In this document: positions 1-64,000 of the stretch, piece after piece
Layout of the letters: each line of letters starts with the position of its first letter
How positions within the stretch are numbered: position 1 is the first letter of the stretch
Origin: Armatimonadota bacterium
GTDB lineage: Bacteria; Armatimonadota; DTGP01; JAKQQT01
Assembly (NCBI GenBank): GCA_036504855.1
Contig: DASXUL010000039.1
Location: forward strand, 15,582-79,581
Direction of reading: 5' to 3'
DNA length: 64,000 nt
The notes under the pieces: model-generated
What the model saw: only the letters and a program-made list of their open reading frames with translations
Told to the model about the DNA's origin: nothing
Database searches by the model: none
Position numbers and translations under genes: made by a program

Positions 1-1677
1 ACCGCCAACACGGAGTTCGTGGAGCTGTACAATCGAACCAGCGCGGAGATCGATCTGGCCGGCTACCGGCTCGTGTACCGCTCGGCGGCCGGGACGACCG
101 ACACCACGCTCTGCACGTTCGGCCCGGTCTCCATCCGTGCGGGGCGCACCTACCTGGTTGCCACCGCCGATTACTCCGGGCCAAAAGACGCGGGGATGAC
201 GGCGGGGCTGGCCGGCGGCGGCGGCTCGGTGGCCCTGAAAGACGCCGGCGGGACGGTGCGCGATGCCGTGGGTTGGGGCGCCGTCGATAACGACTATGTA
301 GAGATCTCGCCGGCGCTGGCCCCGGCGGCCGGACAGAGCATCGAACGCACTCCGGACGGGCAGGACACGAATGTGAACGCGGCGGATTTCCGCCTGCGAG
401 CATCGCCAACGCCGGTTCCGGGGGCGGTGCAGCCCGTCGTCGCCGGCGTGGCGTTCAGCCCGGCCGCCGTCGATCCGGGCGGATCAACAACTCTGACGGC
501 CACGGTGACGCCCGGCGGTTCCGCCGTAGTCTCCGTCGTGGCCGATCTCACGGCCGTGGGCCTGGCATATGAGGAGCCGCTGACTCGCGGCGCGGGCGGC
601 GCGTGGATGAGGACTCTGAGCGTTTCCGCGCTGACCACGCCGGGGGCTAAGAACGTGTTGGTTACCGCCGCGGACGCGGACGGCCTGGAGGCGTCTCGGG
701 CCGGCGTCCTGAGCGTGAATGCGCCGCCCCCGCCGCCCGTGAAGGTGAACGAGGTGAAAACCGGCGGCGGCGCGTCCGCGGCGGACGAGTTCGTCGAGGT
801 CTACAACCCATCTCTGGAGGATGCCAATCTGAACGGATGGAGCCTCGTCTACCGCGCGGCAGCCAGCTCGGCCGAGACCGCGCTTGTCTCCTTCGGGGCT
901 GCGACGCTGAAGGCCGGGGGATATCTGGTGTTCGGAGGGACGGCGTTCGCGGGGGCGAAGGACGGGGCTTTGGCGGGCAGCCTCACATCGGAGGGCGGGG
1001 CCGTGGGGCTGCGCGATCCGTATGGACGCGTGGTGGATTCGGTGGGATATGGGACGGCGACGAACGCGTTAGTGGAGGGGAAGCCGGCGGCCGCCCCGGC
1101 GGTGGGCCAGAGCATAGAGCGGAACCCGGCCGGGCATGACTCCGGAGACAACTCCGCCGATTTCCGCGTCTGCGCGCAGCCCACGCCGATGCCTCTGACG
1201 GCGTGTCCGTGGGTGTCCGGAGTGACCTTCGCGCCGAACCCCGCAGCGGCGGGTGGGGCCGCCACGGTGAGCGCGTTGGCCTCGCCGGGCTCGGCGGACA
1301 TCGCGGCTGTCGAGGCGGACCTGTCATCCCTGGGGCTCTCATCCGCCGTGCCGATGGCGAAGGCGGGGGCATTGTGGAGCGCCTCGTTCACGGCGCCGGC
1401 GGGAGCGGCAACCGGGAGCCATACAGCCAGTGTGAAGGCGACGGATGCGGCGGGACACTGGGCGTGCGCGTGGGGGGTACTGAGCATTGCGAACGGCACG
1501 GCGAAGGGCGATGCGAACGGAGATGGCAGAATTGACGCGGCGGACGCCGTTCTGGCTTTGCAGTTGGCGGGCGGGCTGGCCTCGCGGGGCGGTGCGGACG
1601 TGTCGGGTGACGGGCGCGCGAGCGTGGAAGATGCGTTGCGGATCCTGCGCGCGGCCCGTAACGGGTCGCCGCTTTGA
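1..1677 (+). CDS. Secreted lamin-tail-domain (LTD) protein with C-terminal dockerin-like Ca-binding repeats; 5' end truncated by the window edge
   Basis: The frame is open from nt 1 (TANTEFVELYN...). Two LTD signatures are present (EFVELYN...DLAGYRL and EFVEVYNPSLEDANLNGWSL). The C-terminus carries two dockerin-type repeats (DANGDGRIDAADAVLALQLAGG and ADVSGDGRASVEDALRILRAA). Confidence 0.75.
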   Translation, partial: TANTEFVELYNRTSAEIDLAGYRLVYRSAAGTTDTTLCTFGPVSIRAGRTYLVATADYSGPKDAGMTAGLAGGGGSVALKDAGGTVRDAVGWGAVDNDYVEISPALAPAAGQSIERTPDGQDTNVNAADFRLRASPTPVPGAVQPVVAGVAFSPAAVDPGGSTTLTATVTPGGSAVVSVVADLTAVGLAYEEPLTRGAGGAWMRTLSVSALTTPGAKNVLVTAADADGLEASRAGVLSVNAPPPPPVKVNEVKTGGGASAADEFVEVYNPSLEDANLNGWSLVYRAAASSAETALVSFGAATLKAGGYLVFGGTAFAGAKDGALAGSLTSEGGAVGLRDPYGRVVDSVGYGTATNALVEGKPAAAPAVGQSIERNPAGHDSGDNSADFRVCAQPTPMPLTACPWVSGVTFAPNPAAAGGAATVSALASPGSADIAAVEADLSSLGLSSAVPMAKAGALWSASFTAPAGAATGSHTASVKATDAAGHWACAWGVLSIANGTAKGDANGDGRIDAADAVLALQLAGGLASRGGADVSGDGRASVEDALRILRAARNGSPL

Positions 1678-1965
1678 CAGCCAGCCGCTTGCCCGCTCAT
1701 GTAGGAAAAGGGAGGGCGACGGTGTATAAGGAATTACGGATATGATGTCGTGAGAAGCTGAGACGCCTTTCCACCTCTGTCTTCTGCTTCCGCGGCGCGT
1801 GTTGACGCGTTTCAAGCGCGTTTTCGGTTTGTTCGCCACGCCGCGCTCCGGCTACTGGGGGGCAGGAGCGCTGTCGTCGCCCAACCCCGGCGTTGGTGTT
1901 CCTTGCCGCGGTCCGCCCCTGGACCGCCCTGTTGCGAGACGTTTCGAATCGAAAGAGGAACAAGC

Positions 1966-4900
1966 ATGATCCTTCCATTCCGCATCCCCCGTTGGGCCGC
2001 CCCGGCAGCGCTGGGCCTGGCCCTCGCGGCGCCGTCATGGGCCGCCATTTCCGTTACGGATGTGTCCATCAGTCCGGGGACCGGCGGCGACATCTTCCTA
2101 AAATATCGCCTCAATGAGGCGGCCTCCAGCGTGTCCATCAACCTGAGCGGCGGCTCGTCCGTCACCGGCGCCACGGCGAAGGGACTGAACACCGTCACCC
2201 TGACGCACGCGGTGGCTGGGCAGACGGCCACGATCACCGCGACGGCGCCGGCCGAAGCGGGCGGCGCGGCAGGCGCCGTTCTGGTTGTCCCGGTGACCAC
2301 TCCGGACAACCGGGCGACGCCCTCATCCACCAACCTCGTCGGCGTGGATGTGAACAAGCGCATCAACTCCGCCGGGAACGTTTACGGCGCCGCCCTGGGG
2401 CATATCTACCTCCCAACCGGGTTCAACCAGGCCGGACAGAAATACTGCTGGGTGTACGCCTCTGACGGCACGATGCTGTTCAACAAGAACCTGGGCGATG
2501 TGGCTACAAGCGGCTCGTGGCCGTACGGTATGGCCGTGGCCCAGGGCGATCCGAATGACCACGTTGTTATCCATAACCGCTCTCTTGCTAAGAACTGCGT
2601 TTTCAACGCGGACCTGAGCCTCACATTCGCCGCCCCGTACAACTACACGAACGGGGTGCCCGGCATGTGCATCACCCCGAACCCCTCGGATGCGACCCTG
2701 AAATTCAATATCTGGCAGGCGGGTCCCAAGGACAAGGGTGTCCGCCGCACGAAGGCCGATCTCGCAACCGCGGCCGGATTCGACTACAACACGACCACCT
2801 TCGCCATTGAGGCCGGCAACGATGGCGAGAACGTGCATGACATCGCCGTGGACCTGACGAACGCCGTGATGTTCAAGGCGCAGGTGACCGACGGCGGCGT
2901 CGGCGCCCTCAGCACCGGCGGCGTGAACAAGTGGACCTCGGCGGACGCCGGGGACAACTGGACCGAAGACACCACGTGGTTGACGGCCTTCCTCAATAAC
3001 GTAACGGCGGACCTTGCCGCCGCGGGCAGCGCGCTGACCACGGCAGACCTCGTCGGCGGCGGCGTGGGGTTGGCTCCCGGCTTCAACGCGGCGAACATGT
3101 CGAACTCCAGCGCATGGGTTGCGGTTTCCAGCAGCCTTGCCGTTCCGTTCTTCAACCGCATCTACCGCGTGAACGCGGCCACCGCCGCCATTGAACAGAC
3201 GATCGACGTGCAGCAGATCCCGACGCCGACCGGTGGTGTGGCCATTGCCGGCAAGTCCGTCCGCTTCGTAGAGGCGGATGCTGTCGGGAACCTCTGCATC
3301 GGCCTGAACGCCGCGGCGGCAATGACCGGTCAGTCTTCGCGTTACTTCGCCGTGTTGGGGCCCAACCAGACCGGCGCGAACAGCGCCAGCGTGGGCGGCA
3401 TCTTCATCTCCGCTCCTCCGCAGATCAGCGTCTCGGTGGACAAGAACGTCGTGGCAAACACCGGCGCGATCACGGTGAATTTCACGGCGCAGGTGACGGA
3501 CACCTCCGGCATCGTGGCGGACAACGCCCAGGTGACGGCGGACCTCTCCGCCATCAAGGGGCCGCCCTCGGCGACCCTCGTGCGCGGCGCCGTGTCGGCT
3601 GACGGCTTCTCGGCACCTTACACAGTCTCCTACCTCGTTCCGAAGGACGTGGACCTCTCCAACTCCGGTTCGTTCGACCTCCCGTTCACGTTGGCCACAA
3701 CCTCCACGCCGTCCACGGTGGCCCGCGTCACCGTGGCAGTCTACAGCGCTTATACTCCGGCGTGGTCGCTGACCACCGATGGCGCGGTGAACTCCTCGCC
3801 GGTAACCAACGGCGTGTACGCCTACTTCGGCGATGACGCCGGCAAGGTGTATGAAGTAAACACCGCAACCGGCGCCCTGGTGAGCGCGTTCGGCGCTGGC
3901 GGGGCGGTTACGCTGCCCGAGCCGGTGAAGGGCAAGCTGGCCTACGATGCCGGCAAGCTGTACGTGGCCACCTCGGGGCACGTCTACGTGCTGAACGGCG
4001 GAACCGGGTCCATCCTGGCCTCCCCGGCAGTTGCCGGCGTTTCGTCGCTGGCGGTTAGCCCGCTGATTCCGAATGCGGTGTTCGCGGCGGCCGGCAACAC
4101 GATTGTGAAGCTGAACGCCACAACGGGCGCGCAGCTTGCCGCCACGCCGGATCTCGGCGCGGCCGTGAACCGCGTTAGCCTCATCCCGAGCTCCGCCAAC
4201 GACGCCACGCAGGCCCCAGCGGTTGCCCTGGTTGTGACCGGCACGGAAGGTGACTCCACGGGCAAGAACGGCAAGATCGTGATTGCCTCGGCCGGCAACC
4301 TTGGCGCCGTGTTCAGCGACGCCAACAGCGTTCCCACCCTCACCCCGTTCACCGATGCCAACGGCCCGGTTCGCTCGCAGGCGACCTTCGGCAACGACGG
4401 CACGATCAACTTCTTCGCCATCGGCGGCGCCTCCGGCCTCTGGGCCGTGAACGCGGATGCCGGGACACTGCTGGAGTGGGTCGCCAACTCGGGCGGCGGC
4501 GCCAACAACGGCGGCAACCCCTACACTCCGGGCAGCCCGGTAGACGCCGATCCCGTTGTGCCCATCGTGGGCGACGGCTCGTTTGGGCGGGAGGACACCC
4601 GGTTCGCCTTCGCCACGGCGGGCAGCGCCTCGCAGGGCGGCCAGCTCAACGTCCTGACCAGCAGCGTCGGTGAGCGCGCCTCCTACGGCGGCTACCCGGT
4701 TCCGCTTACCCCGATCGGATCCGGTTTCGCGGCCGGCGCCGGGCTGTTCGCCGTCAACACGGCGGACGGACCTCGCGTCATTTACCTCGGCAGCGATGCC
4801 GTGGACAAGCGGTTCTTCGCGGTGGAAACCGAACCCGACGACATCTCATACAGCGCCACCGCCGACAAGAAGCATATCTTCGACCCGAAGGACACGCTCG

Positions 4901-5508
4901 CCTTCCCAGGCGCCGCGGCCGGCGCCTTCAACAGCGCGCCCGCGCTGTCTGGCGATAAGGTTGTGGTCGGCTCCGCCGCCCGCCGCGTCTACGGGTTCGC
5001 CTCCCTCACCGCCGTCCAGCCGTGGGTTACCAGCGTTACCCCGGCCAACGGCTCCGCCAGCGCCACGGCTCCGGCCAGCATCACCCTGACGTTCAGCGGC
5101 GACATCAGCACCTCTCCGATCGATTCCTCCACAGTGAAGTTGCTGGACAGCGCCGGCGCCGCGGTGGACGCGTCTCCGGCCCTTGGGGCTGACCTCAAGA
5201 GCATCGTCATCACGCCGGCGAGCCCGCTCTCGCTGAACAAGACCTATACCGTGGTGGTGGACGCCACCGTGTCGCAACCGTTCTCCTCTTCGTTCGCCAC
5301 GGCTCTGCCCGCGGTGGTGAAGGGCGACGTTAATGGCGACGGCCAGTTCAACGCCCAGGACGTGAAGGACGCCCTGAAGATGGCCAGCGGCCTTCTGCCC
5401 GCCACCGACAAGGCCATCACTGCTCTCAACAAGACCAAGCCGTACAGCATCACGGTTGGAGACGCCGTCTTCATGGACCGCGTGCTGGGCGGAAAGGCCT
5501 CCTTCTAG
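1966..5508 (+). CDS. Large secreted cell-surface protein (about 1180 aa) with a signal peptide, PQQ/BamB-like beta-propeller repeats, an Ig-like (Big/SbsA-type) domain and a C-terminal dockerin-like repeat
   Basis: I chose the ATG at 1966 inside the longer ORF because it is preceded by gaaagaggaa (an RBS) and starts the signal peptide MILPFRIPRWAAPAALGLALAAPSWA. Repeated GxxYxxxxxGxVYxxNxxTGxxL motifs indicate a beta-propeller. The C-terminus has DVNGDGQFNAQDVKDALKMASGLL. The 552-aa antisense ORF 2323..3981 was rejected. Confidence 0.8.
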   Translation: MILPFRIPRWAAPAALGLALAAPSWAAISVTDVSISPGTGGDIFLKYRLNEAASSVSINLSGGSSVTGATAKGLNTVTLTHAVAGQTATITATAPAEAGGAAGAVLVVPVTTPDNRATPSSTNLVGVDVNKRINSAGNVYGAALGHIYLPTGFNQAGQKYCWVYASDGTMLFNKNLGDVATSGSWPYGMAVAQGDPNDHVVIHNRSLAKNCVFNADLSLTFAAPYNYTNGVPGMCITPNPSDATLKFNIWQAGPKDKGVRRTKADLATAAGFDYNTTTFAIEAGNDGENVHDIAVDLTNAVMFKAQVTDGGVGALSTGGVNKWTSADAGDNWTEDTTWLTAFLNNVTADLAAAGSALTTADLVGGGVGLAPGFNAANMSNSSAWVAVSSSLAVPFFNRIYRVNAATAAIEQTIDVQQIPTPTGGVAIAGKSVRFVEADAVGNLCIGLNAAAAMTGQSSRYFAVLGPNQTGANSASVGGIFISAPPQISVSVDKNVVANTGAITVNFTAQVTDTSGIVADNAQVTADLSAIKGPPSATLVRGAVSADGFSAPYTVSYLVPKDVDLSNSGSFDLPFTLATTSTPSTVARVTVAVYSAYTPAWSLTTDGAVNSSPVTNGVYAYFGDDAGKVYEVNTATGALVSAFGAGGAVTLPEPVKGKLAYDAGKLYVATSGHVYVLNGGTGSILASPAVAGVSSLAVSPLIPNAVFAAAGNTIVKLNATTGAQLAATPDLGAAVNRVSLIPSSANDATQAPAVALVVTGTEGDSTGKNGKIVIASAGNLGAVFSDANSVPTLTPFTDANGPVRSQATFGNDGTINFFAIGGASGLWAVNADAGTLLEWVANSGGGANNGGNPYTPGSPVDADPVVPIVGDGSFGREDTRFAFATAGSASQGGQLNVLTSSVGERASYGGYPVPLTPIGSGFAAGAGLFAVNTADGPRVIYLGSDAVDKRFFAVETEPDDISYSATADKKHIFDPKDTLAFPGAAAGAFNSAPALSGDKVVVGSAARRVYGFASLTAVQPWVTSVTPANGSASATAPASITLTFSGDISTSPIDSSTVKLLDSAGAAVDASPALGADLKSIVITPASPLSLNKTYTVVVDATVSQPFSSSFATALPAVVKGDVNGDGQFNAQDVKDALKMASGLLPATDKAITALNKTKPYSITVGDAVFMDRVLGGKASF

Positions 5509-5513
5509 ACGAG

Positions 5514-5658
5514 TAGCTGTCAGCTATCAGCTATCAGCGATCAGCTATCAGCGATCAGCCGAACACCCCGCCCATGAGGAAACCATCCTCACGGGCGGGG
5601 TGTTCGGCTGAATGCTGAATGCTGAATGCTGAATGCTGAATGCTGATAGCTGACAGCT
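5514..5658. repeat. Intergenic palindromic element A. It has perfect 17-bp terminal inverted repeats, inner 7-bp tandem units (CAGCTAT/CAGCGAT on the left, GCTGAAT x4 on the right) and a central 15-bp-stem hairpin
   Basis: agctgtcagctatcagc (5514-5530) is the exact reverse complement of gctgatagctgacagct (5642-5658). The central stem ccgaacaccccgccc / gggcggggtgttcgg spans 5559-5607. The element lies between convergent genes, and the MFS stop codon (cta at 5657-5659) sits inside the right terminal repeat. Confidence 0.7.
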
Positions 5659-6868
5659 ATTCCCTCAGCGTTCCCAGGTTGCGGAGTTCGGGCCAGAGGC
5701 AGGCCACGGCGGCGACCACCAGGATGCTGCCCACGCCGCCCGCCACCACGGAGGCGACAGGGCCGAAGAGCTGGGCCACGGCGCCGCTCTCGAAGCCGCC
5801 GAGCTGGTTGCTGGCGCCGACGAAGAGGCTGTTTACCGCGCTCACCCGGCCGCGCAGATGGTCCGGCGTCCGTAACTGCACCAGTGACTGCCGCACGATG
5901 ACGCTGATGTTGTCCACGGCGCCCAGCAGGAAGAGCATCGACATCGAGAGCCAGAACGAACGCGAGAGGCCGAAAACCACGGTGACGACGCCAAACCCGG
6001 CCACGGCGAGGATCAGGGTGCGTCCTGCCCGGCGCATCGGAGGCCGGTGGGCCACCGAAACCGCCATCAGGGCCGCGCCCACGCTGGGGGCGGCCCGGAG
6101 CCAGCCCAACCCGCTGGGACCAACGTGCAGGATGTCTTTCGCGTAGATCGGCAGCAGGGTTGCGGCGCCCCCCAGCAGGACCGCGAACATATCCAGCGTT
6201 ATCGAGGCCAGAATGATGCGCGTCTGCAGAACGAAGCGCAAACCGGCCAGCAGCGTGCGCCAGTTCACTTCCTCGCGCTTTCGAGCGGCGGCCACGGTTC
6301 GAAGCGCCCACACGAAACCGAAGTGCCACAGCGCGAAGGCGGCGGCCACCCAGTAAACCGGCGCGGCCGCCTTCGCCACCCCGATGAGCAGCCCGCCGAG
6401 CGCCGGGCCCGCCACGCTGCCGATCTGGAAGATGCTGCTGTTCCAGGTGACGGCGTTGCTGAAATCGCGCTCCGGCACGAGTTGGGGCAGCAAGGAGGAC
6501 ACAGCCGGGTTACGGATGGCCCTCGACGTGGCGCCCACGAAGAGAAGGGCATAGTAGGCGGCCACAGGGCCGTGGGCGTGGGAGATCGCCGCCAGCGCCA
6601 GGGAGCAGAGCACGGCTATGGCCTGGGTGAACAGCACGATGCGACGGCGGTCGAACCGGTCCGCGGCATGTCCGGCCGGGAAGGTGAGAAGGAGGACCGG
6701 GAGGATTTCAACGAGTCCCACCAGGCCGAGGGCCATGGCGGAATGCGTTCGCTCGTAGAGCTCCCAACCCACGGCGACATCCTGCGCTTGCATCCCGATG
6801 ATGGAGAGGATATTGCCCGTGGCATAGCGCCGGAAATTCGCGTGGCGCAACGCTGAGTACGGGTCCAT
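5657..6868 (-). CDS. MFS transporter (enterobactin-exporter EntS-like family)
   Basis: A 403-aa polytopic membrane protein. The N-terminus LRHANFRRYATGNILSIIGMQAQDVAVGWELYERT and the overall pattern of 12 transmembrane segments are typical of the MFS superfamily. Confidence 0.85.
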   Translation of the reverse strand: MDPYSALRHANFRRYATGNILSIIGMQAQDVAVGWELYERTHSAMALGLVGLVEILPVLLLTFPAGHAADRFDRRRIVLFTQAIAVLCSLALAAISHAHGPVAAYYALLFVGATSRAIRNPAVSSLLPQLVPERDFSNAVTWNSSIFQIGSVAGPALGGLLIGVAKAAAPVYWVAAAFALWHFGFVWALRTVAAARKREEVNWRTLLAGLRFVLQTRIILASITLDMFAVLLGGAATLLPIYAKDILHVGPSGLGWLRAAPSVGAALMAVSVAHRPPMRRAGRTLILAVAGFGVVTVVFGLSRSFWLSMSMLFLLGAVDNISVIVRQSLVQLRTPDHLRGRVSAVNSLFVGASNQLGGFESGAVAQLFGPVASVVAGGVGSILVVAAVACLWPELRNLGTLRE

Positions 6869-6883
6869 AGGTGCAGTATGTCG

Positions 6884-7036
6884 TTATGAGTCATCAGTCG
6901 TCAGTCGTCAGTCGTCAGTCGTCAGTCCGGATGCCGTCTGCCGCCGAGAACGCCTCAATCACCGTTCTGGGCATTCGGGCTGATGACTGACGACTGACGA
7001 CTCATGACCGACGACTCATGACCGACGACTGATGGC
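6884..7036. repeat. Intergenic palindromic element B. It consists of a tandem GTCAGTC/GTCATCA 7-mer array, a unique core and an inverted CGACTGA/TGACGAC array
   Basis: gtcatcagtcgtcagtcgtcagtcgtcagtcgtcagtccgg ... gggctgatgactgacgactgacgactcatgaccgacgactcatgaccgacgactgatgg. The right arm extends over the last six codons and the TGA stop of the DUF309 gene (7016-7036). Confidence 0.7.
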
Positions 7037-7363
7037 TATCCCATCCGGCGGGAGGGCCTGCGGAGCCGTTGCCAGCCATGCGCGGATGGGCGGGAGGCAC
7101 AGGCCTTCGTCATCGGCGGGATCGGCGGATTCGAGGTGGGCGAGGGCTCGGGCCCAGAGGACGCGGGCGCCGTACAGGTTGCCGCGAGAGGCGTGGTAAC
7201 AGCCGACGGCGAGCTGTATCAGGCCCTGCATGGTGTGGCTGCGGGTGAGGCGCCAGCGCGGTTCGAGCGCGTCGTGGGCGGCATGATACTCGCCCGCCTG
7301 GAAGAGGTTGAGGAAGAGCGCCACGTCTGGTTCTACGCTTGCCTGGGTTATGTCTTTGGGCAT
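7016..7363 (-). CDS. DUF309-family small protein (115 aa)
   Basis: The C-terminal 115 aa of a 393-aa ORF. The segment starting MPKDITQ contains FLNLFQAGEYHAAHDALEPRW, which is the DUF309 signature (FNxGxYxEAHExLExxW). The start was chosen at the ATG at 7363, and the upstream part of the long ORF was rejected as non-coding. Confidence 0.5.
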   Translation of the reverse strand: MPKDITQASVEPDVALFLNLFQAGEYHAAHDALEPRWRLTRSHTMQGLIQLAVGCYHASRGNLYGARVLWARALAHLESADPADDEGLCLPPIRAWLATAPQALPPDGIAISRRS

Positions 7364-7444
7364 GGTCTGTATTATAATCCGAGTGGCAGGCTCCGTTTCG
7401 GAGCGTGCGAATTTCCCTTTGAGAACCATTGGAGGAAGACAACA

Positions 7445-8035
7445 ATGCGATGGACCCTCGGAGTCGCCGCTCTGGCCACCGTCACCATGTGTTCGGGCTC
7501 GATGGCCCGGGCCGCCGACAGCCTGACCGGCCAGCAGATCGTGATCAAGGGCGGCGTCACGCGCCCCACGGACGGGGATGTTAAGGCCGTCGGCAACGAC
7601 TGGTTCACCTACGGCGCCGAGTATCAGTTCGGCGACCCGGACGCCAAGGCCGTGAACGGCATCGAACTCCTCTACACCAAGAAGAGCGACACGGTGACCA
7701 ACGTGGGCACATTGGGCATCCCGACGGATTACTCGATGTTCTCGCTGATGCTGAACCACAAGATCCGTCGTCCGGATCCGGATGGCACAACGGCCGGAAA
7801 AGTCTTCTTCTACGGCGCCGGAGTGGGCGTGGACTTCATCCGCGTGAAGATGGACGATCCCAACCCGGGCGGCCAGACGATTGATGACAAGTCCACTGTG
7901 CTGGGCGGCAACCTGTTCGCGGGCTACGAGTTTTCCTCCAACGTCCAGTTGGAGTTGAAGTACCAGATCCCCTTCAAGAAGGTGAACGACACCAAGTTCG
8001 ACGGCCTCCAGCTTCTGGCCGGCATTAAGTTCTAG
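7445..8035 (+). CDS. Secreted outer-membrane beta-barrel-like protein (196 aa) with a C-terminal Phe
   Basis: An internal ATG at 7445 is preceded by GGAGG (7428-7432) and begins the signal peptide MRWTLGVAALATVTMCSGSMARA. The protein has alternating amphipathic beta-strands and the terminal ...LLAGIKF typical of outer-membrane beta-barrel proteins. The N-terminal 103 aa of the 299-aa ORF were rejected. Confidence 0.6.
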   Translation: MRWTLGVAALATVTMCSGSMARAADSLTGQQIVIKGGVTRPTDGDVKAVGNDWFTYGAEYQFGDPDAKAVNGIELLYTKKSDTVTNVGTLGIPTDYSMFSLMLNHKIRRPDPDGTTAGKVFFYGAGVGVDFIRVKMDDPNPGGQTIDDKSTVLGGNLFAGYEFSSNVQLELKYQIPFKKVNDTKFDGLQLLAGIKF

Positions 8036-8076
8036 CGCGGCCGCCGGGCAAGTCTGGCGGAGCCGCGCCGGATCGG

Positions 8077-8142
8077 CGAGGGGCCCTCGGGCTCTCGTTT
8101 TCCAAACAGGGAAGCGAGAGCCCGAGGGCCCCTCGTTTCTCC
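8077..8142 (+). terminator. Rho-independent-type terminator hairpin with a perfect 21-bp stem plus a T-rich tail, located between convergent genes
   Basis: cgaggggccctcgggctctcg (8077-8097) pairs with cgagagcccgagggcccctcg (8115-8135) and is followed by tttctcc. Confidence 0.6.
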
Positions 8143-8183
8143 GCCTGCCGGCAGGGTGTATCCCGTTCCGGGCCGGGCGGGCT

Positions 8184-10037
8184 TCAGCCCAGCCCATTGG
8201 CGACCCTGGCTATCGCCGCTGCATCCCGAACGGTGATGAGTCCGTCATAGTCGAGATCACCAAGGGTGAGGATGTCGGCGGAGTCTGGGGTCAGGCCGCC
8301 CGCAACCCGCAACACGGCGGCGATGTCCTGCGCGTCCACTTTGCCATCCCGGTTCACGTCTCCGGCCGCGGCGCCGATGACCAGCGGCCCCAACGCGCTT
8401 CTCAGCCCCGTGAAGTTCGCGCTGCCGATCCCGGTGACGTAGTCCCAGCCGCTCGTGCATGAGAACAACCCATTGTTCCCCACCGTGACGTCATGGAAGG
8501 GCGCTCCGCCTTTCACCTTGCTGAAGACCTGGTAGAGCAACGGGCTGAGGAAGAAGGGCTTCCCGAGCGACTGCTGGATCAGGAGCAGGCCAGCCGCCCA
8601 TTCCGGCGCGGCGGCGCTGGTGCCGCCCCCGTAGAACCAGGCGGTGGTCGTGTTGACGGTGAGGTAGACAACGTAACCGGTGCTGGGGCTGGCATCCATC
8701 GAGACGTCTGGAAGCTGGCGCTTTCCATTGCTCGATCCGTTCTGCACGCCGGGGCCGGTTTGCCACGCCGGTCGTGGGAAGTAAAGGCTGAGCCCTCCTC
8801 CGCTGCCGGTGATCTTTCCGCTTACCGTGCCGCCCCAGCCGGTCTCGTGATCGTATGCGTCACCGGTTGCGGCGAAGAGGTTGGTTCCGCCGACGGCAAC
8901 GACGTAGGGGTCCGATGCCGGATGCGAAACCGCCACCGTGCCGTCCTGCGCTTCGTTGGATCCATTGTCGCCGCTGGAGTTGAAGATGGTGAGCCCTTCC
9001 GCGGCGGCTTGCTGGAAGACCTGGTGGTACGCGTCGAAATCGGCGGGCGCGAGTTGGTCTTCCCCGATGCCCCAACTGCTCGTCATGATCTTCACGTCGG
9101 TCTGGTTGGCGAATCGGTCGTAGATATCGAACACGGCGTTGCTCGAATTCGCGCCCAGCCACACCTGAATCTGCGCGCCCGGCGCCGAACCCAGCGTCAA
9201 CTCGGCGTCGAGGTCGGCCTCCTCGCTGTGTTGGGTCGTGCCGCCGTCCACGGCAACCCGCGTGACGTTGGCGGCGTTGAGGGCAGCGGAGGATGGAGGG
9301 AAGGCGAACTGGTTCACATGGGCGGCGTAGTTGGTGAGGTTGCTGGACGAGTAGTCCGCCAGGGAGTAGATGGCGATTTTCTGACCGGTCCCATCGACGC
9401 CGGCGTTGCGAAGGCCCTGGTAGTTGTAGAGCCTGTTGATGGCAGTCGGGGTAAACGGCGGCGTGCCGTTGTCTCGGGGTTGATACACCAGGGCGTTGGT
9501 GAGGCCCTGCACGGAGACCAGTCCGTTCGCGCTCACGCCGGCCGGAATGGCCGGGGTCCGATCATTGGCGAAGACCTCCCGCCCTCGCAGCCTGTAGCGG
9601 TTGAGGTGGACGCTGAACGCCTGCTCCAACTGCGCGGCGGCGCCTGTGGCGGTGATGCTGGAGCGGGCTGCGGACGTGCGGGTAACCTTGAGGCCGGAGA
9701 TGACGAGGTAGTTCAGCACGGAGGCGTACTCCGCGGGCGACGGGCCGAACCGCGCGCCGAATTCCCGAGGCGTCAGATAACGGAGGAACTGCGGTGACGA
9801 GGGATCGCCTTGCTCGGCAATGAGCCGGTCCACGGCGTCTGGATTCCGCAGAGGGAGGACAACCGTAACAGATAGAGGGGTTTCGGCCGCGAGGCGGCCA
9901 ATGGGAGCTTGCCCGGCCAACTGGGGCGGCGCCTGGGTGTGGGCTGGCTTCAAACTGATCTCGGCGGCGAATCCGCGCGCGGCGAGGTTCGCGAGGGCGG
10001 CGAGCCACGCCAGGCGGCGATGGTAACCGATGCTCAC
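8184..10037 (-). CDS. S53 (sedolisin/kumamolisin-type) serine peptidase with a pro-domain and two C-terminal dockerin-like repeats
   Basis: A GTG start at 10037 is preceded by AAGGAGG (reverse complement of 10049-10055) and begins the signal peptide VSIGYHRRLAWLAALANLAARGFAA. A pro-kumamolisin activation region is followed by an S8/S53 catalytic region (SGDNGS, GGTSAAAPEWAG). The C-terminus has DVNRDGKVDAQDIAAVLRVAGGL and DLDYDGLITVRDAAAIARVANG. Confidence 0.85.
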   Translation of the reverse strand: MSIGYHRRLAWLAALANLAARGFAAEISLKPAHTQAPPQLAGQAPIGRLAAETPLSVTVVLPLRNPDAVDRLIAEQGDPSSPQFLRYLTPREFGARFGPSPAEYASVLNYLVISGLKVTRTSAARSSITATGAAAQLEQAFSVHLNRYRLRGREVFANDRTPAIPAGVSANGLVSVQGLTNALVYQPRDNGTPPFTPTAINRLYNYQGLRNAGVDGTGQKIAIYSLADYSSSNLTNYAAHVNQFAFPPSSAALNAANVTRVAVDGGTTQHSEEADLDAELTLGSAPGAQIQVWLGANSSNAVFDIYDRFANQTDVKIMTSSWGIGEDQLAPADFDAYHQVFQQAAAEGLTIFNSSGDNGSNEAQDGTVAVSHPASDPYVVAVGGTNLFAATGDAYDHETGWGGTVSGKITGSGGGLSLYFPRPAWQTGPGVQNGSSNGKRQLPDVSMDASPSTGYVVYLTVNTTTAWFYGGGTSAAAPEWAAGLLLIQQSLGKPFFLSPLLYQVFSKVKGGAPFHDVTVGNNGLFSCTSGWDYVTGIGSANFTGLRSALGPLVIGAAAGDVNRDGKVDAQDIAAVLRVAGGLTPDSADILTLGDLDYDGLITVRDAAAIARVANGLG

Positions 10038-10121
10038 TTTCGGTCTTTCCTCCTTTATGTGATCGGAGCCGGCAGCCGCCGCTTGCCGCCTGCCGCGTGG
10101 GGCGGCGCTGAGACGCGGGAA

Positions 10122-10250
10122 ACCACAGAGACATAAGGGCGCAAAGGGCGGATGAAAGGGATCGATTGGGGGGAATGCCGGGCCCAACACGATCCACCTC
10201 CCCATCTATACCCCTTTCATCCGCCCTTTGCGCCCTTGTTTCTCTGTGGT
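10122..10250. repeat. Long inverted repeat with about 39-bp arms (36/39 identical) separated by a 50-nt loop. It lies upstream of the S53 peptidase gene
   Basis: accacagagacataagggcgcaaagggcggatgaaaggg (10122-10160) matches the reverse complement of cccctttcatccgccctttgcgcccttgtttctctgtggt (10211-10250). The right arm overlaps the last codons of ORF 10217..10669. Confidence 0.6.
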
Positions 10251-10669
10251 TGCTCCGCCAGGCCTTCCAGCCACCGGCGGAAGGCGTAACGCGCCGCCGG
10301 GCGAGCCAGGGCGGCGAGGCCGGGGATGGGAAATCGGGTCCAAACCTGCAGGCGCGCTTCGCACCCGCCGGATGGCGTTGGCGTTAGCAGCAGACGGCCG
10401 CGCTGCGCTACGCCTAACGAGGCGCTTACCGAAAGCCAGACGACCGCGGAGGGGCTCCACGCCTTGACGAAAGTCATGCGCAGCCCTAGAGGCAGGAACA
10501 CGCGATAGCGCACCCATCCGTCACCGCGCGCCAGCACATCCACGCGGCGGACGAATGGGATGAGTTCCGGCTCCAACTCTACGCGCGAGACCAGAGCCGC
10601 CGCCAAGGCGGGCGGCGCCGGATTGCGGGCGCTCACGCACAGGATGAGGCATTTCGATCGGTCAGCCAT
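10217..10669 (-). CDS. Hypothetical protein (150 aa), possibly SRPBCC-like
   Basis: It is the only sizeable ORF between the peptidase gene and the divergent downstream gene, with no recognisable catalytic motif. Its 3' end is embedded in the arm of the long inverted repeat. Confidence 0.35.
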   Translation of the reverse strand: MADRSKCLILCVSARNPAPPALAAALVSRVELEPELIPFVRRVDVLARGDGWVRYRVFLPLGLRMTFVKAWSPSAVVWLSVSASLGVAQRGRLLLTPTPSGGCEARLQVWTRFPIPGLAALARPAARYAFRRWLEGLAEQPQRNKGAKGG

Positions 10670-10786
10670 CAGTCTACAGCCATTGGCAGGGGCGGGCGGA
10701 GTTCGGCCGTCCGCCCGATGACGGAAAACCGGTAACTCAAGGCGGAATTTGCGTTTGATGGGCCCGGCGGGCGTGGGATAAACTCC

Positions 10787-11044
10787 ATGTTACGCATGAA
10801 CGCGGGCACGCGCCCATGCGGGGAGGGTTATCCGATGAAGCCCGCATTGTACGGCTGGAAGGACATGCTGCATGACTACACGCAGCTCCTTCTGAACGAC
10901 CGCTGGTATTGGTGCCGCCACTGCCGTCGTCCCGTTGAACACGTGCAGATCCCGCCTCCGGGCAGCCCCCCGGACGCGACCTCCCTAACGTGCCTCGATT
11001 GCGGCTACGCCGACCCGGAATTCCTGCACCTCCCTCGGATGTAA
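10787..11044 (+). CDS. Small zinc-ribbon protein (CxxC...CxxC), hypothetical
   Basis: An 85-aa ORF containing CRHCRRP ... CLDCGY. A start at the internal MKPALYGW is also possible. Confidence 0.4.
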   Translation: MLRMNAGTRPCGEGYPMKPALYGWKDMLHDYTQLLLNDRWYWCRHCRRPVEHVQIPPPGSPPDATSLTCLDCGYADPEFLHLPRM

Positions 11045-11163
11045 GCTGTCAGCCGTCAGCTGTCAGCCGTCAGCCCAGAGGGTCCGCCTGTGCAGACGCC
11101 GCGCTCTCTTGGGTCAGCCTTCCGGCTGATGACTGATGACTGAAGGCTGACGACTGACTACTG
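11045..11163. repeat. Intergenic palindromic element C, a compound of 7-mer arrays (GCTGTCA/GCCGTCA) plus a D/E-like unit
   Basis: gctgtcagccgtcagctgtcagccgtcagcc ... ggtcagccttccggctgatgactgatgactgaaggctgacgactgactac, located immediately after the stop codon of the preceding gene. Confidence 0.65.
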
Positions 11164-11237
11164 CCTCAGTGCTCTGTTCGGGTGGTTCTGTGAGTTGGTC
11201 GCGTCCGTAGGAAGCACCTTCTGTGTGTGAAAGGCTG

Positions 11238-11335
11238 GCGGGCAGGGCAAGCCCAGCCCCTACCAGGTCGGGGTCTCCATCCACCCATCGGTGGACGGCC
11301 GGGCCTACCGGGTCGGGGCTGGGCTTGCCCTGCCC
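11238..11335 (-). terminator. Large GC-rich hairpin (perfect 21-bp stem, 54-nt loop with an inner palindrome) downstream of the pilin operon
   Basis: gggcagggcaagcccagcccc (11240-11260) pairs with ggggctgggcttgccctgccc (11315-11335), and the loop contains tccacccatcggtgga. It lies 59 nt beyond the 3' end of the PilX-like gene. Confidence 0.5.
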
Positions 11336-11393
11336 TCGGAGCCTCAGATTGGCCCTCGCGCCCCGCAGTAACAGATCCTACCGAACGCGGCGC

Positions 11394-12713
11394 TCAGTTC
11401 TGCTCCCAGCTCTGAAGCTTGTAAGTGGTCACGCCGCCGCCGCCGCCGGCAACGGCCACGTTGGCGAGCTGTTCATCGTAGTGGATCATGCTGTTCCCGT
11501 TGATGACAATGGCGTTTCCCACCACCGCGCCGTACATATTGCTGGAGGCGGTGAGGTTGATCGTGGCGCTGGGCGCGTAAAGCACGCCTACGAAGTCGTT
11601 GTAGCCGCTCCAGTTAACCGTCTTGCAGCTTGGTAAGCCGTAGATCTGGACCTTGGCCGGCTGGTAGGGGTTGGAGGCGTCGATGGTGGTGAAGGATGCT
11701 CCGATGTTGACGGAGCCGGAGACGATGATCCTCAGGCTGCCGTTGACCTTGACCGCCGTGTTGCCGCCGGTGGTCACGTCGCCGGTGACGTTCAGCGTTA
11801 CATCGCCGTTGATGTTGATGACGTTCTGATCGCTGCTCAGGTTGATGCCGGTGAGGTTGTACGTGCCGGTGGGGATGTTCCAGGTATAGTTGTTGCGAAC
11901 GGGATCGTGGTTGCGCGCCGGGTCCAGAACGTTGCCGGAGTTTCCGCCGGTGACCGGGACAGTGGAGAACGGCACGCCGTTGGTGGGGGCTGTGACATCC
12001 GGCAGCGTGGTGGCCTTGCTGGCGACGGCGAATCCGTTTGTGGGATAGGCCCAGTTGGCTGCCCAGGCCGCCTTCATAGCGGCCGCGCTGTTCCCGGGGC
12101 CGCCCATGGCGATGCCCTTTATGTCCGGCCCGCCGGTTGCGGTGATCGCGTTGGCCGCGCTGGAGTTCGTACCGAGGCCGCCGTTCGTCTTCGTCCTGCC
12201 CGAATTGTAGGGGCCCAACGCGGAGTCGTAGGAATTTGTGTGCGGAGAGCCCGACAGGGCGATGGTGGTTTTGGCGAATCCGGCCATGGCGAACACGCCC
12301 GACACGCCGCCGCCCGAGTTCGTTCCGGCGACCTTCACGGTGATCTTCACCGGGTCCGATGGGGCGCTTTTTGCCGTGCCGGTGGAACTGATGGTCAGCG
12401 TGTGGTCAGACGTGTTTTCAGCGACGTCCACGGTGTACGAGCCCAGCGTGACGCTGGCTCCGTCTACCGTGCCGGTGACGTTGCCGGTTACCCTGGCGGG
12501 CTTGGCCTGGTGGTTCCACTGGTTCAGGGCCAGCTCCGCGCCGGCCTCCGCCACGTTGCGGGCCACCACGGTCGAGGCCTGGTTGTTCGATGCTCTGAAC
12601 TCCGTGGTGGTCAGGCCGAGGAGGGCCAGTCCAAGGGCCAGCACCACGAAGGTGAAGCCGATAGCGGCAATCAGGGCCATGCCACGCTGGCGTTCCGTTC
12701 GCTGTCTCGTCAT
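11394..12713 (-). CDS. PilX-like pilus assembly / minor-pilin-associated protein (large, Gly/Thr/Asn-rich)
   Basis: The start was chosen at ATG 12713 because AAGGAG lies 6 nt upstream (MTRQRTERQRGMALIAAIGFTFVVLALGLALL). It has an N-terminal hydrophobic anchor followed by a long low-complexity beta-rich region, and it is the last gene of the pilin operon. Confidence 0.6.
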   Translation of the reverse strand: MTRQRTERQRGMALIAAIGFTFVVLALGLALLGLTTTEFRASNNQASTVVARNVAEAGAELALNQWNHQAKPARVTGNVTGTVDGASVTLGSYTVDVAENTSDHTLTISSTGTAKSAPSDPVKITVKVAGTNSGGGVSGVFAMAGFAKTTIALSGSPHTNSYDSALGPYNSGRTKTNGGLGTNSSAANAITATGGPDIKGIAMGGPGNSAAAMKAAWAANWAYPTNGFAVASKATTLPDVTAPTNGVPFSTVPVTGGNSGNVLDPARNHDPVRNNYTWNIPTGTYNLTGINLSSDQNVININGDVTLNVTGDVTTGGNTAVKVNGSLRIIVSGSVNIGASFTTIDASNPYQPAKVQIYGLPSCKTVNWSGYNDFVGVLYAPSATINLTASSNMYGAVVGNAIVINGNSMIHYDEQLANVAVAGGGGGVTTYKLQSWEQN

Positions 12714-12766
12714 CTGCGTCTCCTTCGCGCCCACAATACCGGGAATCATAAAGGCCGCGCCCGCGG

Positions 12767-13375
12767 CTAGGAACTGGGAAGCCGTTTGTTGCGCATCCGT
12801 ACGCTGGTGAGCGCCAGCGTGAACGGCTGCGAATCCAACGTGCTGGCGACCTTGCAGGAGATGTCTACAATCGCGGCATCGCTAACGGCCGTGGCTTGCG
12901 AGCCGTCCTTCGTCCACATCTTGTACGCGAAGGCCGTGACCCCCTGGGCCACTGTGACCGTGTAGGGGTTTGTGGCGCCCTTGCGCTTGCTGGCCGAATT
13001 GCCGACGCTGGTGGTGCGATGGAGCACTCCGTCGCTTGAGTGCCAGTAGGTGATGGTGTCCTTGTACATCGTCGTGCCGTTGTAGACGATGCCGGCGTTG
13101 GGGCTCTGACACGGAACCTCCAAAGTGAAGGCGCCGTCGTTTGCCGGCAGAGTGGGGTTGGCGACCACCGCGTCGGCGAGCCGGATATCCATGGCGATGG
13201 CGTCTAGCGCCGTGCGCACGCGGAACTGTGTGAACGCTTGCCCCTGTTCGCGGGCGAACGTCCGCGTGCCCGTTATGGCGATGCTCATCACGATCATCAG
13301 CACCATGCTCCCAATCGCCATGGCGCAGAGCAGCTCAATATAGGTCAGGCCCCGGATGCGGGTATGGCGGTTCAT
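12767..13375 (-). CDS. PilW-like minor pilin (prepilin-type N-terminal cleavage/methylation domain)
   Basis: A start at 13375 gives MNRHTRIRG|LTYIELLCAMAIGSMVLMIV, the class-III signal motif. The gene overlaps the upstream gene by 4 nt. Confidence 0.65.
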   Translation of the reverse strand: MNRHTRIRGLTYIELLCAMAIGSMVLMIVMSIAITGTRTFAREQGQAFTQFRVRTALDAIAMDIRLADAVVANPTLPANDGAFTLEVPCQSPNAGIVYNGTTMYKDTITYWHSSDGVLHRTTSVGNSASKRKGATNPYTVTVAQGVTAFAYKMWTKDGSQATAVSDAAIVDISCKVASTLDSQPFTLALTSVRMRNKRLPSS

Positions 13376-13812
13376 TGGGGGTCGATGCCTCCCTTGCCGA
13401 TCACCGTGGCCACGGCCACGGATCGATTGGCCCCGCCGCGGTCCTTCCATTTGACGACGACGGTTACATCCTTCAACTCGCCGTTGGCATCGCCGGGGTG
13501 CCCTCCCACCGTAACGACGCCGGTCGCCCCTGGCAGGCTGGTTCCGCCGGAGCCGAGACCATTGGGGTCGAATGTCGCGCTGGCGATGCTGGCGAACGCC
13601 GTGTTGCGCACCATTTCGATCTTCTGCTGGGCCGCCAGGTGGGCGGCCATCACGAGCTTGGAGTCCGCGTTCATCGATGTTCCCTGCGCGGTCAGGTAGA
13701 ATGCCGACAGGAGGCCGATGCTGGCCACCAGGGTTGCGATGATCACCTCGATGAGGGTGAAGCCTCGTCGAGCCCGATGTCTGCGCTCAGCGGCGCGGGT
13801 GATGACGGTCAT
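13372..13812 (-). CDS. PilV/GspI-like minor pilin
   Basis: ARRG|FTLIEVIIATLVASIGLL is a prepilin cleavage/methylation motif. AGGAGG lies 7 nt upstream of the ATG. Confidence 0.7.
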   Translation of the reverse strand: MTVITRAAERRHRARRGFTLIEVIIATLVASIGLLSAFYLTAQGTSMNADSKLVMAAHLAAQQKIEMVRNTAFASIASATFDPNGLGSGGTSLPGATGVVTVGGHPGDANGELKDVTVVVKWKDRGGANRSVAVATVIGKGGIDPQ

Positions 13813-13843
13813 ATGCAGCCTCCTGGGTCTCGGGAAAAGCGAT

Positions 13844-14308
13844 CTATTGGATGCAGGGGTCCGACGGGCCCGCCGGCGTGTTGTCGTCGCGCACGTGGAT
13901 GGCGCCGATCTCGTTGACGTAGAAGGAGCGCAGCCCAGTGGTCCCGACCTGCACGGGCACGGCCACTACATGCCAGACGTTTACGTCGCCGCCGCCAGAG
14001 AAGACGTAACCGGACCGCTCTCCCTGAGCGAGGTTGGGATCGATTTCCGGCGGGATCTGACTGGCGAGGTCCTTGAAGTTGGCCGGGTAACCCGCCGGAT
14101 GGCGGATGCGCCAGCCCTCCATCCCCTTGGCGATGATGCGCAGCGAACTGATAGCGCTGGCCTCATTCGCGGATATGCGGGTGCGGATGATGTTGGGCGC
14201 CGCGATGCTGGCAAGGATGGTGATCACCGCGCAGACGATGAGCAACTCCACCAAGGAGAAGCCCCGGGCCGCGTGGTGACGAATGGGCCGTTGAGCACGG
14301 AATTTCAT
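13844..14308 (-). CDS. Major pilin / GspG-PulG-like pseudopilin (155 aa)
   Basis: An internal ATG at 14308 is preceded by GAGGGA. The protein begins MKFRAQRPIRHHAARG|FSLVELLIVCAVITILASIAAPNIIRTRISANEASAISSLRII, the canonical type IV pilin / T2SS pseudopilin N-terminus. The upstream 60 aa of the ORF were rejected. Confidence 0.75.
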   Translation of the reverse strand: MKFRAQRPIRHHAARGFSLVELLIVCAVITILASIAAPNIIRTRISANEASAISSLRIIAKGMEGWRIRHPAGYPANFKDLASQIPPEIDPNLAQGERSGYVFSGGGDVNVWHVVAVPVQVGTTGLRSFYVNEIGAIHVRDDNTPAGPSDPCIQ

Positions 14309-14465
14309 GGCAATTTCCCTCGTGTGCCCCCGAGATGAGGGCATCCGAGGGGTTATGCCACGGTTCAACTCTCTGCCTGCCCGGCATGAAGTACGAAATC
14401 GGATGAGCCTATGGGAGTGGCCTTTCCGTAGCCGCCGCCATAGGCGCATCGTGCCCGGTCTGCTG

Positions 14466-16544
14466 TCAGCGCCAGGCGTCCAATTCACGGGAGTCCGGAT
14501 AGTCGGCCGCGGCCCGCGTGAGAAGGTAGCGCGCTTTGCCGGGTTCGTGCTGGTTGGTAAAGATCGCCGCCAGCCGGAACCAGGGGGCGGGGTCTACCGG
14601 CTTGCAGGCGATGGCCACCTGTAGCGCCAGCTTCTCCTCCAGATCGTGCCCGTTCGCGCGTTGGGCTCGGGCGATGGCCCACCAGCACGCGGCGGAGTTG
14701 GGCGAAAGCCTGGCGGCCCGTTTGGCTTCGGCAACGGCTTCCGACGGCGCCGTGTAGCAGAGCGCGATGGCCCGGCCCGCGTGCCAGATGCCATTGCCCG
14801 GCTCCCTGGCGATGTTCGCGGCGTAGGCCTGCTCCGCGTCCACGGCGGCCGTGGCCGCGGCGATGCCGTTCTCGGAGGCGGCGGCCTTCAGCGCGCATTT
14901 GGCCAGATCCGCGCGGTAGCTCGGCTCCATGGGGTCCACGGCGGCGGCCGCGCGATACCACGCCAGCGCCCGCGGCAGTTGGCCGGCGGCCTGGCGCGCG
15001 TCGCCGATCCCGGAGAAGGCGTCGGCGCTGAGCAAGCCAAGGAAGCAGACCGCTGCGACGGCTCCGAACGCGATGGCGCTGACGCGCATGGCCTGCCCGT
15101 GGGCGCCCGCCCGGCGGATACCGATGGACACTGGTTCCGCGGACGCGGCCAGGCCCCAGAGCAAGGCAAGTCCAAGGGTCGTTACCGGCGAGCGAGGGGT
15201 GAGGCACCCCTGGAGGGCAAAAGCCACAAGTCCGCCAAAGACTCCGGCCGCCAGCGCCGCCCGCTCGAGGCGAAGGGAGGGTGGGAGGGCATTGGGCGAC
15301 GGCTTGTCGCGGCCGCTGTCGGCCCGGGCGCGATCCGCGGCGACGCTGAGGAGCGATAGGATGAAGGTCACCCAGGCGATCAGGCCGAGGGCGCCGCCGT
15401 CTACCGCCGCCGTATACCATTCGCTCTGCGCGTTGGCGTGCGGGTAGGCCGTTGAGTCCGGCGCGATAACGTGGTCGTTGGCCACCGTTGGGGCTCCCGC
15501 GCGAAACCCGTCCGGCCCCCATCCGAACCACAATCGCTTCTGCACCAGCGTGGTTGCGGCCTGCCAGAACTCCTGCCGATCGAGTCCGGCTTCCGTGACG
15601 TTCCACTGCGCGTTGACCGCGGGCGGCGACGGGGCCTGGCCGGACCGGTGGAGGCTGGCGGCGGCCAGCACTGCCGCGATGGCAGCTCCGGCGGCCAGCA
15701 TCCTGCGCGCTCGATGGTAATTCGGGACGGTAAGGACCCATGCGATGATGCCGGCCGCGGCAATCGCCCCCAGCGGCTTCACCAGGGTCGGCGCGAAATG
15801 GTATGCCGCCGGAAAGAGGATAACGCCCTGAAGAGCCGCCAACGTCATCCAAGACGCTCCAGCCTTTCCGGCCTTTGGCGTGGCCGCGTAGAGCGCCACC
15901 AGGACGCCGGCTGCGGCCGCCGCCCACATAGCGGGCGATCCGGTGAGCGCTAGGGCGGCTACGATGACTGCGGCCGCGGCGGCAAGCCATTTCGGGCAGC
16001 GCCGGGTTCGCGACAGCGCCACCGCCAGCGGCAGCGCCACGGCAAGGAAAGCGCCTTGGGCAATGGGGGTTGCGCCGGCCCGCCCGAAGGGGTTCAGCCC
16101 CTGGCGCTGCGCCAGCGCATAGACGGAGCAGATTCCGGCGGAAGCCACCCATGCCGCCATGATGCGACGCCGCGCTGCGGGCTTTCGGGCCGCCTCCCCG
16201 ATGGAGAGGGCCAGGACGATCGGCGGAGCCAGGCTCATGGCGCCCCAAACGCCCAGCGGCTTCGCGAATGCCGCGGCCACGCTGATCAGCACGGCGACCA
16301 GCCAAAAAGCAGCCGGTCGCGCCAGCCGCGCGGGGATGGCCATGCGCCCCGGGCGGGCAGCCCACAGGGCGGCCAGGAACCACCCGGCGAGCGCCGCGAA
16401 CCCCCACATCGCCGCTTCGGTAACCCGCCCCGAGCGGGAGAGGGTGAAGGGGTTGACGGCGAGCGGGGCGAGGAAAACGGCGCCGGCCGTTACCCGTTCC
16501 AGCGCGCGCCGGGCGCTATGAGCCGCCTTGCGTTGCACATCCAT
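14466..16544 (-). CDS. O-antigen ligase (Wzy_C) family polytopic membrane protein with a C-terminal TPR domain; candidate pilin O-oligosaccharyltransferase (PglL/PilO-like)
   Basis: The start was chosen at ATG 16544 because AGGGAGG lies 9 nt upstream. The protein has more than 10 transmembrane helices and the periplasmic loop RLWFGWGPDGF typical of Wzy_C. The C-terminus has TPR-like repeats (ALAWYRAAAAVDP..., LALQVAIACKP...). It sits directly upstream of, and on the same strand as, the pilin genes. Confidence 0.65.
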   Translation of the reverse strand: MDVQRKAAHSARRALERVTAGAVFLAPLAVNPFTLSRSGRVTEAAMWGFAALAGWFLAALWAARPGRMAIPARLARPAAFWLVAVLISVAAAFAKPLGVWGAMSLAPPIVLALSIGEAARKPAARRRIMAAWVASAGICSVYALAQRQGLNPFGRAGATPIAQGAFLAVALPLAVALSRTRRCPKWLAAAAAVIVAALALTGSPAMWAAAAAGVLVALYAATPKAGKAGASWMTLAALQGVILFPAAYHFAPTLVKPLGAIAAAGIIAWVLTVPNYHRARRMLAAGAAIAAVLAAASLHRSGQAPSPPAVNAQWNVTEAGLDRQEFWQAATTLVQKRLWFGWGPDGFRAGAPTVANDHVIAPDSTAYPHANAQSEWYTAAVDGGALGLIAWVTFILSLLSVAADRARADSGRDKPSPNALPPSLRLERAALAAGVFGGLVAFALQGCLTPRSPVTTLGLALLWGLAASAEPVSIGIRRAGAHGQAMRVSAIAFGAVAAVCFLGLLSADAFSGIGDARQAAGQLPRALAWYRAAAAVDPMEPSYRADLAKCALKAAASENGIAAATAAVDAEQAYAANIAREPGNGIWHAGRAIALCYTAPSEAVAEAKRAARLSPNSAACWWAIARAQRANGHDLEEKLALQVAIACKPVDPAPWFRLAAIFTNQHEPGKARYLLTRAAADYPDSRELDAWR

Positions 16545-16646
16545 CGAAATTGGGCCTCCCTTGCGGCCCATCGCGGGCCTCATCCGTGTATCGTCAAGCG
16601 AACGGCGATAACTGAAGGTCAGTCCGGTCGCAAGGGATTGGCGCAG

Positions 16647-17822
16647 CTAGGCGTAGCGCCCGAAATGCTGGATAGCGCTCATCACGAGGCGCATGCCGGT
16701 GAGGCGGGAACCGTCGTTGATGGAGCCGGCGGTGCAGAAGCGGAGCCCCCTGCGCTCTCGAGCCTGCTCGAAATCCCGCAGGAACTCGCGAACGATGTTC
16801 TCCTCCTCGTTGCGGCTGAACGTGAAGGGGGCGAGCTGCCCCTCTATGATGGCGTTGGGGCAGTGCGCGCGGATCTCCGACACGGTCAGCGTTGGCCCGA
16901 AGTTGACGCTCTTCAGATCCAGCCGTCCGAGCAGAGGAAGCAGGTGGCCCATTGCGGAGTCGGAATGCTGGCCGCGCTGGTGTTCGGGAAGAGGCGCGTA
17001 GACGTCCCACATGCCTTTCAAGATGGGGAAGCCGAAGAACTCATAGGTCTTCGCGTTCAGCAGGCAGCAGTTATCGTCCAGGAAATAGAACCCGCGCGGG
17101 CTCGTTTGCGGGGTGAACCCGGCCTCCTCGTCCAGCGTGCGCGCGATGTCCAGCATACCCCGCAAGATCGCGTCGCGGAATCGGGCGGCCAGTTCCGGGT
17201 TGTCCATGATGAGGAACAGAAGATTCTCAACCCCGAAGAGCGACATCGCGAAGGTGACGGGGCCGCGTTGCGCCCGGTAGAGCGGCGGCGGAACGCCCAG
17301 CGCCGATAGCCGCGCCTTCTCTTCGTCCCAATTCTCGGGCAGGATCGCCGCGCGTATGTTCCGCTCCTCCACGCGGTCCAGCAGCTCCTTCAGTTCGTCC
17401 TCCGTATGGACGTTCTGTTCCAGCCACCACGATTGGTCGCGCCAGAGGTTGCGCGCTTCGAAGACGTCCGCCAGCCCTTTCACGGCAGGCCAGCGGCGCG
17501 ATGGGTCGTCGGGCGCGTCGTTCAGCAGGCGTCGCCCCACGATGCGCTCGGCGCGGTCGTTATAGGCGCGGTTGAGGGAGAGGCGCCATTCGTCGTCGTG
17601 TTCATAGCGCCAGAAGTCCATGGGGATGCCCAGTTCGCTCCAGATCGCGTCGCGGGCCATCCAGATGCCCATGGCGACCTGTGGGATCCGCGGGCCGAAC
17701 GGGTCGGCGTTGGCGATATCCTGGTCCGCCCAGAATCGTTCGAGGTCCACGGGAGCGAGGCCGCCATTGCGGCGCGCCCCCTCAACAAGCCAGCGGGCCT
17801 GGCGTTCGTGCTCGGGTGTCAT
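16647..17822 (-). CDS. Uroporphyrinogen-decarboxylase (URO-D) family protein (MtaA/CmuA-like methyltransferase fold)
   Basis: A start at 17822 has GGAGG 10 nt upstream. The protein is about 390 aa with a URO-D-like TIM-barrel pattern (FxxxxxP...LLxxA, C-terminal NFGP...). It is a paralog of 23016..24074. Confidence 0.65.
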   Translation of the reverse strand: MTPEHERQARWLVEGARRNGGLAPVDLERFWADQDIANADPFGPRIPQVAMGIWMARDAIWSELGIPMDFWRYEHDDEWRLSLNRAYNDRAERIVGRRLLNDAPDDPSRRWPAVKGLADVFEARNLWRDQSWWLEQNVHTEDELKELLDRVEERNIRAAILPENWDEEKARLSALGVPPPLYRAQRGPVTFAMSLFGVENLLFLIMDNPELAARFRDAILRGMLDIARTLDEEAGFTPQTSPRGFYFLDDNCCLLNAKTYEFFGFPILKGMWDVYAPLPEHQRGQHSDSAMGHLLPLLGRLDLKSVNFGPTLTVSEIRAHCPNAIIEGQLAPFTFSRNEEENIVREFLRDFEQARERRGLRFCTAGSINDGSRLTGMRLVMSAIQHFGRYA

Positions 17823-17894
17823 CGGTAGTCTTCCTCCGCTAGACTGTGTACGTTGGAGGCAATCGGCGTTCAACTAACGGGCAGGGAGGCGTGC

Positions 17895-19064
17895 ATGGCG
17901 GCAATGGTCCAGACCGGGCTGGATGTGCTGGCGGCGAGCGGGTTCGAGCGGCTGCGAGGCCTCCGCGTGGCCCTCCTGTGTAATCAGGCCTCTATTGCCG
18001 GCGACTACCGGCACTCCATGGACTTGTTCGCGGACGCCCAGGCGCGCGGCGTTCTCACGGTAGCGGCTGTTTTTGGGCCTCAACACGGCCTGTGGGGTCA
18101 CACGCAGGACAATATGATCGAGTGGGATGGCTTCCGCGACCCCCGCACCAGTTTCCTCGTGCACTCGCTGTACGGAGTGTACCGCCAACCCACTCCCGAG
18201 ATGCTCAAGGGCGTGGAAGCGTTCGTTGTGGATCTCCCGGATGTGGGCGCGCGCCTCTATACGTTCCTCTGGACGATGACGCTCTGCCTCGATGCCTGCG
18301 CCGCCGCCGGCATCCCGGTGATCGTGCTGGACAGGCCGAACCCGCTCTCCGGAGCCCGCGTGGAAGGCCCCGTGCTGAACCCGGAGTTCCAGAGTTTCAT
18401 TGGCCGTCACCCCGTGCCAATACGGCATGGGATGACCATGGCCGAGATGGCGCGCATGTGGAACCCCAGCGTCGAGGCGGTGTGCATGGAGGGCTGGCGC
18501 CGCGGCCAGTACTTCGACGATACGGGGCTCCCATGGGCGCCGCCCTCGCCCAACATGCCGAGCCTGGACACCGCAATCGTCTATCCGGGGCTGTGCCTGA
18601 TTGAAGGCACGAACCTCAGCGAGGGGCGCGGCACGACCCGCCCGTTCGAGACGTTTGGGGCGCCGTTCGTGGATGGTTGGGCACTGTGCGAAGCTCTGAA
18701 TGCGCTCCGCCTCCCTGGCGCCCACTTCCGCCCGACCGTTTTCGAGCCGACCTTCGACAAACACGCCGGTGCCCTGTGCGGCGGGGCATTCCTGCACGTG
18801 ACCGACCGACAAGCCTTCGAACCGGTGTTGACGGGCATCGCCGTGTTGCAGGAAGTGCGACGCGTTGCCGGAGGCGCCTTCTGGTGGAAACCGCCGCCCT
18901 TTGAGTACGAGGCGGAGAAGATGCCCATCGACATCCTGGCCGGCAATTCATGGGTGCGCCGCGCGGTGGATGAGGCCTGGCCGCTATCGAGCATCCGCGA
19001 TCGCCTGCGAACCGAGGCCGCGGCCTTCGCGCCGCAGCGCGAGGCGGCGCTGCTCTACGACTGA
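17895..19064 (+). CDS. namZ: DUF1343 family protein (exo-beta-N-acetylmuramidase NamZ-like)
   Basis: A start at 17895 is preceded by AGGGAGG. Conserved blocks of the YkuR/NamZ family are present: GLRVALLCNQASI, FGPQHGLWG, VVDLPDVGARLYTFLWTM, and AGIPVIVLDRPNPLSGARVEGP. Confidence 0.75.
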   Translation: MAAMVQTGLDVLAASGFERLRGLRVALLCNQASIAGDYRHSMDLFADAQARGVLTVAAVFGPQHGLWGHTQDNMIEWDGFRDPRTSFLVHSLYGVYRQPTPEMLKGVEAFVVDLPDVGARLYTFLWTMTLCLDACAAAGIPVIVLDRPNPLSGARVEGPVLNPEFQSFIGRHPVPIRHGMTMAEMARMWNPSVEAVCMEGWRRGQYFDDTGLPWAPPSPNMPSLDTAIVYPGLCLIEGTNLSEGRGTTRPFETFGAPFVDGWALCEALNALRLPGAHFRPTVFEPTFDKHAGALCGGAFLHVTDRQAFEPVLTGIAVLQEVRRVAGGAFWWKPPPFEYEAEKMPIDILAGNSWVRRAVDEAWPLSSIRDRLRTEAAAFAPQREAALLYD

Positions 19065-19094
19065 TCGCCAACTTCCGCGAACGAGAGGAGCGCC

Positions 19095-19913
19095 ATGCCG
19101 GATTACTCAGAGCACATCGCTGCAAACCGCCGCCTATGGGAGGAGTGGACGCCGATCCACGAAACCTCGGCATTCTACAATGTTGATGCCTTCCGGCAGG
19201 GAAGGGATACGCTTCAGGCCGAGGAGATTGCATCTCTCGGCGACGTGGCCGGCAGATCGCTTCTACATCTGCAATGCCATTTCGGCATGGACACGATGAG
19301 CCTGGCGCGCCGCGGCGCCGTCGCCACCGGCCTCGACTTCTCGCCGAGGTCGATCGACCTGGCCCGCTCACTGGCGCGTGAAACGGGCATCGCCGCCGAC
19401 TTCGTGTGCGCAAACGTCTACGACGCGGTGGAGGCGCTGGAGGGGCAGACCTTCGACATCGTGTTCACCGGCGGCGGCGCGTTGAGCTGGCTGCCGGACC
19501 TGGCGGAATGGGGACGCGTGGCCGGCCGCCTGGTGAAGCCCGGCGGGTTCCTGTATGTGCGGGATGCACACCCCTTCGCCTACATCTTCGAACAGGGCGA
19601 GGGCGAGGTCCAGCCAACCATCACCTACCCCTACTTTCACAGTGATGAGGCGTTGATCTTCCCCAACGCGCGCAGTTACGCCGACCCCTCCGCACCGGTG
19701 TCCGAGGATGAGCACACCTGGTGCTTCAGCCTCTCGGATGTGGTAAACGCCGTCATCGGCGGCGGCCTCCGCCTGGACTGGCTGCGCGAATTCGCCACCT
19801 GCGGCTGGCGCATGTTCCCGTGCATGGAGCAAGACTCCTCCGGCCGCTGGCGATGGCCCGGCCGCGAGCAAAGTCTGCCCTTCACCTTCTCCCTGAAGGC
19901 CACGAAGGCATAA
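19095..19913 (+). CDS. Class I SAM-dependent methyltransferase
   Basis: A Rossmann-type SAM-binding pattern: LLHLQCHFGMDTMSLARRGAVATGLDFS ... DIVFT. Confidence 0.75.
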   Translation: MPDYSEHIAANRRLWEEWTPIHETSAFYNVDAFRQGRDTLQAEEIASLGDVAGRSLLHLQCHFGMDTMSLARRGAVATGLDFSPRSIDLARSLARETGIAADFVCANVYDAVEALEGQTFDIVFTGGGALSWLPDLAEWGRVAGRLVKPGGFLYVRDAHPFAYIFEQGEGEVQPTITYPYFHSDEALIFPNARSYADPSAPVSEDEHTWCFSLSDVVNAVIGGGLRLDWLREFATCGWRMFPCMEQDSSGRWRWPGREQSLPFTFSLKATKA

Positions 19914-19923
19914 CCACACTCAC

Positions 19924-19988
19924 CACAAAGGCACAAAGGCGCGAAGACCGGATCTTGTTTCGGTCTTCGCGCCTTTGCGCCTTTGTGG
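19924..19988. terminator. Bidirectional terminator hairpin between convergent genes
   Basis: cacaaaggcgcgaagaccg / gatcttgtt / cggtcttcgcgcctttgtg form a perfect stem of at least 17 bp. Confidence 0.65.
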
Positions 19989-20001
19989 TAAGTTCGCCGA
20001 G

Positions 20002-20760
20002 TTACCGCTTCAGCTTCGCGATGCGGTCTTTGGTCTTCTGGATACGGGTAGACGTCATCGGGTGGTCGCGAAGGAAGGCCGGCATGCTGCCGCCGGAGCC
20101 TCCGGCCTGCTGAAGGATGGCGAACAGGTCCAGCATCCCTTGGGGGTTGTAGCCGGCCCGGAACATATTGTTCAAACCGGCCTCATCGGCCTGGTCCTCA
20201 TCCTTGCGGCTGTACCGCAGGTCCGCGACGTTGTTCGCCAGGCCGGCCACGTCGTACCAGCCCTTGCTGGCCTTGCTGAAGCCGAGCACGGCCGCCAGCC
20301 CAAGGCTGCGCTTCTGACTCTCCGCTTCCATGCGCGCCCAGTGTTGTTTGTAGACGTGGGCCATTTCATGGCCCATCACGGCGGCCAGTTCATCGTCGGT
20401 CCGGATGCGATCCAGCAGGCCCGTGTAGATGTACATGTTGCCGCCCGGGATGGCGAACGCGTTCACGTCTTTGCTTTCGATAACGTGGAAGCGGAAGTTC
20501 CAGCGCGTGCGGTCTGTGTTGGATAGCGATGCAACCAGCTTTCCGCCCACCCGCTGAACGCGGTCCAGCTTTGGACCGGCGATGATCTTGTTCTTCTTCT
20601 CGATATCCTTCGCGGCCGCGTCGCCGACCTTCTGCTGGTCTGACACGCTGGGCATGAACATATTGAAGGCGCGCGCGGGGCGCGCTCCGCCCAGAGCCGC
20701 CAGCGCCAGGGCGCCGGCGAGGGCGGCGTGCCGGATCTTATTGGCATACATGATGGTCAT
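20002..20760 (-). CDS. M48-family Zn metalloprotease (secreted or lipoprotein)
   Basis: A start at 20760 has AAGGAG 5 nt upstream. A signal peptide is followed by NAFAIPGGNMYIYTGLLDRIRTDDELAAVMGHEMAHV, the canonical M48 block that includes HEMAH. Confidence 0.8.
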   Translation of the reverse strand: MTIMYANKIRHAALAGALALAALGGARPARAFNMFMPSVSDQQKVGDAAAKDIEKKNKIIAGPKLDRVQRVGGKLVASLSNTDRTRWNFRFHVIESKDVNAFAIPGGNMYIYTGLLDRIRTDDELAAVMGHEMAHVYKQHWARMEAESQKRSLGLAAVLGFSKASKGWYDVAGLANNVADLRYSRKDEDQADEAGLNNMFRAGYNPQGMLDLFAILQQAGGSGGSMPAFLRDHPMTSTRIQKTKDRIAKLKR

Positions 20761-20922
20761 CGTCTCCTTTGTCTCATCCCTACCCGTTTGGTGACGAATG
20801 GCAACCTGCTGAGGTTCATGCATAGCGGGGCGCGCGGGAAACCGAGGGGCTGAGACGGCGAAACCGCCCCAGCCCCGCCTGGGGGCCGGAGCGGCGCGCG
20901 AGAGGCGGTTGGGCGGCAGAAC

Positions 20923-21393
20923 CTACCAGAGCAGGTCGGTGTAGATGCCCCTGCCGGCATTCTCGATTACGGTAGCGTTGACGGCCTTGGCGTAGAAGCC
21001 GACGGGGCCGGCGCCGCCGATGACGCCGTAGGCGTAGCCCATGTCGCGGAGGCCCTCCAGCGATGCAATCAGCAGGGCCTTGCCGATGTTGCGGCCACGG
21101 TGATCCGGCGCAACTCCCGTGGGCCCGAAATAGTCGCGGCGGGTGCACTCGTATGAGGCGAACCCAACGATCTGCTTGTTCTCCACGGCGATCAGCGTGG
21201 TAACAGGCTTGTTGTACAGGCCGGCAACCGCCTCATCGGCCCAAGCCGCCGAGAAGTGTTTCTCGATGAACTGGCGCAGCGGCGTCTGCTCAAAGGTGTG
21301 GGCGGCACGGATGACAACGCCGTTCTCCTTCAGTTCCTTCACCAGTGGGGCACTGGGCGGCAACTGCAGAAGCGGCACGAGCATATCAGGCAT
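20923..21393 (-). CDS. GNAT family N-acetyltransferase
   Basis: The acetyl-CoA binding motif RGRNIGKALLIASLEGLRDMGY is present, and the protein is 156 aa. Confidence 0.75.
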   Translation of the reverse strand: MPDMLVPLLQLPPSAPLVKELKENGVVIRAAHTFEQTPLRQFIEKHFSAAWADEAVAGLYNKPVTTLIAVENKQIVGFASYECTRRDYFGPTGVAPDHRGRNIGKALLIASLEGLRDMGYAYGVIGGAGPVGFYAKAVNATVIENAGRGIYTDLLW

Positions 21394-21730
21394 GTTCAGT
21401 CTCCTCGCCGGGCTCCGGATCCGAGACAGGAAGGCCGGCCGGATGCGCCTGCCGTTGTCGGAGGCGCTCCGTCAACCGTTCCTCGACCCAGGTGGTCCAG
21501 GCGGCGAAATCGTGGGGGGACAGTGAGTCCAGAGTGTCCTGCAGCTCGCGCAGCGCGTCGTTTGCGTCCTTCATCCGGTGGAGCAGGTGGTCGCCCAAAC
21601 GCGAAAAGCCCCTTACGTTGCGGGGCTCCAAGCGGGCGGCCTCATTCCCACCCAACCTATCGGCAAAACGCCAAGGCCGGTGAACGCGCAAGCCACAACG
21701 ATTCTGGAGCAAGCGGGGCGGCGGATGCAA
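21386..21730 (-). CDS. Hypothetical small protein. The true start is uncertain, and it overlaps the GNAT start by 8 nt
   Basis: It is an ORF only. A possible shorter form starts at MKDANDALRELQ. There are no recognisable motifs. Confidence 0.3.
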   Translation of the reverse strand: MHPPPRLLQNRCGLRVHRPWRFADRLGGNEAARLEPRNVRGFSRLGDHLLHRMKDANDALRELQDTLDSLSPHDFAAWTTWVEERLTERLRQRQAHPAGLPVSDPEPGEETEHA

Positions 21731-21751
21731 GAGACATGGGCGGACGGGGTC

Positions 21752-22915
21752 TCACCTTTTGGGAATCGTCAGCAGATCCCACAGCGCCGAGCCCGGCTCC
21801 AGGCCGCTGATGCGCCGAAGAACGGCGCCGGGTCCGCCTTCGCGGCGCAGGTTCGCAATCTCCATCGACGCGGCGTCGCTTGCGTCCTCATATTCAATCG
21901 CTGCCCGGATGGCCCGGCACACGTTCACGGGCTCAACGCCCTGCCCCATGCACATGCGGGCGGCCCCAATGAGGCGGTCATTTGGGCCGAGCTTGCGGAT
22001 GGGGTCTCGGGCCACGCGCGCCACCTGGTCGCCCAGGGCCTTGTTGTGGAACCGGCGCAGCAGGTCATCCGCGTGGCGATGCAGGTCGCGCAGGTCCAGA
22101 CCATGCCTTCGCGAGAGGCCGAGGCACGTCTCCGCCATCGCGCCGCGCACCACCGGCAGCACGGCGGGGTCCTCTACCGCCTGCCAGATATACGCGTGGC
22201 CGCGGGCGCGGCCCAGGTAGGCCGCGGCGGCGTGCCCGAGGTTATGGACAAAGAGCTTGCGTTCCACGTAGGCGCCGAAATCCGCCTTCGGCTGGAGGTG
22301 CACGATGCTCGGGATAGGCCCCCGGAAACCGGAGGCATCTACCGGAAGCTCGCAGTAGGCCTCCACCTCCACAAGCAGCGGATCCTCGGCGCGGACGGCA
22401 GGGGACATCACCGGGACCATCCGCCCAATGCTGGCCTCCACGAACCCGACCTTCGCGTCCAGGTCCGCATGGAAGCGAGAGTCGAGGCTGCGGCGGACGA
22501 CCTCGCGCATGAACGGCCCGGCGCCAATCATGTTCTCGCAAACGATGACGTCCAGAGGCCGGGCGTCTATACGCTCAAACCGTTGGGCGAGGCCGGCGGC
22601 CAGCGAGGCGCCGATGCGGTCCATCACGGAAACGCCAACCGCGGTGGCGGCGATATCGGCCTCTGCCAGCGCTTCCGAAACGGCCACGAGATTCGATCCG
22701 TGAATCGCCGAGACGTTCCCTATGGCGAGCGTTGTCGTTTGCTCATCCACGATGCGCAACGGGTATTCCCCGCGCGCGTTCAGGGCATCCACAAGCGTCT
22801 GGTCAACGTCGATGAACGTCGTGTGGTAACCCGACTCATAGTAGAGTTGCCCCAGGAATCCCCGGCCGATGTTTCCGGCGCCGAATTGGACCGCGCGCTT
22901 CACAGGGTTTGGCAT
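21752..22915 (-). CDS. Mannitol-1-phosphate 5-dehydrogenase / mannitol dehydrogenase family protein
   Basis: The N-terminus KRAVQFGAGNIGRGFLGQL is the MtlD-type NAD-binding signature, followed by a helical C-terminal domain. Confidence 0.8.
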   Translation of the reverse strand: MPNPVKRAVQFGAGNIGRGFLGQLYYESGYHTTFIDVDQTLVDALNARGEYPLRIVDEQTTTLAIGNVSAIHGSNLVAVSEALAEADIAATAVGVSVMDRIGASLAAGLAQRFERIDARPLDVIVCENMIGAGPFMREVVRRSLDSRFHADLDAKVGFVEASIGRMVPVMSPAVRAEDPLLVEVEAYCELPVDASGFRGPIPSIVHLQPKADFGAYVERKLFVHNLGHAAAAYLGRARGHAYIWQAVEDPAVLPVVRGAMAETCLGLSRRHGLDLRDLHRHADDLLRRFHNKALGDQVARVARDPIRKLGPNDRLIGAARMCMGQGVEPVNVCRAIRAAIEYEDASDAASMEIANLRREGGPGAVLRRISGLEPGSALWDLLTIPKR

Positions 22916-23015
22916 ATTGAAACCGCCCAGTTACGGGCGCCGACAGCGAGTTCGTTCAGTGCTTGTGAGATAAGCAGGGGGCCAGACGTTACCCGCGTCA
23001 GCGGCCGTGGCGGGT

Positions 23016-24074
23016 TCAATAGCGTCCCAGTTCCTTCACAAGGCGGATAATCCGCTGGAAATCGGGGAAGCTCACGCTGTCCGGCACCGAATGGTCCGTG
23101 GAGAAGATGTAGCCGCCGGAACGCTTGAGTTCCGGGAGCACGCGCCGGATCTCGGCTTCCAGGGCATCCACGTCGGTCCATAGCACGGCATTGATGCCGC
23201 CGTGCAACAAGAGGCGGTCGCCATACTCGGCTTTCAGGGCCACTGGGTCCACGCCGGCCTTCACTTCCAGCGGGTTCAGCGCATCCAGCCCGAGGCCCAG
23301 AAGTTCGGGCACGAAGGGGCGGATGTCGCCGCAGGAGTGCATATGTGCAGGGATGCCTTTGGCGTGCGCCCATTCGATGGCGCGCTGATGCACCGGTCTG
23401 AGGATGCGTCGATAGGTGGCCACGCTGAAGAACTGGCTACGCTTATAGCCCATGTCATCCGGCCAGAAGATGCTGTCAAATGTGTAGCCGGCGTCCCACA
23501 CCTGGTCCATGAGGGCGAGGTCCACATCGAGGAAGGCGTTGAAGATGTCCTGGCACCATTCGGGGTCCTCGATGAGCGCGATCAGCGTGCGCTCCGTGCC
23601 CATCGTGTAAGAGTGGGTCACATCGAACCCGAACCACAGGTTGCCCTGAATCCAGCGCCCTTCCTCTCGCCACCTCGGGTAGTTGGCGGCGAGGTAGTCC
23701 CAGTTCACCCGGTCGGAGGTAGGCGTCATCCGGGCCTTGGCGGCCGCCCACGTATCGCGGTCTTTGATGGTGAAGTCGAGGAACTCCGGCACGCCGCCCG
23801 CGTGTCGCCAGTCCTTCAGGGTAGCGCCCCACTGGGTGGTGTGGACCCGATACGCGTCGGTTTCTTCGAGCACGCTCACGGGGTAGCGCGGGCTGTTGTC
23901 TACGTCGATGCCCGCCACGCGGTCCAGGTCCAGGTAATCGGCCCAATCGACGCCGGCGGGGAGGCCCTCGCGCTGCCATCGCTCCAGAGTGGCGCCCCAG
24001 GGCGAGTCTATGATGGGCACGCGGTCCGCCTCCTGATGGGCGAACATCCGACGGAAACGTTCGTGTGTTGTCAT
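23016..24074 (-). CDS. Uroporphyrinogen-decarboxylase (URO-D) family protein, second paralog
   Basis: A start at MTTHERF (24074). It has the same fold pattern as 16647..17822 (ADRVPI, FWPDDMGYK, LHGGINAVL). Its start lies 10 nt after the stop of the upstream ADH. Confidence 0.7.
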   Translation of the reverse strand: MTTHERFRRMFAHQEADRVPIIDSPWGATLERWQREGLPAGVDWADYLDLDRVAGIDVDNSPRYPVSVLEETDAYRVHTTQWGATLKDWRHAGGVPEFLDFTIKDRDTWAAAKARMTPTSDRVNWDYLAANYPRWREEGRWIQGNLWFGFDVTHSYTMGTERTLIALIEDPEWCQDIFNAFLDVDLALMDQVWDAGYTFDSIFWPDDMGYKRSQFFSVATYRRILRPVHQRAIEWAHAKGIPAHMHSCGDIRPFVPELLGLGLDALNPLEVKAGVDPVALKAEYGDRLLLHGGINAVLWTDVDALEAEIRRVLPELKRSGGYIFSTDHSVPDSVSFPDFQRIIRLVKELGRY

Positions 24075-24084
24075 GGATTCGTCA

Positions 24085-25683
24085 TCAGCGCGCGACGCGC
24101 AGCAGTTCATCCTCGGCCTCGCGAGTCCAGCGGCCGTCCTTCAAGAGGGCGGCGACAGATGGATACTTGTCGGGCAAGTGGGACAGGGGAGTGAGCGGCA
24201 GATCGTGAAGCGTCGGATAGACGATGATCTTGCCCGCCAGGGTGCGGTTCTCCACGGCGCTCAACCCTTCCGTGGCGCCGGCCATGCCGCACACCGCGTC
24301 CACCGAGGCTTCGGTCTGGAGGCGTCCCTGGGTCACTTTGCCCAGCACGATGCGCATGTGGTCGGTCTCGGAGCCGGAGGTGCCGAAGAGGAAGACGCGC
24401 TTTTCGATCAGGGCGTCGAGATCAACCTCGTGCTTCACAGGGGCTGGGATGCCGGCGAAGATGTTGATGATGGCGCCCTCGGCGCACTTCTCCACGGCCT
24501 CGGCCGCCAGCGGGGCCAGCGGGGCCATCAGCGCGTAGTACGTGAAGCCGGGATCCAACGGCATGCGCGCCGTGTTCTGCGTCCGGTAGGGGACGCCCGA
24601 ACCTTCCGCCATCGGTCGCGCTTTGCTCGTCAGAGCGCCCAAGCGCGCGTCGTCCATGTCGGCGGCAACCAGCGATATGCCGGGCAGGCCGGAGGTGACA
24701 TCGCGGATCACATGCATCTGACCCATCGGGCCGCCCGCTCCGATTATGACAATGCGGTCGTTCGGTCGAACCTCGCCGGTGGCCGGGATTGTACCGTAAG
24801 AGGCCATCGGATCGCCGCTGGCTGTGCCGATCCAACGCGTTGGGCCGTAGTGGATGCGTCCGAAACCGATGTTGACCTTCCGGCCGATGCGGCGGCCGCC
24901 CAGCACGATGTTGATGATGCCGTGGGCGGCCAGCTTATCGTTCAGCGCCTCGATGACGTCCGCCTCCGCGCCGAAGTACACGATGTCGTCAAACGCCTCA
25001 TCGGGCAGCTTGCGGATATCGAAGGGATGCGTTACGGGCGCGCCCAGCGAGCGGGCGGCGGCGGTTTCCGTTTCGGATACGACCAGCAGGCGCCCGCCGG
25101 AGAGCAGACCCTGGCGCTCGCGCGTTACGTACGAGCATTCCACGCAGGCCCAGGGTTCCACCAACGCCACGGCGGCGCTGCCAAGATCGTCGGCCACGGG
25201 GATCGTGTATCGCGGGTTTCCAGCTTCGTCGGCCATGATGCGCTCATCCAGGAGCACGAATTCCTGTAGCGCTCCCTCGAAGTTGTAGCCGAAGGCGCCG
25301 TTGGAGCCATGAGTGGGCAGGGCGCGGTAGTCCGCCTGCACGATGAAGCGGTCGCCCACGCGATAGTGCTGAACATCCCCGCCGATGGCCGCAACGCGGC
25401 ACACCACTTCGTGCCCGGGCACGGTGGGCTCGGCGCCCGGAACGTAGGACGGGAGCGCGGCGAGGATGTCCGGCGCGATGCCGCCGGTAACCTCGCCCTT
25501 GCGGACGTGCTGCTCGAACTGCTTCAGGAGTTTGAGGTCCGAGAAGCAGAGCCCCACCGCCTCGACGCAAGCCAGGATCTGTCGCCCCACTGGCCGGAAT
25601 ACCTCCTTGGCCGTGTTGAGGGTCAGTTTCCCCGGCCCCACAAGTTGGACGGCATATTGCGTTTCTGGCAGGCTCTCTTGCAT
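24085..25683 (-). CDS. Zn-dependent alcohol dehydrogenase (MDR) family protein with an atypical second Rossmann domain (532 aa)
   Basis: The N-terminus has GHEVVCRVAAIGGDV and a structural-Zn region. A second nucleotide-binding block RIVIIGAGGPMGQMHV appears at about residue 300. Confidence 0.7.
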   Translation of the reverse strand: MQESLPETQYAVQLVGPGKLTLNTAKEVFRPVGRQILACVEAVGLCFSDLKLLKQFEQHVRKGEVTGGIAPDILAALPSYVPGAEPTVPGHEVVCRVAAIGGDVQHYRVGDRFIVQADYRALPTHGSNGAFGYNFEGALQEFVLLDERIMADEAGNPRYTIPVADDLGSAAVALVEPWACVECSYVTRERQGLLSGGRLLVVSETETAAARSLGAPVTHPFDIRKLPDEAFDDIVYFGAEADVIEALNDKLAAHGIINIVLGGRRIGRKVNIGFGRIHYGPTRWIGTASGDPMASYGTIPATGEVRPNDRIVIIGAGGPMGQMHVIRDVTSGLPGISLVAADMDDARLGALTSKARPMAEGSGVPYRTQNTARMPLDPGFTYYALMAPLAPLAAEAVEKCAEGAIINIFAGIPAPVKHEVDLDALIEKRVFLFGTSGSETDHMRIVLGKVTQGRLQTEASVDAVCGMAGATEGLSAVENRTLAGKIIVYPTLHDLPLTPLSHLPDKYPSVAALLKDGRWTREAEDELLRVAR

Positions 25684-25830
25684 ATCACGCTCCTTTGGCG
25701 GGCCAAGGTAAGGGCGGGGCCATTCCGCTCAACACGCCGACATGGAGCGCGGCGGCTTGCCCCCGCTTTCGCTCGGTCCACCCCCGCCCAAAGCGGCGGC
25801 AAGCCGCCGCATTCCATATCGGTTGCCGCG

Positions 25831-27861
25831 TTAGCTCAGCATCACCTGGCCGCCGGTCACCGGCAGGGCCTGGCCGGTTTCGTAGGCCTGGTCCATCAGA
25901 TAGTAAACGGCTTTCATCACGTCGGCCACTGTGCAGCCTCGGCCCATGGGCACTTTGCTCTCGTACGCGCGCTTCACATCCTCAACGGTGTTTGCGCCCG
26001 GGACCTTGCCCGTGCGCAGGTATTGCGCGAACAGGCCGTTAGCGGGGTCCGACCACAGCGGCCCATCGAAGAAGTTGCCGGGGCAGATGGCGTTCACCTT
26101 CACCCCGTCATCCACCAACTCCAGGGCGAAGCTCTGCGTGAGGCCCACTCCGCCGAACTTCCCGCCCGCATACGCGGCGTTTCGATTGCTGCCCACGAGG
26201 CCGGACTTGCTGTTGATCTGAATGATGTCCGCCCACGCGTCCGGCTTGGCCATGTGCTGCACGGCCATCGCCGGGGCCGCCGCCTGCACTCCGTTGAAGT
26301 AGCCAACGTAGTTAACGCGCGTTACGAGTTCGAACTCGGCCTGCGGCTGCGTCTTCACGCTGCCCGCCCGGAGCACGCCGGCATTGGAGATGAGCAGGTC
26401 CAGCCCGCCGTAGACGCGCACCACGGCATGGATGGCGTCCTTGAGGGAGTCACCGGAGGTAACGTCCACGCCGATTCCGATGGCTCGGCCCGGGCCGCGT
26501 TCCTCGCAGAGCTTCGATGCGAGGGCGCAGGCGCCATCCGCGTTCACATCCAGCAGCGCAACGTGCGCGCCCTCGCGGGCGAGGTCCTCGGCAATCCCGG
26601 CTCCGAACCCTTGCGCCGCGCCGGTGACCACCGCAACCTTGCCCGCAGCGCGGCCGGACGGGCCGCTTCCCGCCGCAACCTGGCGACGGTAGCTCTCCAC
26701 TTCCCAGGCGTCGATAAACTTGCGGTCCCGACGCAGCATGTACCGGATCCCGCCCAGCGCGGCGGCGCCTTCCATCACCCGGATGGCGTCGAGGTAGACC
26801 TGCCGGACGGTGTCCGCCGCGGCATAGGAGTCGCCTGCCGCGAAGAGCCCGAGGCCGCGAACCAGGATGACCTTCGGCGGGAAGCCCGTGGCGCGTCCGT
26901 GTTCGGCCACGGAAGTCCGCAGGCGCTCCAGATGCTCGGAGGCGCCCTCACCGGGCGCCGGGTCGAACCACAAGGGGAACGATTTGCAGTAGACGATCTG
27001 ATCCGGCGTCAGCGCGCCGCCAGAGGCAAGGACGTTGCCGTCAATGGCGCCGGCCAGGCTCAACGCCGTGGGTGAATCGTCGAACGTCACCACCTTCAGC
27101 GCGTCGCCCTTCGAGAGCAGACCCCGCAGGGCCGGCGCGAGCACATCGATCAGCCGCCGCGCGGTTCCGCCGGGCACGCGCGATCCCGCCCCGAACCCCT
27201 TCGGGGCCCCGAGCCGCTTTGAGATTGCGTTCAGGATGCGGTCGGTGGCGGCGCGGACTTCATCCGGCGTCTCCCCGCCCACGATGAGGCCGTGGTTGGC
27301 CATGAGGATCGCGTCCGGCCCCGTGCGCCCGGTCCGCGCCGTGTACTCCGCCAGAAGACGTTGCGCCATCGCCGCCAGCGTATAGCCGGGGTCCACGTAT
27401 GGAACCCAGAGGACATCGTCGCCAAAGAGATCGGCGGCGATGGCCTCGCCGTTCACGCAACAGGTCAGCGCGTTCGCCAGGGTGGCGTGGCTGTGGACCA
27501 CAAAGCGCGACGGCAGCAGGTGGTGCAGCGCCGCTTCCACCGATGGTCTCTGCCCCTTCTCGGGATGGATGCGGGCCGCCATCACGGCATCCTTGAAGAC
27601 CCGCTCCCGCTCATTTGGGTCCGCGGGCGGCTCGGCGGCGAGCAGCGCCGAGAGCGCCGCGCGGTCCATCTCCACAAAGCCGTCCTCATCCACGCTCGCC
27701 AGCGCGCAGCCGCTCGCCTTCACGAAGAGACGGTCGGCCGTCTTCAGGGAGGTGTTGCCGCCGCCGGCCAGCACGATATCGGGGCGCGACCCGTAGTAGC
27801 GGGAGAGCGCAATTAGCTGCGCGAGGGGCGTTTGATCCGAAGTTCCTTCTGGCCAGTTCAT
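25831..27861 (-). CDS. Bifunctional class II aldolase/adducin-domain plus short-chain dehydrogenase protein (RhaEW-like rhamnulose-1-phosphate aldolase / lactaldehyde dehydrogenase)
   Basis: About 676 aa. The N-terminal half is an aldolase fold. The C-terminal half is an SDR with GKVAVVTGAAQGFGAGIA and YAGGKFGGVGLTQSFA (the YxxxK motif). The first ATG is at 27861, since the track start at 27864 is a TTG. Confidence 0.8.
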   Translation of the reverse strand: MNWPEGTSDQTPLAQLIALSRYYGSRPDIVLAGGGNTSLKTADRLFVKASGCALASVDEDGFVEMDRAALSALLAAEPPADPNERERVFKDAVMAARIHPEKGQRPSVEAALHHLLPSRFVVHSHATLANALTCCVNGEAIAADLFGDDVLWVPYVDPGYTLAAMAQRLLAEYTARTGRTGPDAILMANHGLIVGGETPDEVRAATDRILNAISKRLGAPKGFGAGSRVPGGTARRLIDVLAPALRGLLSKGDALKVVTFDDSPTALSLAGAIDGNVLASGGALTPDQIVYCKSFPLWFDPAPGEGASEHLERLRTSVAEHGRATGFPPKVILVRGLGLFAAGDSYAAADTVRQVYLDAIRVMEGAAALGGIRYMLRRDRKFIDAWEVESYRRQVAAGSGPSGRAAGKVAVVTGAAQGFGAGIAEDLAREGAHVALLDVNADGACALASKLCEERGPGRAIGIGVDVTSGDSLKDAIHAVVRVYGGLDLLISNAGVLRAGSVKTQPQAEFELVTRVNYVGYFNGVQAAAPAMAVQHMAKPDAWADIIQINSKSGLVGSNRNAAYAGGKFGGVGLTQSFALELVDDGVKVNAICPGNFFDGPLWSDPANGLFAQYLRTGKVPGANTVEDVKRAYESKVPMGRGCTVADVMKAVYYLMDQAYETGQALPVTGGQVMLS

Positions 27862-27880
27862 CAACTTGTTGCGTCCATGC

Positions 27881-29008
27881 TCATAATCCTAGGATTTCGC
27901 GCCCCAACAGCGCCCAGCGGGTGATATCCGGGTCCGCGTTGAAGCCGGGTTCACCGGCGAGAACGGCGCGCTGGTGGGCGGCCAGAACGCATGCGCCTTC
28001 CTCGAAGATCCCGCGGATCGGATCGGGCAGCGGCTCGCGGCCGATGCAGGCTGGGCGCAGCGGGATCATCTCCCGCGTGTTGTGCTCGGTTCCGCCAGTT
28101 ACGATGAAGCCCGCATCTCGCAAGGCGGGAACGTACTCCTCCAGCACGAGGCGGCGGTTGCGCACTGGGATGAACTCCACGGCCCCGATATCCCAACGAT
28201 GGAGCCGCTCAGTCAACCCTTCAACCGGCGCCTCGAACGGGCAGATGGGGCTGGCGCCGTCCGCCAGCACCGGGTAGCACGGGATGCCCCTCATCGCCAG
28301 GACCAGCGCGCGGGCCTCCTCGAAGGAGACGAACCGTTCCTCCACGAAGGCCGGCCGCCCGGCCTTCATCAGATGCGTGCGGATGTCGTTTTGCACCGCC
28401 GCCGCGTCGTCTGGCGCCTTCGGCTCTGCTCCAAGAATCGCGTGCAGCGCTCCGGCCCGGGCGCCAGGCTCGGTAGAGGCGAACAGCGCTTCCTGAAACG
28501 CCTGCGCCACGTGGCGCTCCTGAAGGGTAACCGTATCGCGCGGGCAGCCGTGCCGGGTCACGACGCCGTCAACAATTGCCCCGTCGGTCAGGCCGGTGGG
28601 GAATCCCGCCGTCGTGAACACGGACTCCATGCGCGACACCATCGCGGAGATGCGGCGCGCGTCGCCCTCGCGGATGCCATTCAGCACGCGCGCCGGCTCC
28701 GGCTCGAAAGCGGCGGCGGGGGCGATTCCCTTCCCGCAGACGTAGACCTTGCCGGGGTTGCCGGGGTCGTTCAGCTTCACGCCATCGGCCGCCAGCCGCT
28801 CATCCCGCGCCACGATCTCCATCCCGAACAGCGGGAAGATGCCGGCGCGTTCGGCCCGTTCTGCAAATTCCGCGTAAACGGAGTAATCGTAGTAGTTGCT
28901 GGCCCCGAGCGCGCGGATGCCCTGTTCGGCCGCCAGGCGTACCGCCTGTTCCACGGAATCGAACGCCGAAAAGTTCGGCGGAAGGTGAATGTGGCTGTTT
29001 GAAGTCAT
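27881..29008 (-). CDS. PHP-domain (polymerase/histidinol-phosphatase-like) metal-dependent phosphoesterase
   Basis: The N-terminus SHIHLPPNFSAFDS matches the HxH...D PHP motif. The start codon lies inside the first unit of repeat D and has no Shine-Dalgarno sequence. Confidence 0.6.
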   Translation of the reverse strand: MTSNSHIHLPPNFSAFDSVEQAVRLAAEQGIRALGASNYYDYSVYAEFAERAERAGIFPLFGMEIVARDERLAADGVKLNDPGNPGKVYVCGKGIAPAAAFEPEPARVLNGIREGDARRISAMVSRMESVFTTAGFPTGLTDGAIVDGVVTRHGCPRDTVTLQERHVAQAFQEALFASTEPGARAGALHAILGAEPKAPDDAAAVQNDIRTHLMKAGRPAFVEERFVSFEEARALVLAMRGIPCYPVLADGASPICPFEAPVEGLTERLHRWDIGAVEFIPVRNRRLVLEEYVPALRDAGFIVTGGTEHNTREMIPLRPACIGREPLPDPIRGIFEEGACVLAAHQRAVLAGEPGFNADPDITRWALLGREILGL

Positions 29009-29073
29009 CAGTAATCAGTCGTCAGTCGTCAGTTGTCAGTTCGGACTCAGAACTGATGACTGACGACTGACAA
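29004..29073. repeat. Intra-operon palindromic element D of the 7-mer family (GTCATCA/GTCGTCA ... TGACGAC/TGATGAC)
   Basis: gtcatcagtaatcagtcgtcagtcgtcagttgtcagttcggactcagaactgatgactgacgactgacaac fills the entire 65-bp gap between the E2 stop and the PHP start. Confidence 0.65.
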
Positions 29074-30276
29074 CTACTTCTCCAGCATTTCCTTGAGTCG
29101 GGCCATGAAGCGGGCGGCGAGGAGGCCGTCGATGAGGCGGTGGTCGGCGGAGAGGGTGAGCGTCATCCGATGGCCGGCGCGGATGGCGCCGTCCTTCACG
29201 ACGATGTCCTCGCGAACGGCGCCCACGGCCAGGATGGCGGCTTCCGGCGGGTTGATGATCGCCGAGAACTCCTCAACGCCGAACATGCCGAGGTTGGTGA
29301 TGGTGAACGTGGCCTCGCCGGCGCCCTCCAGCCTGCCGGCGCGGGCGGCCTCCACAATGCGGCGCGTTTCGGCGGCGATGCCCTTCAGGTTTCGGCTGTC
29401 CGCGCCCCTCAGAACCGGCACGGTGAGCCCCTCATCCGTTCCCACGGCGATGCCGATATTCGCCTCGCGGAACGTGACGACGTCATCGCCGTCCACGCGG
29501 CCCCGGAACGCGGGGAACTCGGTAAGGAGGCGGGCACAGGCGTATGTGATGACGTCGTTCAGGCTGCACGGATACACCGCCTTCTCGGCGCGGTAGAACG
29601 CCATCAGCGGCCCCGCGTCGACGGTGAGCTTCACGTAGAAGTGCGGGATGGTCTGCTTGGACGCAACGAGGCCGCGGGCGATGGCCTTCCGCATACGGGT
29701 CATGGGAACGCGCTCGGCCCCCGGCTCCGGCGGTCGCGGGGATCGCGGCTCCGGCTCCGGCTCCGCCGCGGCCTCGTGGACCGCTGCTTCAACATCGGCC
29801 AGCAAGATCCGGCCGCGCGGGCCCGAGCCATGGGCGATGCTCTCCAGGGAAACGCCGCACTGGGCCGCGGCCTTCCGGGCCAGCGGCGAGGCGGCCACGC
29901 GCCCGGACCGCGCGGGTTCCACGGCCGGAGTCCGTTCCCGCGCCGGCGCCTCTCCGGCTACGTTCGGCGCAACGGCCTGCGGCGCTCCGGCGAGGAACGC
30001 GTCCGCCTCGGCGTCCGTCTCGGCCAGAACGCCAACCAGCGATTTCACCGGCAGCGTGACGCCGTCCTTCGCCACGATGCGGGCGAGGCGTCCGGAATCG
30101 GCCGCTTCCACCTCCAGCACGGCCTTGTCCGTTTCCACCTCGAAGAGGATGTCGCCCTTGCGGACCTGGTCCCCCTCGCGGGCCAGCCATCGGACGATGG
30201 TCCCCTCCTCCATGGATTGCCCCGGCTGGGGCATCAGTATCGCCACGGCGCCGCGCGTCTCGGACGGTTGGTTCAT
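29074..30276 (-). CDS. Dihydrolipoamide acyltransferase (E2 component of a 2-oxo acid dehydrogenase complex)
   Basis: A lipoyl domain (EVETDKAVLEVEA), an Ala/Pro-rich linker, an E3-binding domain, and a catalytic domain with DHRLIDG. The start was chosen at MNQPS (30276). The upstream ATG at 30333 would place a palindromic operator-like site in the coding sequence. Confidence 0.8.
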   Translation of the reverse strand: MNQPSETRGAVAILMPQPGQSMEEGTIVRWLAREGDQVRKGDILFEVETDKAVLEVEAADSGRLARIVAKDGVTLPVKSLVGVLAETDAEADAFLAGAPQAVAPNVAGEAPARERTPAVEPARSGRVAASPLARKAAAQCGVSLESIAHGSGPRGRILLADVEAAVHEAAAEPEPEPRSPRPPEPGAERVPMTRMRKAIARGLVASKQTIPHFYVKLTVDAGPLMAFYRAEKAVYPCSLNDVITYACARLLTEFPAFRGRVDGDDVVTFREANIGIAVGTDEGLTVPVLRGADSRNLKGIAAETRRIVEAARAGRLEGAGEATFTITNLGMFGVEEFSAIINPPEAAILAVGAVREDIVVKDGAIRAGHRMTLTLSADHRLIDGLLAARFMARLKEMLEK

Positions 30277-30308
30277 AACGGAAGCCTTTACAAGTTGGTC
30301 GAAGTTTT

Positions 30309-30341
30309 GCACATTATAGACAAACTCTTGCAAGAATGTGC
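30309..30341. promoter_or_regulatory. Candidate operator: a perfect 10-bp palindrome TCTTGCAAGA nested in a 7-bp inverted repeat GCACATT...AATGTGC, in the divergent E2/DeoR control region
   Basis: gcacattatagacaaactcttgcaagaatgtgc. It lies about 30 to 65 nt upstream of the E2 start and about 80 nt upstream of the DeoR-family regulator start. Confidence 0.35.
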
Positions 30342-30347
30342 AGAGAA

Positions 30348-30418
30348 GTCATCAGTTGTCAGTCATCAGTTCTCAGTCCGGACTGACGACTGATGACTGA
30401 TGACTGATGACTGACGAC
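30348..30418. repeat. Palindromic element E of the 7-mer family, centred on cagtccggactg
   Basis: gtcatcagttgtcagtcatcagttctcagtcc | ggactgacgactgatgactgatgactgatgactgacgac. It ends 4 nt before the DeoR ATG. Confidence 0.7.
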
Positions 30419-30422
30419 TCCC

Positions 30423-31208
30423 ATGAGCCTGACCTCCGAACAACGACAGGAAGAGATACTTACGCGCGTGCTGGGTGTGGGGCACGTTGTGGTGAAGGCG
30501 TTGGCCGTGGACATGGGGGTTTCGGAGGCGACGGTGCGGCGCGACCTGCGGGCGCTGGCCGACGCGCGCAAGGTGGAACTGGTGTACGGCGGCGCCACGA
30601 TGCCGCGAACCGCGGACTTCACCGTGCTGGGGCGCGCGCGGCGCAATGTGGAGGCCAAGCGCATTGTGGGACGGCTGGCCGCCGGCCTGGTTCCCGACGG
30701 CGAGATGATGTACGTGGATTCCGGGACCACATGCTTCGAGATGCGCCGCCACCTGATGCAGAAGCGCGGCCTCTCCATCTTGCTGAACTCCACCCGCCTC
30801 GCCATGGAACTGAACGCCGGATCGGACGCCAGCATCGTGCTCCTCGGCGGGCACTACCGGCCTGAGCGCATGGATACCGTGGGCCCGCTGGCGGTGGCGG
30901 CCATCGACCAACTGCGCGGCTACGTGGCCTTCATCGGCGCCGACGGGCTCGACCCGGATTTCGGGGTGACCGCCGACGATATCCAGACCGCGTTCCTCTA
31001 TCAGCACGTGTTAAGGAACGCGCGCGAGACCATTCTGCTGGCGGACCATACCAAATTCCTCTGCCCATCGCTGTATCGCATCTGCACGTGGGACGCCATC
31101 TCCCGCGTGGTCACCGATGTGCGCCCCGACGACGAGTGGGTGGAGTTTCTCAACAAGAACGGCATCGAGCTGATACACGAGATGAACACGGAAGCGCCCG
31201 GCTGCTAG
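30423..31208 (+). CDS. DeoR/GlpR-family transcriptional regulator
   Basis: An N-terminal HTH ([34 protein letters not shown]) and a C-terminal DeoR sugar-phosphate-binding domain. Confidence 0.85.
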
Positions 31209-31231
31209 GCGCCGGCGAACCAGGAAAAACC

Positions 31232-33724
31232 ATGCCCAAATCCCTGATGATCCATCCCACCGATGTCCGCCAGAGCGGATTCGTTGAGTTTTCTCCCATC
31301 CCCATGAACCAGTACGCCGGAACGCTGGCGGAGGAGGCGGCGCGATATGGCGCCGAGGCGCTGGCGCGCATCCACCGCGATATGGCGGTCATCCGCGCGT
31401 TCGAGAGCATGCTCAACGAGGTGAAACTCCAGGGCGCCTACCGGGGCGTGGAGTACAACCACAAGGGCCCGGCGCACCTCAGCATCGGCCAGGAGGCCAG
31501 CGCCGTGGGCCAGGCCTTCCTGCTGGGCGTGGACGACCACATCTTCGGCAGCCACCGCAGCCATGGCGAGATCCTGGCGAAGGGCCTCTCCGCTATCGCC
31601 AAGCTGGATGACGCCGCGCTGATGGGCATCATGGAGTCCTATCTGGATGGGGCCACGTTGCGCGTGGTGGAACGCTCGCGCCCGGATGACCGGGGCATGG
31701 CGGCCAACCCGGTGCAGGCCCTGGCCATCGACTTCCTCCTCTACGGCACGCTGGCCGAGATCTTCGGGCGCGAGGCAGGGTTCAACCGGGGCATGGGCGG
31801 TTCCATGCACGCCTTCTTCACGCCATTCGGCGTCTACCCCAACAACGCTATCGTGGGCGGAAGCGGCGACATCTCGGTGGGCGCCGCGATGTTCAAGCGC
31901 ATCAACCACAAGCCCGGCATCGTCATCTGCAACATCGGCGATTCCTCCGCTGCCTGCGGCCCGGTGTGGGAGGGCCTGGTGCTGGCGAACATGGACCAGT
32001 ACAAGACCCTCTGGGACGAGGCGCATCGGGGCGGCCTGCCGCTGATCATGAACTTCGTTAACAACTTCTATGGCATGGGCGGCCAGCCTGTGGGCGAAAC
32101 CGGCGGCTTCGGCGTGCTGGCGCGCCTGGGCGCCGGACTCTCGCCCACGCAGATGCACGCGGAACGCATCGACGGCTACAACCCGCTGGCCGTGGTGGAC
32201 GCCGTGCGGCGGAAGCGCGACATCATCGAAAGCGGTGACGGCCCGGTCCTGCTGGACACGGTTACCTACCGCTTCAGCGGCCACAGCCCGTCTGACGCAT
32301 CATCCTACCGCGAGAAGTCCGAGGTGGAGGAATGGCAGAGCGTGGACTCGCTGGTGACTTACCGGCGGTCGCTCGAGGAAGCCGGCCTCGCCTCGGAGGC
32401 CGACTTCGAGTGCGTCCAGGAGACCATCAACGCCGCCATCCTCCGCGCCTACAAGAAGGCCATTGACCTGGAGGTCTCGCCGCGCGCCGACCTCTACGCG
32501 GTGGGCAGCCTGCTGGAAACCACCATGCTCAGCAACGTGCGCGTTGAGAGCATGGACCCGACGCGCAAGCCCGAAGTGTTGATGCCGAAGGAGGCCAACC
32601 CGCGCGTTCAGCAGCTTGCCAAGCGCAGCCGCGGCGCGTTTGACGCGGAAGGAAAGCCGCTTCCGAAGAGCAAGTGCATTGGCATCCGTGACGCGCTGTT
32701 CGAGAGCATCCTGGACGCTTTCTACACGGACCCCACGCTGGTTGCCTACGGCGAGGAAAACCGCGATTGGGGCGGCGCTTTCGCCGTCTACCGAGGCCTC
32801 ACCGAGGCGCTTCCCTACCACCGTCTGTTCAACACGCCCATCGCCGAGGGCGCCATTGCCGGCTCCTCCGTCGGTTACGCCCTGGAGGGCGGCCGCGCGC
32901 TGGTGGAGCTGATGTATTGCGACTTCATGGGCCGCGCGGGGGATGAGATCTTCAACCAGATGGCCAAGTGGCAGAGCATGAGCGGCGGCCTGCTGAAAAT
33001 GCCGGTGGTGATGCGCGTCTCCGTGGGCAGCAAGTACGGCGCGCAGCACAGCCAGGATTGGACCAGCATGCCGGCCCATATCCCCGGCCTGAAAGTGGTC
33101 TTCCCCGCGACGCCCTACGACGCCAAGGGCCTGATGAACGCCGCGCTCACCGGTTGCGACCCCGTGATCTTCTTCGAGAGCCAGCGCATCTACGACCAGC
33201 CGGAGCTGTTCCACCCCGGCGGCGTGCCGGCCGGCTACTATGAGATCCCCATCGGCGCGCCAGACGTGAAGAAGCCAGGCTCCGACCTGACCATCCTCAC
33301 CATCGGCGCCGCGCTCTATCGCGCCCTGGAAGCCGCCAAGATCCTGGAGGCTGAGTACGGCATCTCCTGCGAGGTGATCGACGCGCGCAGCATCGTGCCC
33401 TTCGACTATGCGCCCGTGTTGGAGAGCGTGCGGAAGACCCACAAGGTCCTGCTGGTTTCGGACGCCTGCGAGCGCGGCTCGTTCCTGCAGACCATGGCCG
33501 CGAAGATCGGCCAGTTTGCCTTCGACGATCTGGACGCGCCGCCCGTGGTGTTGGGCGCCCGCAACTGGATCACCCCGGCCGACGAAGTGGAAGGCGCCTT
33601 CTTCCCGTTCCCCTGCGATTTCCTGGACGCCGTGCACGAGCATATTCAGCCGCTGCCGGGCTACCAGACGAAGCGGGTCTCCGGCATGGAGGAAATGCTG
33701 CGGAGGAGCCGCCTGGGTATCTGA
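31232..33724 (+). CDS. 2-oxo acid dehydrogenase E1 component with fused alpha and beta subunits (TPP-dependent)
   Basis: A start at 31232 (MPKSLMIHP). The alpha part has GxGxxSxGxxHE-type motifs ([12 protein letters not shown] ... [10 protein letters not shown]) and the TPP-binding [13 protein letters not shown]. The beta part has the transketolase-like C-terminus. Total length is 830 aa. Confidence 0.85.
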
Positions 33725-34173
33725 AGAGGGATCGGGGCCGGCGGAGCGAATCGGGGTCCGGATTCCGGATTCCGGATTCGCGACCATGAGCGGGTGGAGG
33801 ATGTTGGTTGGGAGGAAAGGCCGGGCCCCGAGGGGCCGGCTCGGCGGACCAACGGCGCCTTCGCGCTGTGATGCCGCCGTCCACTCACGTCACCCCGAGC
33901 GAAGCGAGAGGTCTCGGCCTGACGCGTCTTTCCTGGCAACGTTTCAAGCACCCGAGCCGGCGTTTGCCTGGGTGCTTGCTCCGCAGCGCCAAACTGCAGG
34001 CCAGGCCGAGACCTCTCGCTTCGCTCGAGGTGACGTGGAGAGACGCGAGGGCGCGAAGGGCCCTTGGCCTTCCGAGCCGGCCCCTCGGGGCCAGGCTCTA
34101 CCCGCCAACTACTAGCATCCTCGCGCATCCGGTCGCGAATCCGGACTCCGGAATCCGGATCCCGATCCCCTTC
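33725..34173. repeat. Three-layer nested palindromic composite (about 449 bp) that fills the gap between convergent genes
   Basis: Outer inverted repeat: gggatcggg...tccggattccggattccggattcgcgacc (33728-33787) against ggtcgcgaatccggactccggaatccggatcccgatcccc (34126-34170). Middle inverted repeat: gccccgaggggccggctcgg (33828-33847) against ccgagccggcccctcggggc (34072-34091). Inner 153-bp element: 33886-34038. Confidence 0.7.
33886..34038. mobile_element. MITE-like 153-bp palindromic element (copy 1) with 36-bp terminal inverted repeats and a central hairpin
   Basis: Terminal repeats cacgtcaccccgagcgaagcgagaggtctcggcctg / caggccgagacctctcgcttcgctcgaggtgacgtgg. The central stem is agcacccgagcc...tgggtgct. 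It is homologous to 44973..45125. Confidence 0.6.
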
Positions 34174-35178
34174 TCACAGATCCTTCGCCATCACGCAGAA
34201 GCGGCGGGTTTCCTGGAAGCCGGCTTCCGCGTAGAGCTTCAGCGTTTTGTCGTCGGACCAGAGGAAGAAGGCGATCTGCTTGCCGGCGGTGCGCATGCGC
34301 TCCAGCGTTTCGAAGGTGAGCCAGGCGCCGATGCCGCGGCCCCGCACGCGGGGGCTGGTGCCCACCGGGCCGAAGCGCTCGCCGTTGTAGTGGCAGAAGC
34401 CCACAACCGTGTTGGTGGCGTTGTCCCACGCGAAGATCAGGCGGTCCGGCTTGCTGCGTCCAGCATGGATGTCCAGGGCGGCGTCGCGCACCCAACGCTC
34501 CCAATCGCCGGGGAAATCCTCCACCATGAACTCGTGGATGAAGGGCACGAGGTCCGGGTTGTACTCCTTGATGACCACGGACTCTTCCTTCGGCGCCCGC
34601 AGGTCCGCGATCTTCTGGCGCAGCCATTCCGGCCGGCGCACGCGATCCAACTGCGTCTGTGCGGCCAGCGGGCGGTAGACTTCCTTGTAGCCGCGCGAGA
34701 GCAGGAAGGGGATGGCGTCGCGGTAGCGGTCGATATCCACGCCGGGCCAGAAGTAGTTGGGGGCGTACGGCGAGATCATCGCCCGTTTGGCTCCCTCAAC
34801 GCGCAGATACTGCTCCGCCTGATCGAAGAGCTGGTTCCCGTAGCCGCGCCGGCGCACGCGCTCATCTACTCCGAAGAGGGTGATGTAACCCCGGTCCGAG
34901 TCCATCTCCGAATGCGGCAGGGGGATCTTGCGGTGGATGGCCACGCAGAAGCCGCGCACGGCCCCGTCCGCAAGCTTCCCGTTCACGCCCTCCAGGTGCT
35001 CGCGCAGCACGAAGGTTCCGTCCGGTTCCCAGTTCTGGTCCCACAGGATGTTGATGGCCAGTTTTTCGCTATCCATGGCCTCGGTTGGGAACACGTTCCG
35101 TACCGACATCACCAGCGAGCTGAATGGGCTTGCGCCCGACCATGGCCAAACCGTGTAACTGCGTTCCGCTCCACTCAT
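34174..35178 (-). CDS. GNAT-family acetyltransferase (tandem GNAT-like domains)
   Basis: An internal ATG at 35178 has GGAG 8 nt upstream. Motifs RRRGYGNQLF and RGRGIGAWL are Q/RxxGxG/A acetyl-CoA loops. The 99 aa upstream in the ORF were rejected. Confidence 0.6.
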   Translation of the reverse strand: MSGAERSYTVWPWSGASPFSSLVMSVRNVFPTEAMDSEKLAINILWDQNWEPDGTFVLREHLEGVNGKLADGAVRGFCVAIHRKIPLPHSEMDSDRGYITLFGVDERVRRRGYGNQLFDQAEQYLRVEGAKRAMISPYAPNYFWPGVDIDRYRDAIPFLLSRGYKEVYRPLAAQTQLDRVRRPEWLRQKIADLRAPKEESVVIKEYNPDLVPFIHEFMVEDFPGDWERWVRDAALDIHAGRSKPDRLIFAWDNATNTVVGFCHYNGERFGPVGTSPRVRGRGIGAWLTFETLERMRTAGKQIAFFLWSDDKTLKLYAEAGFQETRRFCVMAKDL

Positions 35179-35195
35179 GTGAATGCTCCGATGCG

Positions 35196-36623
35196 TTATT
35201 TCGTGCTGGCGGCCATGGCCGCGCAGATTCGGTCTTGGATGGCGTGCGCCTCGGAGCCGCCGCCGGTGAAGTTGTTCATCACGATGCTGAAGACAAGCGG
35301 CTCGCCATCGCGGGTACGCACATAGCCGGAGAGCGATGATACCCGCGTCAGGCTCCCGGTCTTGGCCTGCACGTTTCCGGTGGTGAAACCGCCTTTCATG
35401 CGGTTGCGGATCGTGCCATCCACGCCGGCCACCGGCAGGCTGTCCACAAATGCGGAACGGTTCGGGTGGCTCCACATGTAGGAGAGGACGCGCGTGAGGG
35501 CATCCGCTGTAACGTTGTCCTGTCGGGCGAGGCCGGAGCCGTCCACTATGTTCACGGACGCAGCGTCCACGCCGATCTTCTCCAGGTAGGCGCGTTCAAC
35601 GTCGGCGCCCGCCGCGGCGGAGCCATTCCCCTTCTTCACGCGGCCAAGGGTCTTCAGCAGCGTCTCGGCAATGAGGTTGTCGCTGGGCTTGTTGAGGAGT
35701 TTCAGGATGTCGGGCAGCCCGGCCGAGTCGTGGGCGGCGACCTTCGTTGCGCCGGCGGGGGTGACGCCGGAGCGCGGAGATCCATCTATTGTGATCCCCG
35801 CATCCTGGAGGCACTTGCGAAACAGAAATGCCGTGTAGGCCGAGGGGTTGTGGACGCTTACGTACTCAACCGCCGTCTTGTTGCCCCGCCGGATCTGCCC
35901 GGACGCCACGATGATGTTTTCGCCCAACTCGCGAGAGACTTCAAGGGTTTCCGGGGCGCTGTCCTGTACCGTTGTGGCTTCGTTGCGGATCAAGACGTAG
36001 CCGGCATCCGGATCAACGGACACGGCGGGGGGCTGCCCCACTTCGCCCGGCAGGGTTCGCACAGTCACGGAACCGCGGTCCACGGTCAGCCCGTCCACTT
36101 CCGCGGCGTAGTAGGCGCTCAAGTCATCCCATTCCCAGCCGGAACCGAGCTTTCGGCTATCCAGGGCGGAGCCGTCGCCTACAACATCACCGGTGACATG
36201 CGTGATGCCGGCGGCCTTAACGTCACGCGCCAATTGCTGGAGGTCGGCGTATTCCAGCGTGGGGTCGCCGTCGCCTTTCAGGTAGAGGTTGCCCGTCAGC
36301 GTGCCCCCGTCCAGCGTTCCATCTCGCAGGGCCGGCGTTGTGTAGTGGAAATCCGCGGGCAACGCATCCGTGCAGCAGGAGGAGACCAGCAGCTTCATGT
36401 TGCTGGCCGGCATGAGCAAGCGGTCCGCCTCTTTTGTGAGGATGGTGCGACCGTCCGAGAGACTGCGGATGCAGACTCCCACGGTGGCGTGGGCCAGGGT
36501 GGGGCTGGCGAGTTCCTTAGTAACCGACACGCGGATGGACTCATCGGAGGCGAGCGCGGAAAGCGAGCAACCAAAAATGCAGAGCGCAACGGCCGCCCGC
36601 CGCGCCGCAAAGGGGATGGGCAT
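35196..36623 (-). CDS. dacB: D-alanyl-D-alanine carboxypeptidase/endopeptidase, PBP4 (S13) family
   Basis: A start at 36623 is preceded by AGAGGA. A signal peptide is followed by the SxxK motif (ASNMKLL), SDN (KPSDNLIAE) and the KTG motif (AKTGSLTRV). Confidence 0.8.
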   Translation of the reverse strand: MPIPFAARRAAVALCIFGCSLSALASDESIRVSVTKELASPTLAHATVGVCIRSLSDGRTILTKEADRLLMPASNMKLLVSSCCTDALPADFHYTTPALRDGTLDGGTLTGNLYLKGDGDPTLEYADLQQLARDVKAAGITHVTGDVVGDGSALDSRKLGSGWEWDDLSAYYAAEVDGLTVDRGSVTVRTLPGEVGQPPAVSVDPDAGYVLIRNEATTVQDSAPETLEVSRELGENIIVASGQIRRGNKTAVEYVSVHNPSAYTAFLFRKCLQDAGITIDGSPRSGVTPAGATKVAAHDSAGLPDILKLLNKPSDNLIAETLLKTLGRVKKGNGSAAAGADVERAYLEKIGVDAASVNIVDGSGLARQDNVTADALTRVLSYMWSHPNRSAFVDSLPVAGVDGTIRNRMKGGFTTGNVQAKTGSLTRVSSLSGYVRTRDGEPLVFSIVMNNFTGGGSEAHAIQDRICAAMAASTK

Positions 36624-36737
36624 GGATGTCCTCTTGGATCCGGCCACGGCGCACCGCGAGGGTAGACCGGCCGGGGTGTGGATTGGAATCAGTGTAGCGA
36701 ACGGCGGCGCACGGAGTGAAACGCGCCAACCGCTCTC

Positions 36738-38498
36738 TCAGGGGTTGGCCTCAACGCCGGAGACCTTTCGCATAAGCGTCAGGGCATCCGCCATGTCCAC
36801 CTGTCCTCCCGCGGGGCTCGCCACGTTCAGGTACATGTCGGGCGAAGCGGCCGCTCTCAGGCCGCTCGAGATGGCGAGCGCCTTTGAAACGTCTGTCAGC
36901 GCATACGCGCGCCACGGGCCCAGCGCCGAGGCGGCCATCGGCACGTCCTGAGTTGTCACCGCGCCGGGGGAGATGGTCACCGGGCCCATTCGCGTGGCCA
37001 GGCCAGGCGCGGAGACCGACATGCTGTAGTCTCCGGGCGGCAGGTCCACAAACCCGTAGAAGCCGGTTCCATCTGTCTTCGCGGTGCGCCGAACCGGGCC
37101 CGCGAGGCTCACCGTGGCTCCGTCCAGCCAGCCGGGGCTGGGAGCTCCGCTGTCCCAGGCGGTTCCCATCAGGTGCCCCTTGCCGTTGGTTAAGCGCGGC
37201 AGGGCCGGAATCGGCGCAACATCCGGGTTCAGGGGCGCTGCATCCTCGGGGATGCCGTTCGCCATCGCGTTCGCCATCCCGGCGGGGTCGGGCACGATGC
37301 TCCCACCGCATGTGTCCGCGTAGGGCGAGGCGTAGGAGTAGAGGTTGTAGCCCTGAGCGGTCATCCCCATCGATGAGGAAGGCGCGCGGCTGCGCTTCAG
37401 TTGAGAGATGGCGTCGGCCAGCGTGTTGAGGTAGGTTCCGGGCCCGATGATGCACTGGCGGGCAAACGTGTTGTCCTTCGTGAAATCCTGCCAGTTCTCA
37501 AAATCTGCGTCGTTCCGGCAGCTTCGGAAGTAGTTCATCGGGATGGCGATATCCACGATTCCCTCCTGCATCCAGCCGCGCCAATCCTGGTACACGCCGG
37601 TGTAGGCGCCCGAATTGTACTCGAAGTTCGTTTTCCACGTTGCCCGGGGGTCCGTGTCGTCAGGGCCGGGGTGCGGCGGACTGGGCGTCCAGGTAATCGT
37701 GTCAGCCGTGATGCGGATTCCGGGTCGGATGGCGATGCAGGTGAGGTAGATCTTGCGCATGACGTTGGTCACCTGGTCCCGCCGCCACTGCTTGAATGCG
37801 TCATCCGTGGTGGCTGGGACGCCGGTTGCCCCGGTGAGGGCATTGAAGCGTCGCACGGAGACGTCGTTGAAGCCGTTCCTGCCGTCGGTGAACCGGATGT
37901 AGTCGAAGTTCAGGCCGTCGATAGCGGTGTTGGTCACGAGGTCCCGGCATGTGTTAACCAGTTGCTGCTCCACGCCGGGGTGGCCGGGGTCGAAGTCCGT
38001 CTGCGCGCTGCCATTGGCGTTCACCGTCACCCAGTCAGGATGGTTCCAGAGGATGGGTCCGGCTGCGCGGAAGGAGACAAGCCACGCCCACACATCCAGG
38101 CGTTGGCGGCCGCCCGAAGTGTCGTGCGCCTGAGCGATGCATTCCGCCAGCGGGTCGAAGTCCCCTCCGCTGTTCGTTTCGGGCTCGCTGGAGAGATCAC
38201 AGGCGATACGGAGATTGTTGCTGACGATGGTTCCGCCCAGCGACGGGTAGAAGTCCGGAGCCGCGTTGTAGTAGACGAGCTGGGAGCCCTTGTTCACGAG
38301 GATCTCAGGGATGAGCACGTTACACCGGCCATCGCGCAGGTTCTGGACGGAAGTCGTCACGTCGTCGGCCGTCAGGTAGCCGGTATGGAAGGCATCCAGC
38401 CACTGCGCCCGATACTCCGGCGGATCGGCGGCCGGCGACCGCCCCGCCGCCATCGCTATGAGCCCACACAAGCAGAACCCCATGGCCTTACTTCGCAT
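36738..38498 (-). CDS. Secreted glycoside-hydrolase-like (GHL10/YddW-type TIM barrel) protein with a CarbopepD_reg-like beta-sandwich and a C-terminal dockerin-like repeat
   Basis: A start at 38498 has GGAGG 7 nt upstream. A signal peptide is present. The C-terminal DGTGFYGFVDLPPGDYSMSVSAPG resembles a carboxypeptidase-regulatory-like fold, and the terminal ...QVDMADALTLMRKVSG resembles a dockerin half-repeat. The GHL10 assignment is tentative. Confidence 0.5.
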   Translation of the reverse strand: MRSKAMGFCLCGLIAMAAGRSPAADPPEYRAQWLDAFHTGYLTADDVTTSVQNLRDGRCNVLIPEILVNKGSQLVYYNAAPDFYPSLGGTIVSNNLRIACDLSSEPETNSGGDFDPLAECIAQAHDTSGGRQRLDVWAWLVSFRAAGPILWNHPDWVTVNANGSAQTDFDPGHPGVEQQLVNTCRDLVTNTAIDGLNFDYIRFTDGRNGFNDVSVRRFNALTGATGVPATTDDAFKQWRRDQVTNVMRKIYLTCIAIRPGIRITADTITWTPSPPHPGPDDTDPRATWKTNFEYNSGAYTGVYQDWRGWMQEGIVDIAIPMNYFRSCRNDADFENWQDFTKDNTFARQCIIGPGTYLNTLADAISQLKRSRAPSSSMGMTAQGYNLYSYASPYADTCGGSIVPDPAGMANAMANGIPEDAAPLNPDVAPIPALPRLTNGKGHLMGTAWDSGAPSPGWLDGATVSLAGPVRRTAKTDGTGFYGFVDLPPGDYSMSVSAPGLATRMGPVTISPGAVTTQDVPMAASALGPWRAYALTDVSKALAISSGLRAAASPDMYLNVASPAGGQVDMADALTLMRKVSGVEANP

Positions 38499-38707
38499 GA
38501 TGCGCCTCCGAGATGGATACCGGGCTGGCGGGGTCCGGAGTCCGGCTTCCAACGATGCTGTGATATCGAATGGCAGTAGAATATGAGTGGAAAAGATCGT
38601 GTCGGGTCAAGTTGACCGCGTGTACGGACGGTCCTTTTCACACGCAAGAGACCGCAGTTCCCGCGTATCGGCAGGGTACGTTGCCGAAGACTATCGAGGT
38701 TGACTCA

Positions 38708-39313
38708 ATGGCAAGGGGGATGATCATCTTCGGCTCATCTGGATCCGGGACGACTACGCTCGGCAGAGAGGTTGCGAAGCGGCTTGGATTTCGGCATTTC
38801 GATCTTGATGACTACCTATGGCGATGGGATACCAAGATACCCTTCACGGTTACTCGACCGCGGGAGGAGCGGATCACGCTGTTGATGGATGACATATCCA
38901 AGGTCCCGCATTTCGTCATGTCAGGATCGATGGACAGCTATAACGCGCCCTTTGTGCCGCTGTTCGATCTGGCCGTGCTCAACTCCGCGCCTGCCGAGAT
39001 ACGTGCGGAACGCCTTAGGGTCCGCGAGTTTGCCCGATTTGGCGAGAGGATACTCCCGGGCGGTGATATGTACGGAAACCATAGGGATTTCCTCGCCATC
39101 GCCCGCCAGTACAATACAGATGGATCGCCATGCAGAAGGGTCCATGAACAATGGGCGGCGACGCTTCCGTGTCCCGCACTATGTATCGACGGGACTGACG
39201 CCATTGCGCACAACGCCGCACGAATCGTGGCGCAGTATCCGCCCAGCCTGACGTCTAGCGCTACGGGGACCTTGGACCCACGCTCTTTCCCCAGGCCGTG
39301 CGCCTCTGACTGA
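38708..39313 (+). CDS. P-loop NTPase, nucleoside/nucleotide kinase-like (AAA/shikimate-kinase-type fold)
   Basis: An internal ATG at 38708 gives MARGMIIFGSSGSGTTTLGREVAKRLGFRHFDLDDYLW, which contains a Walker A motif followed by a kinase-like organisation. Confidence 0.6.
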   Translation: MARGMIIFGSSGSGTTTLGREVAKRLGFRHFDLDDYLWRWDTKIPFTVTRPREERITLLMDDISKVPHFVMSGSMDSYNAPFVPLFDLAVLNSAPAEIRAERLRVREFARFGERILPGGDMYGNHRDFLAIARQYNTDGSPCRRVHEQWAATLPCPALCIDGTDAIAHNAARIVAQYPPSLTSSATGTLDPRSFPRPCASD

Positions 39314-39374
39314 CCCAACGACACCTGCCCACTCAGACCCGATGCACTTCCGCCAGGCGCCTGTTGCGCTCTGA

Positions 39375-41162
39375 TCACTTTCCGTTGAGCTGCACCGGGA
39401 TCCGAACGCCGGACAGTGATCCCTCATCAGACAGCAGCGGCCACAGATGTTTGGCCGCCAGGACATCGAGCATGTCGCGCGGTATGCCGTCCACGGTGAT
39501 GCGGCGGTCGATGAGGCGGATGCCGTGACTGTAGTCGACGTAGGTGTCTTTGTGGACGGTGGTGAGCGGCTGGATGGGCATGCCGTCGGGAAGACGCCAT
39601 CCGTAGATGGCCACGCGGCGCGGATTCTCCTTCAGGCGCCCGGTCAATACCACATCCTTCTTGATGCCGCACACCAGAGCGCCGAGCGGCTTTCCGGCCC
39701 GCTGGCCCTCGATGATGGCGTTGTGCTGGACGAACGTGGCCACGGCCTCGCGGTCCTGTGTGAGGGGTTTCGGCTCAAGGCGGACCTCGGCGCAGTTGTC
39801 CACGATGTCCACGATGCGACGGGTGGGTAGCGAGCATCCGAAGCCGGCGGCGATCCGCGCGGCGGTCATCGGCGTCATCGGCGCGCGCACCCAGTCCGTG
39901 TCCGTGCCCACCGCGAGGTAGTCCGGCGCCACGCTGAAGGTTGCCGTATGGCGGCGGCCGCGGTCATCCACGCAACTCGTCTCCAGCGTCTTGAACACTC
40001 GTAGGAAGGATGGGATATTGCCCCTCAGGATGGCGTCGCCGATCGCCTGCTCACGCTCCGCCGGCGGCATGGCTTCGATGCGCGCCATGAACGCGGTTCC
40101 GCCCTCCGCGTTCGCCGGCGCCGGAGGGATGGTGGAGAGGGCCAACGTTCCGATGGGGGCGTCGCGCTCGGCGGGTTGAATCCACTTGCCGTAAGCCCGG
40201 TCTCCCCGGTATGTGAAGCCCCTGTGGTAGGGCGTTCCGGCCGTCATGGTTTCCAGGAAGCCGTTGGTCTCCACGAGAACGGTATGCAGGATCTTGTTGT
40301 TCGGGTTCTGGTCCACCAGCAACCGGATGCGGCCGTCCAGTCCGGTTGTTGTCTCAATGTCTCCGGCGCGGGACGTCTGAAGGGGAGTATCCTGGGCAAA
40401 GCGGTTGCGCATCCGGATGGTGGCGCGGAATGTGCCGCCGGTGGGGCCAACCACGGGCTTCCCGTCCAACGTAATGGAACGGTCGTCGTAAGCGAGAACG
40501 ACGAGTTGGCGCGTGGGATCGGCCTTCAGCCATGCCAGCAGCTTGTCTCCGTGGAGGTCTTCATCCGCGTACGAGTAGTTGGCGTCCAGGAAAGCGATTC
40601 GCTCCACCCAGTCCGGGATGGCGTCGCCGCCATTGAGGAACCCGATGAGGAAGGAGCCGCCGCCGCTGTGCCCGGCGAGGGCGACCGTTCGGCGCGGCGA
40701 CGGGAACTTGGCCGCGGCCGCGGCCACGAGGGCGCGGATGCGGGCAGCGTTGTCCGGGTTCCGCGCGCGCCACGCGGGCCAGGACCGCTGATCGGCCTGA
40801 ACGGTAACCAGCGCGATGTTCCGCCCTTTCTCCACGCGGCGGAGCATCCGGGTCTGCGCGGCGATGTGCTGGATGTTGTAGTGCCAGTCCAGCCCGTCGC
40901 GCATTTCGCAGCCGAGAGTCTGCTCAATGGTGTTGCCGTTCGGGGTGGCGAAGAAGATGACGAGGGTGGGGCGAGTGGGGTCGTAGCCGGCATCCGCGTT
41001 GTAGAACACGCGGACGCCGTCGGGAGTGTGCTCCTGCAGGGTCTGCTCTCCCCAGTAGGGGCCCTGGCGAAAGCCCTCCAGCGGCGGCGCCGCGTACGCT
41101 GACGTAGCCGCCGCGGCGAGGATCGCGAGGCAGCCGAGGGACAGGATAGTGTTCATGGACAC
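39375..41162 (-). CDS. Secreted alpha/beta-hydrolase-fold serine hydrolase with a large C-terminal domain of unknown function
   Basis: The signal peptide is MNTILSLGCLAILAAAATSAYA. The nucleophile elbow is LAGHSGGGSF (GxSxG). The protein is 595 aa. Confidence 0.6.
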   Translation of the reverse strand: MSMNTILSLGCLAILAAAATSAYAAPPLEGFRQGPYWGEQTLQEHTPDGVRVFYNADAGYDPTRPTLVIFFATPNGNTIEQTLGCEMRDGLDWHYNIQHIAAQTRMLRRVEKGRNIALVTVQADQRSWPAWRARNPDNAARIRALVAAAAAKFPSPRRTVALAGHSGGGSFLIGFLNGGDAIPDWVERIAFLDANYSYADEDLHGDKLLAWLKADPTRQLVVLAYDDRSITLDGKPVVGPTGGTFRATIRMRNRFAQDTPLQTSRAGDIETTTGLDGRIRLLVDQNPNNKILHTVLVETNGFLETMTAGTPYHRGFTYRGDRAYGKWIQPAERDAPIGTLALSTIPPAPANAEGGTAFMARIEAMPPAEREQAIGDAILRGNIPSFLRVFKTLETSCVDDRGRRHTATFSVAPDYLAVGTDTDWVRAPMTPMTAARIAAGFGCSLPTRRIVDIVDNCAEVRLEPKPLTQDREAVATFVQHNAIIEGQRAGKPLGALVCGIKKDVVLTGRLKENPRRVAIYGWRLPDGMPIQPLTTVHKDTYVDYSHGIRLIDRRITVDGIPRDMLDVLAAKHLWPLLSDEGSLSGVRIPVQLNGK

Positions 41163-41253
41163 GCCTTTGGCGGAGGAATCAGCGCGCCGCGAATGGCGAG
41201 TGGACGCCGGAAGGGATCGGGAGTGCGGCGCGTGACGGCTGGCGGTTATCCGC

Positions 41254-42108
41254 TCAGTTCTGTTGGAGGATCTCCCGCAGGCGCTTCAAGGCCTTCTGCT
41301 GAAGGCGAGAGACGTGCATCTGCGAAATGCTCAGGCGTTGGGCCACCTCGGTCTGCGACATATCGCTAAAGAAGCGAAGCCGGATAATGGCCTGTTCGCG
41401 TTCGTCCAGGCTGCGGATCGCCTCGCGGAGGTCGTCATTCGAATTGATGTCGGCCAGGGAGGCATCTTCCGCCCCGATGAACTCCGCCAGAGTCATCGGG
41501 CCGGAGTCAGACTGGGAGTCGAGCCGGGTGTCGAGGCTGATGGTTTCGTAGGCGTTGCCCAGTTCGATGGCCTCCAGCGTCTCTTCCTCGCTGGCGTGTA
41601 TGTGGTCGGCGATCTCGCCCACGGTTGGGCTCCGCCCGAGTCGTTGGGTGAGCGCCTCAACCGCCTTGCCCGCGGCGAGGTTGAGTTCCTGCAGGCGGCG
41701 AGGGACCTTGAGGTTCCACGCTTTGTCGCGGAAGTGACGTTTGATCTCGCCCACGATGGTGGGGGCCGCATAGGTGCTGAACTTATTGCCGCGCAATGGA
41801 TCGAACCGGTCGACGGCGTTGATGAGGCCGATCGTGCCAACCTGCACGAGGTCTTCCAGCGGCTCGCCCCGGTTGGCGAATTTGCCGGCCAGGAAGCGTA
41901 CCAGGTTCAGGTGAACCATCACCAGTTGGTCGCGCAAGGCTGCGTCGCGGGTTCGCTGGTAGCGCTCGAACAAACCTTCCACCTCGGCCGCGGATGCGGC
42001 CCGGGTCTGGGCCGGCGCCGGCGTTTCCTTGGCTGGCTGATCTTCGGTGGAGCGCTCGCTTCCGTCCTCGGCCGCGGCTGGCGGCGTTGGCGCGTTCCCT
42101 TCGATCAT
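41254..42108 (-). CDS. RNA polymerase sigma factor, SigB/SigF/SigG (group 3) subfamily
   Basis: Region 2 (DLVQVGTIGLINAVDRFDPLRGNKFSTYAAPTIVGEIKR) and region 4 (QTEVAQRLSISQMHVSRLQQKALKRLR). The start overlaps the RsbW stop (ATGA). Confidence 0.85.
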   Translation of the reverse strand: MIEGNAPTPPAAAEDGSERSTEDQPAKETPAPAQTRAASAAEVEGLFERYQRTRDAALRDQLVMVHLNLVRFLAGKFANRGEPLEDLVQVGTIGLINAVDRFDPLRGNKFSTYAAPTIVGEIKRHFRDKAWNLKVPRRLQELNLAAGKAVEALTQRLGRSPTVGEIADHIHASEEETLEAIELGNAYETISLDTRLDSQSDSGPMTLAEFIGAEDASLADINSNDDLREAIRSLDEREQAIIRLRFFSDMSQTEVAQRLSISQMHVSRLQQKALKRLREILQQN

Positions 42109-42536
42109 TGCACGCGCACCTTTTTGTTCAGGCGAACGGTGGTCCCCTCCTCGGCGTCTTCCTGGACCTCCACGGAGTCAACGAGGATTTCCATGAGGAG
42201 AGCGCCGATGTTCTCGGTATCTACGGCGGGTTCCGGCTCCACAGCCGGGCGGCCGGCCTCTCCGTTCGCCTTGTAGTTCACCGAAATCGTGAGGGCATCT
42301 GGCTGGATGTCGCAGTAGATGCGGATATCGGTGCGCGAAGACTCGCCGCCGGAGCGGTCAATGGCGGAGGTGCAGGCCTCCCCGACGGCGAGGCGCAGGT
42401 CTTCCACCTCGTCATAGCTGAAGTTGAGGCGGCTGGCCACGCCAAGAATCGCCAGGCGGGCCACACCGACGTATTCCGCGCGGCACGGGATGCTCAGCGA
42501 GACGACGGCCGCTTCAGGGGGAGAGGGTAGGCTCAC
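42105..42536 (-). CDS. Anti-sigma factor / serine protein kinase (RsbW/SpoIIAB-like, HATPase_c)
   Basis: It is 143 aa, lies between a STAS antagonist and a group-3 sigma factor, and has a GHKL-type N-box/G-box pattern. Confidence 0.75.
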   Translation of the reverse strand: MSLPSPPEAAVVSLSIPCRAEYVGVARLAILGVASRLNFSYDEVEDLRLAVGEACTSAIDRSGGESSRTDIRIYCDIQPDALTISVNYKANGEAGRPAVEPEPAVDTENIGALLMEILVDSVEVQEDAEEGTTVRLNKKVRVQ

Positions 42537-42889
42537 GCGGAGGGTCCTTTCACGGCTTGAACAGCGTCGGCAACGGTAGGATGCACGTTGAAGATGCGGG
42601 AAAGCCCGGTGACATCCAGAATGCGCGCGATTCGGGGGTTGGGAGCGGCAACGATGAGGTCACCTTCGGCCTCTCGAGCCCGCTTCAAGGCGCCGATGAG
42701 CACGCCCAGCCCGCTGCTGTCCATGTAGGCGACATCGGCGAGGTCCACCACAAGGCGGATGGCTCCATCGTCCATGCGGCGATGTATCTCCTCCCGCAAT
42801 TTGGGCGCGGTGTAAACGTCCACCTCACCCCGTACACTGATTACGCTCACGCCATTGTTCGTTGGCTGCGCACTCACGCTGAAATCCAT
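42533..42889 (-). CDS. Anti-sigma-factor antagonist (STAS domain, RsbV/SpoIIAA-like)
   Basis: It contains ISVRGEVDVYTAPKLREEI ... DLADVAYMDSSGLGVLIGA, which has the conserved phospho-Ser of the DSSGLG motif. Confidence 0.85.
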   Translation of the reverse strand: MDFSVSAQPTNNGVSVISVRGEVDVYTAPKLREEIHRRMDDGAIRLVVDLADVAYMDSSGLGVLIGALKRAREAEGDLIVAAPNPRIARILDVTGLSRIFNVHPTVADAVQAVKGPSA

Positions 42890-42957
42890 TTTTGGGAGTA
42901 ACTCCTGCTAACGGTACTGCTGTCCGAGTCCACTATAGCGTGGACGCCGGCAGGCGA

Positions 42958-43425
42958 CTAAGCGTCGATCGCTTCGTCCACCTCGGCGTTGAGCTCGGAT
43001 CTCTTGTCGTCATAGGCCTCGACGCCCGCGTTCAACGCGGCGTCCAGGCGTTGGCGGGTTTCGCCAAGGGTCTGCTTGCTCTTACTTACCCACTCGTCCA
43101 CAGAGGTCCGAGCCTCCGTGATGACGTCGCTCGCTTTGCCGGTGACAGACTCATAGGCGCCGCTGACCTTCTCGCGCGCCGTATCCACGGCGTGCGCGCT
43201 TTTGGCGGAGGCGGCGGCCACAGCATCGCCCGCTCTATCGCGTAGCGTCGCTCCTGCTTCCGCAATGGTCTGACGCGACTCCTCGCCGGTTTGGGGAGCG
43301 AATAGGAGGGCGAGGGCGGCTCCGATGGCCGCGCCGGCCACGAGGCCGGCCACGAACTGGGTGGCGTCGAACCCGCCGCCGCTGTCATCGGTGGGGGCGA
43401 ATTCGAACTGATCTTCCGGGTGCAT
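42958..43425 (-). CDS. YtxH-domain general-stress-type protein
   Basis: The N-terminal membrane helix GLVAGAAIGAALALLFAPQTGEESR is followed by a low-complexity helical region typical of YtxH/DUF948. Confidence 0.7.
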   Translation of the reverse strand: MHPEDQFEFAPTDDSGGGFDATQFVAGLVAGAAIGAALALLFAPQTGEESRQTIAEAGATLRDRAGDAVAAASAKSAHAVDTAREKVSGAYESVTGKASDVITEARTSVDEWVSKSKQTLGETRQRLDAALNAGVEAYDDKRSELNAEVDEAIDA

Positions 43426-43481
43426 TCGGTTGCTAGCCTCCGTTGGGTTGGCGGTCAGCTCGCGAGCTAGCGAGCTAAGGC

Positions 43482-43509
43482 ATTATACAGACTTTACCAA
43501 TTCCGTCAC
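43482..43509 (-). promoter_or_regulatory. Candidate sigma70-type promoter for the YtxH gene (-35 GTGACG, 16-nt spacer, -10 TATAAT), followed by a 12-bp perfect palindrome AGCTCGCGAGCT
   Basis: On the minus strand the sequence reads gtgacggaattggtaaagtctgtataat. The palindrome is at 43458-43469, and GGAGG lies 12 nt before the ATG. Confidence 0.4.
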
Positions 43510-43533
43510 GAACCCGGCAACGCGGAAACCATC

Positions 43534-44616
43534 CTAGCCGCGCTCTACACGGCCCACGATGCCGCCCCCCAGCACGGAATCCCCCTCATAGAAGACCGCG
43601 CTCTGTCCTGGCGTGATGGCGCGCTGCGGCTGATCGAACTCCCCGAGCACGCCGCATTCGTCCTCAACAACGCGGCATGGCCTGTCCGCCATGTTGTAGC
43701 GGATCTTCGCGGTAACGCCGCCGACCGCATCGGGCGGACCCGATCGGGAAACCCAGTTCATCCCTTCAACGCGAAACCGCCGCGCATACAGAGAAGCGCC
43801 GAGCCCGATGACCACCTGGTTGCTCTCTGGCCGCACGTCCACCACGAAATGAGCCTCCGGCCCATGCGCGCCGATGCCTCGGCGCTGCCCGCGCGTGAAC
43901 TGGGCGATGCCTTCGTGCGATCCCACCACCGTGCCCGCCTCGTCAACCACCTCGCCCACCGCCTGCGTTTCCGGCGCGTGCTGGCGCAGGAAGGCGCGGT
44001 AGTCGTTGCCGGGGATGAAGCAGATCTCCTGGCTATCCGGCTTGGCCGCGGTGGGCAGGCCCAGTTCGCGCGCGAGCCGGCGCGTGTCTTCCTTGCTAGG
44101 CAGGTCTCCCAGCGGAAACAGGGTGTGCGCCAACTGGTCCTGGGTCAGATTGTACAACGCGTACGTCTGATCCTTCTTGCTGGCAGCGGCGCGCAGGAGG
44201 CGGTACCGGCCCGATCCGCCATCGCGGTCCACGCGAGCGTAATGTCCGGTTGCCACGAAATCGGCTCCCCATTGTTTTGCCCGATTCAGCAACGCCTCAA
44301 ACTTTACGAACTGGTTGCAGCGCACGCATGGGTTCGGGGTGCGGCCGGCGGCGTACTCGCGGATGAAGTCGTTGATGACGCGATCCTGAAAGAGGTCACG
44401 GAAATTGGTGACGTGGTAGCGGATGCCGAGACGCTGGGCGACGCGGCGCGCGTCGTCCACGGCGGTCAGCCCGCAGCACCCCTGTTCGCCGCCTTCCACG
44501 CCTTCCGGCCAGAGCTGCATGGTGACGCCGATCACCTCGTGACCCTGCTCCACCAGCATCGCCGCCGCCACCGAACTATCCACCCCGCCGCTCATTGCGC
44601 AAACTACCCGCGCCAT
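43534..44616 (-). CDS. mnmA: tRNA-specific 2-thiouridylase MnmA
   Basis: The PP-loop SGGVDSS, the catalytic Cys motifs (NPCVRCN, EICFIPG), and full-length collinearity with MnmA/TrmU. Confidence 0.9.
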   Translation of the reverse strand: MARVVCAMSGGVDSSVAAAMLVEQGHEVIGVTMQLWPEGVEGGEQGCCGLTAVDDARRVAQRLGIRYHVTNFRDLFQDRVINDFIREYAAGRTPNPCVRCNQFVKFEALLNRAKQWGADFVATGHYARVDRDGGSGRYRLLRAAASKKDQTYALYNLTQDQLAHTLFPLGDLPSKEDTRRLARELGLPTAAKPDSQEICFIPGNDYRAFLRQHAPETQAVGEVVDEAGTVVGSHEGIAQFTRGQRRGIGAHGPEAHFVVDVRPESNQVVIGLGASLYARRFRVEGMNWVSRSGPPDAVGGVTAKIRYNMADRPCRVVEDECGVLGEFDQPQRAITPGQSAVFYEGDSVLGGGIVGRVERG

Positions 44617-44649
44617 ATGTGACTTCCTTGCTCAGTTAGGTCGACCGCT

Positions 44650-44934
44650 TCATATCTCCGTGGCCAAGTCCCGCCATGTTGGGTTCGAGGACTCGATCAG
44701 TGCGATCTTCTTGTCCCGGGACCACGCCTTGATCTGTTTCTCCCGCTCGATGGCGGCGGAGATGCTGTCGTACTCCTCATGGTACGCCAGTCGCGTGACA
44801 TTGTACCTGGCGGTGAAGCCGGGTGTGGCCTTTGCCTTGTGTTCGCAGACGCGCCGCTGGAGGTCATTCGTCACGCCGACATACAGGGTTCGCGACACGC
44901 TCGCCATGATGTAGACCGAAAACGGCCCCTTCAT
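44650..44934 (-). CDS. GIY-YIG nuclease superfamily small protein (UPF0213-like)
   Basis: It contains FSVYIMASVSRTLYVGVTNDLQRRVCEHK, which has the GIY...YIG-type motif and the conserved Arg and Glu. The protein is 94 aa. Confidence 0.8.
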   Translation of the reverse strand: MKGPFSVYIMASVSRTLYVGVTNDLQRRVCEHKAKATPGFTARYNVTRLAYHEEYDSISAAIEREKQIKAWSRDKKIALIESSNPTWRDLATEI

Positions 44935-44972
44935 GAACCACCCTCCACCACCAAGAACCTAACCTCTCGCCC

Positions 44973-45125
44973 CACGTCACGTCGAGCGCAGCGAGAGGTC
45001 TCGGCCTGACGGTTCTACGAGAGATGCGTCACAAGCACCCGGGCAAAGGTCTGCATGGGTGCTCCTTACCACGCATCAAGCAAACGGCCAGGCCGAGACC
45101 TCTCGCTGCGCTCGAGGTGACGTGG
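44973..45125. mobile_element. MITE-like 153-bp palindromic element (copy 2), 39 bp upstream of the GIY-YIG gene start
   Basis: Terminal repeats cacgtcacgtcgagcgcagcgagaggtctcggcctg / caggccgagacctctcgctgcgctcgaggtgacgtgg. The central stem is agcacccgggc...atgggtgct. It is the same length as copy 1 and has the same terminal repeats. Confidence 0.65.
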
Positions 45126-45155
45126 GAGGCCACGCTTCCACCATTTCAGCAGCCT

Positions 45156-45683
45156 CTACGCCGCCTCGTCTCGGCGATCGACCTCCGCATCATACGTTCC
45201 AAGCCACGATCGGGAGCGCCACAGGATGCCGGAGCACCCGGTCTGCGGCTGTCCCAGCGGGGCCGGTTCCGTGAACGCGCCGTCTATGGGCACGCCGTTC
45301 CGCCAGTCGGAGACCACTCGGATCCGCTCCTCCACGATGTCGCGTACCAGTTTGATCGCTTCGGCGATTACGAAGTCTGAAACGGGTTCCTCGCAGCCGT
45401 CCGGGCGCCACCACTCGTCGATGTGATTGTGCGTTCCGCCGAACTCCACGGTGATCTCGACGTTCTCGTCGTCGCCCAGGGTGGAAAGCACGAGGCCCTC
45501 TTCGTCATCGGAGTGGCCTGGACGGGGGATCTTCATCAGCAGCGTACCGGCCTCCGCGGGGTTCACCCGCGGGTAGATGGAGCCGATTGTCGCGTAGCGC
45601 GCCCAGTCCGGGAAATCGCCCAGCAGTGTTTCCAGAAAGCGCTGCGCGAATGGGTTGAGTCCGTTCAAGGTGTCGTCGGTCAT
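45156..45683 (-). CDS. Hypothetical cytoplasmic protein (about 175 aa), translationally coupled to rarA
   Basis: An ORF starting at the internal Met MTDDTLNGLNPF. The stop of rarA overlaps this gene's longest-form start (ATGA at 45737-45740). There are no recognisable motifs. Confidence 0.45.
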   Translation of the reverse strand: MTDDTLNGLNPFAQRFLETLLGDFPDWARYATIGSIYPRVNPAEAGTLLMKIPRPGHSDDEEGLVLSTLGDDENVEITVEFGGTHNHIDEWWRPDGCEEPVSDFVIAEAIKLVRDIVEERIRVVSDWRNGVPIDGAFTEPAPLGQPQTGCSGILWRSRSWLGTYDAEVDRRDEAA

Positions 45684-45736
45684 GTCGATGGTCCTCTGCC
45701 TGTGATCTGTTGATACGTTTCGCAATCGCCGCGCAT

Positions 45737-47101
45737 TCAAGCCGGTGGGCCATCGGAATCTGTGGCGCCGCCCCTCTGCTCCAGTTCCGCCCTGATCTCG
45801 TCCATACGCTTCTTCACGCGGGCTTCGAAGCCGCGATCGCCTGGGGTATAGTACGGTTCCCCTGTGGGCAGACCCGGCGGGAGGTAGCGCTGTTCCACGA
45901 TTCCCCCCTCGAAGCTGTGCGGATACTGATATCCGGCGCCGTGGCCCAGCGCCTTCGCCCCCTTGTACGACGCGTCACGCAGGTGGGAGGGCACGGGCTG
46001 GACGCGCTCCGACTTGAGGTCCTCCAGCACCTTCGCGATGGTGGTGACCACGCTGTTGCTCTTCGGAGCGCAAGCGATATAGAGCGCGGCCTCCATCATT
46101 GGGATGCGGGCCTCGGGCAGCCCCACCATCTCCAGCGCATGCGCGGCGGAGGCGGCAACAACCAGCGCCTGAGGATCGGCCATCCCCACGTCTTCAGCCG
46201 CGTGGATCAGAATCCGGCGCATGAGGAACCGCGGGTCCTCGCCCGATTCGAGCATGCGCAGGAACCAATAGGCGGTGGCGTCCGGATCCGAGCCCCGCAT
46301 GCTCTTGATGAACGCGGAGATGGCGTCGTAATGGGCGTCGCCGCTCTTGTCTGAGGGCAGCATCCGGCGCTGGAGCGCCTCTTCCATGTCCGAGAGCGTC
46401 ACCGTTCGCCGTCCGTCCGAGCCAGGCTCCACGGCGTCGGCCACAGCCTCGAGGGCTGAGAGGGCGATCCGGGCATCCCCGTTGGCAAGGTTCACCATGT
46501 GTTCCATCGCGGCCGGTTCCATCACGATGCGCATCTCGCCGAGGCCGCGCTCCTCGTCCGCAATGGCGCGTTCCACTAGCGAACGGATGGCGTCGTCGTC
46601 GAGCGAGTTGAACCGCACGAGGCGGGCTCGCGACAGCAGGGGCGGGTTCACCTCGAAGAACGGGTTCTCGGTGGTGGCGCCGATCAGGGTGATCGTGCCA
46701 TCCTCCACGTGCGGCAGCAGGGCATCCTGCTGCGCCTTGTTGAAGCGGTGGATCTCGTCCACGAAGACGATGGTTTTCACGCCGCGGAAGCGGCGTTCCT
46801 TGGCGCGCGCGATGATGAGGCGCAAGTCGGGCACCCCGCCCGTGACCGCGGAGAACGGCTCGAAGGCGTTGCGCGTGACGTTGGCCACAACGGCGGCGAG
46901 AGTGCTCTTGCCCGTGCCGGGCGGGCCCCAGAGGATGAGGCTGTGCAGGCGGTCCGACTCGATGGCGCGGCGCAGCCAACGGCCGGGCCCCAGCACGTCT
47001 TCCTGTCCCACGAACTCGTCCAGCGAGCGGGGGCGGAGGCGCGCGGCCAGAGGCGCGTCAGTTTCACGGGCGAACAGAGATCGGTCCGATTGGGTTTCCA
47101 T
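45737..47101 (-). CDS. rarA: Replication-associated recombination protein A (AAA+ ATPase RarA/MgsA)
   Basis: Walker A GPPGTGKST, Walker B VFVDEIHRFNK, the sensor/arginine finger, and the MgsA C-terminal helical domain. Confidence 0.9.
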   Translation of the reverse strand: METQSDRSLFARETDAPLAARLRPRSLDEFVGQEDVLGPGRWLRRAIESDRLHSLILWGPPGTGKSTLAAVVANVTRNAFEPFSAVTGGVPDLRLIIARAKERRFRGVKTIVFVDEIHRFNKAQQDALLPHVEDGTITLIGATTENPFFEVNPPLLSRARLVRFNSLDDDAIRSLVERAIADEERGLGEMRIVMEPAAMEHMVNLANGDARIALSALEAVADAVEPGSDGRRTVTLSDMEEALQRRMLPSDKSGDAHYDAISAFIKSMRGSDPDATAYWFLRMLESGEDPRFLMRRILIHAAEDVGMADPQALVVAASAAHALEMVGLPEARIPMMEAALYIACAPKSNSVVTTIAKVLEDLKSERVQPVPSHLRDASYKGAKALGHGAGYQYPHSFEGGIVEQRYLPPGLPTGEPYYTPGDRGFEARVKKRMDEIRAELEQRGGATDSDGPPA

Positions 47102-47200
47102 GGGTGGCGGGACGGCGCTCCGCCGAGGAGCGCAGACACTCCATGATAGCCCACCGACCCCAATCGCGTGGGGCGGCTCATCGTCGCGGGCCCGAAGCGG

Positions 47201-49024
<1,824 letters not shown>

Positions 49025-49130
49025 GGGAGCCCCCTGTGGGCCGAGGCGGCCCGCCCCATTCTATGACCCCCATCCGTGACAGGGCAAAGCGGCTGAAGCG
49101 CCTAGCCGGCGCGCGGAGCGCCCGTTCGAC

Positions 49131-50453
49131 TCAGCGCGAGGAGATGCCGCGCACTTTCGGGAAGGCGACGGAAACGATGGCGGTGAGGATTCCGCAGATC
49201 GCCGCGCCCGTGAAGAGGGCGTAGGGGGCGCCCACGCGCTGCGCCAGGAGGCCCATCAAGAGGGAGCCGATGGGCGACAGACCGAACGCGGCCATCACGA
49301 ACACGCCCATCAGGCGGCCCCGCATGTGGTCCGGCACCAGCAACTGCATGGCGGTGTTCGCCGTTGTCATGAAACCCACCATCGCCGCGCCGGAACCCAC
49401 CAGCGCAACCAGGCTCAGGGTCAGCATCGAGCTCAACGAGAAGATCATCAGGCTGATGGAGAGAACGGCCATGGAAACCAGCATGCGCAGGCCCATCCCG
49501 TTGCCCTCCTGCTCCATCGCCTGCGTGTAGGCCGCCATCAGGGCGCCGACGCCGATGGCCGTGAGCAGAAGGCTCTGCATGCGCGAGTCACCGTGCAACA
49601 CGTCCACCGCGAAGGCCGGCAGCATCGTGAAGTACGGGATGGCGAACACTGTCACGGCCGCGGCCATGCCCACAATGGCCAGCAGGTCGGGCTCCTTGGC
49701 CAGGAACTTCATCCCGGAAGTGAAGTTCCGCCACACGGTTACGCTTCGCGCGCGGGCGGAGGGCGGCCGGATACGAACCATCAGGAGCGCGGCGATAACG
49801 GCCAGGAATGAAAGCGAGTTCAGCCCGAAACACCAGGCCGGCCCCAGCCATGCGTATACAAACCCGCCCGTGAGGCCCCCAACGATTCTGCTGAGGTTGA
49901 ACTGCATCGAGTTGAGCGCCACCGCGTTCATAAGGTCTTCAGGCCCCACAAACTCCACGGTGAGGCTCTGGTAGGCCGGCCCGTTGAAGGCCGCCGCCAC
50001 GCCGCTGATGGCCGCCAGCGTCAATAGGTGCCAGGGCTTCAACCCGTGCACGCCCAGCGTGATGACGAGCAATGCAAGCGTGCCCGTGGTGCACAGGAAC
50101 ACGATCTGTGAGGCGATCAGGATCGTCTTGCGATGCAGGCGATCCGCCGCCACGCCCGCCAGCGGGCCGAGGATGAGCACGGGGATGGTGTTGAAGAAGG
50201 CCATCGTACCCAGCAGCGCCTTGCTGTGGGTGATGTAGTAGATGAGGTATCCCTCGGCAACGCCCTGGAGCCAGGAGCCGATGTTCGAGAGAAACGCCCC
50301 GGTGAGGAAGAGGCGGTAGTCCCTGTGGCGCAGGGCCCGCACCACCACCCACGGGCCGGCCGCATCCGCCTCTTCCTTCACGGTGGGCGGAACGCCGGCT
50401 CCAACCTCCGCCGACGGTTCCACCTCTTTCGCCGTATTGCCCTCTTCTATCAT
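49131..50453 (-). CDS. MFS transporter (EntS/YbdA-like exporter family)
   Basis: A polytopic membrane protein of 440 aa. The N-terminal pattern HRDYRLFLTGAFLSNIGSWLQ resembles the other MFS protein in this window (5657..6868). Confidence 0.85.
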   Translation of the reverse strand: MIEEGNTAKEVEPSAEVGAGVPPTVKEEADAAGPWVVVRALRHRDYRLFLTGAFLSNIGSWLQGVAEGYLIYYITHSKALLGTMAFFNTIPVLILGPLAGVAADRLHRKTILIASQIVFLCTTGTLALLVITLGVHGLKPWHLLTLAAISGVAAAFNGPAYQSLTVEFVGPEDLMNAVALNSMQFNLSRIVGGLTGGFVYAWLGPAWCFGLNSLSFLAVIAALLMVRIRPPSARARSVTVWRNFTSGMKFLAKEPDLLAIVGMAAAVTVFAIPYFTMLPAFAVDVLHGDSRMQSLLLTAIGVGALMAAYTQAMEQEGNGMGLRMLVSMAVLSISLMIFSLSSMLTLSLVALVGSGAAMVGFMTTANTAMQLLVPDHMRGRLMGVFVMAAFGLSPIGSLLMGLLAQRVGAPYALFTGAAICGILTAIVSVAFPKVRGISSR

Positions 50454-50503
50454 TCGAGTCTGTTATGCCCTTCCCGATGCTTGGCGAAACTCGCCGCGAT
50501 GAC

Positions 50504-53002
50504 CTATCGCCCGCCGGCGGCTTGTCCCGGCGGAGGCGGAGCCAACACTTGCACGCGCGCCTCCCGGCCCGCTATCACCTTCAACACGCAGGATGTTGCG
50601 GAGGTTTTCACAGTTACCGTCTGGTTGGCGGATGAGCTGATCAACACCGCGCCGGTTTCGCCTGTCCACTGCGTGACGGTGACCGCCATCGGCTGGCGGC
50701 AGGTGACCCAGATCGGGTAGGGGCCCAGCCGTCCGCCCGGAGAGCCGAGATCGAAGGCCGCCGGCAGGGTGACCTGTTCCGCGCGGATGCCGGCCCGGTA
50801 GGCGTCGCGGGGCTGCCCCGCCTCCAGAAGCGTTCGCGCCTGGCGCAATGCCGCACGCTCCTCTGGATCGCGCCTGCCCGCTTGCTTCTGGGCGATGGAT
50901 TGCAGCAGGTCTTCGGCATCCTGCCAATCGCCAATAGCCACGCTGCGGGCGCGCTCCGCGGCGATGTCCGCCTGGAGGCGCGCCGCAAGGCTGCCATCCT
51001 CGGCCAGCGCAACCTCTACCGGACAGTCGAGAGCCTCCAGACTCACCGTGCACGGTTGCCCTGGCTCCACCGGGAAAAGCGCGGGGAAGCGGAATACCCC
51101 GGAGCCGGCTGGTTGCGTTATGCTGGCGGAGTCTCCGTGGCCGTTCGTCAGCGTGAAGCGAACTCTCCCTCTGGCCCGACCGGCGGCGTAGACGCGCGCG
51201 ACGTTCCATCCAAAAGCGCGCGGTCCGGGCCGAACGGTCCGAGAGAGGGGCGCCCCGGGCCGCAGCGTTTCGGTTGCCCGCGCCGGCGGAAACCCGATGC
51301 CGTCCGGCGCGTCGATCGCCTGAGCGAAAGACTTCAAGATGTCATCAATGGCCGCGTGCCACTTCCAGTTGTAGAGCGTCACATACCGCTCCCCCATCGC
51401 GTAAGCGGCTTCGAGGCTGCCCACGAGGCCCTCGGAACCGACTCCGGTGCACTCAACATTCGGCGCGGCCGTGCGGCCGCGCTCACGCTGCTTCATCAGC
51501 CATGGCAACATAGCGGCGCCGCTCCACCACTCGCCGCCCGCGCGCCCCTCGTGGACGAAACCGGCTTCCATCTGCGGGTGGAAGGCCGAGATCTCCTTCA
51601 TAGGGAAGTAGGTCATCGCATAAGGTTCGGTGAACAAGTTGCGCCGCACGAGGTCCTCAGCGTAGAGCGCCCCGCCCCGGCGGATGCGCGTTGGTTCCGG
51701 CGGGTTGGCCAGGAGCATGGCGTCGATGAGGCGCTGCTGCTGGCGGGCGAGGTTCTGGTGCAGCCACCAGCGTTCCTTCGCGTCCAGGCCGTCGCGGGGG
51801 TTCAGGGTCACTCCGTCGCGGCGGGCGGCCGCCACTGTGGATGGGTTGAAGTCGCCCATCATGTTTTCCCGGGGGATGCCGCCGTTCGCCTTCGTGTATG
51901 GATCGTCCGGCATTCCCTTCGCCCAGTAGATGGTCTCCTCGCCCGTGCCGAGTTCAATCGGCGCCAGGTCCTGGCGCCCCGCGCGGCCCAATCGATCTCG
52001 TTCTGCGCGCCACACCCGCAGCGTTTGAACGAGGCGCGCATCGCGCAAGCTGTTCAAGCGGGGGTTGTTGAACGTAAGCCACGGCGTGTTGCCGAAGGCG
52101 TTCGGCACAGAGAGGCCATAGCGCACGTCATATTCAGCCCCCAGAAATCCCTTCAACCCTGGATCGTGGACGTGATCGGCCTCATCCCAGACGATCTGCT
52201 GATAGGGCAGGTCGCCAAGATGGCCGCCGAGGCCATCCGGCATGCGGGCCGGAACTCCGCCCCACTGAACCTGGCACGCAATGCGCAGCGGGATGCCCAG
52301 CCGTTCCGCCTGGCGCGTCAGGCGGCGCATATCGCGGGCGTTCTCCGCCAGAGTGCGGTTGCAGAAGTTGAAGAGCACGGCCGTCTGGGGGATCAGGTGG
52401 GAGCTTTTCGGCACGCGGGCGATCAAATCGCGCATCTCGGCGTCGTCGATGCTGTAGCCGTACGACTGCCGGGTCAGCAGGGCAAGCCCCATGCGGGGAC
52501 TCGCGCTCCTCCACGCGCCGCTTTGCCCTGCGTATACGCGGATGCGGGATACGATCAGCGGCGCCGCAGAATGTGGGTCGCAGATGATGGCGATCTGCGA
52601 GGCGTGGGGGACATCGAGGAAGATGGACCGCGTCACGCCGCCGCCTCTGTCTGCCTCATGGGCCCGGTAGGTCTCGTGGCCGTCGACGAGGACGCGGTAT
52701 GTTTGCGCTTTGCCGTAATCTCCGGGGTCCGTGGCCAACGTGACCTGAATGGACGACGGCGCGCCGGATCCGCCGATGTGCGCCTGCAATCGCCCGCCGG
52801 GGCGCAACCGCGCGCCCGCCACGGGCAGCCTCAGCGCGCCAACCGTGGCGGCGCCATGGATGACGGCTCCGCCGCTGACGTGCACCCCGTGCGACAGACG
52901 AGACGTCGCAGAAGCCAGATCGATGGCATCCAGCGCTTTCGGCGGCGCCGCGAGAGCCGAACTGGCCGCCGCCAGGTACATGAGCGTCAGCGATATCCGC
53001 AT
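50504..53002 (-). CDS. Large secreted hypothetical protein (about 830 aa)
   Basis: A start at MRISLTLMYLAAASSALAAP gives a signal peptide. No catalytic motif was recognised. A central region could be a TIM-barrel hydrolase-like fold. It shares a strand with the MFS and ABC exporter genes. Confidence 0.5.
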   Translation of the reverse strand: MRISLTLMYLAAASSALAAPPKALDAIDLASATSRLSHGVHVSGGAVIHGAATVGALRLPVAGARLRPGGRLQAHIGGSGAPSSIQVTLATDPGDYGKAQTYRVLVDGHETYRAHEADRGGGVTRSIFLDVPHASQIAIICDPHSAAPLIVSRIRVYAGQSGAWRSASPRMGLALLTRQSYGYSIDDAEMRDLIARVPKSSHLIPQTAVLFNFCNRTLAENARDMRRLTRQAERLGIPLRIACQVQWGGVPARMPDGLGGHLGDLPYQQIVWDEADHVHDPGLKGFLGAEYDVRYGLSVPNAFGNTPWLTFNNPRLNSLRDARLVQTLRVWRAERDRLGRAGRQDLAPIELGTGEETIYWAKGMPDDPYTKANGGIPRENMMGDFNPSTVAAARRDGVTLNPRDGLDAKERWWLHQNLARQQQRLIDAMLLANPPEPTRIRRGGALYAEDLVRRNLFTEPYAMTYFPMKEISAFHPQMEAGFVHEGRAGGEWWSGAAMLPWLMKQRERGRTAAPNVECTGVGSEGLVGSLEAAYAMGERYVTLYNWKWHAAIDDILKSFAQAIDAPDGIGFPPARATETLRPGAPLSRTVRPGPRAFGWNVARVYAAGRARGRVRFTLTNGHGDSASITQPAGSGVFRFPALFPVEPGQPCTVSLEALDCPVEVALAEDGSLAARLQADIAAERARSVAIGDWQDAEDLLQSIAQKQAGRRDPEERAALRQARTLLEAGQPRDAYRAGIRAEQVTLPAAFDLGSPGGRLGPYPIWVTCRQPMAVTVTQWTGETGAVLISSSANQTVTVKTSATSCVLKVIAGREARVQVLAPPPPGQAAGGR

Positions 53003-53353
53003 GGCGAGAACCCTCCAAGCCATTGTAGGGCATCTCGCCCTGGCGGACGGGCTTAGCCTTCTCCGTCGACGCAGGGTTCCCCCGCGCTTCCGAATCCGGC
53101 CGATAGCGCTTGCAGGCTGGTCAACAGTGCGGTTTCCGGCGCATCATACGTCCAACTCCACCATCAGGTTCGCGCTGGCTCCTGAAGACGAGCAGCCGGC
53201 AGACCGATAGTACTGTAGACACGTAGCCTTGGACCTATTGCCTGTTGCGGGCAAACCCGCGATGGGCATACGCTAGAGGAGTGCCCCTGTTCGGCTTTCC
53301 TGCCGGAGGCGGGGCGGAAGCGCTCCCACGGCGCTTCCCCTAAGGAGGTCCCT

Positions 53354-53686
53354 GTGAACCGCATGCGAACAGCGCTCGTGATCGGGCTTGCTGCCGTTTC
53401 TACCGCCGCTATCGCTCTTCCAGCGATGCTCCCAATCTTCGGCGCCGCATACAAGCAGGTCCCGAAAGGGTCGGCGTTGGCGAAGGCGAACTGCGCAACG
53501 TGCCACACCGCCGCCCCGAAACTCAACCCTTACGGAACCGATATCAAGAAGGCCCTCGGCAAGAGCAAGACGCTGACCCCCGAAGTCTTGAAGGCGGTCG
53601 AATGCCTGGATTCGGATAAGGACGGCGTTAAGAACATCGACGAGATCAACAAGGGCTCCCTGCCCGGCGATCCCAAGAGCAAGTAA
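53354..53686 (+). CDS. Small monoheme cytochrome c with a signal peptide and a C-terminal EF-hand/dockerin-like Ca-binding loop
   Basis: A GTG start has AAGGAGG 5 nt upstream. It contains CATCH and DSDKDGVKNIDEINKG. Confidence 0.6.
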   Translation: MNRMRTALVIGLAAVSTAAIALPAMLPIFGAAYKQVPKGSALAKANCATCHTAAPKLNPYGTDIKKALGKSKTLTPEVLKAVECLDSDKDGVKNIDEINKGSLPGDPKSK

Positions 53687-53815
53687 CGCCATCCCGCGCG
53701 GCTCGTTTACCGGGGCCGGCGCGGAGGATTTGAGCGTGCAGCGAAGCGCGCTGGAGGCCGGCGGCTGGCCTTCGACGCGCTTCACGGCGCGTGGAATCGG
53801 AGTGGAGCGCAATAC

Positions 53816-55576
53816 ATGGCGATCGGCAAGAGCGTGTCTCGTGCGACGGCGGCGGTCTACGGTCTCGTGGCGTGCCTCGGTCTTTGCGGTTTGGTGGCTC
53901 CCAGCGTGTTCGGGCAGCAGTCTGGCGGCGCCCCGGCCCCGGCGCCGGCGGCGAAGGGCGGCATCGACTGTATGTCCTGCCACGTTGCGGCGATGACGGA
54001 CCACACTCCGGCCGTGAACGCGGAGGCGCTGAAATCCTCGCCCCACAAGGATAGCGCCTGCCAGGATTGCCACTTTGCGATCACCGCCGTGCCCCACACG
54101 CCGGCGATGCTGAAGGCGAAGGCCAACTGCGCCACATGCCATACCGATGAGGCAGCCGCGTACGCCACCAGCGTCCACTCGCGCCCGGACAAGGTCGCCG
54201 GCGACCACCCGACCTGCATTACCTGCCACGGGAAGGGCGACCCACACGCCGTCACCTTTGCCCGGAAGTGGGGACGCGCAGACAAGGCCGCCCTCTGCAG
54301 CACTTGCCACGCGGACAAAGCCAAAATGGGGCGATACGGAGTTGATCCAGACGCCGTGTCCTCTTACCACGAGAGCTTCCACGGCAAAGCCCTGCTGCGA
54401 TTCCATATGGGCAAGGCCGCCACCTGCACGGACTGCCATCGCGCACATGACGTGCTGGCCCCGTCGGATCCACATTCCCCCACGAACCGGCTCCACGCCG
54501 CCGCAACGTGCGGGCAGGCCGGATGCCATCCCGGCGCCATGGTGAACTTCGCCATGAGCGGCGCCAACCATCTGCGCCTGAAGGTGAAGGAATCCATCGT
54601 TTTGCGCTTGGAGGAGGCGTTCTTCAAGTGGCTCACGTTGGGCACAATCGTCTTCCTGCTGGCCGGCGTGGCCCTGGACCTGCGGCGAAAGGTGTTAGCG
54701 AAGGGCGCGCAGCCGCGCTCCGGCCGCGCGGTGGGCCTCCTGGTGTCCACGAGCTTCTTCGTGCTTGTCGCGTCACTGGCGATGGCGTATGTAGGCGCCA
54801 GGCATTCCGGCGCTGTGGCGGGGGTGGCCATAGCGATCATGGCGATCGCGTTCATCGTCCACTTCGCCACGCGCAAGCGACTCACCGCCGATCCGAACGA
54901 GCGAACCTACAAGCGCATCTCCACGGAACAGCGGATCCAGCACATCTGCCTGGCCATCTCCTTCACCTTGCTTGTGTTGTCCGGCATGCCGCTCCGGTAC
55001 CCCAACATCCCGCTGTTGCACAGCCTGTACGTGGGCATCGGCGGAATCGGCGTTTGGCGCATCGTGCACCGCGTGGCGGCCTGCGTGATGATCTTCACGT
55101 GGATCTGGCACACCATCTTCCTGCTGAGGATGGGCGCCAAAACGGGGTTCAAGCTCAGCGGGTGGACCATGCTGCCGAACCTGCGAGATGTGAAGGACTT
55201 TGTGGCCGTCAGCAAGTACTACCTGGGCCTGACGAACACGGAGCCGCGGTATGACCGCTTCCAGTTCCGCGAGAAGTTCGATTACTTCGCCGTGTACTGG
55301 GGCATGCCGATCATGGTGTTCTCCGGGCTTGTGCTCTGGTTCCCGATGCAACTTGCGAACCGGCTACCGGAGATCGGGCTGAGCGTGGCATACATCGCCC
55401 ACAGTGACGAAGCGGTGCTGGCCTTCCTCGCCATCGTTACGTGGCATCTCTACAACGTGCACTTCAACCCGGACGCTTTCCCCATGAGCGCCACCTGGCT
55501 GACGGGCGAGAAGACCCGTAGCGAGATGGAACGCGAGCACCCGCTGGAACTGAAGCGCCTCGACGGCGAGGAGTGA
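53816..55576 (+). CDS. Multiheme cytochrome c (six CxxCH plus one CxxxxCH) fused to a membrane cytochrome b (Ni/Fe-hydrogenase/FdnI-type diheme b) domain
   Basis: Heme-binding motifs CMSCH, CQDCH, CATCH, CITCH, CSTCH, CTDCH and CGQAGCH are present. The C-terminal roughly 300 aa have four or more transmembrane helices with conserved His residues (HFATRK, HICLAIS, HRVAAC, HTIFLL) in the cytochrome b pattern. Confidence 0.75.
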   Translation: MAIGKSVSRATAAVYGLVACLGLCGLVAPSVFGQQSGGAPAPAPAAKGGIDCMSCHVAAMTDHTPAVNAEALKSSPHKDSACQDCHFAITAVPHTPAMLKAKANCATCHTDEAAAYATSVHSRPDKVAGDHPTCITCHGKGDPHAVTFARKWGRADKAALCSTCHADKAKMGRYGVDPDAVSSYHESFHGKALLRFHMGKAATCTDCHRAHDVLAPSDPHSPTNRLHAAATCGQAGCHPGAMVNFAMSGANHLRLKVKESIVLRLEEAFFKWLTLGTIVFLLAGVALDLRRKVLAKGAQPRSGRAVGLLVSTSFFVLVASLAMAYVGARHSGAVAGVAIAIMAIAFIVHFATRKRLTADPNERTYKRISTEQRIQHICLAISFTLLVLSGMPLRYPNIPLLHSLYVGIGGIGVWRIVHRVAACVMIFTWIWHTIFLLRMGAKTGFKLSGWTMLPNLRDVKDFVAVSKYYLGLTNTEPRYDRFQFREKFDYFAVYWGMPIMVFSGLVLWFPMQLANRLPEIGLSVAYIAHSDEAVLAFLAIVTWHLYNVHFNPDAFPMSATWLTGEKTRSEMEREHPLELKRLDGEE

Positions 55577-55792
55577 TCCGCGGAGCATCGACCGGGGCGG
55601 CAGAGGCCGCCCCGGAAAGAGGCGAGGTCCTCGGCGCCGCCGCCGAGGATGCGCCGCGTGTCGCGTCCGGCGGCTCAGCGGAAGCAACCCGGCGGCGCAG
55701 CGGCCCTGTGACGTGTTATAATACAAAGTACGTGCGCCCCCGCCTCGGGGCGCTTCCTTTTGCTGTTATCACGCTTGTTTCAGAGGGAACCT

Positions 55793-57496
55793 GTGTCTAT
55801 TGCATCCCCCGGCGGCCAAAACCCGTCGTACGACGAGTTGCTGGTCAAGTTCAACGAACTGCTGGAAAAGAACCGGCAACTGGAAGAGCAGCTCGCCGCC
55901 CCGGCGACGACTTCCACCAAAGATGAGCCGGTTGCGGCCTCCATCACCGCGCCCGCCGAATTCGTGGAAACGCTCACCCGTTTGCTCATGAAGATCGCCA
56001 TGATCATCCAGGCGGAAAAGGCGCTCTACATGACGTATGACCGCCGCACGGATGAGCTGGTGGCCCGCGAGCCGGCGTTTGGAATCCCCGGCGAGTACCT
56101 CGCCGATATCCGCCTCAGCGCGAAGCAGGGCCTCGCCTCCGAGACGTTCCGCGCGGGCGAGCCCCGCATTTGGAAGACGCCCAACGAAGCCCCCGTTCTG
56201 GCGCAGTTCGGCGCCCGCAACGGGCTCATCGTGCCGCTTGATGTGGAACACAAGGACGATAACGGCCGCGTTGTGGAAGCCCGCCGCGTTGGCCTGCTGC
56301 TCGTGTTCAACAAGCGGTTTGGCGGTCAGTTCGTCCCGGAAGACGTGAAGCTCCTCGCCATGCTCAGCCGCCAGGCCGCCGCCGTGCTGGCCCAGGCCCG
56401 CATGTTCGAGGAGATCATTGAGGAGAAGGAGCGCTACGAAGCCACGTTTGAAAGCGTGAGCGTGGGCCTCCTCATGGTGCAGAATGACGGCATCGTCTCC
56501 GAGATCAACGCCTCCGCCCGCCGCATCTTCCACCTGGAGAACGGTTCAGACGGCGCCGGTCATCCCTTTGACGCCATCATTACAGACCCCGCCGCGCTCT
56601 CCATCATGAAGTCGGCCCTCTCCGGCGAGGAGGGCATGGCCGAGATCACCGCCAACCTCGGCGACGAGGGAGACCAGCGCCCCACCATCTTCCGCATGCA
56701 GGCCGCTCAAATCCATGGGCAGGACCGCCAGCCCGCCGGAGCCGTGGCCGTGTTCAGCGATATCACGGACGTCCGCAACGCGGAGCGCAGCAAAACCTCC
56801 TTCATCGACGCCGCCGCGCATGACCTCCGCAACCCGATGGCAGCCATCAAGGGCTTCGCCGAAACGCTCCTCTCGGACCCCGACGAGGACATGTTCACGA
56901 AGGAAGACCGCCAGGAGTTCCTCGGCATCATCGCCAAGTCCTGTAAGCGCCAGCTCGGCATGATCAGCGACCTGCTGAACATCGCCAAGATCGACGCCGG
57001 AAAGGCCCTCGATCTCCACCTGGCCCCCGTCCGCGTCGGCGAGATCGTTGAAGATGTCGTTCGCCTGGACCAGGAGAACACGAGCCTTCATACCTATCAG
57101 GTGGACATTGACCCGGCGGCCCCGCCGGTAATCGCCGACGAGGTGAAGGTAGACCGCATGATCACCAACCTCGTCACCAACGCCCGCAAATACAGCCCGG
57201 ACGGCGGCGAGATCCACATCTCGGTGAAGTACATCCCAGACGGCGAAAAGGTGCAGGTGGCCGTTGCGGATCAGGGCCTCGGCATTCCGAAGGACCAGCT
57301 TCCGCGCATGTTCGGCAAGTTCAGCCGCGTCAAGGCGAAGGGCTTTGAGAACATCCCGGGCACCGGCCTGGGCCTGAGCATGGTGAAGAACCTGGTTGAG
57401 CTGCACGGCGGGCGCATCTGGGTGGAATCCGAGTACGGCAAAGGGTCCACGTTCACCTTCCAGCTCCCGGTTCACGGGCCGAAGACCGAGCAGTAG
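55793..57496 (+). CDS. Sensor histidine kinase (GAF-PAS-HisKA-HATPase_c), cytoplasmic
   Basis: A GTG start at 55793 has GAGGGA 4 nt upstream. The H-box is AAAHDLRNPMAAIKGF, and the N, G1 and G2 boxes are present (NLVTNARKYS, DQGLGIP, GTGLGLS). Confidence 0.8.
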   Translation: MSIASPGGQNPSYDELLVKFNELLEKNRQLEEQLAAPATTSTKDEPVAASITAPAEFVETLTRLLMKIAMIIQAEKALYMTYDRRTDELVAREPAFGIPGEYLADIRLSAKQGLASETFRAGEPRIWKTPNEAPVLAQFGARNGLIVPLDVEHKDDNGRVVEARRVGLLLVFNKRFGGQFVPEDVKLLAMLSRQAAAVLAQARMFEEIIEEKERYEATFESVSVGLLMVQNDGIVSEINASARRIFHLENGSDGAGHPFDAIITDPAALSIMKSALSGEEGMAEITANLGDEGDQRPTIFRMQAAQIHGQDRQPAGAVAVFSDITDVRNAERSKTSFIDAAAHDLRNPMAAIKGFAETLLSDPDEDMFTKEDRQEFLGIIAKSCKRQLGMISDLLNIAKIDAGKALDLHLAPVRVGEIVEDVVRLDQENTSLHTYQVDIDPAAPPVIADEVKVDRMITNLVTNARKYSPDGGEIHISVKYIPDGEKVQVAVADQGLGIPKDQLPRMFGKFSRVKAKGFENIPGTGLGLSMVKNLVELHGGRIWVESEYGKGSTFTFQLPVHGPKTEQ

Positions 57497-57502
57497 GGTT
57501 AA

Positions 57503-57532
57503 GCAGCCCCGCCCTTCCCTGGGCGGGGCTGC
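57503..57532. terminator. Bidirectional terminator hairpin between convergent genes
   Basis: gcagccccgccc / ttccct / gggcggggctgc, located immediately after the HK stop and ending at the NRAMP stop. Confidence 0.6.
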
Positions 57533-58843
57533 CTACCGCATGGTCGCGAATAGTCCCACGCTGGCGGCTGCCATCACGGCGGTCGCCAGCCAGCCCACGG
57601 CTCGCAACGTTCTGCCCGTCACCACGAATTTCCCCATGACCTTCGGGTTAGAGGCCATCTGCATCAGGACCACCATCACCGGCACGGCGACCACGCCGTT
57701 GATGACCGCGCTCCAGAACAGCGCCTTGATGGGGTCCAGCTTGACCAACACGATGCCCAGCCCCAGCAACGTGGCCACCGAAAGCACCGCGTAGAACCCC
57801 CTCGCATCCAGCGGCTTCCGCTCCAACCCCACCGGCCATTTCAGCGCCTCTCCGACCGCGTAGGCGGCGCTGCCCGCCAGCACCGGCACGGCCAACAGAC
57901 CGGTTCCCACGATTCCCAGCGCGAACAGGGTGGAAGCGAATCGGCCGGCGATGGGCTTCAGCGCCTCAGCGGCTTGGGCGCTGGTCTGGATGTCGGTTAC
58001 GCCATGCGCATGGAGCGTGACGGCGGCGCTGAGGATGATGAAGAATGCGACGACGTTGGAGACCAGCATGCCGAATGCGGTGTCGATCCGGATGCGCCGA
58101 AGCTGAACGCGCGCCTGCTCCGGAGCCTTCTTCAGCGGTTCCTCTTCCTCGTTGACCTTTACCTCCTCGGACTCCTGCGAGGCCTGCCAGAAGAAGAGGT
58201 AAGGGCTGATGGTAGTGCCGAGCACGGCCACCAGGGCGGCCAGATGCGAGGGTTCCAGGCTGATAGTGGGGGTTACTGCTCCGCGCAACGCCGCGCCCCA
58301 AGGCGCCCTCTCCACAAATGCCGTCACCACGTAGGAGAACACGACCAGCGTCAGCCACTTCAGCAGATTGGCATCGCGCGTGTAGCTGACGAAGACCTGA
58401 AGGAGCACCGACAGCACGGCGAAACCCACCGCGTAGAGCGGAGCCGGCCCGCCGATGAGGAGCTTGCACGCGGCGCCCATGGCTCCAATGTCTGCCCCGA
58501 GGTTGATCGTGTTGGCAACGAGGAGCAGGATGACGATGGGGTAGAGGAGCCAGCGGGAGTAGTGCCGGCGAAGGTTGCCCGCCAGCCCGCGCCCCGTGAT
58601 GCGCCCGATTCGCGCCGAGATCTCCTGCACGGCCGTCATCAAGGGATAAGTGAATACCACGCTCCACAGCATCGTGTAGCCGAACTGAGCGCCCACCTGG
58701 CTGTATGTGGCGATTCCGCTGGGGTCGTCATCAGACGCGCCGGTCACGAGGCCGGGGCCCAGCATCTTCAGAATGCCATGGGCGCGCTCCGGGTCTTCCG
58801 TGGCGGTCGGCGCGCTGGGGCGGCCGGCAGACCGAGTTGCCAT
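57533..58843 (-). CDS. NRAMP-family divalent metal (Mn2+/Fe2+) transporter
   Basis: A start at 58843 has GGAGGAG 9 nt upstream. It contains LGPGLVTGASDDDPSGIATYSQVGAQFGY (the DPGN-type motif region) and 11 to 12 transmembrane helices. Confidence 0.8.
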   Translation of the reverse strand: MATRSAGRPSAPTATEDPERAHGILKMLGPGLVTGASDDDPSGIATYSQVGAQFGYTMLWSVVFTYPLMTAVQEISARIGRITGRGLAGNLRRHYSRWLLYPIVILLLVANTINLGADIGAMGAACKLLIGGPAPLYAVGFAVLSVLLQVFVSYTRDANLLKWLTLVVFSYVVTAFVERAPWGAALRGAVTPTISLEPSHLAALVAVLGTTISPYLFFWQASQESEEVKVNEEEEPLKKAPEQARVQLRRIRIDTAFGMLVSNVVAFFIILSAAVTLHAHGVTDIQTSAQAAEALKPIAGRFASTLFALGIVGTGLLAVPVLAGSAAYAVGEALKWPVGLERKPLDARGFYAVLSVATLLGLGIVLVKLDPIKALFWSAVINGVVAVPVMVVLMQMASNPKVMGKFVVTGRTLRAVGWLATAVMAAASVGLFATMR

Positions 58844-59020
58844 ATGGGTAGTCTCCTCCCGTCGATGCCGCCCGGCCGGCAAGGGCGCCGGAACTATCGA
58901 GCGGCGGACACACTGTGTATGCTCGTGAACGGCGGCTCTCTAAACCAGCGGGCTTGACCCTCCCGCGCCCCGGGCGCACAGGATGGGCGTGACCCCACTC
59001 AACCGGAGGAACCACGGACC

Positions 59021-59668
59021 ATGCCCCAGCCTGATCTTCTACGCGGAGCGCGCCGCATTGCATGCCTCGGCGACAGCATTACCGAACAGGGCGATGCGCC
59101 CGGCGGCTACGTATCGATTCTGCGGGAGGAAGCCAACCGGCTATATCCGGAGCCGGGCATTGAGGTGATTGGCGCCGGCGTGGGAGGGAACCGCAGCAAC
59201 GATATGCGTTCGCGGTTCCAGGGCGACATCCTCCGCCGCCGCCCGGACTTCTTCACGCTCTCCTGCGGCATCAACGACGTTTGGAGTGGATTCGACCCCT
59301 TCCACCCGGATGGCGGCGGCCCCCGCGCCGTGTCGCTATCGGCATACCGCCGGAACATCCAGGCGATGGTGGAAGCCGCCCAGGCCGAGCGCGTGCTGGC
59401 CGTGGTGCTCTCGACCACCGTTCTGGAGGAAGACGCCAACAGCAAGGGAAACCTGCTGCTCAAAGACTACAACGCTATCCTCAAGCACATCGCGGACCTC
59501 ACGGGGAGCCCCCATATCGACCTGTACACGCCCTTCCTGGAGGAGATCGCCCGCCATCGCGCCGAAACCGGCGATCGCAAGCTCTGGCTGACCGTGGACG
59601 GCGTGCACCTCAACGGTCGCGGGAACGCCCTGATGGCCCGCCTGATCCTCGCCGGCATCAGCGGCTAA
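59021..59668 (+). CDS. SGNH/GDSL-family hydrolase
   Basis: GGAGGA lies 7 nt upstream. Block I is GDSIT, with Gly and Asn in later blocks and a catalytic DGVH near the C-terminus. Confidence 0.8.
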   Translation: MPQPDLLRGARRIACLGDSITEQGDAPGGYVSILREEANRLYPEPGIEVIGAGVGGNRSNDMRSRFQGDILRRRPDFFTLSCGINDVWSGFDPFHPDGGGPRAVSLSAYRRNIQAMVEAAQAERVLAVVLSTTVLEEDANSKGNLLLKDYNAILKHIADLTGSPHIDLYTPFLEEIARHRAETGDRKLWLTVDGVHLNGRGNALMARLILAGISG

Positions 59669-60932
59669 CCGGCCGCTTGCGGGCGGGATATGGCCCGCTT
59701 TGACCGGATGCCTCGCGCACCGCGGCGATGCGGTCCGCCATCTGCGCCTCTCCGAACGACCGGGAGCCGTCGGGTGCGGCCAACTTCCGGATGGCGGATT
59801 CCGCGGCGTCCGGGCGCCCCGTCATTCGCATGGCGTGAACGTCGGCGGCGATCTGTCCCAGCCGGGCGGCCCGCCGGAGACCGGACATCGTGCCGATGAC
59901 GAGCATGGCGACTCCTGCCGCGGCGAGGAAGCCCCACTGGATCAACTGATCGGGCGCCTTTCCAATCTGGATGCACGCCAGCGCGATGGCCGCGCCGCCG
60001 ATCAGCGGGGGCAGTACGACCGATGGCGTGGCGTACGGGATCCCCGGAGCCATGGCGCGGGCGAGCGCGAACTTCAGCTCTTCCCGCGAAAACGTGTCCA
60101 TCAAGCGCCGCGAGACCACAAAATGCCCGTTCATGTCCGTGACCCTGCACAGGGTGCGTCCCCAGATGCCCTCGTCGACCAGGGCCTCCCAAACGTGTCG
60201 CCCGCGTTCGGCGCCGAGCGACCGCGCCAGAGCCAGAAGATCGGGGTCCTCCGATTTCCGCTCGAAACGCGCCAGCGGCCGCGCGGCGTGGTGCTGGATC
60301 AACAGGCCCAGCATGGGAACCGCGAAGGACCCGATCAACGCCGCCAGAACGTTCCTGGCGCCGGGCCCGTCCCAGTGCATGAGGATTGGGGCGACGAGGA
60401 TCAGTGCGACGAGCGCGGCGTTCCACCGGCCCGCGCGGGCCAGGAGGACCTTCTCCTCCTGGAGGACATGGGATGAGAGCATGACGAGGCTGTTCCGCTG
60501 ATCGCCCCAGGTGCAACTCATGCTCGCGGCAACTCCAGCGAACAGGCCTGGCATGAGGGTCGCCCAGACTCCCGTCCACTTGTCGGTTGACCCCAGCCAT
60601 CCGGATGCAAGGCGCACATCCGTGCCGGCCACGATGGCAAGCCCCGCCACGGCGAGGCAGATCAGGGCGGTAGCGCCCGACGCAATGCGCCAACGCGGCG
60701 GCGGCGGAGGCCCGCTGAAGCCCTCCGGGCGGGAGCCCGTCCAGATATCGGCGACCATGAACGCGACCGCCAGAACCGCAAGGACCGCCATGAGGGCGAT
60801 AGCCTGCGCGTCAACGGGGCTCAGCGGCGCTGGGGCCAGCGCGCCGGGCGATCCGGCCCCCCAGGCGGGGGCCGATGAAGCCGCGATTAGGGCGGCGAGC
60901 GCTTGGCTGGTTGGACGGTATGATCGCATCAT
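59658..60932 (-). CDS. Polytopic membrane protein, paralog 1 of a tandem family, with a degenerate M48/M56-peptidase-like core lacking HExxH
   Basis: An N-terminal ...SAPAWGAGS... is followed by a transmembrane helix and then ADIWTG...GPPPPPRWRIA. The core WGRTLCRVTDMNGHFVVSRRLMDTFSREELKFALARAMAPG aligns to the M48 block of 20002..20760, but with ALARA in place of HEMAH. The C-terminus is AAESAIRKLA...ARKRPVSR. Confidence 0.55.
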   Translation of the reverse strand: MMRSYRPTSQALAALIAASSAPAWGAGSPGALAPAPLSPVDAQAIALMAVLAVLAVAFMVADIWTGSRPEGFSGPPPPPRWRIASGATALICLAVAGLAIVAGTDVRLASGWLGSTDKWTGVWATLMPGLFAGVAASMSCTWGDQRNSLVMLSSHVLQEEKVLLARAGRWNAALVALILVAPILMHWDGPGARNVLAALIGSFAVPMLGLLIQHHAARPLARFERKSEDPDLLALARSLGAERGRHVWEALVDEGIWGRTLCRVTDMNGHFVVSRRLMDTFSREELKFALARAMAPGIPYATPSVVLPPLIGGAAIALACIQIGKAPDQLIQWGFLAAAGVAMLVIGTMSGLRRAARLGQIAADVHAMRMTGRPDAAESAIRKLAAPDGSRSFGEAQMADRIAAVREASGQSGPYPARKRPVSR

Positions 60933-61015
60933 CGCTGGAAGCGGCGCCGAGTTGTTCGCCGTCTATATGTCGCCCAATGATCGGGCATGGGCGGAACTCG
61001 GTTGCCGCGATTGCG

Positions 61016-62281
61016 TTACCGGCCGATCGGCCGCTTGCGAGCGAAGATCAGCCCGCGTTGGCTGGCCGCTTCACGAAGGCGCGCGATGCATGCCTCCGCG
61101 CGGTCCTTGCTGAAACCAGCTTCCTGTACGCGTCCCCCAGCCATCTTGCGGATCGCCGATTCCGCGGCATCGGGGTCTCCGGTAGCCGCCAACGCTCGGA
61201 TGGCGGCAGCCTCGTATCCCCGGCGGATCGTCCACGCCCAGATGGGGATGGCGGCCACAAGGAGGGCTATGCTGGCAGCCGATGCCTCCATGAAGATCGC
61301 GTAATGGTGGTCGAGGCGTCCGTGCAGCAGGATTCCCGTGGCGGTCACCGGCGTGAAGGCCGCCAATAGCGCAAGGCAACCGGGCGCGAATGCTCGGGGT
61401 CCGGGAAGGGCCATGAGGAACGACAGCGCATAGTCCTCTTCCGCTTCGGTGAACGTATCCGCCGCGTGTTGGGAGATGGCGATCCAGTGGCGCCCCATGG
61501 TGAACTCGCTGGCCGTCTGGTCCCCCGAACCGTGAGTGATGACGGCCTTGCGGATATCGCGGTTGACGTCGGGGTTGAGTGAGCGCACGCGCGCCAGGAG
61601 CGCGGGGTCGGGCGTTTCGTCCCATCGCGCCAGCCGCAGGTCCGCCATAATGGCGGCAAGCCCAATCGCCGCAGCCGCGAGTGCGCTCGCCGATGCCGCC
61701 AGCAGATTGCTTCGGCCTGGAACGCTGGTGGTGATCGCGTGCAGGAGGATCACGGAGGGAGCGCCGAAGAGCCCGATGAGGAACCCGTACCGCGCTCGAT
61801 CCGCCTTCTCCTCCGCGCTCTTGTTTGGGCTGTTCAGCGCCGGGCTGAACCGGCGGAACGCGCCCCAACCCACGCTGACGGCGGCAGAGCACAACGCCAG
61901 CGCGGCGGCGGCCAGCAGAAGCGGAGCGCCGTCCGATGGCTTGGACGGACCCAGCCAGGCATGGGCGATACGGGCGCCCAGGCCGGAGTGGAGGCCAACC
62001 GCACAGGCCGCCGCGCTGATGAGCGCGGCGATGGCGGCGGCGATGCGCAGGCGGGGGCCGGGCGGCGGTCCGGTGAAGCTCTCCCGACGGAGGCCCTTCC
62101 GGATATCGGCGAACGCCAGCGCCACGGCCAATGCGCTGAGCGCAAGCAGCAGCCCGAGGATGGCGACGTCGCCATGGCTCAGACCGGCGCCGACGAGCGG
62201 GCTGGTCGACGCGGCCCCCCAGGCGGGAACGGTTAGGCCGGCCATCAGGGCGATGGACATGAGTGACGTGTTGCGATGCAT
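61016..62281 (-). CDS. Polytopic membrane protein, paralog 2 of the same family
   Basis: It shares ...VPAWGAAS..., ADIRKGLRRESFTGPPPGPRLRIAA, the core HWIAISQHAADTFTEAEEDYALSFLMALPG, and the C-terminus ATGDPDAAESAIRKMA...ARKRPIGR. Confidence 0.55.
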   Translation of the reverse strand: MHRNTSLMSIALMAGLTVPAWGAASTSPLVGAGLSHGDVAILGLLLALSALAVALAFADIRKGLRRESFTGPPPGPRLRIAAAIAALISAAACAVGLHSGLGARIAHAWLGPSKPSDGAPLLLAAAALALCSAAVSVGWGAFRRFSPALNSPNKSAEEKADRARYGFLIGLFGAPSVILLHAITTSVPGRSNLLAASASALAAAAIGLAAIMADLRLARWDETPDPALLARVRSLNPDVNRDIRKAVITHGSGDQTASEFTMGRHWIAISQHAADTFTEAEEDYALSFLMALPGPRAFAPGCLALLAAFTPVTATGILLHGRLDHHYAIFMEASAASIALLVAAIPIWAWTIRRGYEAAAIRALAATGDPDAAESAIRKMAGGRVQEAGFSKDRAEACIARLREAASQRGLIFARKRPIGR

Positions 62282-62384
62282 AGAGTCTTTTGGGGGGGGC
62301 GCGCGGTCCCGGAGGGCGCGCCGCTCGCCTTGCCTTCAGTATGCACTACTCGGCGTCCTAGCTCACGGTTTCGTCCATTCGGCG

Positions 62385-63635
62385 TTAGCGGCGATCCGGT
62401 CGCTGGTTTGACGCGATCACGTCCCGGTGGCCCCAGAACTTGCGGAGGTTGGCGATGCGGGCGTTGAGTCTTGCACTGGACGGGTGAATCTCGTTGCCTG
62501 GACCGACGGTGATCAACCGGATGGCAGATTCCGCCGCGCCCAGGCTGCCGGTGGCCTCCAGGGCGCTAAGGTCGGCCTCGGCCTCCAGCCGGCGGGCGTT
62601 GCGCAGGAGACGGGCGAAGGCGAATCCGAAAGCGATGCCGGCGAAGATCAGGGAAGTGATGGTGGTGACTGCGAGGCTTCCGCCGTGGCGGCTTGCGCCA
62701 CGCTGGGCAGAGGCATAGCAGGCTGCGGCGCCGATGACGCCGCCGGTCAGCATCCTCCAGAATCCGCCATCCGTTGCGCGAGACCGCGAAGCGATCGCGG
62801 CGCGCGCCAGGGCGAAGTCCATCTCGTCTGGCGAGGCGACGTCGGCCAGGCGGCGGCTAACCGTGATCCGCCCGCCGCGGAAGACAGCGGCGCGCGCGGT
62901 TCTGCCCCAACGCCCTTCGTCGATCACGGCCTCGCGGATGGGGATGCCCCTCCGAACGGTGAGCAAGCGGGCGCGCTCCAGTGTCGCCGCGTCCGGGGTT
63001 TCCTCCCAGTGGGCCAGCCGTCGGTTTCCAAGGGCCTCCGCGACGGCTTCACATATGATCGGCGGCAGCGTCGCCGTTAGGGCGGCTGGCAGCGACGAGT
63101 GAACGAAGCGGCTGGAGTGCGGGACGCTCAGCCAGGATGCGGCCACGAAGACGAGCGATCTGTACACCCCGTCGCGGGCGCGCTCGGCGCGCTCCTCTAG
63201 CGACAGACCCGCATCGTTCAGTTTCCGGTTGAAGCGGCGGCGGTATCCCCACGCTGCGCTCAACCCGGCGGCGTAGAGGGCGAACGCGAGAGGGAGAACC
63301 ACGACGAGCCCACCGTTTCGCGCGCCCAGTGCGCCCGCCAGGAGGCTGGCGACGCGATCTCCCAGCCCGGTTGTGCCCGCATGCCAGATGACGCCTACGC
63401 TCAACAGCGCGGCCATCACAGAGGCGATGCGCCACCGCGCCGAGGGCGGCGGGCCGGCGAGGCTCTCCATCCGAACGCCCTTTCGGATGTCGGCAATGGC
63501 GCATACAGCGGCGGCGGCGGCCAGAGCCGGAACCGCGGCGATGACTGCAATGCAGGCGGGATCTTGAACCCCGCCGGTCGCCCAGAGGACCGAGGCGCTC
63601 AGAGAGTTGGATATGGGAAGGGCAAGGGAGAGCAT
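62385..63635 (-). CDS. Polytopic membrane protein, paralog 3 of the same family
   Basis: It shares ADIRKGVRMESLAGPPPSARWRIAS, the core RWGRTARAAVFRGGRITVSRRLADVASPDEMDFALARAAIA, and the C-terminus ATGSLGAAESAIRLI...NQRPDRR. Confidence 0.55.
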   Translation of the reverse strand: MLSLALPISNSLSASVLWATGGVQDPACIAVIAAVPALAAAAAVCAIADIRKGVRMESLAGPPPSARWRIASVMAALLSVGVIWHAGTTGLGDRVASLLAGALGARNGGLVVVLPLAFALYAAGLSAAWGYRRRFNRKLNDAGLSLEERAERARDGVYRSLVFVAASWLSVPHSSRFVHSSLPAALTATLPPIICEAVAEALGNRRLAHWEETPDAATLERARLLTVRRGIPIREAVIDEGRWGRTARAAVFRGGRITVSRRLADVASPDEMDFALARAAIASRSRATDGGFWRMLTGGVIGAAACYASAQRGASRHGGSLAVTTITSLIFAGIAFGFAFARLLRNARRLEAEADLSALEATGSLGAAESAIRLITVGPGNEIHPSSARLNARIANLRKFWGHRDVIASNQRPDRR

Positions 63636-63681
63636 GGTTGTGGGGTAAGAGCCTTGTGTGATGGACGAGTGCTGGCGGGCG

Positions 63682-64000
63682 TCAGCGGACGAGTGGGCGC
63701 TTGCGCGTGAAGGCCAGCCCCTGCTCGCGGGAAGCCTTACGCAGATAGGCGATGCAGCCCTCGGCGCCGCCCTCGATATCCGAGAGGAAGTCCTCCTGCC
63801 CGGCGGCTATCTTTCGGAGGGCCGATTCCGCCGCCTCCAGATCCCCCGTGGCCTTCAGGGCGAGAAGCGCGGATCTCCGGTCGCTCCGGCGCTGTAAGAG
63901 GGCAACGGCCGGAATGGCGACAAGCACCGTTGCTGCGATTATGACCAGCATCCCGAACAGGAAGCGGATGTCGCCCCGAAAGAGGAGCCGGAGCATCCAG
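63682..64000 (-). CDS. Paralog 4 of the same membrane-protein family, with only the C-terminal part inside the window
   Basis: The C-terminus is ATGDLEAAESALRKIA...TRKRPLVR, the same tail motif as paralogs 1 to 3. The ORF is open to the window edge. Confidence 0.5.
   Translation of the reverse strand, partial: WMLRLLFRGDIRFLFGMLVIIAATVLVAIPAVALLQRRSDRRSALLALKATGDLEAAESALRKIAAGQEDFLSDIEGGAEGCIAYLRKASREQGLAFTRKRPLVR

What the first reader, a model, noticed from the sequence alone, without database searches (positions are those of the whole stretch)
11394..16544. A Wzy_C (O-antigen-ligase-like) plus TPR membrane protein immediately upstream of a four-gene pilin operon: candidate pilin O-glycosylation module
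PglL/PilO/TfpO-type pilin O-oligosaccharyltransferases belong to the Wzy_C family and are typically encoded next to the pilin they modify. Here a 692-aa Wzy_C protein, with more than 10 transmembrane helices, the WFGWGPDGF loop and a C-terminal TPR domain, ends 157 bp upstream of the major pseudopilin gene. A PilV-like, a PilW-like and a large PilX-like gene follow on the same strand. The major pilin has Ser/Thr-rich surface segments. A dedicated glycosylated type IV pilus or pseudopilus is a reasonable hypothesis. The TPR extension is unusual for characterised PglL enzymes.
Basis: inference. Interest (0 to 1): 0.6.

Follow-up and report, generated by a model that had tools for sequence, protein, structure and literature searches.

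The report
Pilin-linked O-antigen-ligase-like TPR membrane protein
An Armatimonadota genome carries, welded to its type IV pilin genes, a rare membrane protein built like an O-antigen ligase with a periplasmic TPR arm; it is probably a pilin-glycosylating enzyme, but this copy lacks two of the three residues such enzymes normally need.

Summary

The family is tiny: 9 members found, all 50% identical or less except one pair (72%). In all 8 loci with readable flanks the gene directly abuts pilin genes, downstream, upstream or both, while the outer flanks differ. A syntenic Armatimonadota locus lacks it, so it is an accessory pilin-locus gene, like tfpO, tfpM and tfpW. This supports a pilin-dedicated role, most likely O-glycosylation.

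- This copy has Pro204 and Gln373 where WaaL, PglL, PglS and TfpM have an essential Arg and the catalytic His. Only R323 is kept. These residues were lost repeatedly in the family, while another His (H369) is invariant.
- There are no PglL_A or Wzy_C_2 motifs.
- The pilin is not Ser/Thr-rich (11.6%).
- TPR-bearing protein glycosylation enzymes already exist (WsfB, TfpW).
- The window holds no pilBCMNOQ and no glycan-synthesis or LPS genes.

Verdict: partly supported. It is a new variant of a known kind, of moderate interest.

The parts
14466..16544 (-). Wzy_C/WaaL-fold + TPR membrane protein, 692 aa (identical to NCBI 'hypothetical protein VGM37_05155', Armatimonadota MAG)
15030..16544 (-). 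Membrane (WaaL-fold) domain, residues 1 to about 505: about 13 helices, one more than needed to end in the cytoplasm, so the C-terminal domain is placed in the periplasm
   Evidence: DSSP helices of the model and hydropathy. Arg/Lys-rich loops at 404-421 and 470-480 fit a cytoplasmic location; this is inferred from the positive-inside rule.
15504..15530 (-). WFGWGPDGF loop (residues 339-347); G341, G343 and D345 are invariant in the family
15933..15935 (-). Pro204, at the position of the essential Arg (EcWaaL R215 / NmPglL R224; 'TGSPAMW' versus the family's 'TYSRAAW')
   Evidence: Alignments. Essential residues are listed in PMC3643930.
15576..15578 (-). Arg323, equivalent of EcWaaL R288 / NmPglL R298 (retained)
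   Evidence: hhalign pairs it with R288; MAFFT column
15426..15440 (-). PHANAQ segment: His369 (invariant and family-specific) and Gln373, at the position of the canonical catalytic His (EcWaaL H338 / NmPglL H349; family consensus PHQNAHSEW)
14469..15029 (-). C-terminal TPR domain (residues about 506-692), predicted to be periplasmic
   Evidence: Pfam TPR hits. PDB TPR matches. Nine helices with pLDDT about 90.
14309..14465 (-). 157-bp intergenic spacer between the Wzy_C-TPR gene and the pilin gene; no convincing promoter or terminator
13844..14308 (-). Type IV major pilin (154 aa; RG|FSLVELL with E5; C-terminal tail ...TPAGPSDPCIQ)
   Evidence: N_methyl 29.5 bits. Best NCBIfam hit is typeIV_PilA_Myxo. 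It belongs to a large family whose members sit in pilSR...pilCB loci. AF2 model pLDDT 94.8 with a classic pilin alpha-beta fold.
13372..13812 (-). PilV/GspI-like minor pilin (146 aa; RG|FTLIEV)
   Evidence: N_methyl 31.1 bits; TIGR02523 PilV E 2.1e-9
12767..13375 (-). PilW/GspJ-like minor pilin (202 aa from ATG 13375; RG|LTYIELL). Its ATG overlaps the preceding stop codon (ATGA).
11394..12749 (-). PilX/GspK-like large minor pilin with a C-terminal DUF7305 domain (451 aa from the first ATG; the start is probably Met13 at 12713). It has a hydrophobic N-terminus but no Glu5.
   Evidence: DUF7305 78.2 bits. Homologues hold the same position in L001, L002, L005 and L008.

Best explanation
The 692-aa protein is an accessory component of a type IV pilin locus. 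It is an inner-membrane WaaL-fold (GT-C_B, Wzy_C) domain followed by one extra transmembrane helix, which places a nine-helix TPR domain in the periplasm.

The most likely mechanism, by analogy with TfpO, TfpM, PglS, PglL and WsfB, has three steps:
1. The membrane domain binds an undecaprenyl-pyrophosphate-linked glycan made elsewhere in the genome.
2. The TPR arm recruits the membrane-anchored pilin before it is assembled.
3. The glycan is transferred to a pilin hydroxyl residue. The only plausible sites in the tail are T144 and S149 of ...DNTPAGPSDPCIQ.

Shown here: the fold, the domain order, conserved linkage to pilins, the accessory (present/absent) behaviour, and the state of the signature residues.

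Inferred: the topology, the donor, the acceptor and the chemistry.

This genome's copy has Pro and Gln in place of one pyrophosphate-binding Arg and the canonical catalytic His. If it is active, it must use a shifted active site. The family-invariant His369, four residues upstream, together with D345 and D357, is the obvious candidate.

For: 2. Conserved linkage. phmmer against 1.84 billion representatives finds only 6 clusters at E<1e-30. Every family locus with readable flanks has a pilin gene directly adjacent:
- L001: Wzy_C, pilin, 191 aa, 315 aa, DUF7305.
- L002-L004: pilin, Wzy_C, pilin, minor pilins, DUF7305.
- L005, L006, L007, L008 and L019.
Genes outside the cluster differ from locus to locus.

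3. Accessory behaviour. L012 is syntenic with L002 (Lnt, MraZ, pilin, PilV-like) but lacks the Wzy_C-TPR gene.

4. Precedents.
- All known pilin-specific O-oligosaccharyltransferases have a Wzy_C domain and sit next to their pilin (PMC9829042). 21 of 31 PglL homologues are next to pilins (PMC3643930).
- TfpW is a multi-TM glycosyltransferase with a periplasmic C-terminal TPR domain, encoded next to pilA.
- WsfB is a Wzy_C plus TPR protein O-oligosaccharyltransferase.
- In L015 the same pilin family sits beside a different TPR-bearing multi-TM protein with a DDx-like motif.

5. Continued constraint. The periplasmic loop (G341, G343, D345, D357, P368, H369) is invariant, including in the members that lack the canonical His.
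Against: - Pro204 replaces the Arg equivalent to EcWaaL R215 / NmPglL R224. Gln373 replaces the His equivalent to H338/H349. His-to-Ala changes inactivate TfpM (H286A) and PglS (H324A).
- These residues were lost several times within the family: His in P0001, P0004 and P0008; Arg in P0001, P0006 and P0008. This could mean that catalysis is not the conserved function.
- There are no PglL_A or Wzy_C_2 Pfam hits.
- The pilin is Ser/Thr-poor (11.6%) and ends in Gln.
- The Ala/Ser/Thr-rich C-terminal tail is a trait of the whole pilin family. It is also found in pilins with no Wzy_C neighbour, so it is not a specific sequon signal.
- The loop around H369 is modelled with pLDDT below 50.
- No glycan-synthesis genes lie nearby.
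- No experimental data exist for any family member.
Confidence: 0.45

Rival explanations
1. A non-catalytic, pilin-dedicated scaffold or chaperone. The WaaL-like membrane domain has become a pseudo-enzyme in this lineage. The protein then acts through its periplasmic TPR arm and conserved loop to bind, stabilise or deliver pilins or minor pilins to the assembly machine, in the way TPR proteins such as PilF/PilW/Tgl serve type IV pili.
For: Two of the three signature residues are missing here, and both positions were lost repeatedly and independently in the family. Full-length ORFs, the TPR domain and the linkage to pilins are nevertheless kept. TPR domains mediate protein-protein contacts, and the best structural TPR matches are peptide-binding TPRs and OGT.
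Against: Six of nine members keep the canonical His and six of nine keep the Arg. The periplasmic catalytic-loop region is the most conserved part of the membrane domain, which fits a retained ligand-binding or catalytic site. The TPR domain shows no specific similarity to PilW/PilF: NCBIfam gives only weak LcrH and PrsT hits.
Confidence: 0.25
2. A polysaccharide enzyme that does not act on pilin. It would be an O-antigen ligase (WaaL) or a Wzy-type polymerase/ligase for LPS or exopolysaccharide, whose product is made or exported together with the pilus, as proposed for the pseudopilin-linked hormogonium polysaccharide (Hps) system.
For: The closest solved structure is WaaL. The lineage is diderm with LPS transport genes (LptF/G in L002; an OMP beta-barrel gene in the window). 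Wzy_C plus TPR proteins are widespread and usually not next to pilins (L011, L017). TPR domains also serve polysaccharide export scaffolds (references cited). There is a weak HpsC hit for the PilW-like gene (27.6 bits against a cutoff of 200, N-terminal helix only).
Against: There are no LPS-core, O-antigen, Wzx/Wzz or glycosyltransferase genes in the 64 kb or in the related loci. The gene is strictly linked to pilins and absent from an otherwise syntenic pilin locus. The HpsC hit is far below its cutoff and covers only the generic pilin helix. The missing Arg and His residues count equally against WaaL activity.
Confidence: 0.15
3. The adjacency is inherited gene order without functional coupling.
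For: All members come from one narrow Armatimonadota-like clade, so the loci are not fully independent observations.
Against: Members are only 31-54% identical, apart from one pair at 72%. Genes flanking the cluster differ in every locus. The position relative to the major pilin varies (upstream, downstream, or between two pilins) yet the gene always abuts a pilin.
Confidence: 0.05

Closest known systems
TfpO (PilO), TfpM and PglS: pilin-specific O-oligosaccharyltransferases of Pseudomonas, Acinetobacter and Moraxellaceae
   Same: They are Wzy_C-domain inner-membrane proteins encoded directly next to the pilin they modify. They are accessory genes of the pilin locus (PMC9829042). In five related loci (L002, L006, L007, L008, L019) the gene is likewise immediately downstream of a major pilin.
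   Different: This protein has a long TPR domain that the descriptions of TfpO and TfpM read here do not mention (no occurrence of 'TPR' in PMC9829042); that they are much shorter than 692 aa is from my own knowledge. Their pilins end in Ser or Thr, whereas this one ends in Gln. The canonical His (TfpM H286, PglS H324) is Gln here. In this window the gene lies upstream of the pilin. No sequence similarity was detectable beyond the Wzy_C core.
PglL (Neisseria and other Proteobacteria), a general O-oligosaccharyltransferase
   Same: It belongs to the Wzy_C superfamily and is often next to pilin genes (21 of 31 homologues; PMC3643930). It is reported to have a C-terminal TPR motif (PMC2943079).
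   Different: The PglL_A motif and the Pfam Wzy_C_2 domain were not detected; that Wzy_C_2 marks PglL-type enzymes is from my own knowledge. Of R224/R298/H349, only the R298 equivalent is kept.
TfpW (P. aeruginosa group IV pilin arabinosyltransferase)
   Same: It has nearly the same architecture and context: about 650 aa, 11 or more TM helices, a large periplasmic C-terminal TPR domain, and a position adjacent to pilA.
   Different: TfpW is an ArnT/Emb-like GT-C enzyme with a DDx motif. The protein here has a WaaL/Wzy_C fold. The resemblance is one of design, not homology of the catalytic domain.
WsfB (Paenibacillus alvei S-layer O-oligosaccharyltransferase)
   Same: It has a Wzy_C domain plus a C-terminal TPR motif in one polypeptide that glycosylates a surface-filament/array protein (PMC2943079).
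   Different: Its target is an S-layer protein and it is encoded in a glycan biosynthesis cluster. Here the neighbours are pilins and no glycan genes are present.
WaaL O-antigen ligase (7TPG/7TPJ; E. coli WaaL)
   Different: There is no LPS gene context. A TPR domain and an extra TM helix are present. The R215 and H338 equivalents are replaced.

Membership tests
Wzy_C / WaaL-fold (GT-C_B) superfamily | Profile match to Pfam PF04932 above the gathering score | tested here: met
   33.7 bits against a 31.7 cutoff, E 3.9e-08. The margin is narrow.
Wzy_C / WaaL-fold (GT-C_B) superfamily | WaaL-like polytopic fold | tested here: met
Active WaaL / PglL-type ligases | Arg equivalent to EcWaaL R215 / NmPglL R224 ('SR' motif) | tested here: not met
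   Pro204 (TGSPAMW). Arg is present in 6 of 9 family members and in nearly all of the distant Wzy_C proteins aligned.
Active WaaL / PglL-type ligases | Arg equivalent to EcWaaL R288 / NmPglL R298 | tested here: met
   R323 is aligned to R288 by hhalign and MAFFT.
Active WaaL / PglL-type ligases | Catalytic His equivalent to EcWaaL H338 / NmPglL H349 / TfpM H286 / PglS H324 | tested here: not met
   Gln373 sits in the 'AHN' column. His is present in 6 of 9 family members. A different His (H369) is invariant.
PglL | PglL-specific flanking motifs (PglL_A; Pfam Wzy_C_2, the latter attributed to PglL-type enzymes from my own knowledge) | tested here: not met
   No such Pfam family appears at E <= 0.01. 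The original PglL_A and PglL_B HMMs of PMC3643930 were not available to run.
TfpO / TfpM | OTase gene immediately downstream of its pilin gene | tested here: not met
   In the window the gene is upstream of the pilin and follows an unrelated 408-aa ORF. The feature is met in the related loci L002, L006, L007, L008 and L019.
TfpO / TfpM | Cognate pilin ends in the acceptor Ser or Thr | tested here: not met
   The pilin ends ...PSDPCIQ. The nearest hydroxyl residue is S149, six residues from the end.
TfpW | ArnT/Emb-like GT-C domain with a DDx motif | tested here: not met
   The fold is WaaL-like. The periplasmic TPR domain and the pilA adjacency are shared.
WaaL (true O-antigen ligase) | Encoded with LPS core or O-antigen genes; acts on lipid A-core | tested here: not met
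   No LPS genes occur in the 64-kb window or in the related loci. Activity is not testable here.
Protein O-oligosaccharyltransferase (any class) | Transfer of an Und-PP-linked glycan to the pilin, demonstrated | not testable with these tools
   This needs mass spectrometry or glyco-engineered E. coli assays.
Type IV pilins (class III signal peptide) | G(-1), hydrophobic +1, Glu+5 and an N-terminal hydrophobic helix | tested here: met
   RG|FSLVE, RG|FTLIE and RG|LTYIE in three genes. The fourth (RG|MALIA) lacks E5, as PilX/GspK-type minor pilins do. The pilin model has pLDDT 94.8 with a long alpha1 helix and a four-strand sheet.

The most novel reading that the evidence does not exclude
The family may be a fifth, phylum-restricted class of pilin-dedicated O-oligosaccharyltransferase (Wzy_C plus periplasmic TPR). 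In it the catalytic base would have moved to a family-specific His (H369, in an invariant Pro-His motif). That would make the canonical His and one pyrophosphate-binding Arg dispensable, giving a re-wired active site within the WaaL/GT-C_B fold. The TPR arm would act as the pilin-recognition module.
Probability: 0.2. Interest if true: 0.6.

Novelty: new variant of a known kind. Interest (0 to 1): 0.4.

Why it matters
Pilin-linked Wzy_C enzymes such as TfpO, PglS and TfpM are the working tools of O-linked bioconjugate vaccine production. Their protein-recognition rules are poorly understood.

A WaaL-fold enzyme that carries its own TPR substrate-binding arm and sits in a pilin operon would be a natural model for how such enzymes pick their protein target.

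If members lacking the canonical His are active, the accepted His-base mechanism for this fold would need revision. It would also be the first lead on surface-filament glycosylation in Armatimonadota.

If the copy is instead a pseudo-enzyme, it is an example of a glycosyltransferase scaffold recruited to pilus biogenesis.

Tried and rejected
- **GTDB genome scan.** A scan of GTDB representative genomes with the family profile returned nothing. The JGI metagenome scan returned one extra locus. The word-index protein searches were swamped by Ala-rich words and added little. The family size therefore rests on the exhaustive phmmer run.
- **C-terminal tail as a sequon.** I tested whether the conserved pilin tail (S/T-D-P-I-Q) is specific to Wzy_C-linked pilins. 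It is not. The Ala/Ser/Thr-rich tail ending P-I-Q, A-L-Q or P-I-S is general to a family with thousands of members, including pilins with no Wzy_C neighbour.
- **A broader pilin-linked class.** I asked whether distant Wzy_C plus TPR proteins are also pilin-linked. They are not: L011 is a tandem pair next to amino-acid biosynthesis genes, and L017 is next to ParB-like genes.
- **PDB sequence search.** It saw only the TPR part. Fold comparison was needed to reach WaaL.
- **Promoter and terminator scan.** The scan of 10600-17000 gave nothing above the shuffled expectation, so co-transcription across the 157-bp gap is unresolved.
- **Hps-like and Verru_Chthon-cassette readings.** These were rejected as family assignments. 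All such hits are far below their cutoffs and cover only the generic N-terminal pilin helix.
- **WaaL structure paper.** The paper (Ashraf 2022) could not be read. Residue roles are taken from PMC3643930, PMC9829042 and PMC12800693.

Full report
**What is in the sequence**

The window is 64-69% G+C. It matches an Armatimonadota metagenome-assembled genome: the protein encoded by 14466..16544 (minus strand) is 100% identical to NCBI 'MAG TPA: hypothetical protein VGM37_05155 [Armatimonadota bacterium]'.

Five co-oriented genes lie on the minus strand:
- A 692-aa membrane protein at 14466..16544. Its ATG is preceded by GGGAGG. The alternative in-frame ATG at 16583 is not supported by homologue N-termini.
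- A 157-bp gap.
- A 154-aa pilin at 13844..14308, with the cleavage motif RG|FSLVELL.
- A 146-aa PilV-like pilin at 13372..13812.
- A PilW-like pilin at 12767..13375. Its ATG overlaps the preceding stop codon as ATGA.
- A 451-aa PilX/GspK-like protein at 11394..12749, with a C-terminal DUF7305 domain (78 bits).

The pilin is not Ser/Thr-rich. It has 11.6% S+T, about half the average of its own family.

**The membrane protein**

Pfam Wzy_C is only just above its threshold (33.7 against 31.7 bits), and TPR profiles hit residues about 520-685. Sequence search of the PDB sees only the TPR part.

WaaL ends in the cytoplasm. Here one extra helix (residues 480-519) follows an Arg-rich loop, so the TPR domain should be periplasmic. 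This topology is inferred from the positive-inside rule and was not tested.

**Is the link to pilins real?**

An exhaustive phmmer search of 1.84 billion representative proteins found only six clusters at E<1e-30. Together with two further sequences from the word-index search and one metagenome locus, nine members are known. They are 31-54% identical to one another, except one pair at 72%.

Every locus with readable flanks has a pilin gene directly adjacent:
- L001: Wzy_C, pilin, 191 aa, 315 aa, DUF7305.
- L002-L004: pilin, Wzy_C, pilin, two minor pilins, DUF7305.
- L005: Wzy_C, PilV-like gene, then two DUF7305 genes.
- L006: pilin, Wzy_C.
- L007: pilin, Wzy_C, PilV-like gene.
- L008: pilin, Wzy_C, pilin, minor pilins, DUF7305.
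- L019: pilin, Wzy_C.

Genes outside this block differ in each locus. L012 comes from the same sample as L003. It is syntenic with L002 (Lnt, MraZ, pilin, PilV-like gene) but has no Wzy_C-TPR gene. So the gene is a variably present accessory of the pilin locus. Distant Wzy_C plus TPR proteins are not pilin-linked.

**What the pilins are**

The major pilin belongs to a very large family. The capped search returned 7,952 hits, named from Armatimonadota, Planctomycetota and Acidobacteriota.

In L015 three such pilins lie between pilS-pilR and pilC-pilB. This is therefore a type IV pilus major pilin, not a type II secretion pseudopilin. The AF2 model is a classic pilin (pLDDT 94.8).

The family shares an Ala/Ser/Thr-rich C-terminal tail that ends P-I-Q, A-L-Q or P-I-S. 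I first took the tail (S/T)-D-P-I-Q, shared by the Wzy_C-linked pilins, for a possible sequon. It also occurs in pilins with no Wzy_C neighbour, so it is not specific evidence.

The L015 pilins sit beside a different 662-aa multi-TM plus TPR protein with an N-terminal 'YDDE' (DDx-like) motif. That protein resembles TfpW in architecture.

**The catalytic residues**

Three residues are essential in E. coli WaaL (R215, R288, H338) and conserved in N. meningitidis PglL (R224, R298, H349) (PMC3643930). Mutating the His inactivates TfpM (H286A; PMC9829042) and PglS (H324A; PMC12800693).

I compared the family with E. coli WaaL in two ways: hhalign of the family profile, and a MAFFT alignment that also included 15 distant Wzy_C proteins. 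The mapping is:

| Essential residue (EcWaaL) | Position in the window protein | State |
|---|---|---|
| R288 | R323 | kept |
| R215 | Pro204 ('TGSPAMW' versus 'TYSRAAW') | lost |
| H338 | Gln373 ('PHANAQSEW' versus consensus 'PHQNAHSEW') | lost |

Within the family the His is also lost in P0004 (Gln) and P0008 (Gly). The Arg is also lost in P0006 (Ser) and P0008 (Pro). On the tree these are several independent events. L019 keeps both residues.

By contrast G341, G343, D345, D357, P368 and H369 in the periplasmic loop are invariant. H369 is family-specific: distant relatives mostly have Asp, Asn or Lys in that column. The loop that holds it is poorly modelled, with pLDDT below 50.

**Interpretation**

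Conserved linkage, accessory behaviour and the precedents make a pilin-dedicated role the best reading. The precedents are TfpO, TfpM, PglS and PglL (Wzy_C enzymes next to pilins), TfpW (a multi-TM glycosyltransferase with a periplasmic TPR domain next to pilA) and WsfB (a Wzy_C plus TPR protein O-oligosaccharyltransferase). O-glycosylation of the pilin is the most likely activity of the family (confidence 0.45).

For this particular copy the canonical chemistry cannot operate as known. There are two possibilities:
- The active site has shifted to H369, D345 and D357. This is the novel reading (probability about 0.2).
- The protein is a pilin-binding pseudo-enzyme or scaffold (0.25).

A pilin-independent LPS or EPS role (0.15) is disfavoured, because no LPS or glycan genes occur in the window or in any related locus.

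The window contains no pilBCMNOQ genes, so the assembly machinery must lie elsewhere.

**Verdict**

The system is a new variant of a known kind. It is a pilin-linked Wzy_C protein with a TPR arm and a non-canonical active site, confined to a small Armatimonadota clade. Interest is moderate (0.4), because nothing is demonstrated biochemically and the design has precedents.

Noticed in passing
L015:8088-10076 (minus strand), with pilins at L015:6045-8074: In a 1.17-Mb contig, three pilins of the same family lie between pilS-pilR and pilC-pilB. Next to them is a 662-aa protein with about 8 or more TM segments, an N-terminal 'FVYDDELQ' (GT-C DDx-like) motif and a C-terminal TPR domain. This is a TfpW/TMTC-like design. 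Two PAP2_3 membrane proteins also flank the pilins. It suggests that TPR-bearing membrane glycosyltransferases of different folds have repeatedly been recruited to this pilin family.
   Followed up: partly
L012:3730-10292 compared with L002:3448-13767: Two Armatimonadota loci from the same sample share Lnt, MraZ, pilin and a PilV-like gene, but only L002 carries the Wzy_C-TPR gene and a second pilin. L012 instead has a subtilase (S8) after the pilins. This is a presence/absence polymorphism of the accessory gene.
   Followed up: partly
window 59658-63635 (minus strand): Three tandem paralogous ORFs (424, 421 and 416 aa; 32-35% identical to one another) have an N-terminal signal/TM region, a conserved 'GPPP..R.RIA' segment and no Pfam match.
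   Followed up: partly
window 8184-10205 (minus strand) and 19-1677 (plus strand): A sedolisin/kumamolisin-type peptidase (Pro-kuma_activ plus Peptidase_S8) and a Lamin-tail-domain protein both end in a type I dockerin domain, which is unusual outside cellulosome-producing Firmicutes.
   Followed up: no
window 16647-17873 (minus strand), 39375-41162 (minus strand), 50504-53023 (minus strand): Three sizeable ORFs (408, 595 and 839 aa) have good coding statistics but no Pfam family. The first lies directly upstream of the Wzy_C-TPR gene, also has no NCBIfam hit, and is not conserved in the related loci.
   Followed up: no
window 17853-19064 (plus strand): An exo-beta-N-acetylmuramidase NamZ homologue (peptidoglycan recycling) is encoded divergently, two genes upstream of the Wzy_C-TPR gene. 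It is not conserved next to the cluster in other loci.
   Followed up: no
L005:3933-6368 and L001/L002 third genes (L001:3673-4620, L002:11553-12512): The minor-pilin part of the cluster varies. L005 has two tandem DUF7305 genes. In L001, L002 and L008 the PilW-like gene is longer (306-328 aa), and in L001 and L002 it has a weak CarboxypepD_reg match that the window's 202-aa version lacks.
   Followed up: no

Follow-up and report, generated by a model that had tools for sequence, protein, structure and literature searches.

The gene cluster at positions 21752 to 33724 of the window, by which we mean the whole 64,000-nucleotide stretch of an Armatimonadota metagenome contig analyzed here, is one copy of an operon that recurs in six or more bacterial phyla and probably turns rhamnose- or fucose-type sugars into acetyl-CoA. 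No earlier study of the conserved cluster was found, as far as the literature could be searched. Family calls were made with Pfam and NCBIfam profiles, whose bit scores were compared with model cutoffs, and the Pfam scan covered the 46 ORFs of the window with GC3 support. All eight genes of the cluster were recovered, with coding-type GC3 of 0.81 to 0.87. As a first-pass annotation had described, genes for E2, a PHP protein, a RhaEW-like protein, an alcohol dehydrogenase (ADH), a URO-D-like protein, and an MtlD-like protein lie on the minus strand, opposite plus-strand genes for a DeoR regulator and E1. Its report of no E3 is likewise confirmed, and its reading of the cluster as a single unit for a deoxy-sugar with an acetoin-type step is supported; its second URO-D paralog, its role for URO-D, and its methylated-sugar proposal are not supported. 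The flanking genes (GNAT, M48 peptidase, NamZ, and a methyltransferase on one side; GNAT and S13 DD-peptidase on the other) are not related to sugar metabolism.

Conservation and regulation of the operon

We collected 80 independent loci around homologs of the gene for the 532-amino-acid MDR-like (Zn-ADH-like) protein, which served as the anchor. The loci come from Planctomycetota, Verrucomicrobiota, Lentisphaerota, Fibrobacterota, Acidobacteriota, Sumerlaeota, and Armatimonadota, and each gene was counted among the loci whose flank is long enough to tell. The recurrent order is a fused E1αβ gene with DeoR, divergent from genes for E2, E3, the PHP-like protein, the (aldolase-)SDR, and the MDR-like protein. 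The SDR gene was present in 55/60 loci, the PHP-like gene in 49/57, E3 in 42/52, E2 in 41/50, and E1ab in 41/48, and DeoR adjoins E1ab in 41 of 50 informative loci. Since this core order recurs, wherever the flank allows, in most of the 80 loci and in several phyla, it reflects more than chance. The gene neighborhood comparison that the first-pass annotation had proposed therefore bears out its claim of one functional unit: E1ab, DeoR, E2, and the PHP-like, aldolase/SDR, and MDR-like genes are syntenic across phyla, and the core neighborhood is decisively conserved.

The DeoR-family regulator (30423..31208, plus strand) contains HTH_DeoR and the DeoRC sensor domain (Pfam, 140 bits), and among NCBIfam models it comes closest to GlpR, AgaR, and SrlR. 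A consensus scan found a sigma-70-like promoter match, TGCACA-18-TATAAT (30313..30342, minus strand; 10/12 matches), upstream of the E2 start. No other site of this kind occurs in the 12.9 kb scanned; with 1.4 expected by chance, the match is weak evidence. A palindrome built of heptamers (30347..30419), with 33-nucleotide arms that are 88% complementary, ends 3 nucleotides before the DeoR ATG. The same (ACTGAYG)n elements occur at 6887-7032, 10662-11157, and 29008-29070, the last being a REP-like heptamer palindrome inside the operon that separates the E2 stop from the start of the PHP-like gene. The palindrome before DeoR was thus rejected as a specific operator and belongs to a REP-like element present in dispersed copies.

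Core enzymes and accessory genes

The fused E1 alpha/beta protein (830 amino acids; 31232..33724, plus strand) is TPP dependent and encoded codirectionally with DeoR; a longer ORF of 878 amino acids overlaps DeoR. It contains E1_dh, Transket_pyr, and Transketolase_C domains, the TPP motif GDS-x37-NN, and the loop YRFSGHS. The E2 dihydrolipoyl acyltransferase (400 amino acids; 29074..30276, minus strand, alternative start 30333) has lipoyl, E3-binding, and catalytic domains (Pfam, 231 bits), in which ETDKA is the lipoyl-lysine motif and DHRLIDG the catalytic one. For both proteins, the best-scoring models are those of pyruvate dehydrogenase (PDH), and the PDB matches are likewise PDH structures. 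None of the NCBIfam equivalog cutoffs for PDH, RhaEW, or MtlD was reached by a window protein: E1 beta scored 234 against 321, E1 alpha 180 against 394, and E2 312 against 445 with its top model, TIGR01349. E1ab is 69 to 77% identical to same-operon E1ab in other phyla and 32 to 34% identical to unfused Aco-type E1, and the unfused proteins most closely related to it are Aco-type or PTS-sugar-linked.

Neither tblastn (E <= 1e-3), queried with an authentic Lpd taken from a related locus, nor Pfam among the 46 ORFs detected a lipoamide dehydrogenase in the window. Elsewhere E3 lies inside the operon, and its absence sets the Armatimonadota version apart; here, E3 must come from elsewhere in the genome. 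Fibrobacteria loci and the locus L010 keep E1 without E2 and E3, and some related loci have lipoate ligase or synthase genes attached. Together, these arrangements point to a specialized E1 rather than a housekeeping one.

The bifunctional RhaEW-like protein (676 amino acids; 25831..27861, minus strand) has an N-terminal class II aldolase and a C-terminal SDR. It scored 293 bits against the TIGR02632 cutoff of 568, ruling it out as a RhaEW equivalog. With GGGNTS, S-x-E110, H124-x-H126, and N-H191-G retained, the aldolase half has the Zn ligands of true DHAP aldolases in full, along with their catalytic Glu and phosphate loop. Sorbitol-6-P dehydrogenase is the best match of the SDR half (NF009050, 227 bits; PDB 5o3z, 165 bits), ahead of acetoin reductase models at 131 bits; the SDR-only protein of L073 scored 227 bits with the sorbitol-6-P dehydrogenase model versus 142 bits with the RhaW model. 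Across loci, the SDR is aldolase fused in 49/73 and stands alone in about 14.

The MDR-like protein (24085..25683, minus strand) is a new type of Zn-MDR dehydrogenase, with an inserted Rossmann-like subdomain of about 170 amino acids. ADH_N was its sole Pfam domain (40 bits). More than 5,500 homologs, at 55 to 67% identity, occur across phyla and share the invariants C46, H91-E92, and GAGGPMG. The top Foldseek matches of its AF2 model (pLDDT 85) were carbonyl reductase 3wlf, threonine 3-dehydrogenase 5kia, and 2R,3R-butanediol dehydrogenase 6ie0, so the predicted fold would resemble enzymes (butanediol and threonine 3-dehydrogenases and a diol/ketol carbonyl reductase) that act on CH3-CHOH- groups. 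In Deinococcus, a trio of SDR, MDR-like, and FGGY genes recurs without the aldolase or E1.

The PHP assignment of the 375-amino-acid protein (27881..29008, minus strand) holds by fold. Its sequence scored 23.6 bits, below the Pfam cutoff of 26.4, and had no NCBIfam match, whereas its AF2 model (pLDDT 90.3) matched TrpH/YciV-type PHP phosphoesterases in Foldseek (probability 1.0, TM 0.72), the top matches being 3e0f, 2yb1, and 9etk (TrpH/YciV/RNase AM type). The family is unannotated: nearly all of its more than 2,500 homologs are unnamed or "hypothetical," one JGI homolog is named "predicted metal-dependent phosphoesterase TrpH," and a precomputed Pfam domain is listed for none of them. N4, H6, H8, E64, H166, E308, H309, and H345 are invariant.

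The two remaining genes lie outside the core. The URO-D-family protein (352 to 364 amino acids; 23016..24110, minus strand) matches PF01208 with 52.6 bits, which upholds the family call for its C-terminal half alone. Its gene overlaps the stop codon of the MDR-like gene and is therefore cotranscribed with it. More than 4,000 homologs (66 to 73% identity) occur in Armatimonadota, Clostridia, and Brocadiia in other sugar contexts, with the invariants H258-S-C260 and D339-H340. This subfamily accompanies the operon on the window's contig and a near-identical contig but in 0/80 related loci, and distant URO-D-like genes occur in L030 and L068 (2/80). The gene is thus an accessory, lineage-specific insertion, contrary to its earlier treatment as a pathway member. 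The supposed second paralog (16647-17822) had no Pfam match even at E = 10, a BLASTP E value of 0.4 against the URO-D-like gene, and an hhalign probability of 1.6% against the family profile. The mannitol-1-phosphate-5-dehydrogenase-like protein (387 amino acids; 21752..22915, minus strand) has Mannitol_dh and Mannitol_dh_C domains and scored 318 against the NF002652 cutoff of 356. An MtlD-like gene lies just downstream in 26/71 loci, but close homologs are restricted to three Armatimonadota loci (L010, L050, and L051); in those of the 26 that lie outside Armatimonadota, the gene at this position encodes a distant 420-amino-acid Mannitol_dh_C-only protein.

Proposed deoxy-sugar and acetoin-type chemistry

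In some genomes, the operon is linked to further genes that support a deoxy-sugar substrate. RhaA, the L-rhamnose isomerase, is present in L073 and L079 (681 to 694 bits), in the latter directly 3' of E1ab on the same strand, and clustering placed a family member in L090. A rhamnulokinase-like FGGY kinase occurs in 10 loci (571 bits in L073, above the cutoff of 528) and a FucI-like gene in 3. The single-strand operon of L068 encodes SBP, URO-D-like, kinase, isomerase, PHP, Ald, SDR, MDR, E2, E3, and E1. KpsF-type sugar-P isomerase genes, found in 7 loci, together with the MtlD-like genes indicate sugar-phosphate intermediates beyond DHAP.

The analogy with acetoin dehydrogenase is supported by E1ab orthologs on alphaproteobacterial plasmids (Rhizobium, Agrobacterium, and Pleomorphomonas), although their 52 to 55% identity would not by itself guarantee a shared substrate. 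These orthologs adjoin a lipoyl-only protein and an AcoC-type alpha/beta-hydrolase acyltransferase (NF011457, 153 bits). The same clusters contain SorC regulators, xylulokinase- or fructokinase-like kinases, polyol dehydrogenases, and sugar ABC transporters, and no aldolase able to make pyruvate.

As the best explanation, we tentatively propose that the region represents, in Armatimonadota, a widespread catabolic operon under DeoR control whose substrates are phosphorylated 6-deoxyhexuloses of the L-rhamnulose-1-P or L-fuculose-1-P type. Its core parts would be the dedicated TPP/lipoyl complex, the usually aldolase-fused SDR, the Zn-MDR, and the PHP-fold phosphoesterase. By the chemistry that we infer, the dehydrogenases would oxidize the methyl-bearing end of the sugar phosphate to a methyl-ketol, CH3-CO-CHOH-R, which E1 would cleave as acetoin dehydrogenase cleaves acetoin; the C2 unit would pass through lipoyl-E2 to yield acetyl-CoA and NADH, and the phosphorylated remainder would enter central metabolism. 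In one variant, the MDR would oxidize C5 directly, E1 would cleave C4-C5, the SDR would oxidize the aldehyde so formed, and DHAP and CO2 would be released by the aldolase-type domain, much as OtnC acts on 3-oxo-tetronate 4-phosphate. In the other, a SorE/SorD-like "flip," the MDR would reduce C2 and the SDR or MtlD-like enzyme would oxidize C5, giving a 1-deoxy-ketohexose 6-phosphate that E1 would cleave to acetyl-CoA and a tetrose 4-phosphate. Both would avoid free lactaldehyde. Neither explains the PHP-like protein; the first leaves the MtlD-like and KpsF-like genes unused, and the second has no use for the aldolase domain. The PDH-like scores of E1 and E2 also argue against methyl-ketol cleavage, as do the kinase and isomerase genes, which are attached in a minority of loci only and absent from the window.

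Competing explanations

The main competitor, possible but on balance unlikely, is a private PDH. The RhaEW-like protein would cleave rhamnulose-1-P or fuculose-1-P to DHAP and L-lactaldehyde and oxidize the aldehyde to L-lactate, the MDR-like protein would oxidize lactate to pyruvate or reduce lactaldehyde as a redox valve, and a dedicated E1ab/E2/E3 complex would form acetyl-CoA and CO2, with the net stoichiometry of the first variant above. RhaEW homologs, which share the aldolase-SDR fusion, have proven aldolase and lactaldehyde dehydrogenase activities and lie in DeoR-type rha operons (PMC3870299). Given the intact DHAP-aldolase residues and this fusion, the route fits more simply than methyl-ketol cleavage, and it is also favored by the PDH-like scores, by RhaA and RhaB in some loci, and by L009, where the MDR-like gene sits with genes for an FSA-type aldolase and GlcD-like lactate-oxidase-type proteins. 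Because pyruvate is a central metabolite, however, a PDH under sugar-phosphate regulation is hard to rationalize. Some operons keep E1 alone, and the plasmid-borne orthologs have AcoC-type partners and kinases and no pyruvate-forming enzyme, in alphaproteobacteria that already carry a chromosomal PDH. The PDH, RhaEW, and MtlD equivalog cutoffs are all missed, no MDR is known to us to act as an L-lactate dehydrogenase, and the PHP-like, MtlD-like, and KpsF-like genes are left unexplained.

Three further readings appear very improbable. That the cluster is an ordinary acetoin/2,3-butanediol set (AcoAB-C with butanediol and acetoin dehydrogenases) beside chance sugar-type neighbors would suit the butanediol dehydrogenase fold of the MDR, the acetoin reductase matches of the SDR, and the Aco-type relatives of E1. 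The regulator, however, is of the DeoR sugar-phosphate type and not AcoR/sigma-54, the SDR scores far higher as a sorbitol-6-P dehydrogenase, the conserved genes include a PHP phosphoesterase and a class II aldolase that has the phosphate loop, and rhamnulokinase and RhaA lie within the same transcription units. Just as doubtful is a methylated sugar or polyol pathway centered on URO-D-family proteins as (corrinoid) methyltransferases. The invariant H-x-C motif, which resembles the MtaA/MetE Zn sites, is all that speaks for a methylated substrate; the overlap with the MDR-like gene and distant URO-D-like genes in L068, whose operon is of this type, and in L009, close to the MDR-like gene, speak for involvement of the family. 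Against these stand its rarity among the 80 loci, the unrelated sugar contexts of close Clostridia homologs, an MtaA/CmuA score of 18.7 against a cutoff of 235, the loss of the second paralog, and the search for a corrinoid partner, which found none among the 46 window ORFs. Equally slight is the chance of a cluster for hexitol or ketohexose phosphates (of the mannitol, sorbitol, or sorbose type) that adjoins, by coincidence, a 2-oxoacid dehydrogenase with no link to it. The MtlD-like score, the SDR affinity to sorbitol-6-P dehydrogenase, the JGI name "L-sorbose 1-phosphate reductase" on some MDR homologs, and the Deinococcus cluster without E1 are consistent with it. Yet the close MtlD homolog is confined to Armatimonadota, the normal hexitol route ends at fructose-6-P and requires no TPP/lipoyl enzyme, and E1ab keeps its synteny with the MDR-like gene across phyla.

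An eight-gene operon with a conserved core

The window has a G+C content of 64-69%, and a filter on third-position GC (GC3) was used to choose one clear gene per stretch. The same sequence is present on a 66-kb JGI metagenome contig, and proteins identical to its products are in NCBI under an Armatimonadota metagenome-assembled genome. Exactly eight genes were recovered within 21752-33724, the same eight listed in the first-pass annotation, and their families were confirmed with Pfam and NCBIfam. On the minus strand are genes for E2 (29074-30276, a JGI gene call of 400 amino acids [aa], with a longer open reading frame [ORF] reaching 30333), a PHP-like protein with a weak Pfam PHP match (27881-29008), a fusion of a class II aldolase and a short-chain dehydrogenase (SDR; 25831-27861), a 532-aa MDR-like protein whose sole Pfam match is ADH_N (GroES-like; 24085-25683), a URO-D-family protein (23016-24110), and a mannitol-1-phosphate-dehydrogenase-like (MtlD-like) protein (21752-22915). 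On the plus strand are a DeoR regulator (30423-31208) and the fused E1 alpha/beta gene, E1ab (31232-33724). No lipoamide dehydrogenase (Lpd; E3) was found in the window, as the first-pass annotation had stated. The flanking genes encode GNAT acetyltransferases, an M48 peptidase, NamZ, a methyltransferase, a DD-peptidase, pilin-like proteins, and sigma and anti-sigma factors, and none of these products is linked to sugar metabolism. RhaA, RhaB, and FucI were not detected by tblastn in the 64-kb window, and RhaM is likewise not encoded there.

For a comparison of gene neighborhoods, 28 MDR-like homologues were aligned, one genome per species was scanned, and the best 80 loci were taken. These loci come from metagenome-assembled genomes of Planctomycetota, Verrucomicrobiota, Lentisphaerota, Fibrobacterota, Acidobacteriota, Sumerlaeota, and Armatimonadota. 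The window proteins were compared with all locus ORFs, and a locus was counted for a given gene only if it had enough flank for that gene. Among such informative loci, the SDR or aldolase-SDR was present in 55 of 60, the PHP-like gene in 49 of 57, E3 in 42 of 52, E2 and DeoR each in 41 of 50, and fused E1ab in 41 of 48. The recurring order places E1ab and DeoR on one strand and E2, E3, the PHP-like gene, the SDR or aldolase-SDR, and the MDR gene on the other. In the related loci, E2 and the PHP-like gene are separated by a genuine dihydrolipoyl dehydrogenase gene (TIGR01350, 491 bits against a cutoff of 409). Unbiased clustering of neighboring ORFs yielded only one further frequent family, a 420-aa protein with Mannitol_dh_C only, encoded downstream of the MDR gene. 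Between phyla, E1ab proteins share 69-77% identity. Because of this recurring order, these counts, and the identity of E1ab across phyla, the core is a real, mobile, and strongly constrained operon. The first-pass annotation was largely right, and its proposal that a single pathway is encoded here is borne out for the core genes by the conserved order over the 80 loci; its emphasis on the URO-D-like gene, methyl sugars, and a second URO-D paralog is unsupported.

The complex is not uniformly complete. E3 is missing from the operon in the related locus L050, as it is in the window, and the loci from Fibrobacteria, together with an Armatimonadota locus (L010), retain E1ab in the operon without E2 or E3. 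L010 (contig Ga0376481_000128, 2538-12880), from a second organism in the same metagenome, also has no URO-D gene. A Y1 transposase lies between its E1ab and DeoR genes, an insertion that we read as a sign of a modular, mobile cluster. A full-text literature search found no paper describing the operon, the insert-bearing MDR family, or the PHP-like family, and the papers found on the Rhizobium plasmid pRL8 and on Limisphaera make no mention of these genes. The kind of system is familiar, since it is an operon for sugar catabolism assembled from known superfamilies; the combination is new as far as we found, and a sugar-linked complex of the acetoin type would be new as well.

The E1ab-E2-E3 complex and its relatives

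The domain architectures of E1, E2, and E3 match those of the pyruvate dehydrogenase (PDH) complex, and the catalytic motifs are intact. E2 contains both the lipoyl lysine motif ETDKA and the catalytic motif DHRLIDG, and E1 contains the E1 alpha histidine loop YRFSGHS and a thiamine pyrophosphate (TPP) motif, GDS-x37-NN, that is a variant of GDG. In the region of this motif (residues ~235 to 280 of E1ab), the GDS...NN spacer is ~37 residues long and includes an insertion, compared with the usual GDG-x(22-28)-NN, and an N-terminal extension of ~100 aa precedes the E1_dh domain. PDH models were the best-scoring hidden Markov models and PDB structures for E1 and E2, yet all curated PDH cutoffs were missed (NCBIfam equivalog or subfamily scores of 233.9 against 321 for E1 beta, 179.7 against 393.85 for E1 alpha, and 311.6 against 445 for E2). 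The operon complex also differs from the PDH complex, which has a heterotetrameric E1, in that its E1 is a single fused chain and in that it is embedded in and coregulated with a sugar operon. A paper on the E1p of Geobacillus stearothermophilus was consulted and does not define substrate-discriminating E1 positions.

In a plasmid collection, the only close relatives of E1ab were also fused E1ab proteins (52-55% identity over 97-98% of the length), carried by Rhizobium johnstonii 3841 pRL8 (L091, 14001-19649), Agrobacterium pAt15955, and a Pleomorphomonas plasmid (the clusters at L092, 8366-14534, and L093, 10001-17047, complete the set). Each of these genes is followed by genes for a lipoyl-domain-only protein, an alpha/beta-hydrolase matching AcoC, the acyltransferase of the acetoin system (NF011457, 153 bits), and a SorC-family sugar-phosphate regulator. 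The same clusters encode kinases resembling xylulokinase or fructokinase, a polyol dehydrogenase, a psicose-3-epimerase-like protein, LipA, and ABC transporters for sugars, and none of the three encodes an enzyme able to make pyruvate. They are acetoin-dehydrogenase-like systems embedded in the sugar and polyol clusters of cultured, genetically tractable bacteria. No study of these E1ab-lipoyl-AcoC clusters was found in the literature. The closest relatives with an unfused E1 are an AcoC-linked pair in Aminobacter and an E1/E2/Lpd set in Brevibacillus that is linked to phosphotransferase (PTS) sugar genes and SorC. In the latter, on a Brevibacillus laterosporus plasmid (L096, 521-11910), the E1 alpha gene is directly preceded by PTS IIA/IIB/IIC genes and a gene for a 911-aa "PTS IIA subunit" and is followed by those for E1 beta, E2, Lpd, and a regulator of the SorC type. 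This set is another sugar-linked complex resembling 2-oxoacid or acetoin dehydrogenases.

Together, the missed PDH cutoffs, the AcoC-linked orthologues, and the retention of E1ab without E2 or E3 point to an E1 that is specialized for a sugar-derived ketol and is not a housekeeping pyruvate dehydrogenase. The same context, a dedicated E1 with AcoC-linked orthologues, argues against pyruvate as the physiological substrate.

Sugar-directed enzymes and a candidate route

In the fusion protein, the Pfam match to Aldolase_II spans residues 16-207, and that to adh_short spans residues 409-597. The fusion scored 293.5 bits against the RhaEW model TIGR02632, below the cutoff of 567.75, and 308.8 bits against the best PRK08324 submodel, for which the cutoff is 1014. 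Among 48 fused homologues, the aldolase half shows at least 96% conservation of GGGNTS, S108-x-E110, H124-x-H126, and N190-H191-G192. The zinc ligands of the FucA/RhaD type (three histidines), the catalytic glutamate, and the phosphate loop are therefore kept, and with the glutamate and phosphate loop in place, an AraD-like 4-epimerase is the less likely assignment for this domain. The SDR half is far nearer to sorbitol-6-phosphate dehydrogenase (227 bits; PDB 5o3z, 165 bits) than to other SDRs. In ~14 loci, the SDR is a separate protein; the SDR-only protein of L073 scored ~228 bits against the sorbitol-6-phosphate dehydrogenase model versus ~143 bits against the RhaW-containing model. In L073 and in L058, a gene of its own, farther downstream, encodes the aldolase.

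The MDR-like protein has more than 5,500 homologues at 55-67% identity in several phyla; the source names of those listed are of the generic "alcohol dehydrogenase" type or automatic JGI labels (for example, threonine-dehydrogenase-like or "L-sorbose 1-phosphate reductase"). ADH_N matched with 40 bits, and C46, H91-E92, and G315-A-G-G-P-M-G321 are invariant, giving the zinc ligands and the Rossmann GxGxxG pattern of zinc-dependent MDR enzymes. Its AlphaFold model (pLDDT 85) is that of a zinc-dependent MDR in which ~170 additional residues make up a second Rossmann-like subdomain, and Foldseek gave target TM scores of 0.70-0.79 to MDR enzymes. The best structural matches were 2R,3R-butanediol dehydrogenase, threonine 3-dehydrogenase, and a diol/ketol carbonyl reductase, all of which oxidize CH3-CHOH- groups. 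PDB sequence searches with the MDR-like, URO-D-like, and PHP-like proteins gave marginal matches only.

Two further MDR contexts were observed. The plasmid collection contained a single, distant MDR-like homologue, on Deinococcus sp. AJ005 p380k (L094, 11105-15859), where a protein of the same insert-bearing architecture (30% identical) is encoded with an SDR, an FGGY kinase, and a GntR regulator. The SDR-MDR-kinase trio, which here is a module existing without an aldolase or E1, is divergent from mannose-6-phosphate-isomerase-like, AGE-family epimerase, ROK, and sugar ABC genes. In Planctomycetota MAG129 (L009, 2012-13805), an MDR-like gene (57% identity) lies beside genes for an aminotransferase, an FSA/transaldolase-family aldolase, and a PfkB kinase, with a URO-D-like protein, two GlcD-like FAD oxidases, and a XylA2-like isomerase as further neighbors; this may be an alternative context for a related, possibly D-series, deoxy sugar.

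The "PHP" call of the first-pass annotation falls below the Pfam threshold (PF02811, 23.6 bits against a gathering cutoff of 26.4, over the N-terminal 63 residues only), and no NCBIfam model matched. A family profile search of the PDB likewise gave marginal matches only. The call is upheld by fold, in an AlphaFold model built from 32 homologues (pLDDT 90.3). The N-terminal HxH (H6, H8), E64, H166, E308-H309, and H345 are invariant. Foldseek matched the model to 3e0f, 2yb1 (Cv1693), and 9etk (RNase AM), with E values of 1e-9 to 1e-11 and target TM scores of 0.67-0.73. The predicted fold, the sole basis of the assignment, is that of a TrpH/YciV-type PHP phosphoesterase. More than 2,500 homologues exist, with source names that are blank, "hypothetical protein," or in one case "predicted metal-dependent phosphoesterase TrpH"; none was found in the plasmid collection.

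Accessory genes are the sole direct hints to the substrate. In L073 and L079, the operon includes an L-rhamnose isomerase gene (681-694 bits), which in L079 immediately follows E1ab in the same direction, and clustering placed a family member in L090. Rhamnulokinase-like FGGY kinases lie behind the MDR gene in 10 loci, and the L073 kinase is above its equivalog cutoff. Overall, a setting within an rha locus (RhaA, RhaB, RhaM, or a transporter) is seen at a minority of related loci (L048, L068, L073, L079, and L090). A fucose-isomerase-like gene was found in 3 loci, KpsF/GutQ-type sugar-phosphate isomerases were found in 7, and lipoate-protein ligase was found in 3. L068 encodes, all on one strand, a sugar-binding protein, a URO-D-like protein, a kinase, a RhaI-like isomerase, PHP, aldolase, SDR, MDR, E2, E3, E1ab, and a HAD phosphatase. 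The window itself has no isomerase or kinase of these types. DeoR-family regulators usually sense sugar phosphates, and the accessory genes and the DeoR regulator together make L-rhamnulose-1-phosphate or L-fuculose-1-phosphate the most likely input.

Our leading reading, with a little less than even confidence, is that the operon degrades a phosphorylated 6-deoxyhexulose via a methyl-ketol that is cleaved in the manner of acetoin dehydrogenase to acetyl-CoA. The methyl end of the sugar would be oxidized to the methyl-ketol, E1ab would cleave this ketol as acetoin dehydrogenase cleaves acetoin, acetyl-CoA would form via lipoyl-E2 and E3, and the phosphorylated remainder would enter central metabolism. 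Two orders of steps fit this reading. In variant (a), the MDR would oxidize C-5, E1 would cleave C-4-C-5, the SDR would oxidize the released aldehyde as RhaW does lactaldehyde, and the aldolase-type domain would yield dihydroxyacetone phosphate (DHAP) and CO2. OtnC, an enzyme of the class II aldolase family, forms the same products from 3-oxo-tetronate-4-phosphate by decarboxylation. In variant (b), a flip like that of SorE and SorD, the MDR would reduce C-2 and the SDR or MtlD-like enzyme would oxidize C-5 to give a 1-deoxy-ketohexose-6-phosphate, which E1 would cut to acetyl-CoA and a tetrose-4-phosphate; a KpsF-like isomerase could handle the tetrose phosphate afterwards. Variant (a) accounts for the aldolase-SDR fusion and leaves out the MtlD-like and KpsF-like genes, variant (b) does the reverse with the aldolase left out, and neither accounts for the PHP-like phosphoesterase. 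With slightly more caution, we suggest that E1ab and its alphaproteobacterial orthologues may form a group of acetoin-dehydrogenase-like enzymes that cleave a 6-deoxyhexulose phosphate in its methyl-ketol form, a 1-deoxy-2-ketose omega-phosphate, after C-5 oxidation by the MDR/SDR pair, producing acetyl-CoA directly along with DHAP or a tetrose phosphate. The literature searched gave no description of such a lactaldehyde-free, E1ab-dependent ketol-cleaving route.

The main rival keeps this chemistry but runs it in the classical sequence: a RhaEW-like aldolase forms DHAP and lactaldehyde, the SDR converts lactaldehyde to lactate, the MDR converts lactate to pyruvate, and E1/E2/E3 serves as a private PDH. 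The RhaEW precedent is proven (PMC3870299), the aldolase site is intact, and the E1 and E2 scores are PDH-like; the logic of a dedicated E1 and the AcoC-linked orthologues count against this account, which we consider somewhat unlikely. The rhaEWRBMA-type operons (RhaEW being YuxG of Bacillus subtilis and Caur_2283 of Chloroflexus, with the DeoR-family RhaR) share with the window operon the aldolase-SDR fusion and a DeoR-family regulator, and the likeness extends to the retained aldolase site and to RhaA and rhamnulokinase at some related loci. They differ in the fusion, which here is under the RhaEW equivalog cutoff and has its SDR half nearer to sorbitol-6-phosphate dehydrogenase, and in the addition of a dedicated E1ab/E2 (with E3 in most related loci), an MDR of 530-560 aa, and a PHP-fold protein; no description of a rha regulon that we found includes those additions. 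Acetol, methylglyoxal, and lactaldehyde were rejected as direct E1 substrates on chemical grounds (release of formaldehyde or formate, or toxic intermediates).

Plain use of acetoin or butanediol would fit a TPP-dependent E1, a lipoyl E2, and an E3 beside a diol/ketol-type MDR and an SDR, as in AcoA/AcoB/AcoC/AcoL, and both the closest relatives with an unfused E1 and the proteins that partner the orthologues in Alphaproteobacteria are of the Aco type. However, the operon E1 is one fused chain only 32-34% identical to the unfused Aco-type E1, DeoR stands in place of AcoR/sigma-54, and the partners (phosphate-loop aldolase, PHP phosphoesterase, rhamnulokinase, and RhaA) indicate a phosphorylated sugar. 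Acetoin itself is an unlikely substrate, and we regard this explanation as very improbable. We give no more credence to a hexitol-phosphate cluster that stands beside an unrelated complex. The MtlD-like protein has a Mannitol_dh domain (150 bits) and the matching C-terminal domain (98 bits), with a score of 318.5 for the best equivalog model against a cutoff of 356, and the SDR resembles a hexitol-phosphate enzyme. A close homologue of the MtlD-like protein occurs in only three loci, all from Armatimonadota (L010, L050, and L051), and the genes of the complex recur in order with the SDR and MDR genes.

Three other known systems resemble the operon or its proposed route in part. The L-sorbose enzymes SorE (sorbose-1-phosphate reductase, an MDR) and SorD (glucitol-6-phosphate dehydrogenase, an SDR) are likewise an adjacent MDR and SDR by a sugar kinase, and their reduction of C-2 and oxidation of C-5 of a ketose-1-phosphate would turn a 6-deoxy sugar into a 1-deoxy-ketose-6-phosphate. 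Kinship of the MDR with SorE is suggested only by the JGI names of a few homologues, the operon MDR has a large insertion, and the Sor pathway, unlike the operon, ends at fructose-6-phosphate without E1/E2. Degradation of phospho-AI-2 by LsrK/LsrG/LsrF converts a phosphorylated 1-deoxy (methyl-ketone) sugar to acetyl-CoA and DHAP. The analogy with Lsr, as with OtnC, is one of function only, the enzyme families differ, and Lsr uses the thiolase-like LsrF instead of TPP and lipoyl chemistry. The pvm microcompartment pathway for fucose and rhamnose in Planctomycetes and Verrucomicrobia shares with the operon its phyla, a DeoR regulator (PvmA), the lactaldehyde problem, and probably the sugars. 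The operon has neither shell proteins nor the aldehyde dehydrogenase/PTAC/kinase set, and it would be a noncompartment alternative to pvm.

Polysaccharides from algae, plants, and bacteria have fucose and rhamnose among their major constituents. The carriers of this operon, Planctomycetota, Verrucomicrobiota, Acidobacteriota, and Armatimonadota, rank among the main degraders of such polymers both on land, in soil, and in the sea. To our knowledge, all known fucose and rhamnose routes pass through toxic lactaldehyde, for which PVC bacteria need a microcompartment. If correct, the methyl-ketol route would be a new branch of 6-deoxy-sugar catabolism that is free of lactaldehyde and an alternative to the microcompartment in PVC bacteria, would widen the reaction scope of 2-oxoacid and acetoin dehydrogenase complexes to sugar phosphates, and would give first functions to two large unannotated families, the PHP-like and insert-bearing MDR proteins. 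Even under a conservative reading, the labels "PDH," "alcohol dehydrogenase," and "hypothetical" in genome-scale models misassign a dedicated pathway.

The URO-D-like gene, palindromes, and other window features

The URO-D-like subfamily of the window was found in none of the 80 related loci. Distant URO-D-like genes occur in L030 and L068 (59 and 83 bits), and copies at 26% identity lie inside the same operon type in L068 and adjoin the MDR-like gene in L009. Since distant copies recur while the subfamily itself is absent, the URO-D-like gene is a recurrent accessory gene and not part of the core. PF01208 matched residues 167-360 only (52.6 bits), and the MtaA/CmuA model TIGR01463 gave 18.7 against a cutoff of 235. 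An invariant H258-S-C260 and an invariant D-H are reminiscent of the zinc sites of MtaA and MetE; there is no second invariant cysteine. The family is unusually conserved: more than 4,000 homologues exist, with 66-73% identity across Armatimonadota, Clostridia, and Brocadiia, and family members (the window gene; L003, 10001-11068; L006, 516-1583) are consistently in carbohydrate contexts. The Clostridium thermosuccinogenes homologue adjoins AraC, GFO/IDH/MocA, and ThuA genes, and that of Caldanaerobius adjoins GH92 and DUF4838. The family is probably a zinc-dependent sugar-modifying enzyme.

The first-pass annotation had stressed methyl-sugar chemistry centered on the URO-D-like gene and had suggested a search for a corrinoid partner. 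The zinc-site-like motif would suit such a pathway, which we find scarcely credible; the subfamily is absent from the related loci, and no corrinoid- or B12-binding protein was present among 46 window ORFs scanned. The second URO-D paralog placed at 16647-17822 (minus strand) is unsupported: this ORF had no Pfam match even at an E value of 10, BLASTP showed it to be dissimilar to the URO-D-like gene (E = 0.4), and hhalign gave a probability of 1.6% against the family profile. It encodes 391 aa with good coding GC3 and is kept on a sister contig beside NamZ.

REP-like dispersed palindromes, made of tandem heptamers (ACTGAYG)n and their complement, were found at 6887-7032, 10662-11157, 29008-29070, and 30347-30419, with 25 matches to ACTGAYGACTGA (at most one mismatch) against 0.19 expected. 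The element at 29008-29070 is within the operon, between E2 and the PHP-like gene. That at 30347-30419 has 33-nt arms with 88% complementarity and ends 3 nt before the DeoR start codon; because copies of this heptamer element are scattered over further intergenic regions, it was rejected as a specific operator. Three further minus-strand genes, at 39375-41162, 50504-53023, and 12767-13450, encode proteins of 595, 839, and 227 aa with a good coding signal and no Pfam family. The gene for the 227-aa protein is part of a cluster at 11394-14488 that is made up of genes of the type IV pilin-like (N_methyl) and DUF7305 families.

What the first reader, a model, noticed from the sequence alone, without database searches (positions are those of the whole stretch)
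29004..29073. A copy of the 7-mer palindrome lies inside an operon and occupies the whole E2-PHP intercistronic gap
All 65 bp between the E2 stop and the PHP-domain gene start are repeat sequence, and the PHP ATG itself is part of the first GTCATCA unit, so no Shine-Dalgarno sequence is available. In enterobacteria, intra-operon REP/BIME hairpins modulate differential mRNA stability and translation of downstream cistrons. This position suggests a similar role here. The true PHP start may also differ from the one I called.
Basis: inference. Interest (0 to 1): 0.5.

Follow-up and report, generated by a model that had tools for sequence, protein, structure and literature searches.

The report
Heptamer-repeat hairpin replacing an operon junction
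A repeat made of 7-base units folded back on itself has overwritten the short junction between two genes of a conserved sugar-use operon in an uncultured Armatimonadota bacterium; it now supplies one gene's stop codon and the next gene's start codon, and it belongs to a widespread, little-studied class of repeats found in many bacterial phyla and in phages.

Summary
The E2 stop (TAG, 29074-29076) and the PHP-like start (ATG, 29006-29008), both on the minus strand, are 65 nt apart. All 65 nt lie inside one repeat element: tandem TCAGNNN units, a short loop, then inverted NNNCTGA units.

The RNA hairpin is -47.8 kcal/mol (z = -7.2). There is no Shine-Dalgarno sequence. The ATG is the only viable start.

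In relatives the same operon has a 16-nt, SD-less E2-PHP gap and no repeat. Here about 80 nt of element replaces about 79 nt of ancestral junction, removing six conserved C-terminal E2 residues and 11 N-terminal PHP residues.

Opening the PHP start region costs 22-24 kcal/mol. With a ribosome placed on the E2 stop it costs 6-7 kcal/mol. I infer enforced translational coupling plus REP-like 3'-hairpin effects.

The same architecture, with a fixed polarity, occurs in many phyla and between essential phage structural genes, usually about 11 nt after stop codons.

It is a new member of the known heptameric-repeat and REP-like kinds. Its function is untested.

The parts
29001..29080 (-). Hairpin-forming palindromic heptamer-array element. 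On the plus strand: TCAGNNN units 29003-29040, loop 29041-29051, NNNCTGA units 29052-29075. The segment 29000-29079 is what replaces the ancestral junction.
   Evidence: MFE -47.8 kcal/mol, z -7.2. One search aligns it to the orthologous junction.
29074..29076 (-). E2 stop codon TAG, lying in the outermost unit of the element and in the 5' strand of the stem.
29006..29008 (-). PHP-like gene start codon ATG, inside the last CTGATGA unit. In the MFE structure it sits in an 11-nt bulge at the base of the stem.
29015..29017 (-). In-frame TGA three codons upstream of the ATG. It excludes any upstream start.
29074..30276 (-). E2 dihydrolipoamide acyltransferase gene (400 aa). Its C-terminus is cut short at the element boundary.
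27881..29008 (-). PHP-like metal-dependent hydrolase gene (375 aa). Its N-terminus begins 3 residues before the conserved core.
30313..30342 (-). Promoter-like site TGCACA-18-TATAAT upstream of E2. The -10 region (TTTGTCTATAAT) is conserved in relatives.
30347..30419 (.). Sister copy in the DeoR/E2 divergent region, 84% identical to the E2-PHP copy over its full length. The DeoR ATG (30423) lies 3 nt beyond it and has no SD.
5511..5662 (.). Family copy filling a convergent intergenic gap. The minus-strand MFS gene's TAG (5657-5659) lies inside it.
6883..7037 (.). Family copy filling a divergent intergenic gap. The MFS gene ATG at 6868 is 18 nt away.
11042..11164 (.). Family copy whose first unit is fused to the TAA stop of a small plus-strand ORF.
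33745..34171 (.). Related 427-bp palindrome with (TCCGGAT)n / (GAATCCG)n heptamer ends. It fills the convergent gap between E1 and a GNAT gene.

Best explanation
The sequence is one copy of a family of palindromic heptamer-array repeats that has proliferated in this lineage: (TCAGNNN)n, a loop, then (NNNCTGA)n.

In this Armatimonadota lineage it replaced the compact, SD-less junction of a conserved E2/PHP-like operon. It now provides the E2 stop codon and the PHP start codon.

It is transcribed within the polycistronic mRNA and folds into a stem of about 30 bp, with the UAG and the AUG at the base of that stem.

Inferred consequence 1: free 30S subunits cannot load at the SD-less, occluded PHP start. 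A ribosome terminating at the E2 UAG melts the 5' arm and exposes the AUG, so PHP translation stays coupled to E2 translation.

Inferred consequence 2: the hairpin at the 3' end of the E2 cistron can act as REP hairpins do, as a barrier to 3' exonucleases, a processing site or a partial attenuator. That would bias expression toward E2.

Shown: the anatomy, the family, the derived replacement, the energetics and the cross-phylum positional rules. Inferred: every effect on expression.
For: Anatomy and significance.

Start codon: fixed by the in-frame TGA and by invariant N4/H6/H8.

Orthologous loci:
- L247 and L248 (E2 66% identical, PHP-like 56% identical) keep the operon, with a 16-nt gap, no SD and no heptamers.
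- In the alignment the coding flanks are conserved, and 80 nt of element stand in place of 79 nt of ancestral sequence.
- E2 here has 23 residues after its DHR motif. All 118 homologues have at least 27, most commonly 28-29.
- No period-7 arrays occur in about 75 kb of related loci.

Energetics:
- Opening positions -18 to +12 around the PHP AUG costs 22.5-24.0 kcal/mol, the second highest of 15 genes (range 7.2-24.5).
- With a ribosome footprint placed on the E2 stop, the cost falls to 6.4-7.0 kcal/mol.
- Anti-SD pairing is +0.4 kcal/mol, the weakest of the 15.

Transcription signals: no T-run terminator, and no promoter-like site other than the one upstream of E2, in 27500-31500.

Family behaviour:
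- Metagenome hairpins: 0 of 87 inside genes; 59 tandem, 20 convergent, 8 divergent. In tandem pairs the median is 11 nt from the stop and 25 nt to the start.
- Viral contigs: 0 of 148 classifiable elements inside genes; 112 in tandem context; medians 11.5 and 24 nt.
- A true tailed phage carries at least 14 copies between portal, head-morphogenesis, capsid and other genes. The hairpins are therefore compatible with expression of downstream cistrons.

Published analogue: E. coli REP325 acts as both terminator and stabiliser inside an operon (bioRxiv 10.64898/2026.03.23.713779).
Against: - No transcript, ribosome-profiling or reporter data exist for this organism.
- Thermodynamic folds ignore helicases, RNA-binding proteins and co-transcriptional translation.
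- The stop and start are 65 nt apart along the RNA, far beyond classical termination-reinitiation distances. Coupling would therefore have to work through structure unmasking.
- Family copies also fill convergent and divergent gaps, where neither coupling nor 3'-end protection of an operon applies. That is what a merely tolerated element would look like.
- Losing the conserved E2 C-terminal residues looks like damage rather than design.
- Gene calls in the cross-collection statistics come from a crude ORF caller. Its start positions are approximate.
Confidence: 0.5

Rival explanations
1. The element is a neutral or selfish repeat with no regulatory role. On this view a slippage-prone, self-propagating palindromic repeat landed in, or was copied into, the junction. 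It survives only because both ORFs stayed open and PHP is still translated well enough.
For: - Five or six copies occur in 64 kb, in every gene context: convergent, divergent and tandem.
- None occurs in about 75 kb of related loci.
- The arms diverge by independent unit expansions; for example five identical GAATGCT units occur in one arm of the 5511-5662 copy.
- The copy trimmed a residue block conserved in 118 of 118 E2 homologues.
- The E2-PHP and DeoR/E2 copies are 84% identical, which suggests copying.
Against: - The stop and start codons sit precisely at the stem base.
- The family keeps a strict arm polarity: 46 against 6 in genome loci, and at least 120 against 9 in viral contigs.
- It keeps a constant offset of about 11 nt from stop codons in bacteria and phages.
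- At least 14 copies persist in a compact 34-kb phage genome, which is hard to reconcile with pure junk.
- Whether or not it was selected, a -48 kcal/mol stem over a start codon must affect initiation.
Confidence: 0.27
2. The hairpin is mainly a transcription terminator or attenuator, or an RNase III processing site. On this view it physically separates the E2 and PHP messages, and translational coupling is irrelevant.
For: - The lower stem of 22 + 7 bp has the length of an RNase III substrate.
- The family lies immediately downstream of stop codons and is enriched between convergent genes, 23% of classifiable metagenome hairpins.
- E. coli REP325 shows this kind of behaviour.
- Repeated hairpins between phage late genes resemble the RNase III sites of phage T7 (together with my own knowledge of T7).
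Against: - No U-tract follows the stem.
- Strong termination would silence the four or five conserved downstream operon genes and, in the phage, essential structural genes.
- After cleavage PHP would be left with a leader only a few nucleotides long and no SD.
- Whether this organism's RNase III would cleave here was not tested.
Confidence: 0.15
3. The heptad arrays are binding sites for a heptad-reading DNA-binding or RNA-binding protein, or they are phase-variable simple-sequence repeats whose unit number tunes expression. The hairpin would then be secondary.
For: - The CTGA/TCAG core is conserved while three positions vary in each unit.
- A precedent exists in the 7-bp heptads bound by the ribbon-helix-helix protein omega of plasmid pSM19035. 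This rests on my own knowledge and on a title and abstract listed; I did not read the paper.
- A repeat-binding translational regulator has been proposed for TAACTGA repeats (PMC4679880).
- SD-less start codons directly follow NNNCTGA arrays here (PHP and DeoR) and in the phage.
Against: - No candidate protein was identified.
- The copy is identical in the two assemblies that could be compared, so there is no length variation.
- The variable positions of the two arms are complementary in 66.8% of cases, against 40.9% for controls. That points to the hairpin itself.
Confidence: 0.08

Closest known systems
E. coli REP/BIME elements (e.g. REP325 in yjdMN; malE-malF)
   Same: Both are multi-copy, strictly extragenic, imperfect palindromes. 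Both are transcribed inside operons, lie just downstream of stop codons, and occur between tandem and convergent genes. REP has documented roles as a stabiliser and terminator that bias expression toward the upstream gene.
   Different: REPs are unique palindromes of about 35 nt with a family consensus and a conserved tetranucleotide next to the hairpin, and they are mobilised by RAYT transposases (PMC3333891, abstract; the tetranucleotide detail is from my own knowledge). Here the arms are tandem heptamers that vary in number and sequence, no conserved head was found, and no RAYT gene is visible in 64 kb.
TAACTGA heptamer direct repeats of Beggiatoaceae, cyanobacteria and Bacteroidetes (MacGregor 2015, PMC4679880)
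   Same: Both share the 7-nt period and the CTGA core; units such as TTACTGA and CAACTGA occur here. Both are intergenic, and both lie in the 'forward' orientation immediately upstream of start codons that lack an SD.
   Different: Those are almost all direct arrays of one fixed unit (169 direct sets against 1 indirect repeat). Here the arrays are paired, inverted and degenerate at three positions per unit, in a high-GC Armatimonadota genome.
Xanthomonas GGGAATC heptamer repeats in convergent pairs (Rehm et al. 2015, PMC4692102)
   Same: In both, tandem heptamer arrays occur as nearby convergent inverted pairs (70-75 cases per Xanthomonas genome). Both are mostly found between aligned ORFs, within 50 bp of stop or start codons and sometimes overlapping the stop, and under-represented between divergent ORFs.
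   Different: That unit is G-rich and forms G-quadruplexes; the unit here does not. The window also carries a CGGAATC-type pair at 33757 and 34137 that is one base away from the Xanthomonas unit.
Phage T7 intercistronic RNase III hairpins, and translational coupling by structure unmasking (MS2 coat/replicase; E. coli rpmI-rplT) - from my own knowledge
   Same: In these systems a stable intercistronic stem in a polycistronic mRNA sets the fate of the message or makes downstream initiation depend on upstream translation.
   Different: Those stems are unique, evolved sequences rather than members of a repeat family. No cleavage or coupling has been demonstrated here.

Membership tests
REP/BIME (REPIN) elements | Extragenic, multi-copy, imperfect palindrome able to form a stem-loop | tested here: met
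   Five copies in 64 kb, all intergenic. RNA hairpin z = -7.2.
REP/BIME (REPIN) elements | Near-identical copies sharing a family consensus and a conserved tetranucleotide (GTAG-like) next to the hairpin | tested here: not met
   Pairwise identity is 63-84% and is driven by the heptamer periodicity. By my own reading of the ten termini, they read xxAG (GTAG, ATAG, TAAG, GAAG, GGAG and so on) with no fixed head.
REP/BIME (REPIN) elements | A cognate RAYT (Y1/HUH) transposase gene in the genome | not testable with these tools
   Only 64 kb of the genome is available. Pfam scans of 28 window ORFs found no transposase.
Heptameric simple-sequence-repeat arrays (TAACTGA type) | Tandem direct repeats with a 7-nt period, intergenic | tested here: met
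   Tandem Repeats Finder reports period 7, with 5.4 and 3.4 copies in the two arms. Arrays of this type from other genomes are almost always intergenic: 5 of 172 lie inside called genes.
Heptameric simple-sequence-repeat arrays (TAACTGA type) | The unit is TAACTGA | tested here: not met
   Units are YNRCTGA (CGACTGA, TGACTGA, CAACTGA, TTACTGA). Only the CTGA core is shared.
Heptameric simple-sequence-repeat arrays (TAACTGA type) | Forward orientation immediately upstream of start codons lacking an SD | tested here: met
   The PHP ATG lies inside the last unit and the DeoR ATG lies 3 nt after an array. Both give +0.4 kcal/mol anti-SD pairing.
Convergent heptamer pairs (Xanthomonas GGGAATC type) | Two arrays of the same unit on opposite strands, in convergent orientation and close together | tested here: met
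   Arms at 29003-29040 and 29052-29075. The polarity is fixed across collections: 46 against 6, and at least 120 against 9.
Convergent heptamer pairs (Xanthomonas GGGAATC type) | G-rich unit able to form a G-quadruplex | tested here: not met
   The units contain no G runs.
Intrinsic (Rho-independent) terminator | GC-rich stem followed by a U-tract | tested here: not met
   The stem is followed by GACUUCAAACAGCC. The terminator scan found 0 sites in 27500-31500.
MITE (miniature inverted-repeat transposable element) | Terminal inverted repeats plus a target-site duplication, and a related autonomous element | tested here: inconclusive
   The arms are inverted repeats. By my own inspection of the flanks there is no consistent flanking duplication. 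At this locus the element replaces sequence rather than simply inserting. Arrays that flank whole genes (L112, L058) enclose ABC ATPase genes, not transposases.
Known structured RNA families (Rfam 15) | A match at or above the gathering score | tested here: not met
   0 matches in the whole window.

The most novel reading that the evidence does not exclude
Palindromes built from CTGA-core heptads may be a functional class of portable intercistronic 'punctuation' shared by many bacterial phyla and their phages. In this reading the cassette carries TGA stops in all three frames on its exit arm, a stem placed about 11 nt after the upstream stop, and an NNNCUGA leader that supports SD-independent, coupled or factor-assisted initiation. 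Such a cassette could overwrite and re-create operon junctions, as it appears to have done here. The fixed arm polarity would reflect this RNA-level function or an unknown heptad-reading factor.
Probability: 0.12. Interest if true: 0.75.

Novelty: new member of a known kind. Interest (0 to 1): 0.45.

Why it matters
Heptameric repeats are the most over-represented long simple-sequence repeats in many bacterial genomes, and their role is still unexplained.

This locus gives a clean before-and-after comparison. A conserved operon junction was overwritten by such a repeat, which now supplies both a stop and a start codon and removes an otherwise universally conserved E2 tail.

Three further observations turn a vague 'REP-like' idea into hypotheses that reporter fusions or metatranscriptomes could test: the fixed arm polarity, the constant offset from stop codons, and the presence between essential phage genes. 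The hypotheses are structure-gated translational coupling, and 3'-end protection or processing.

It also shows that repeats can remodel the ends of genes, not only the spacers between them.

Tried and rejected
- **Alternative PHP start.** Rejected. An in-frame TGA lies at 29017-29015, and downstream starts would delete the invariant N4/H6/H8.
- **Own promoter or leaderless mRNA for PHP.** By my own reading, the array offers CTGACA-17-GATTAC, but this -10 lacks the final T and ends 2 nt before the ATG. The scan found no promoter-like site there.
- **Canonical terminator.** No U-tract.
- **Known RNA family.** None in Rfam.
- **Synteny through PHP homologues** (P0028, P0009, P0010). Their loci are not syntenic, which first led me to think the E2-PHP adjacency was unique to this lineage. 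The loci of the closest E2 homologue corrected this.
- **Residual E2 tail.** By my own reading of the element in the other frames, it does not encode the missing tail, so this is not a simple insertion.
- **Exact search for this copy's loop in metagenome contigs.** 0 hits, but the source contig itself was not found either, so the negative result is uninformative.
- **Autonomous element.** Arrays 0.9-1.3 kb apart (L112, L058) flank ordinary ABC ATPase genes. Pfam found no transposase in the window.
- **Conserved terminal motif or target-site duplication.** None was convincing.
- **In-situ origin from the ancestral junction.** By my own count from the alignment, identity between the element and the ancestral 79 nt is about 35%, which is the level expected for unrelated sequences.
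Full report
**1. Source and gene map**

The window matches a 66-kb JGI metagenome contig (sample 3300035523). The PHP-like and E2 proteins are also deposited in NCBI as proteins of an Armatimonadota MAG.

On the minus strand the genes run in this order:
- E2 acyltransferase, 30276-29074, 400 aa
- PHP-like protein, 29008-27881, 375 aa
- class II aldolase fused to a short-chain dehydrogenase
- an ADH-like gene
- a URO-D-like gene
- mannitol dehydrogenase

A DeoR regulator (30423-31208) and a fused E1 (31232-33724) are transcribed divergently from E2.

**2. The observation**

The E2 stop TAG is at 29076-29074 and the PHP ATG is at 29008-29006, so the gap is exactly 65 nt.

The gap lies wholly within one repeat element. 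On the plus strand this is AGTCATC AGTAATC AGTCGTC AGTCGTC AGTTGTC AGT, a short loop, then ACTGATG ACTGACG ACTGACA ACT. The element is therefore an inverted pair of tandem heptamer arrays, (TCAGNNN)n and (NNNCTGA)n. It is not a palindromic 7-mer.

Evidence that this is not chance:
- The array pattern matches 22 times in the window, against 0 expected.
- The transcript-sense RNA folds at -47.8 kcal/mol, z = -7.2.

The window contains five such elements:
- 5511-5662, in a convergent gap
- 6883-7037, in a divergent gap
- 11042-11164, directly after a stop codon
- 29001-29080, between tandem genes
- 30347-30419, in a divergent gap

A sixth, related element is a 427-bp palindrome with (TCCGGAT)n ends at 33745-34171, filling the convergent gap between E1 and a GNAT gene. 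Seven of the eleven element ends that can be scored lie within 4 nt of a start or stop codon.

**3. Start codon and Shine-Dalgarno sequence**

An in-frame TGA lies three codons upstream of the ATG. In an alignment with 16 homologues, N4, H6, H8 and the LPPNF motif are invariant, and two homologues start at the same position. The ATG is therefore the only viable start.

The 21 nt upstream give no pairing with a generic anti-SD sequence (+0.4 kcal/mol). This is the weakest value of 15 neighbouring genes and is tied with DeoR, which also directly follows an array. The other 13 genes range from -9.3 to -2.4 kcal/mol.

**4. Comparison with orthologous loci**

Loci found through PHP homologues were not syntenic. 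Loci found through the closest E2 homologue were (P0149, 66% identical; L247 and L248). They show E1 and DeoR divergent from E2, followed by a 365-aa PHP-like gene (56% identical to ours), aldolase-SDR, ADH and mannitol DH. The operon is therefore real and conserved.

In those relatives the E2 TGA and the PHP ATG are 16 nt apart (CACCCCGTAGTACGCC). There is no SD and there are no heptamers.

In the DNA alignment the coding flanks are strongly conserved. Between CTGGAG and AACAnCCACAT the window has 80 nt of element where the relatives have 79 nt. Those 79 nt encode the last six E2 codons (DPARLR plus the stop), the 16-nt spacer, and 14 N-terminal PHP codons, of which the element re-supplies three.

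This agrees with the protein data. The E2 here has 23 residues after its DHR motif, while all 118 other homologues have at least 27, most commonly 28-29. It ends at position 641 of a 647-residue mammalian-type E2.

The element therefore replaced the junction and now supplies both the stop and the start codon.

About 75 kb of related loci contain no period-7 arrays at all.

The E2 promoter-like site (TGCACA-18-TATAAT, 30342-30313) has a -10 region conserved in the relatives. The sister element occupies the half of that intergenic region nearest DeoR. The E2-PHP copy and this sister copy are 84% identical, without gaps and including the loop. This is the closest of all pairs in the window.

**5. 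Energetics**

In the MFE structure the UAG lies in the 5' strand of a lower stem of 22 bp, continued after a small internal loop by a further 7 bp. The AUG lies in an 11-nt bulge at the base of that stem.

Opening positions -18 to +12 around the AUG costs 22.5-24.0 kcal/mol. This is the second highest value of 15 genes, which range from 7.2 to 24.5. When the footprint of a ribosome sitting on the E2 stop is forced to be unpaired, the cost drops to 6.4-7.0 kcal/mol.

No U-tract follows the stem, and no promoter-like site other than the one upstream of E2 is predicted in the region. Rfam has no match.

**6. The family beyond this genome**

- **Taxonomic spread.** (TCAGNNN)4TCAG arrays occur in genomes of Acidobacteriota, Verrucomicrobiota, Planctomycetota, Chloroflexota, Gemmatimonadota, Cyanobacteria, Bacteroidota, Beggiatoaceae and others.
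- **Location.** The arrays are almost always intergenic; 5 of 172 lie inside called genes.
- **Polarity in genome loci.** 36% of arrays have an inverted partner within 400 nt, nearly always in the TCAG...CTGA order (46 against 6).
- **Polarity, controlled test.** The reverse order gave 9 in a complete scan.
- **Arm complementarity.** The variable positions of the two arms are complementary in 66.8% of cases, against 40.9 +/- 1.5% for arms taken from different elements.
- **Metagenome hairpins.** 0 of 87 inside genes; 59 tandem, 20 convergent, 8 divergent. In tandem pairs the median distance is 11 nt from the stop and 25 nt to the start, and six cases fill the whole gap as this one does.
- **Viral contigs.** 168 elements, none inside genes; 112 of the 148 classifiable are in tandem context. 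Median distances are 11.5 and 24 nt. An SD-like motif is present for 11 of 36 starts within 15 nt of the element, against 59 of 102 farther away.
- **A phage example.** A genuine tailed-phage contig (terminase, portal, head morphogenesis, major head protein and tape measure) carries at least 14 copies between co-directional genes. Several are followed by an SD-less ATG 6-11 nt after the last CTGA.

These statistics use a crude ORF caller. Stop positions are exact, but start positions are approximate.

**7. Literature**

- TAACTGA direct repeats lie just upstream of SD-less start codons in Beggiatoaceae, cyanobacteria and Bacteroidetes. A translational role has been proposed but not tested (PMC4679880).
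- GGGAATC heptamers in Xanthomonas form 70-75 convergent inverted pairs per genome. They lie near ORF ends and are rare between divergent ORFs (PMC4692102).
- Heptamer repeats near start codons in Nostoc affect reporter expression (bioRxiv 10.1101/2022.06.06.494920).
- E. coli REP325 acts within an operon both as a terminator and as a stabiliser of the upstream message.
- In the searches I ran, I found no description of palindromes built from CTGA-core heptads in Armatimonadota or across phyla.

**8. Interpretation**

Shown:
- This is a copy of a repeat family that has proliferated in this lineage.
- It overwrote a conserved, compact, SD-less operon junction and trimmed both genes.
- It forms a very stable stem with the stop and start codons at its base.
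- The family has a fixed polarity and a REP-like position after stop codons, and it tolerates essential downstream cistrons.

Inferred:
- PHP initiation is gated by the stem and so depends on ribosomes that terminate at the E2 stop. This preserves the ancestral coupling.
- The stem may also stabilise or delimit the E2 message.

Rival explanations are a tolerated selfish repeat, a terminator or RNase III site, and an array bound by a heptad-reading protein. None can be excluded without expression data.

From my own knowledge, the E2 C-terminal residues form the inter-trimer 'knob', and engineered truncations of them give active trimers. This E2 may therefore not assemble into the usual large core.

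**9. Verdict**

The element is a new member of the known heptameric-repeat and REP-like kinds, and it is of moderate interest.

Noticed in passing
window 29074-29140 (E2 3' end): This E2 is the only one of 119 homologues that lacks the conserved C-terminal [D/N/S/T]PxxLx tail: it has 23 residues after its DHR motif, against at least 27 in all the others. From my own knowledge, that tail is the inter-trimer 'knob' of E2 cores, so this E2 may assemble only as trimers.
   Followed up: partly
window 33745-34171: A 427-bp imperfect palindrome (112-nt arms, 78% complementary) with (TCCGGAT)3 and (GAATCCG)3 heptamer ends fills the whole convergent gap between E1 and a GNAT gene. Its unit, read as CGGAATC, is one base away from the Xanthomonas GGGAATC repeat.
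   Followed up: partly
window 33886-34037 and 44971-45126: A second repeat family. Hairpins with 36-44-nt arms (CACGTCAC..CGAGCGnAGCGAGAGGTCTCGGCCTG) occur twice. One copy is nested inside the 427-bp palindrome.
   Followed up: no
window 25737-25822: Another hairpin with 33-nt arms (88% complementary), of a different sequence type, lies in the 147-nt gap between the aldolase-SDR and ADH genes of the same operon.
   Followed up: no
window 10121-10251, 19918-19993, 11240-11335, 8077-8135: Further long intergenic hairpins. Two of them contain GGCGCAAAGG/CACAAAGG short repeats. Intergenic regions in this genome are generally packed with palindromes.
   Followed up: no
window 30347-30423: The DeoR start codon lies 3 nt beyond a family copy and has no SD. 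In relatives, about 60 nt of ordinary sequence occupies this position. It is unclear where the DeoR promoter now lies.
   Followed up: partly
window 7022-7136: In the ORF downstream of the 6883-7037 copy (an outer-membrane beta-barrel protein), the high-GC3 reading frame runs right up to the element edge. There is no ATG, GTG or TTG in frame before 7136. This suggests either a trimmed 5' end or a non-canonical start.
   Followed up: no
L273/L290/L291 (IMGVR_UViG_3300045936_000120, 34 kb): A tailed-phage genome carries at least 14 (TCAGCNN)n/(NNGCTGA)n hairpins between structural and other genes. In another viral contig (L286), four copies are each followed by the same ACACTGGAGCG sequence, which contains an SD-like GGAG.
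   Followed up: partly
genome, metagenome and viral loci L003-L378: When the two arrays are paired, they almost always occur in the TCAG...CTGA order rather than CTGA...TCAG, even though both orders are palindromic: 46 against 6 in genome loci, and at least 120 against 9 in viral contigs. The reason is unknown.
   Followed up: yes
window 27881-29008: The PHP-like protein belongs to a large uncharacterised family: more than 2,500 hits, mostly named 'hypothetical'. It falls below Pfam's PHP gathering score (23.6 against 26.4 bits). About 100 columns are invariant, including HxH, NDPGNPGK and GTEHNT.
   Followed up: no
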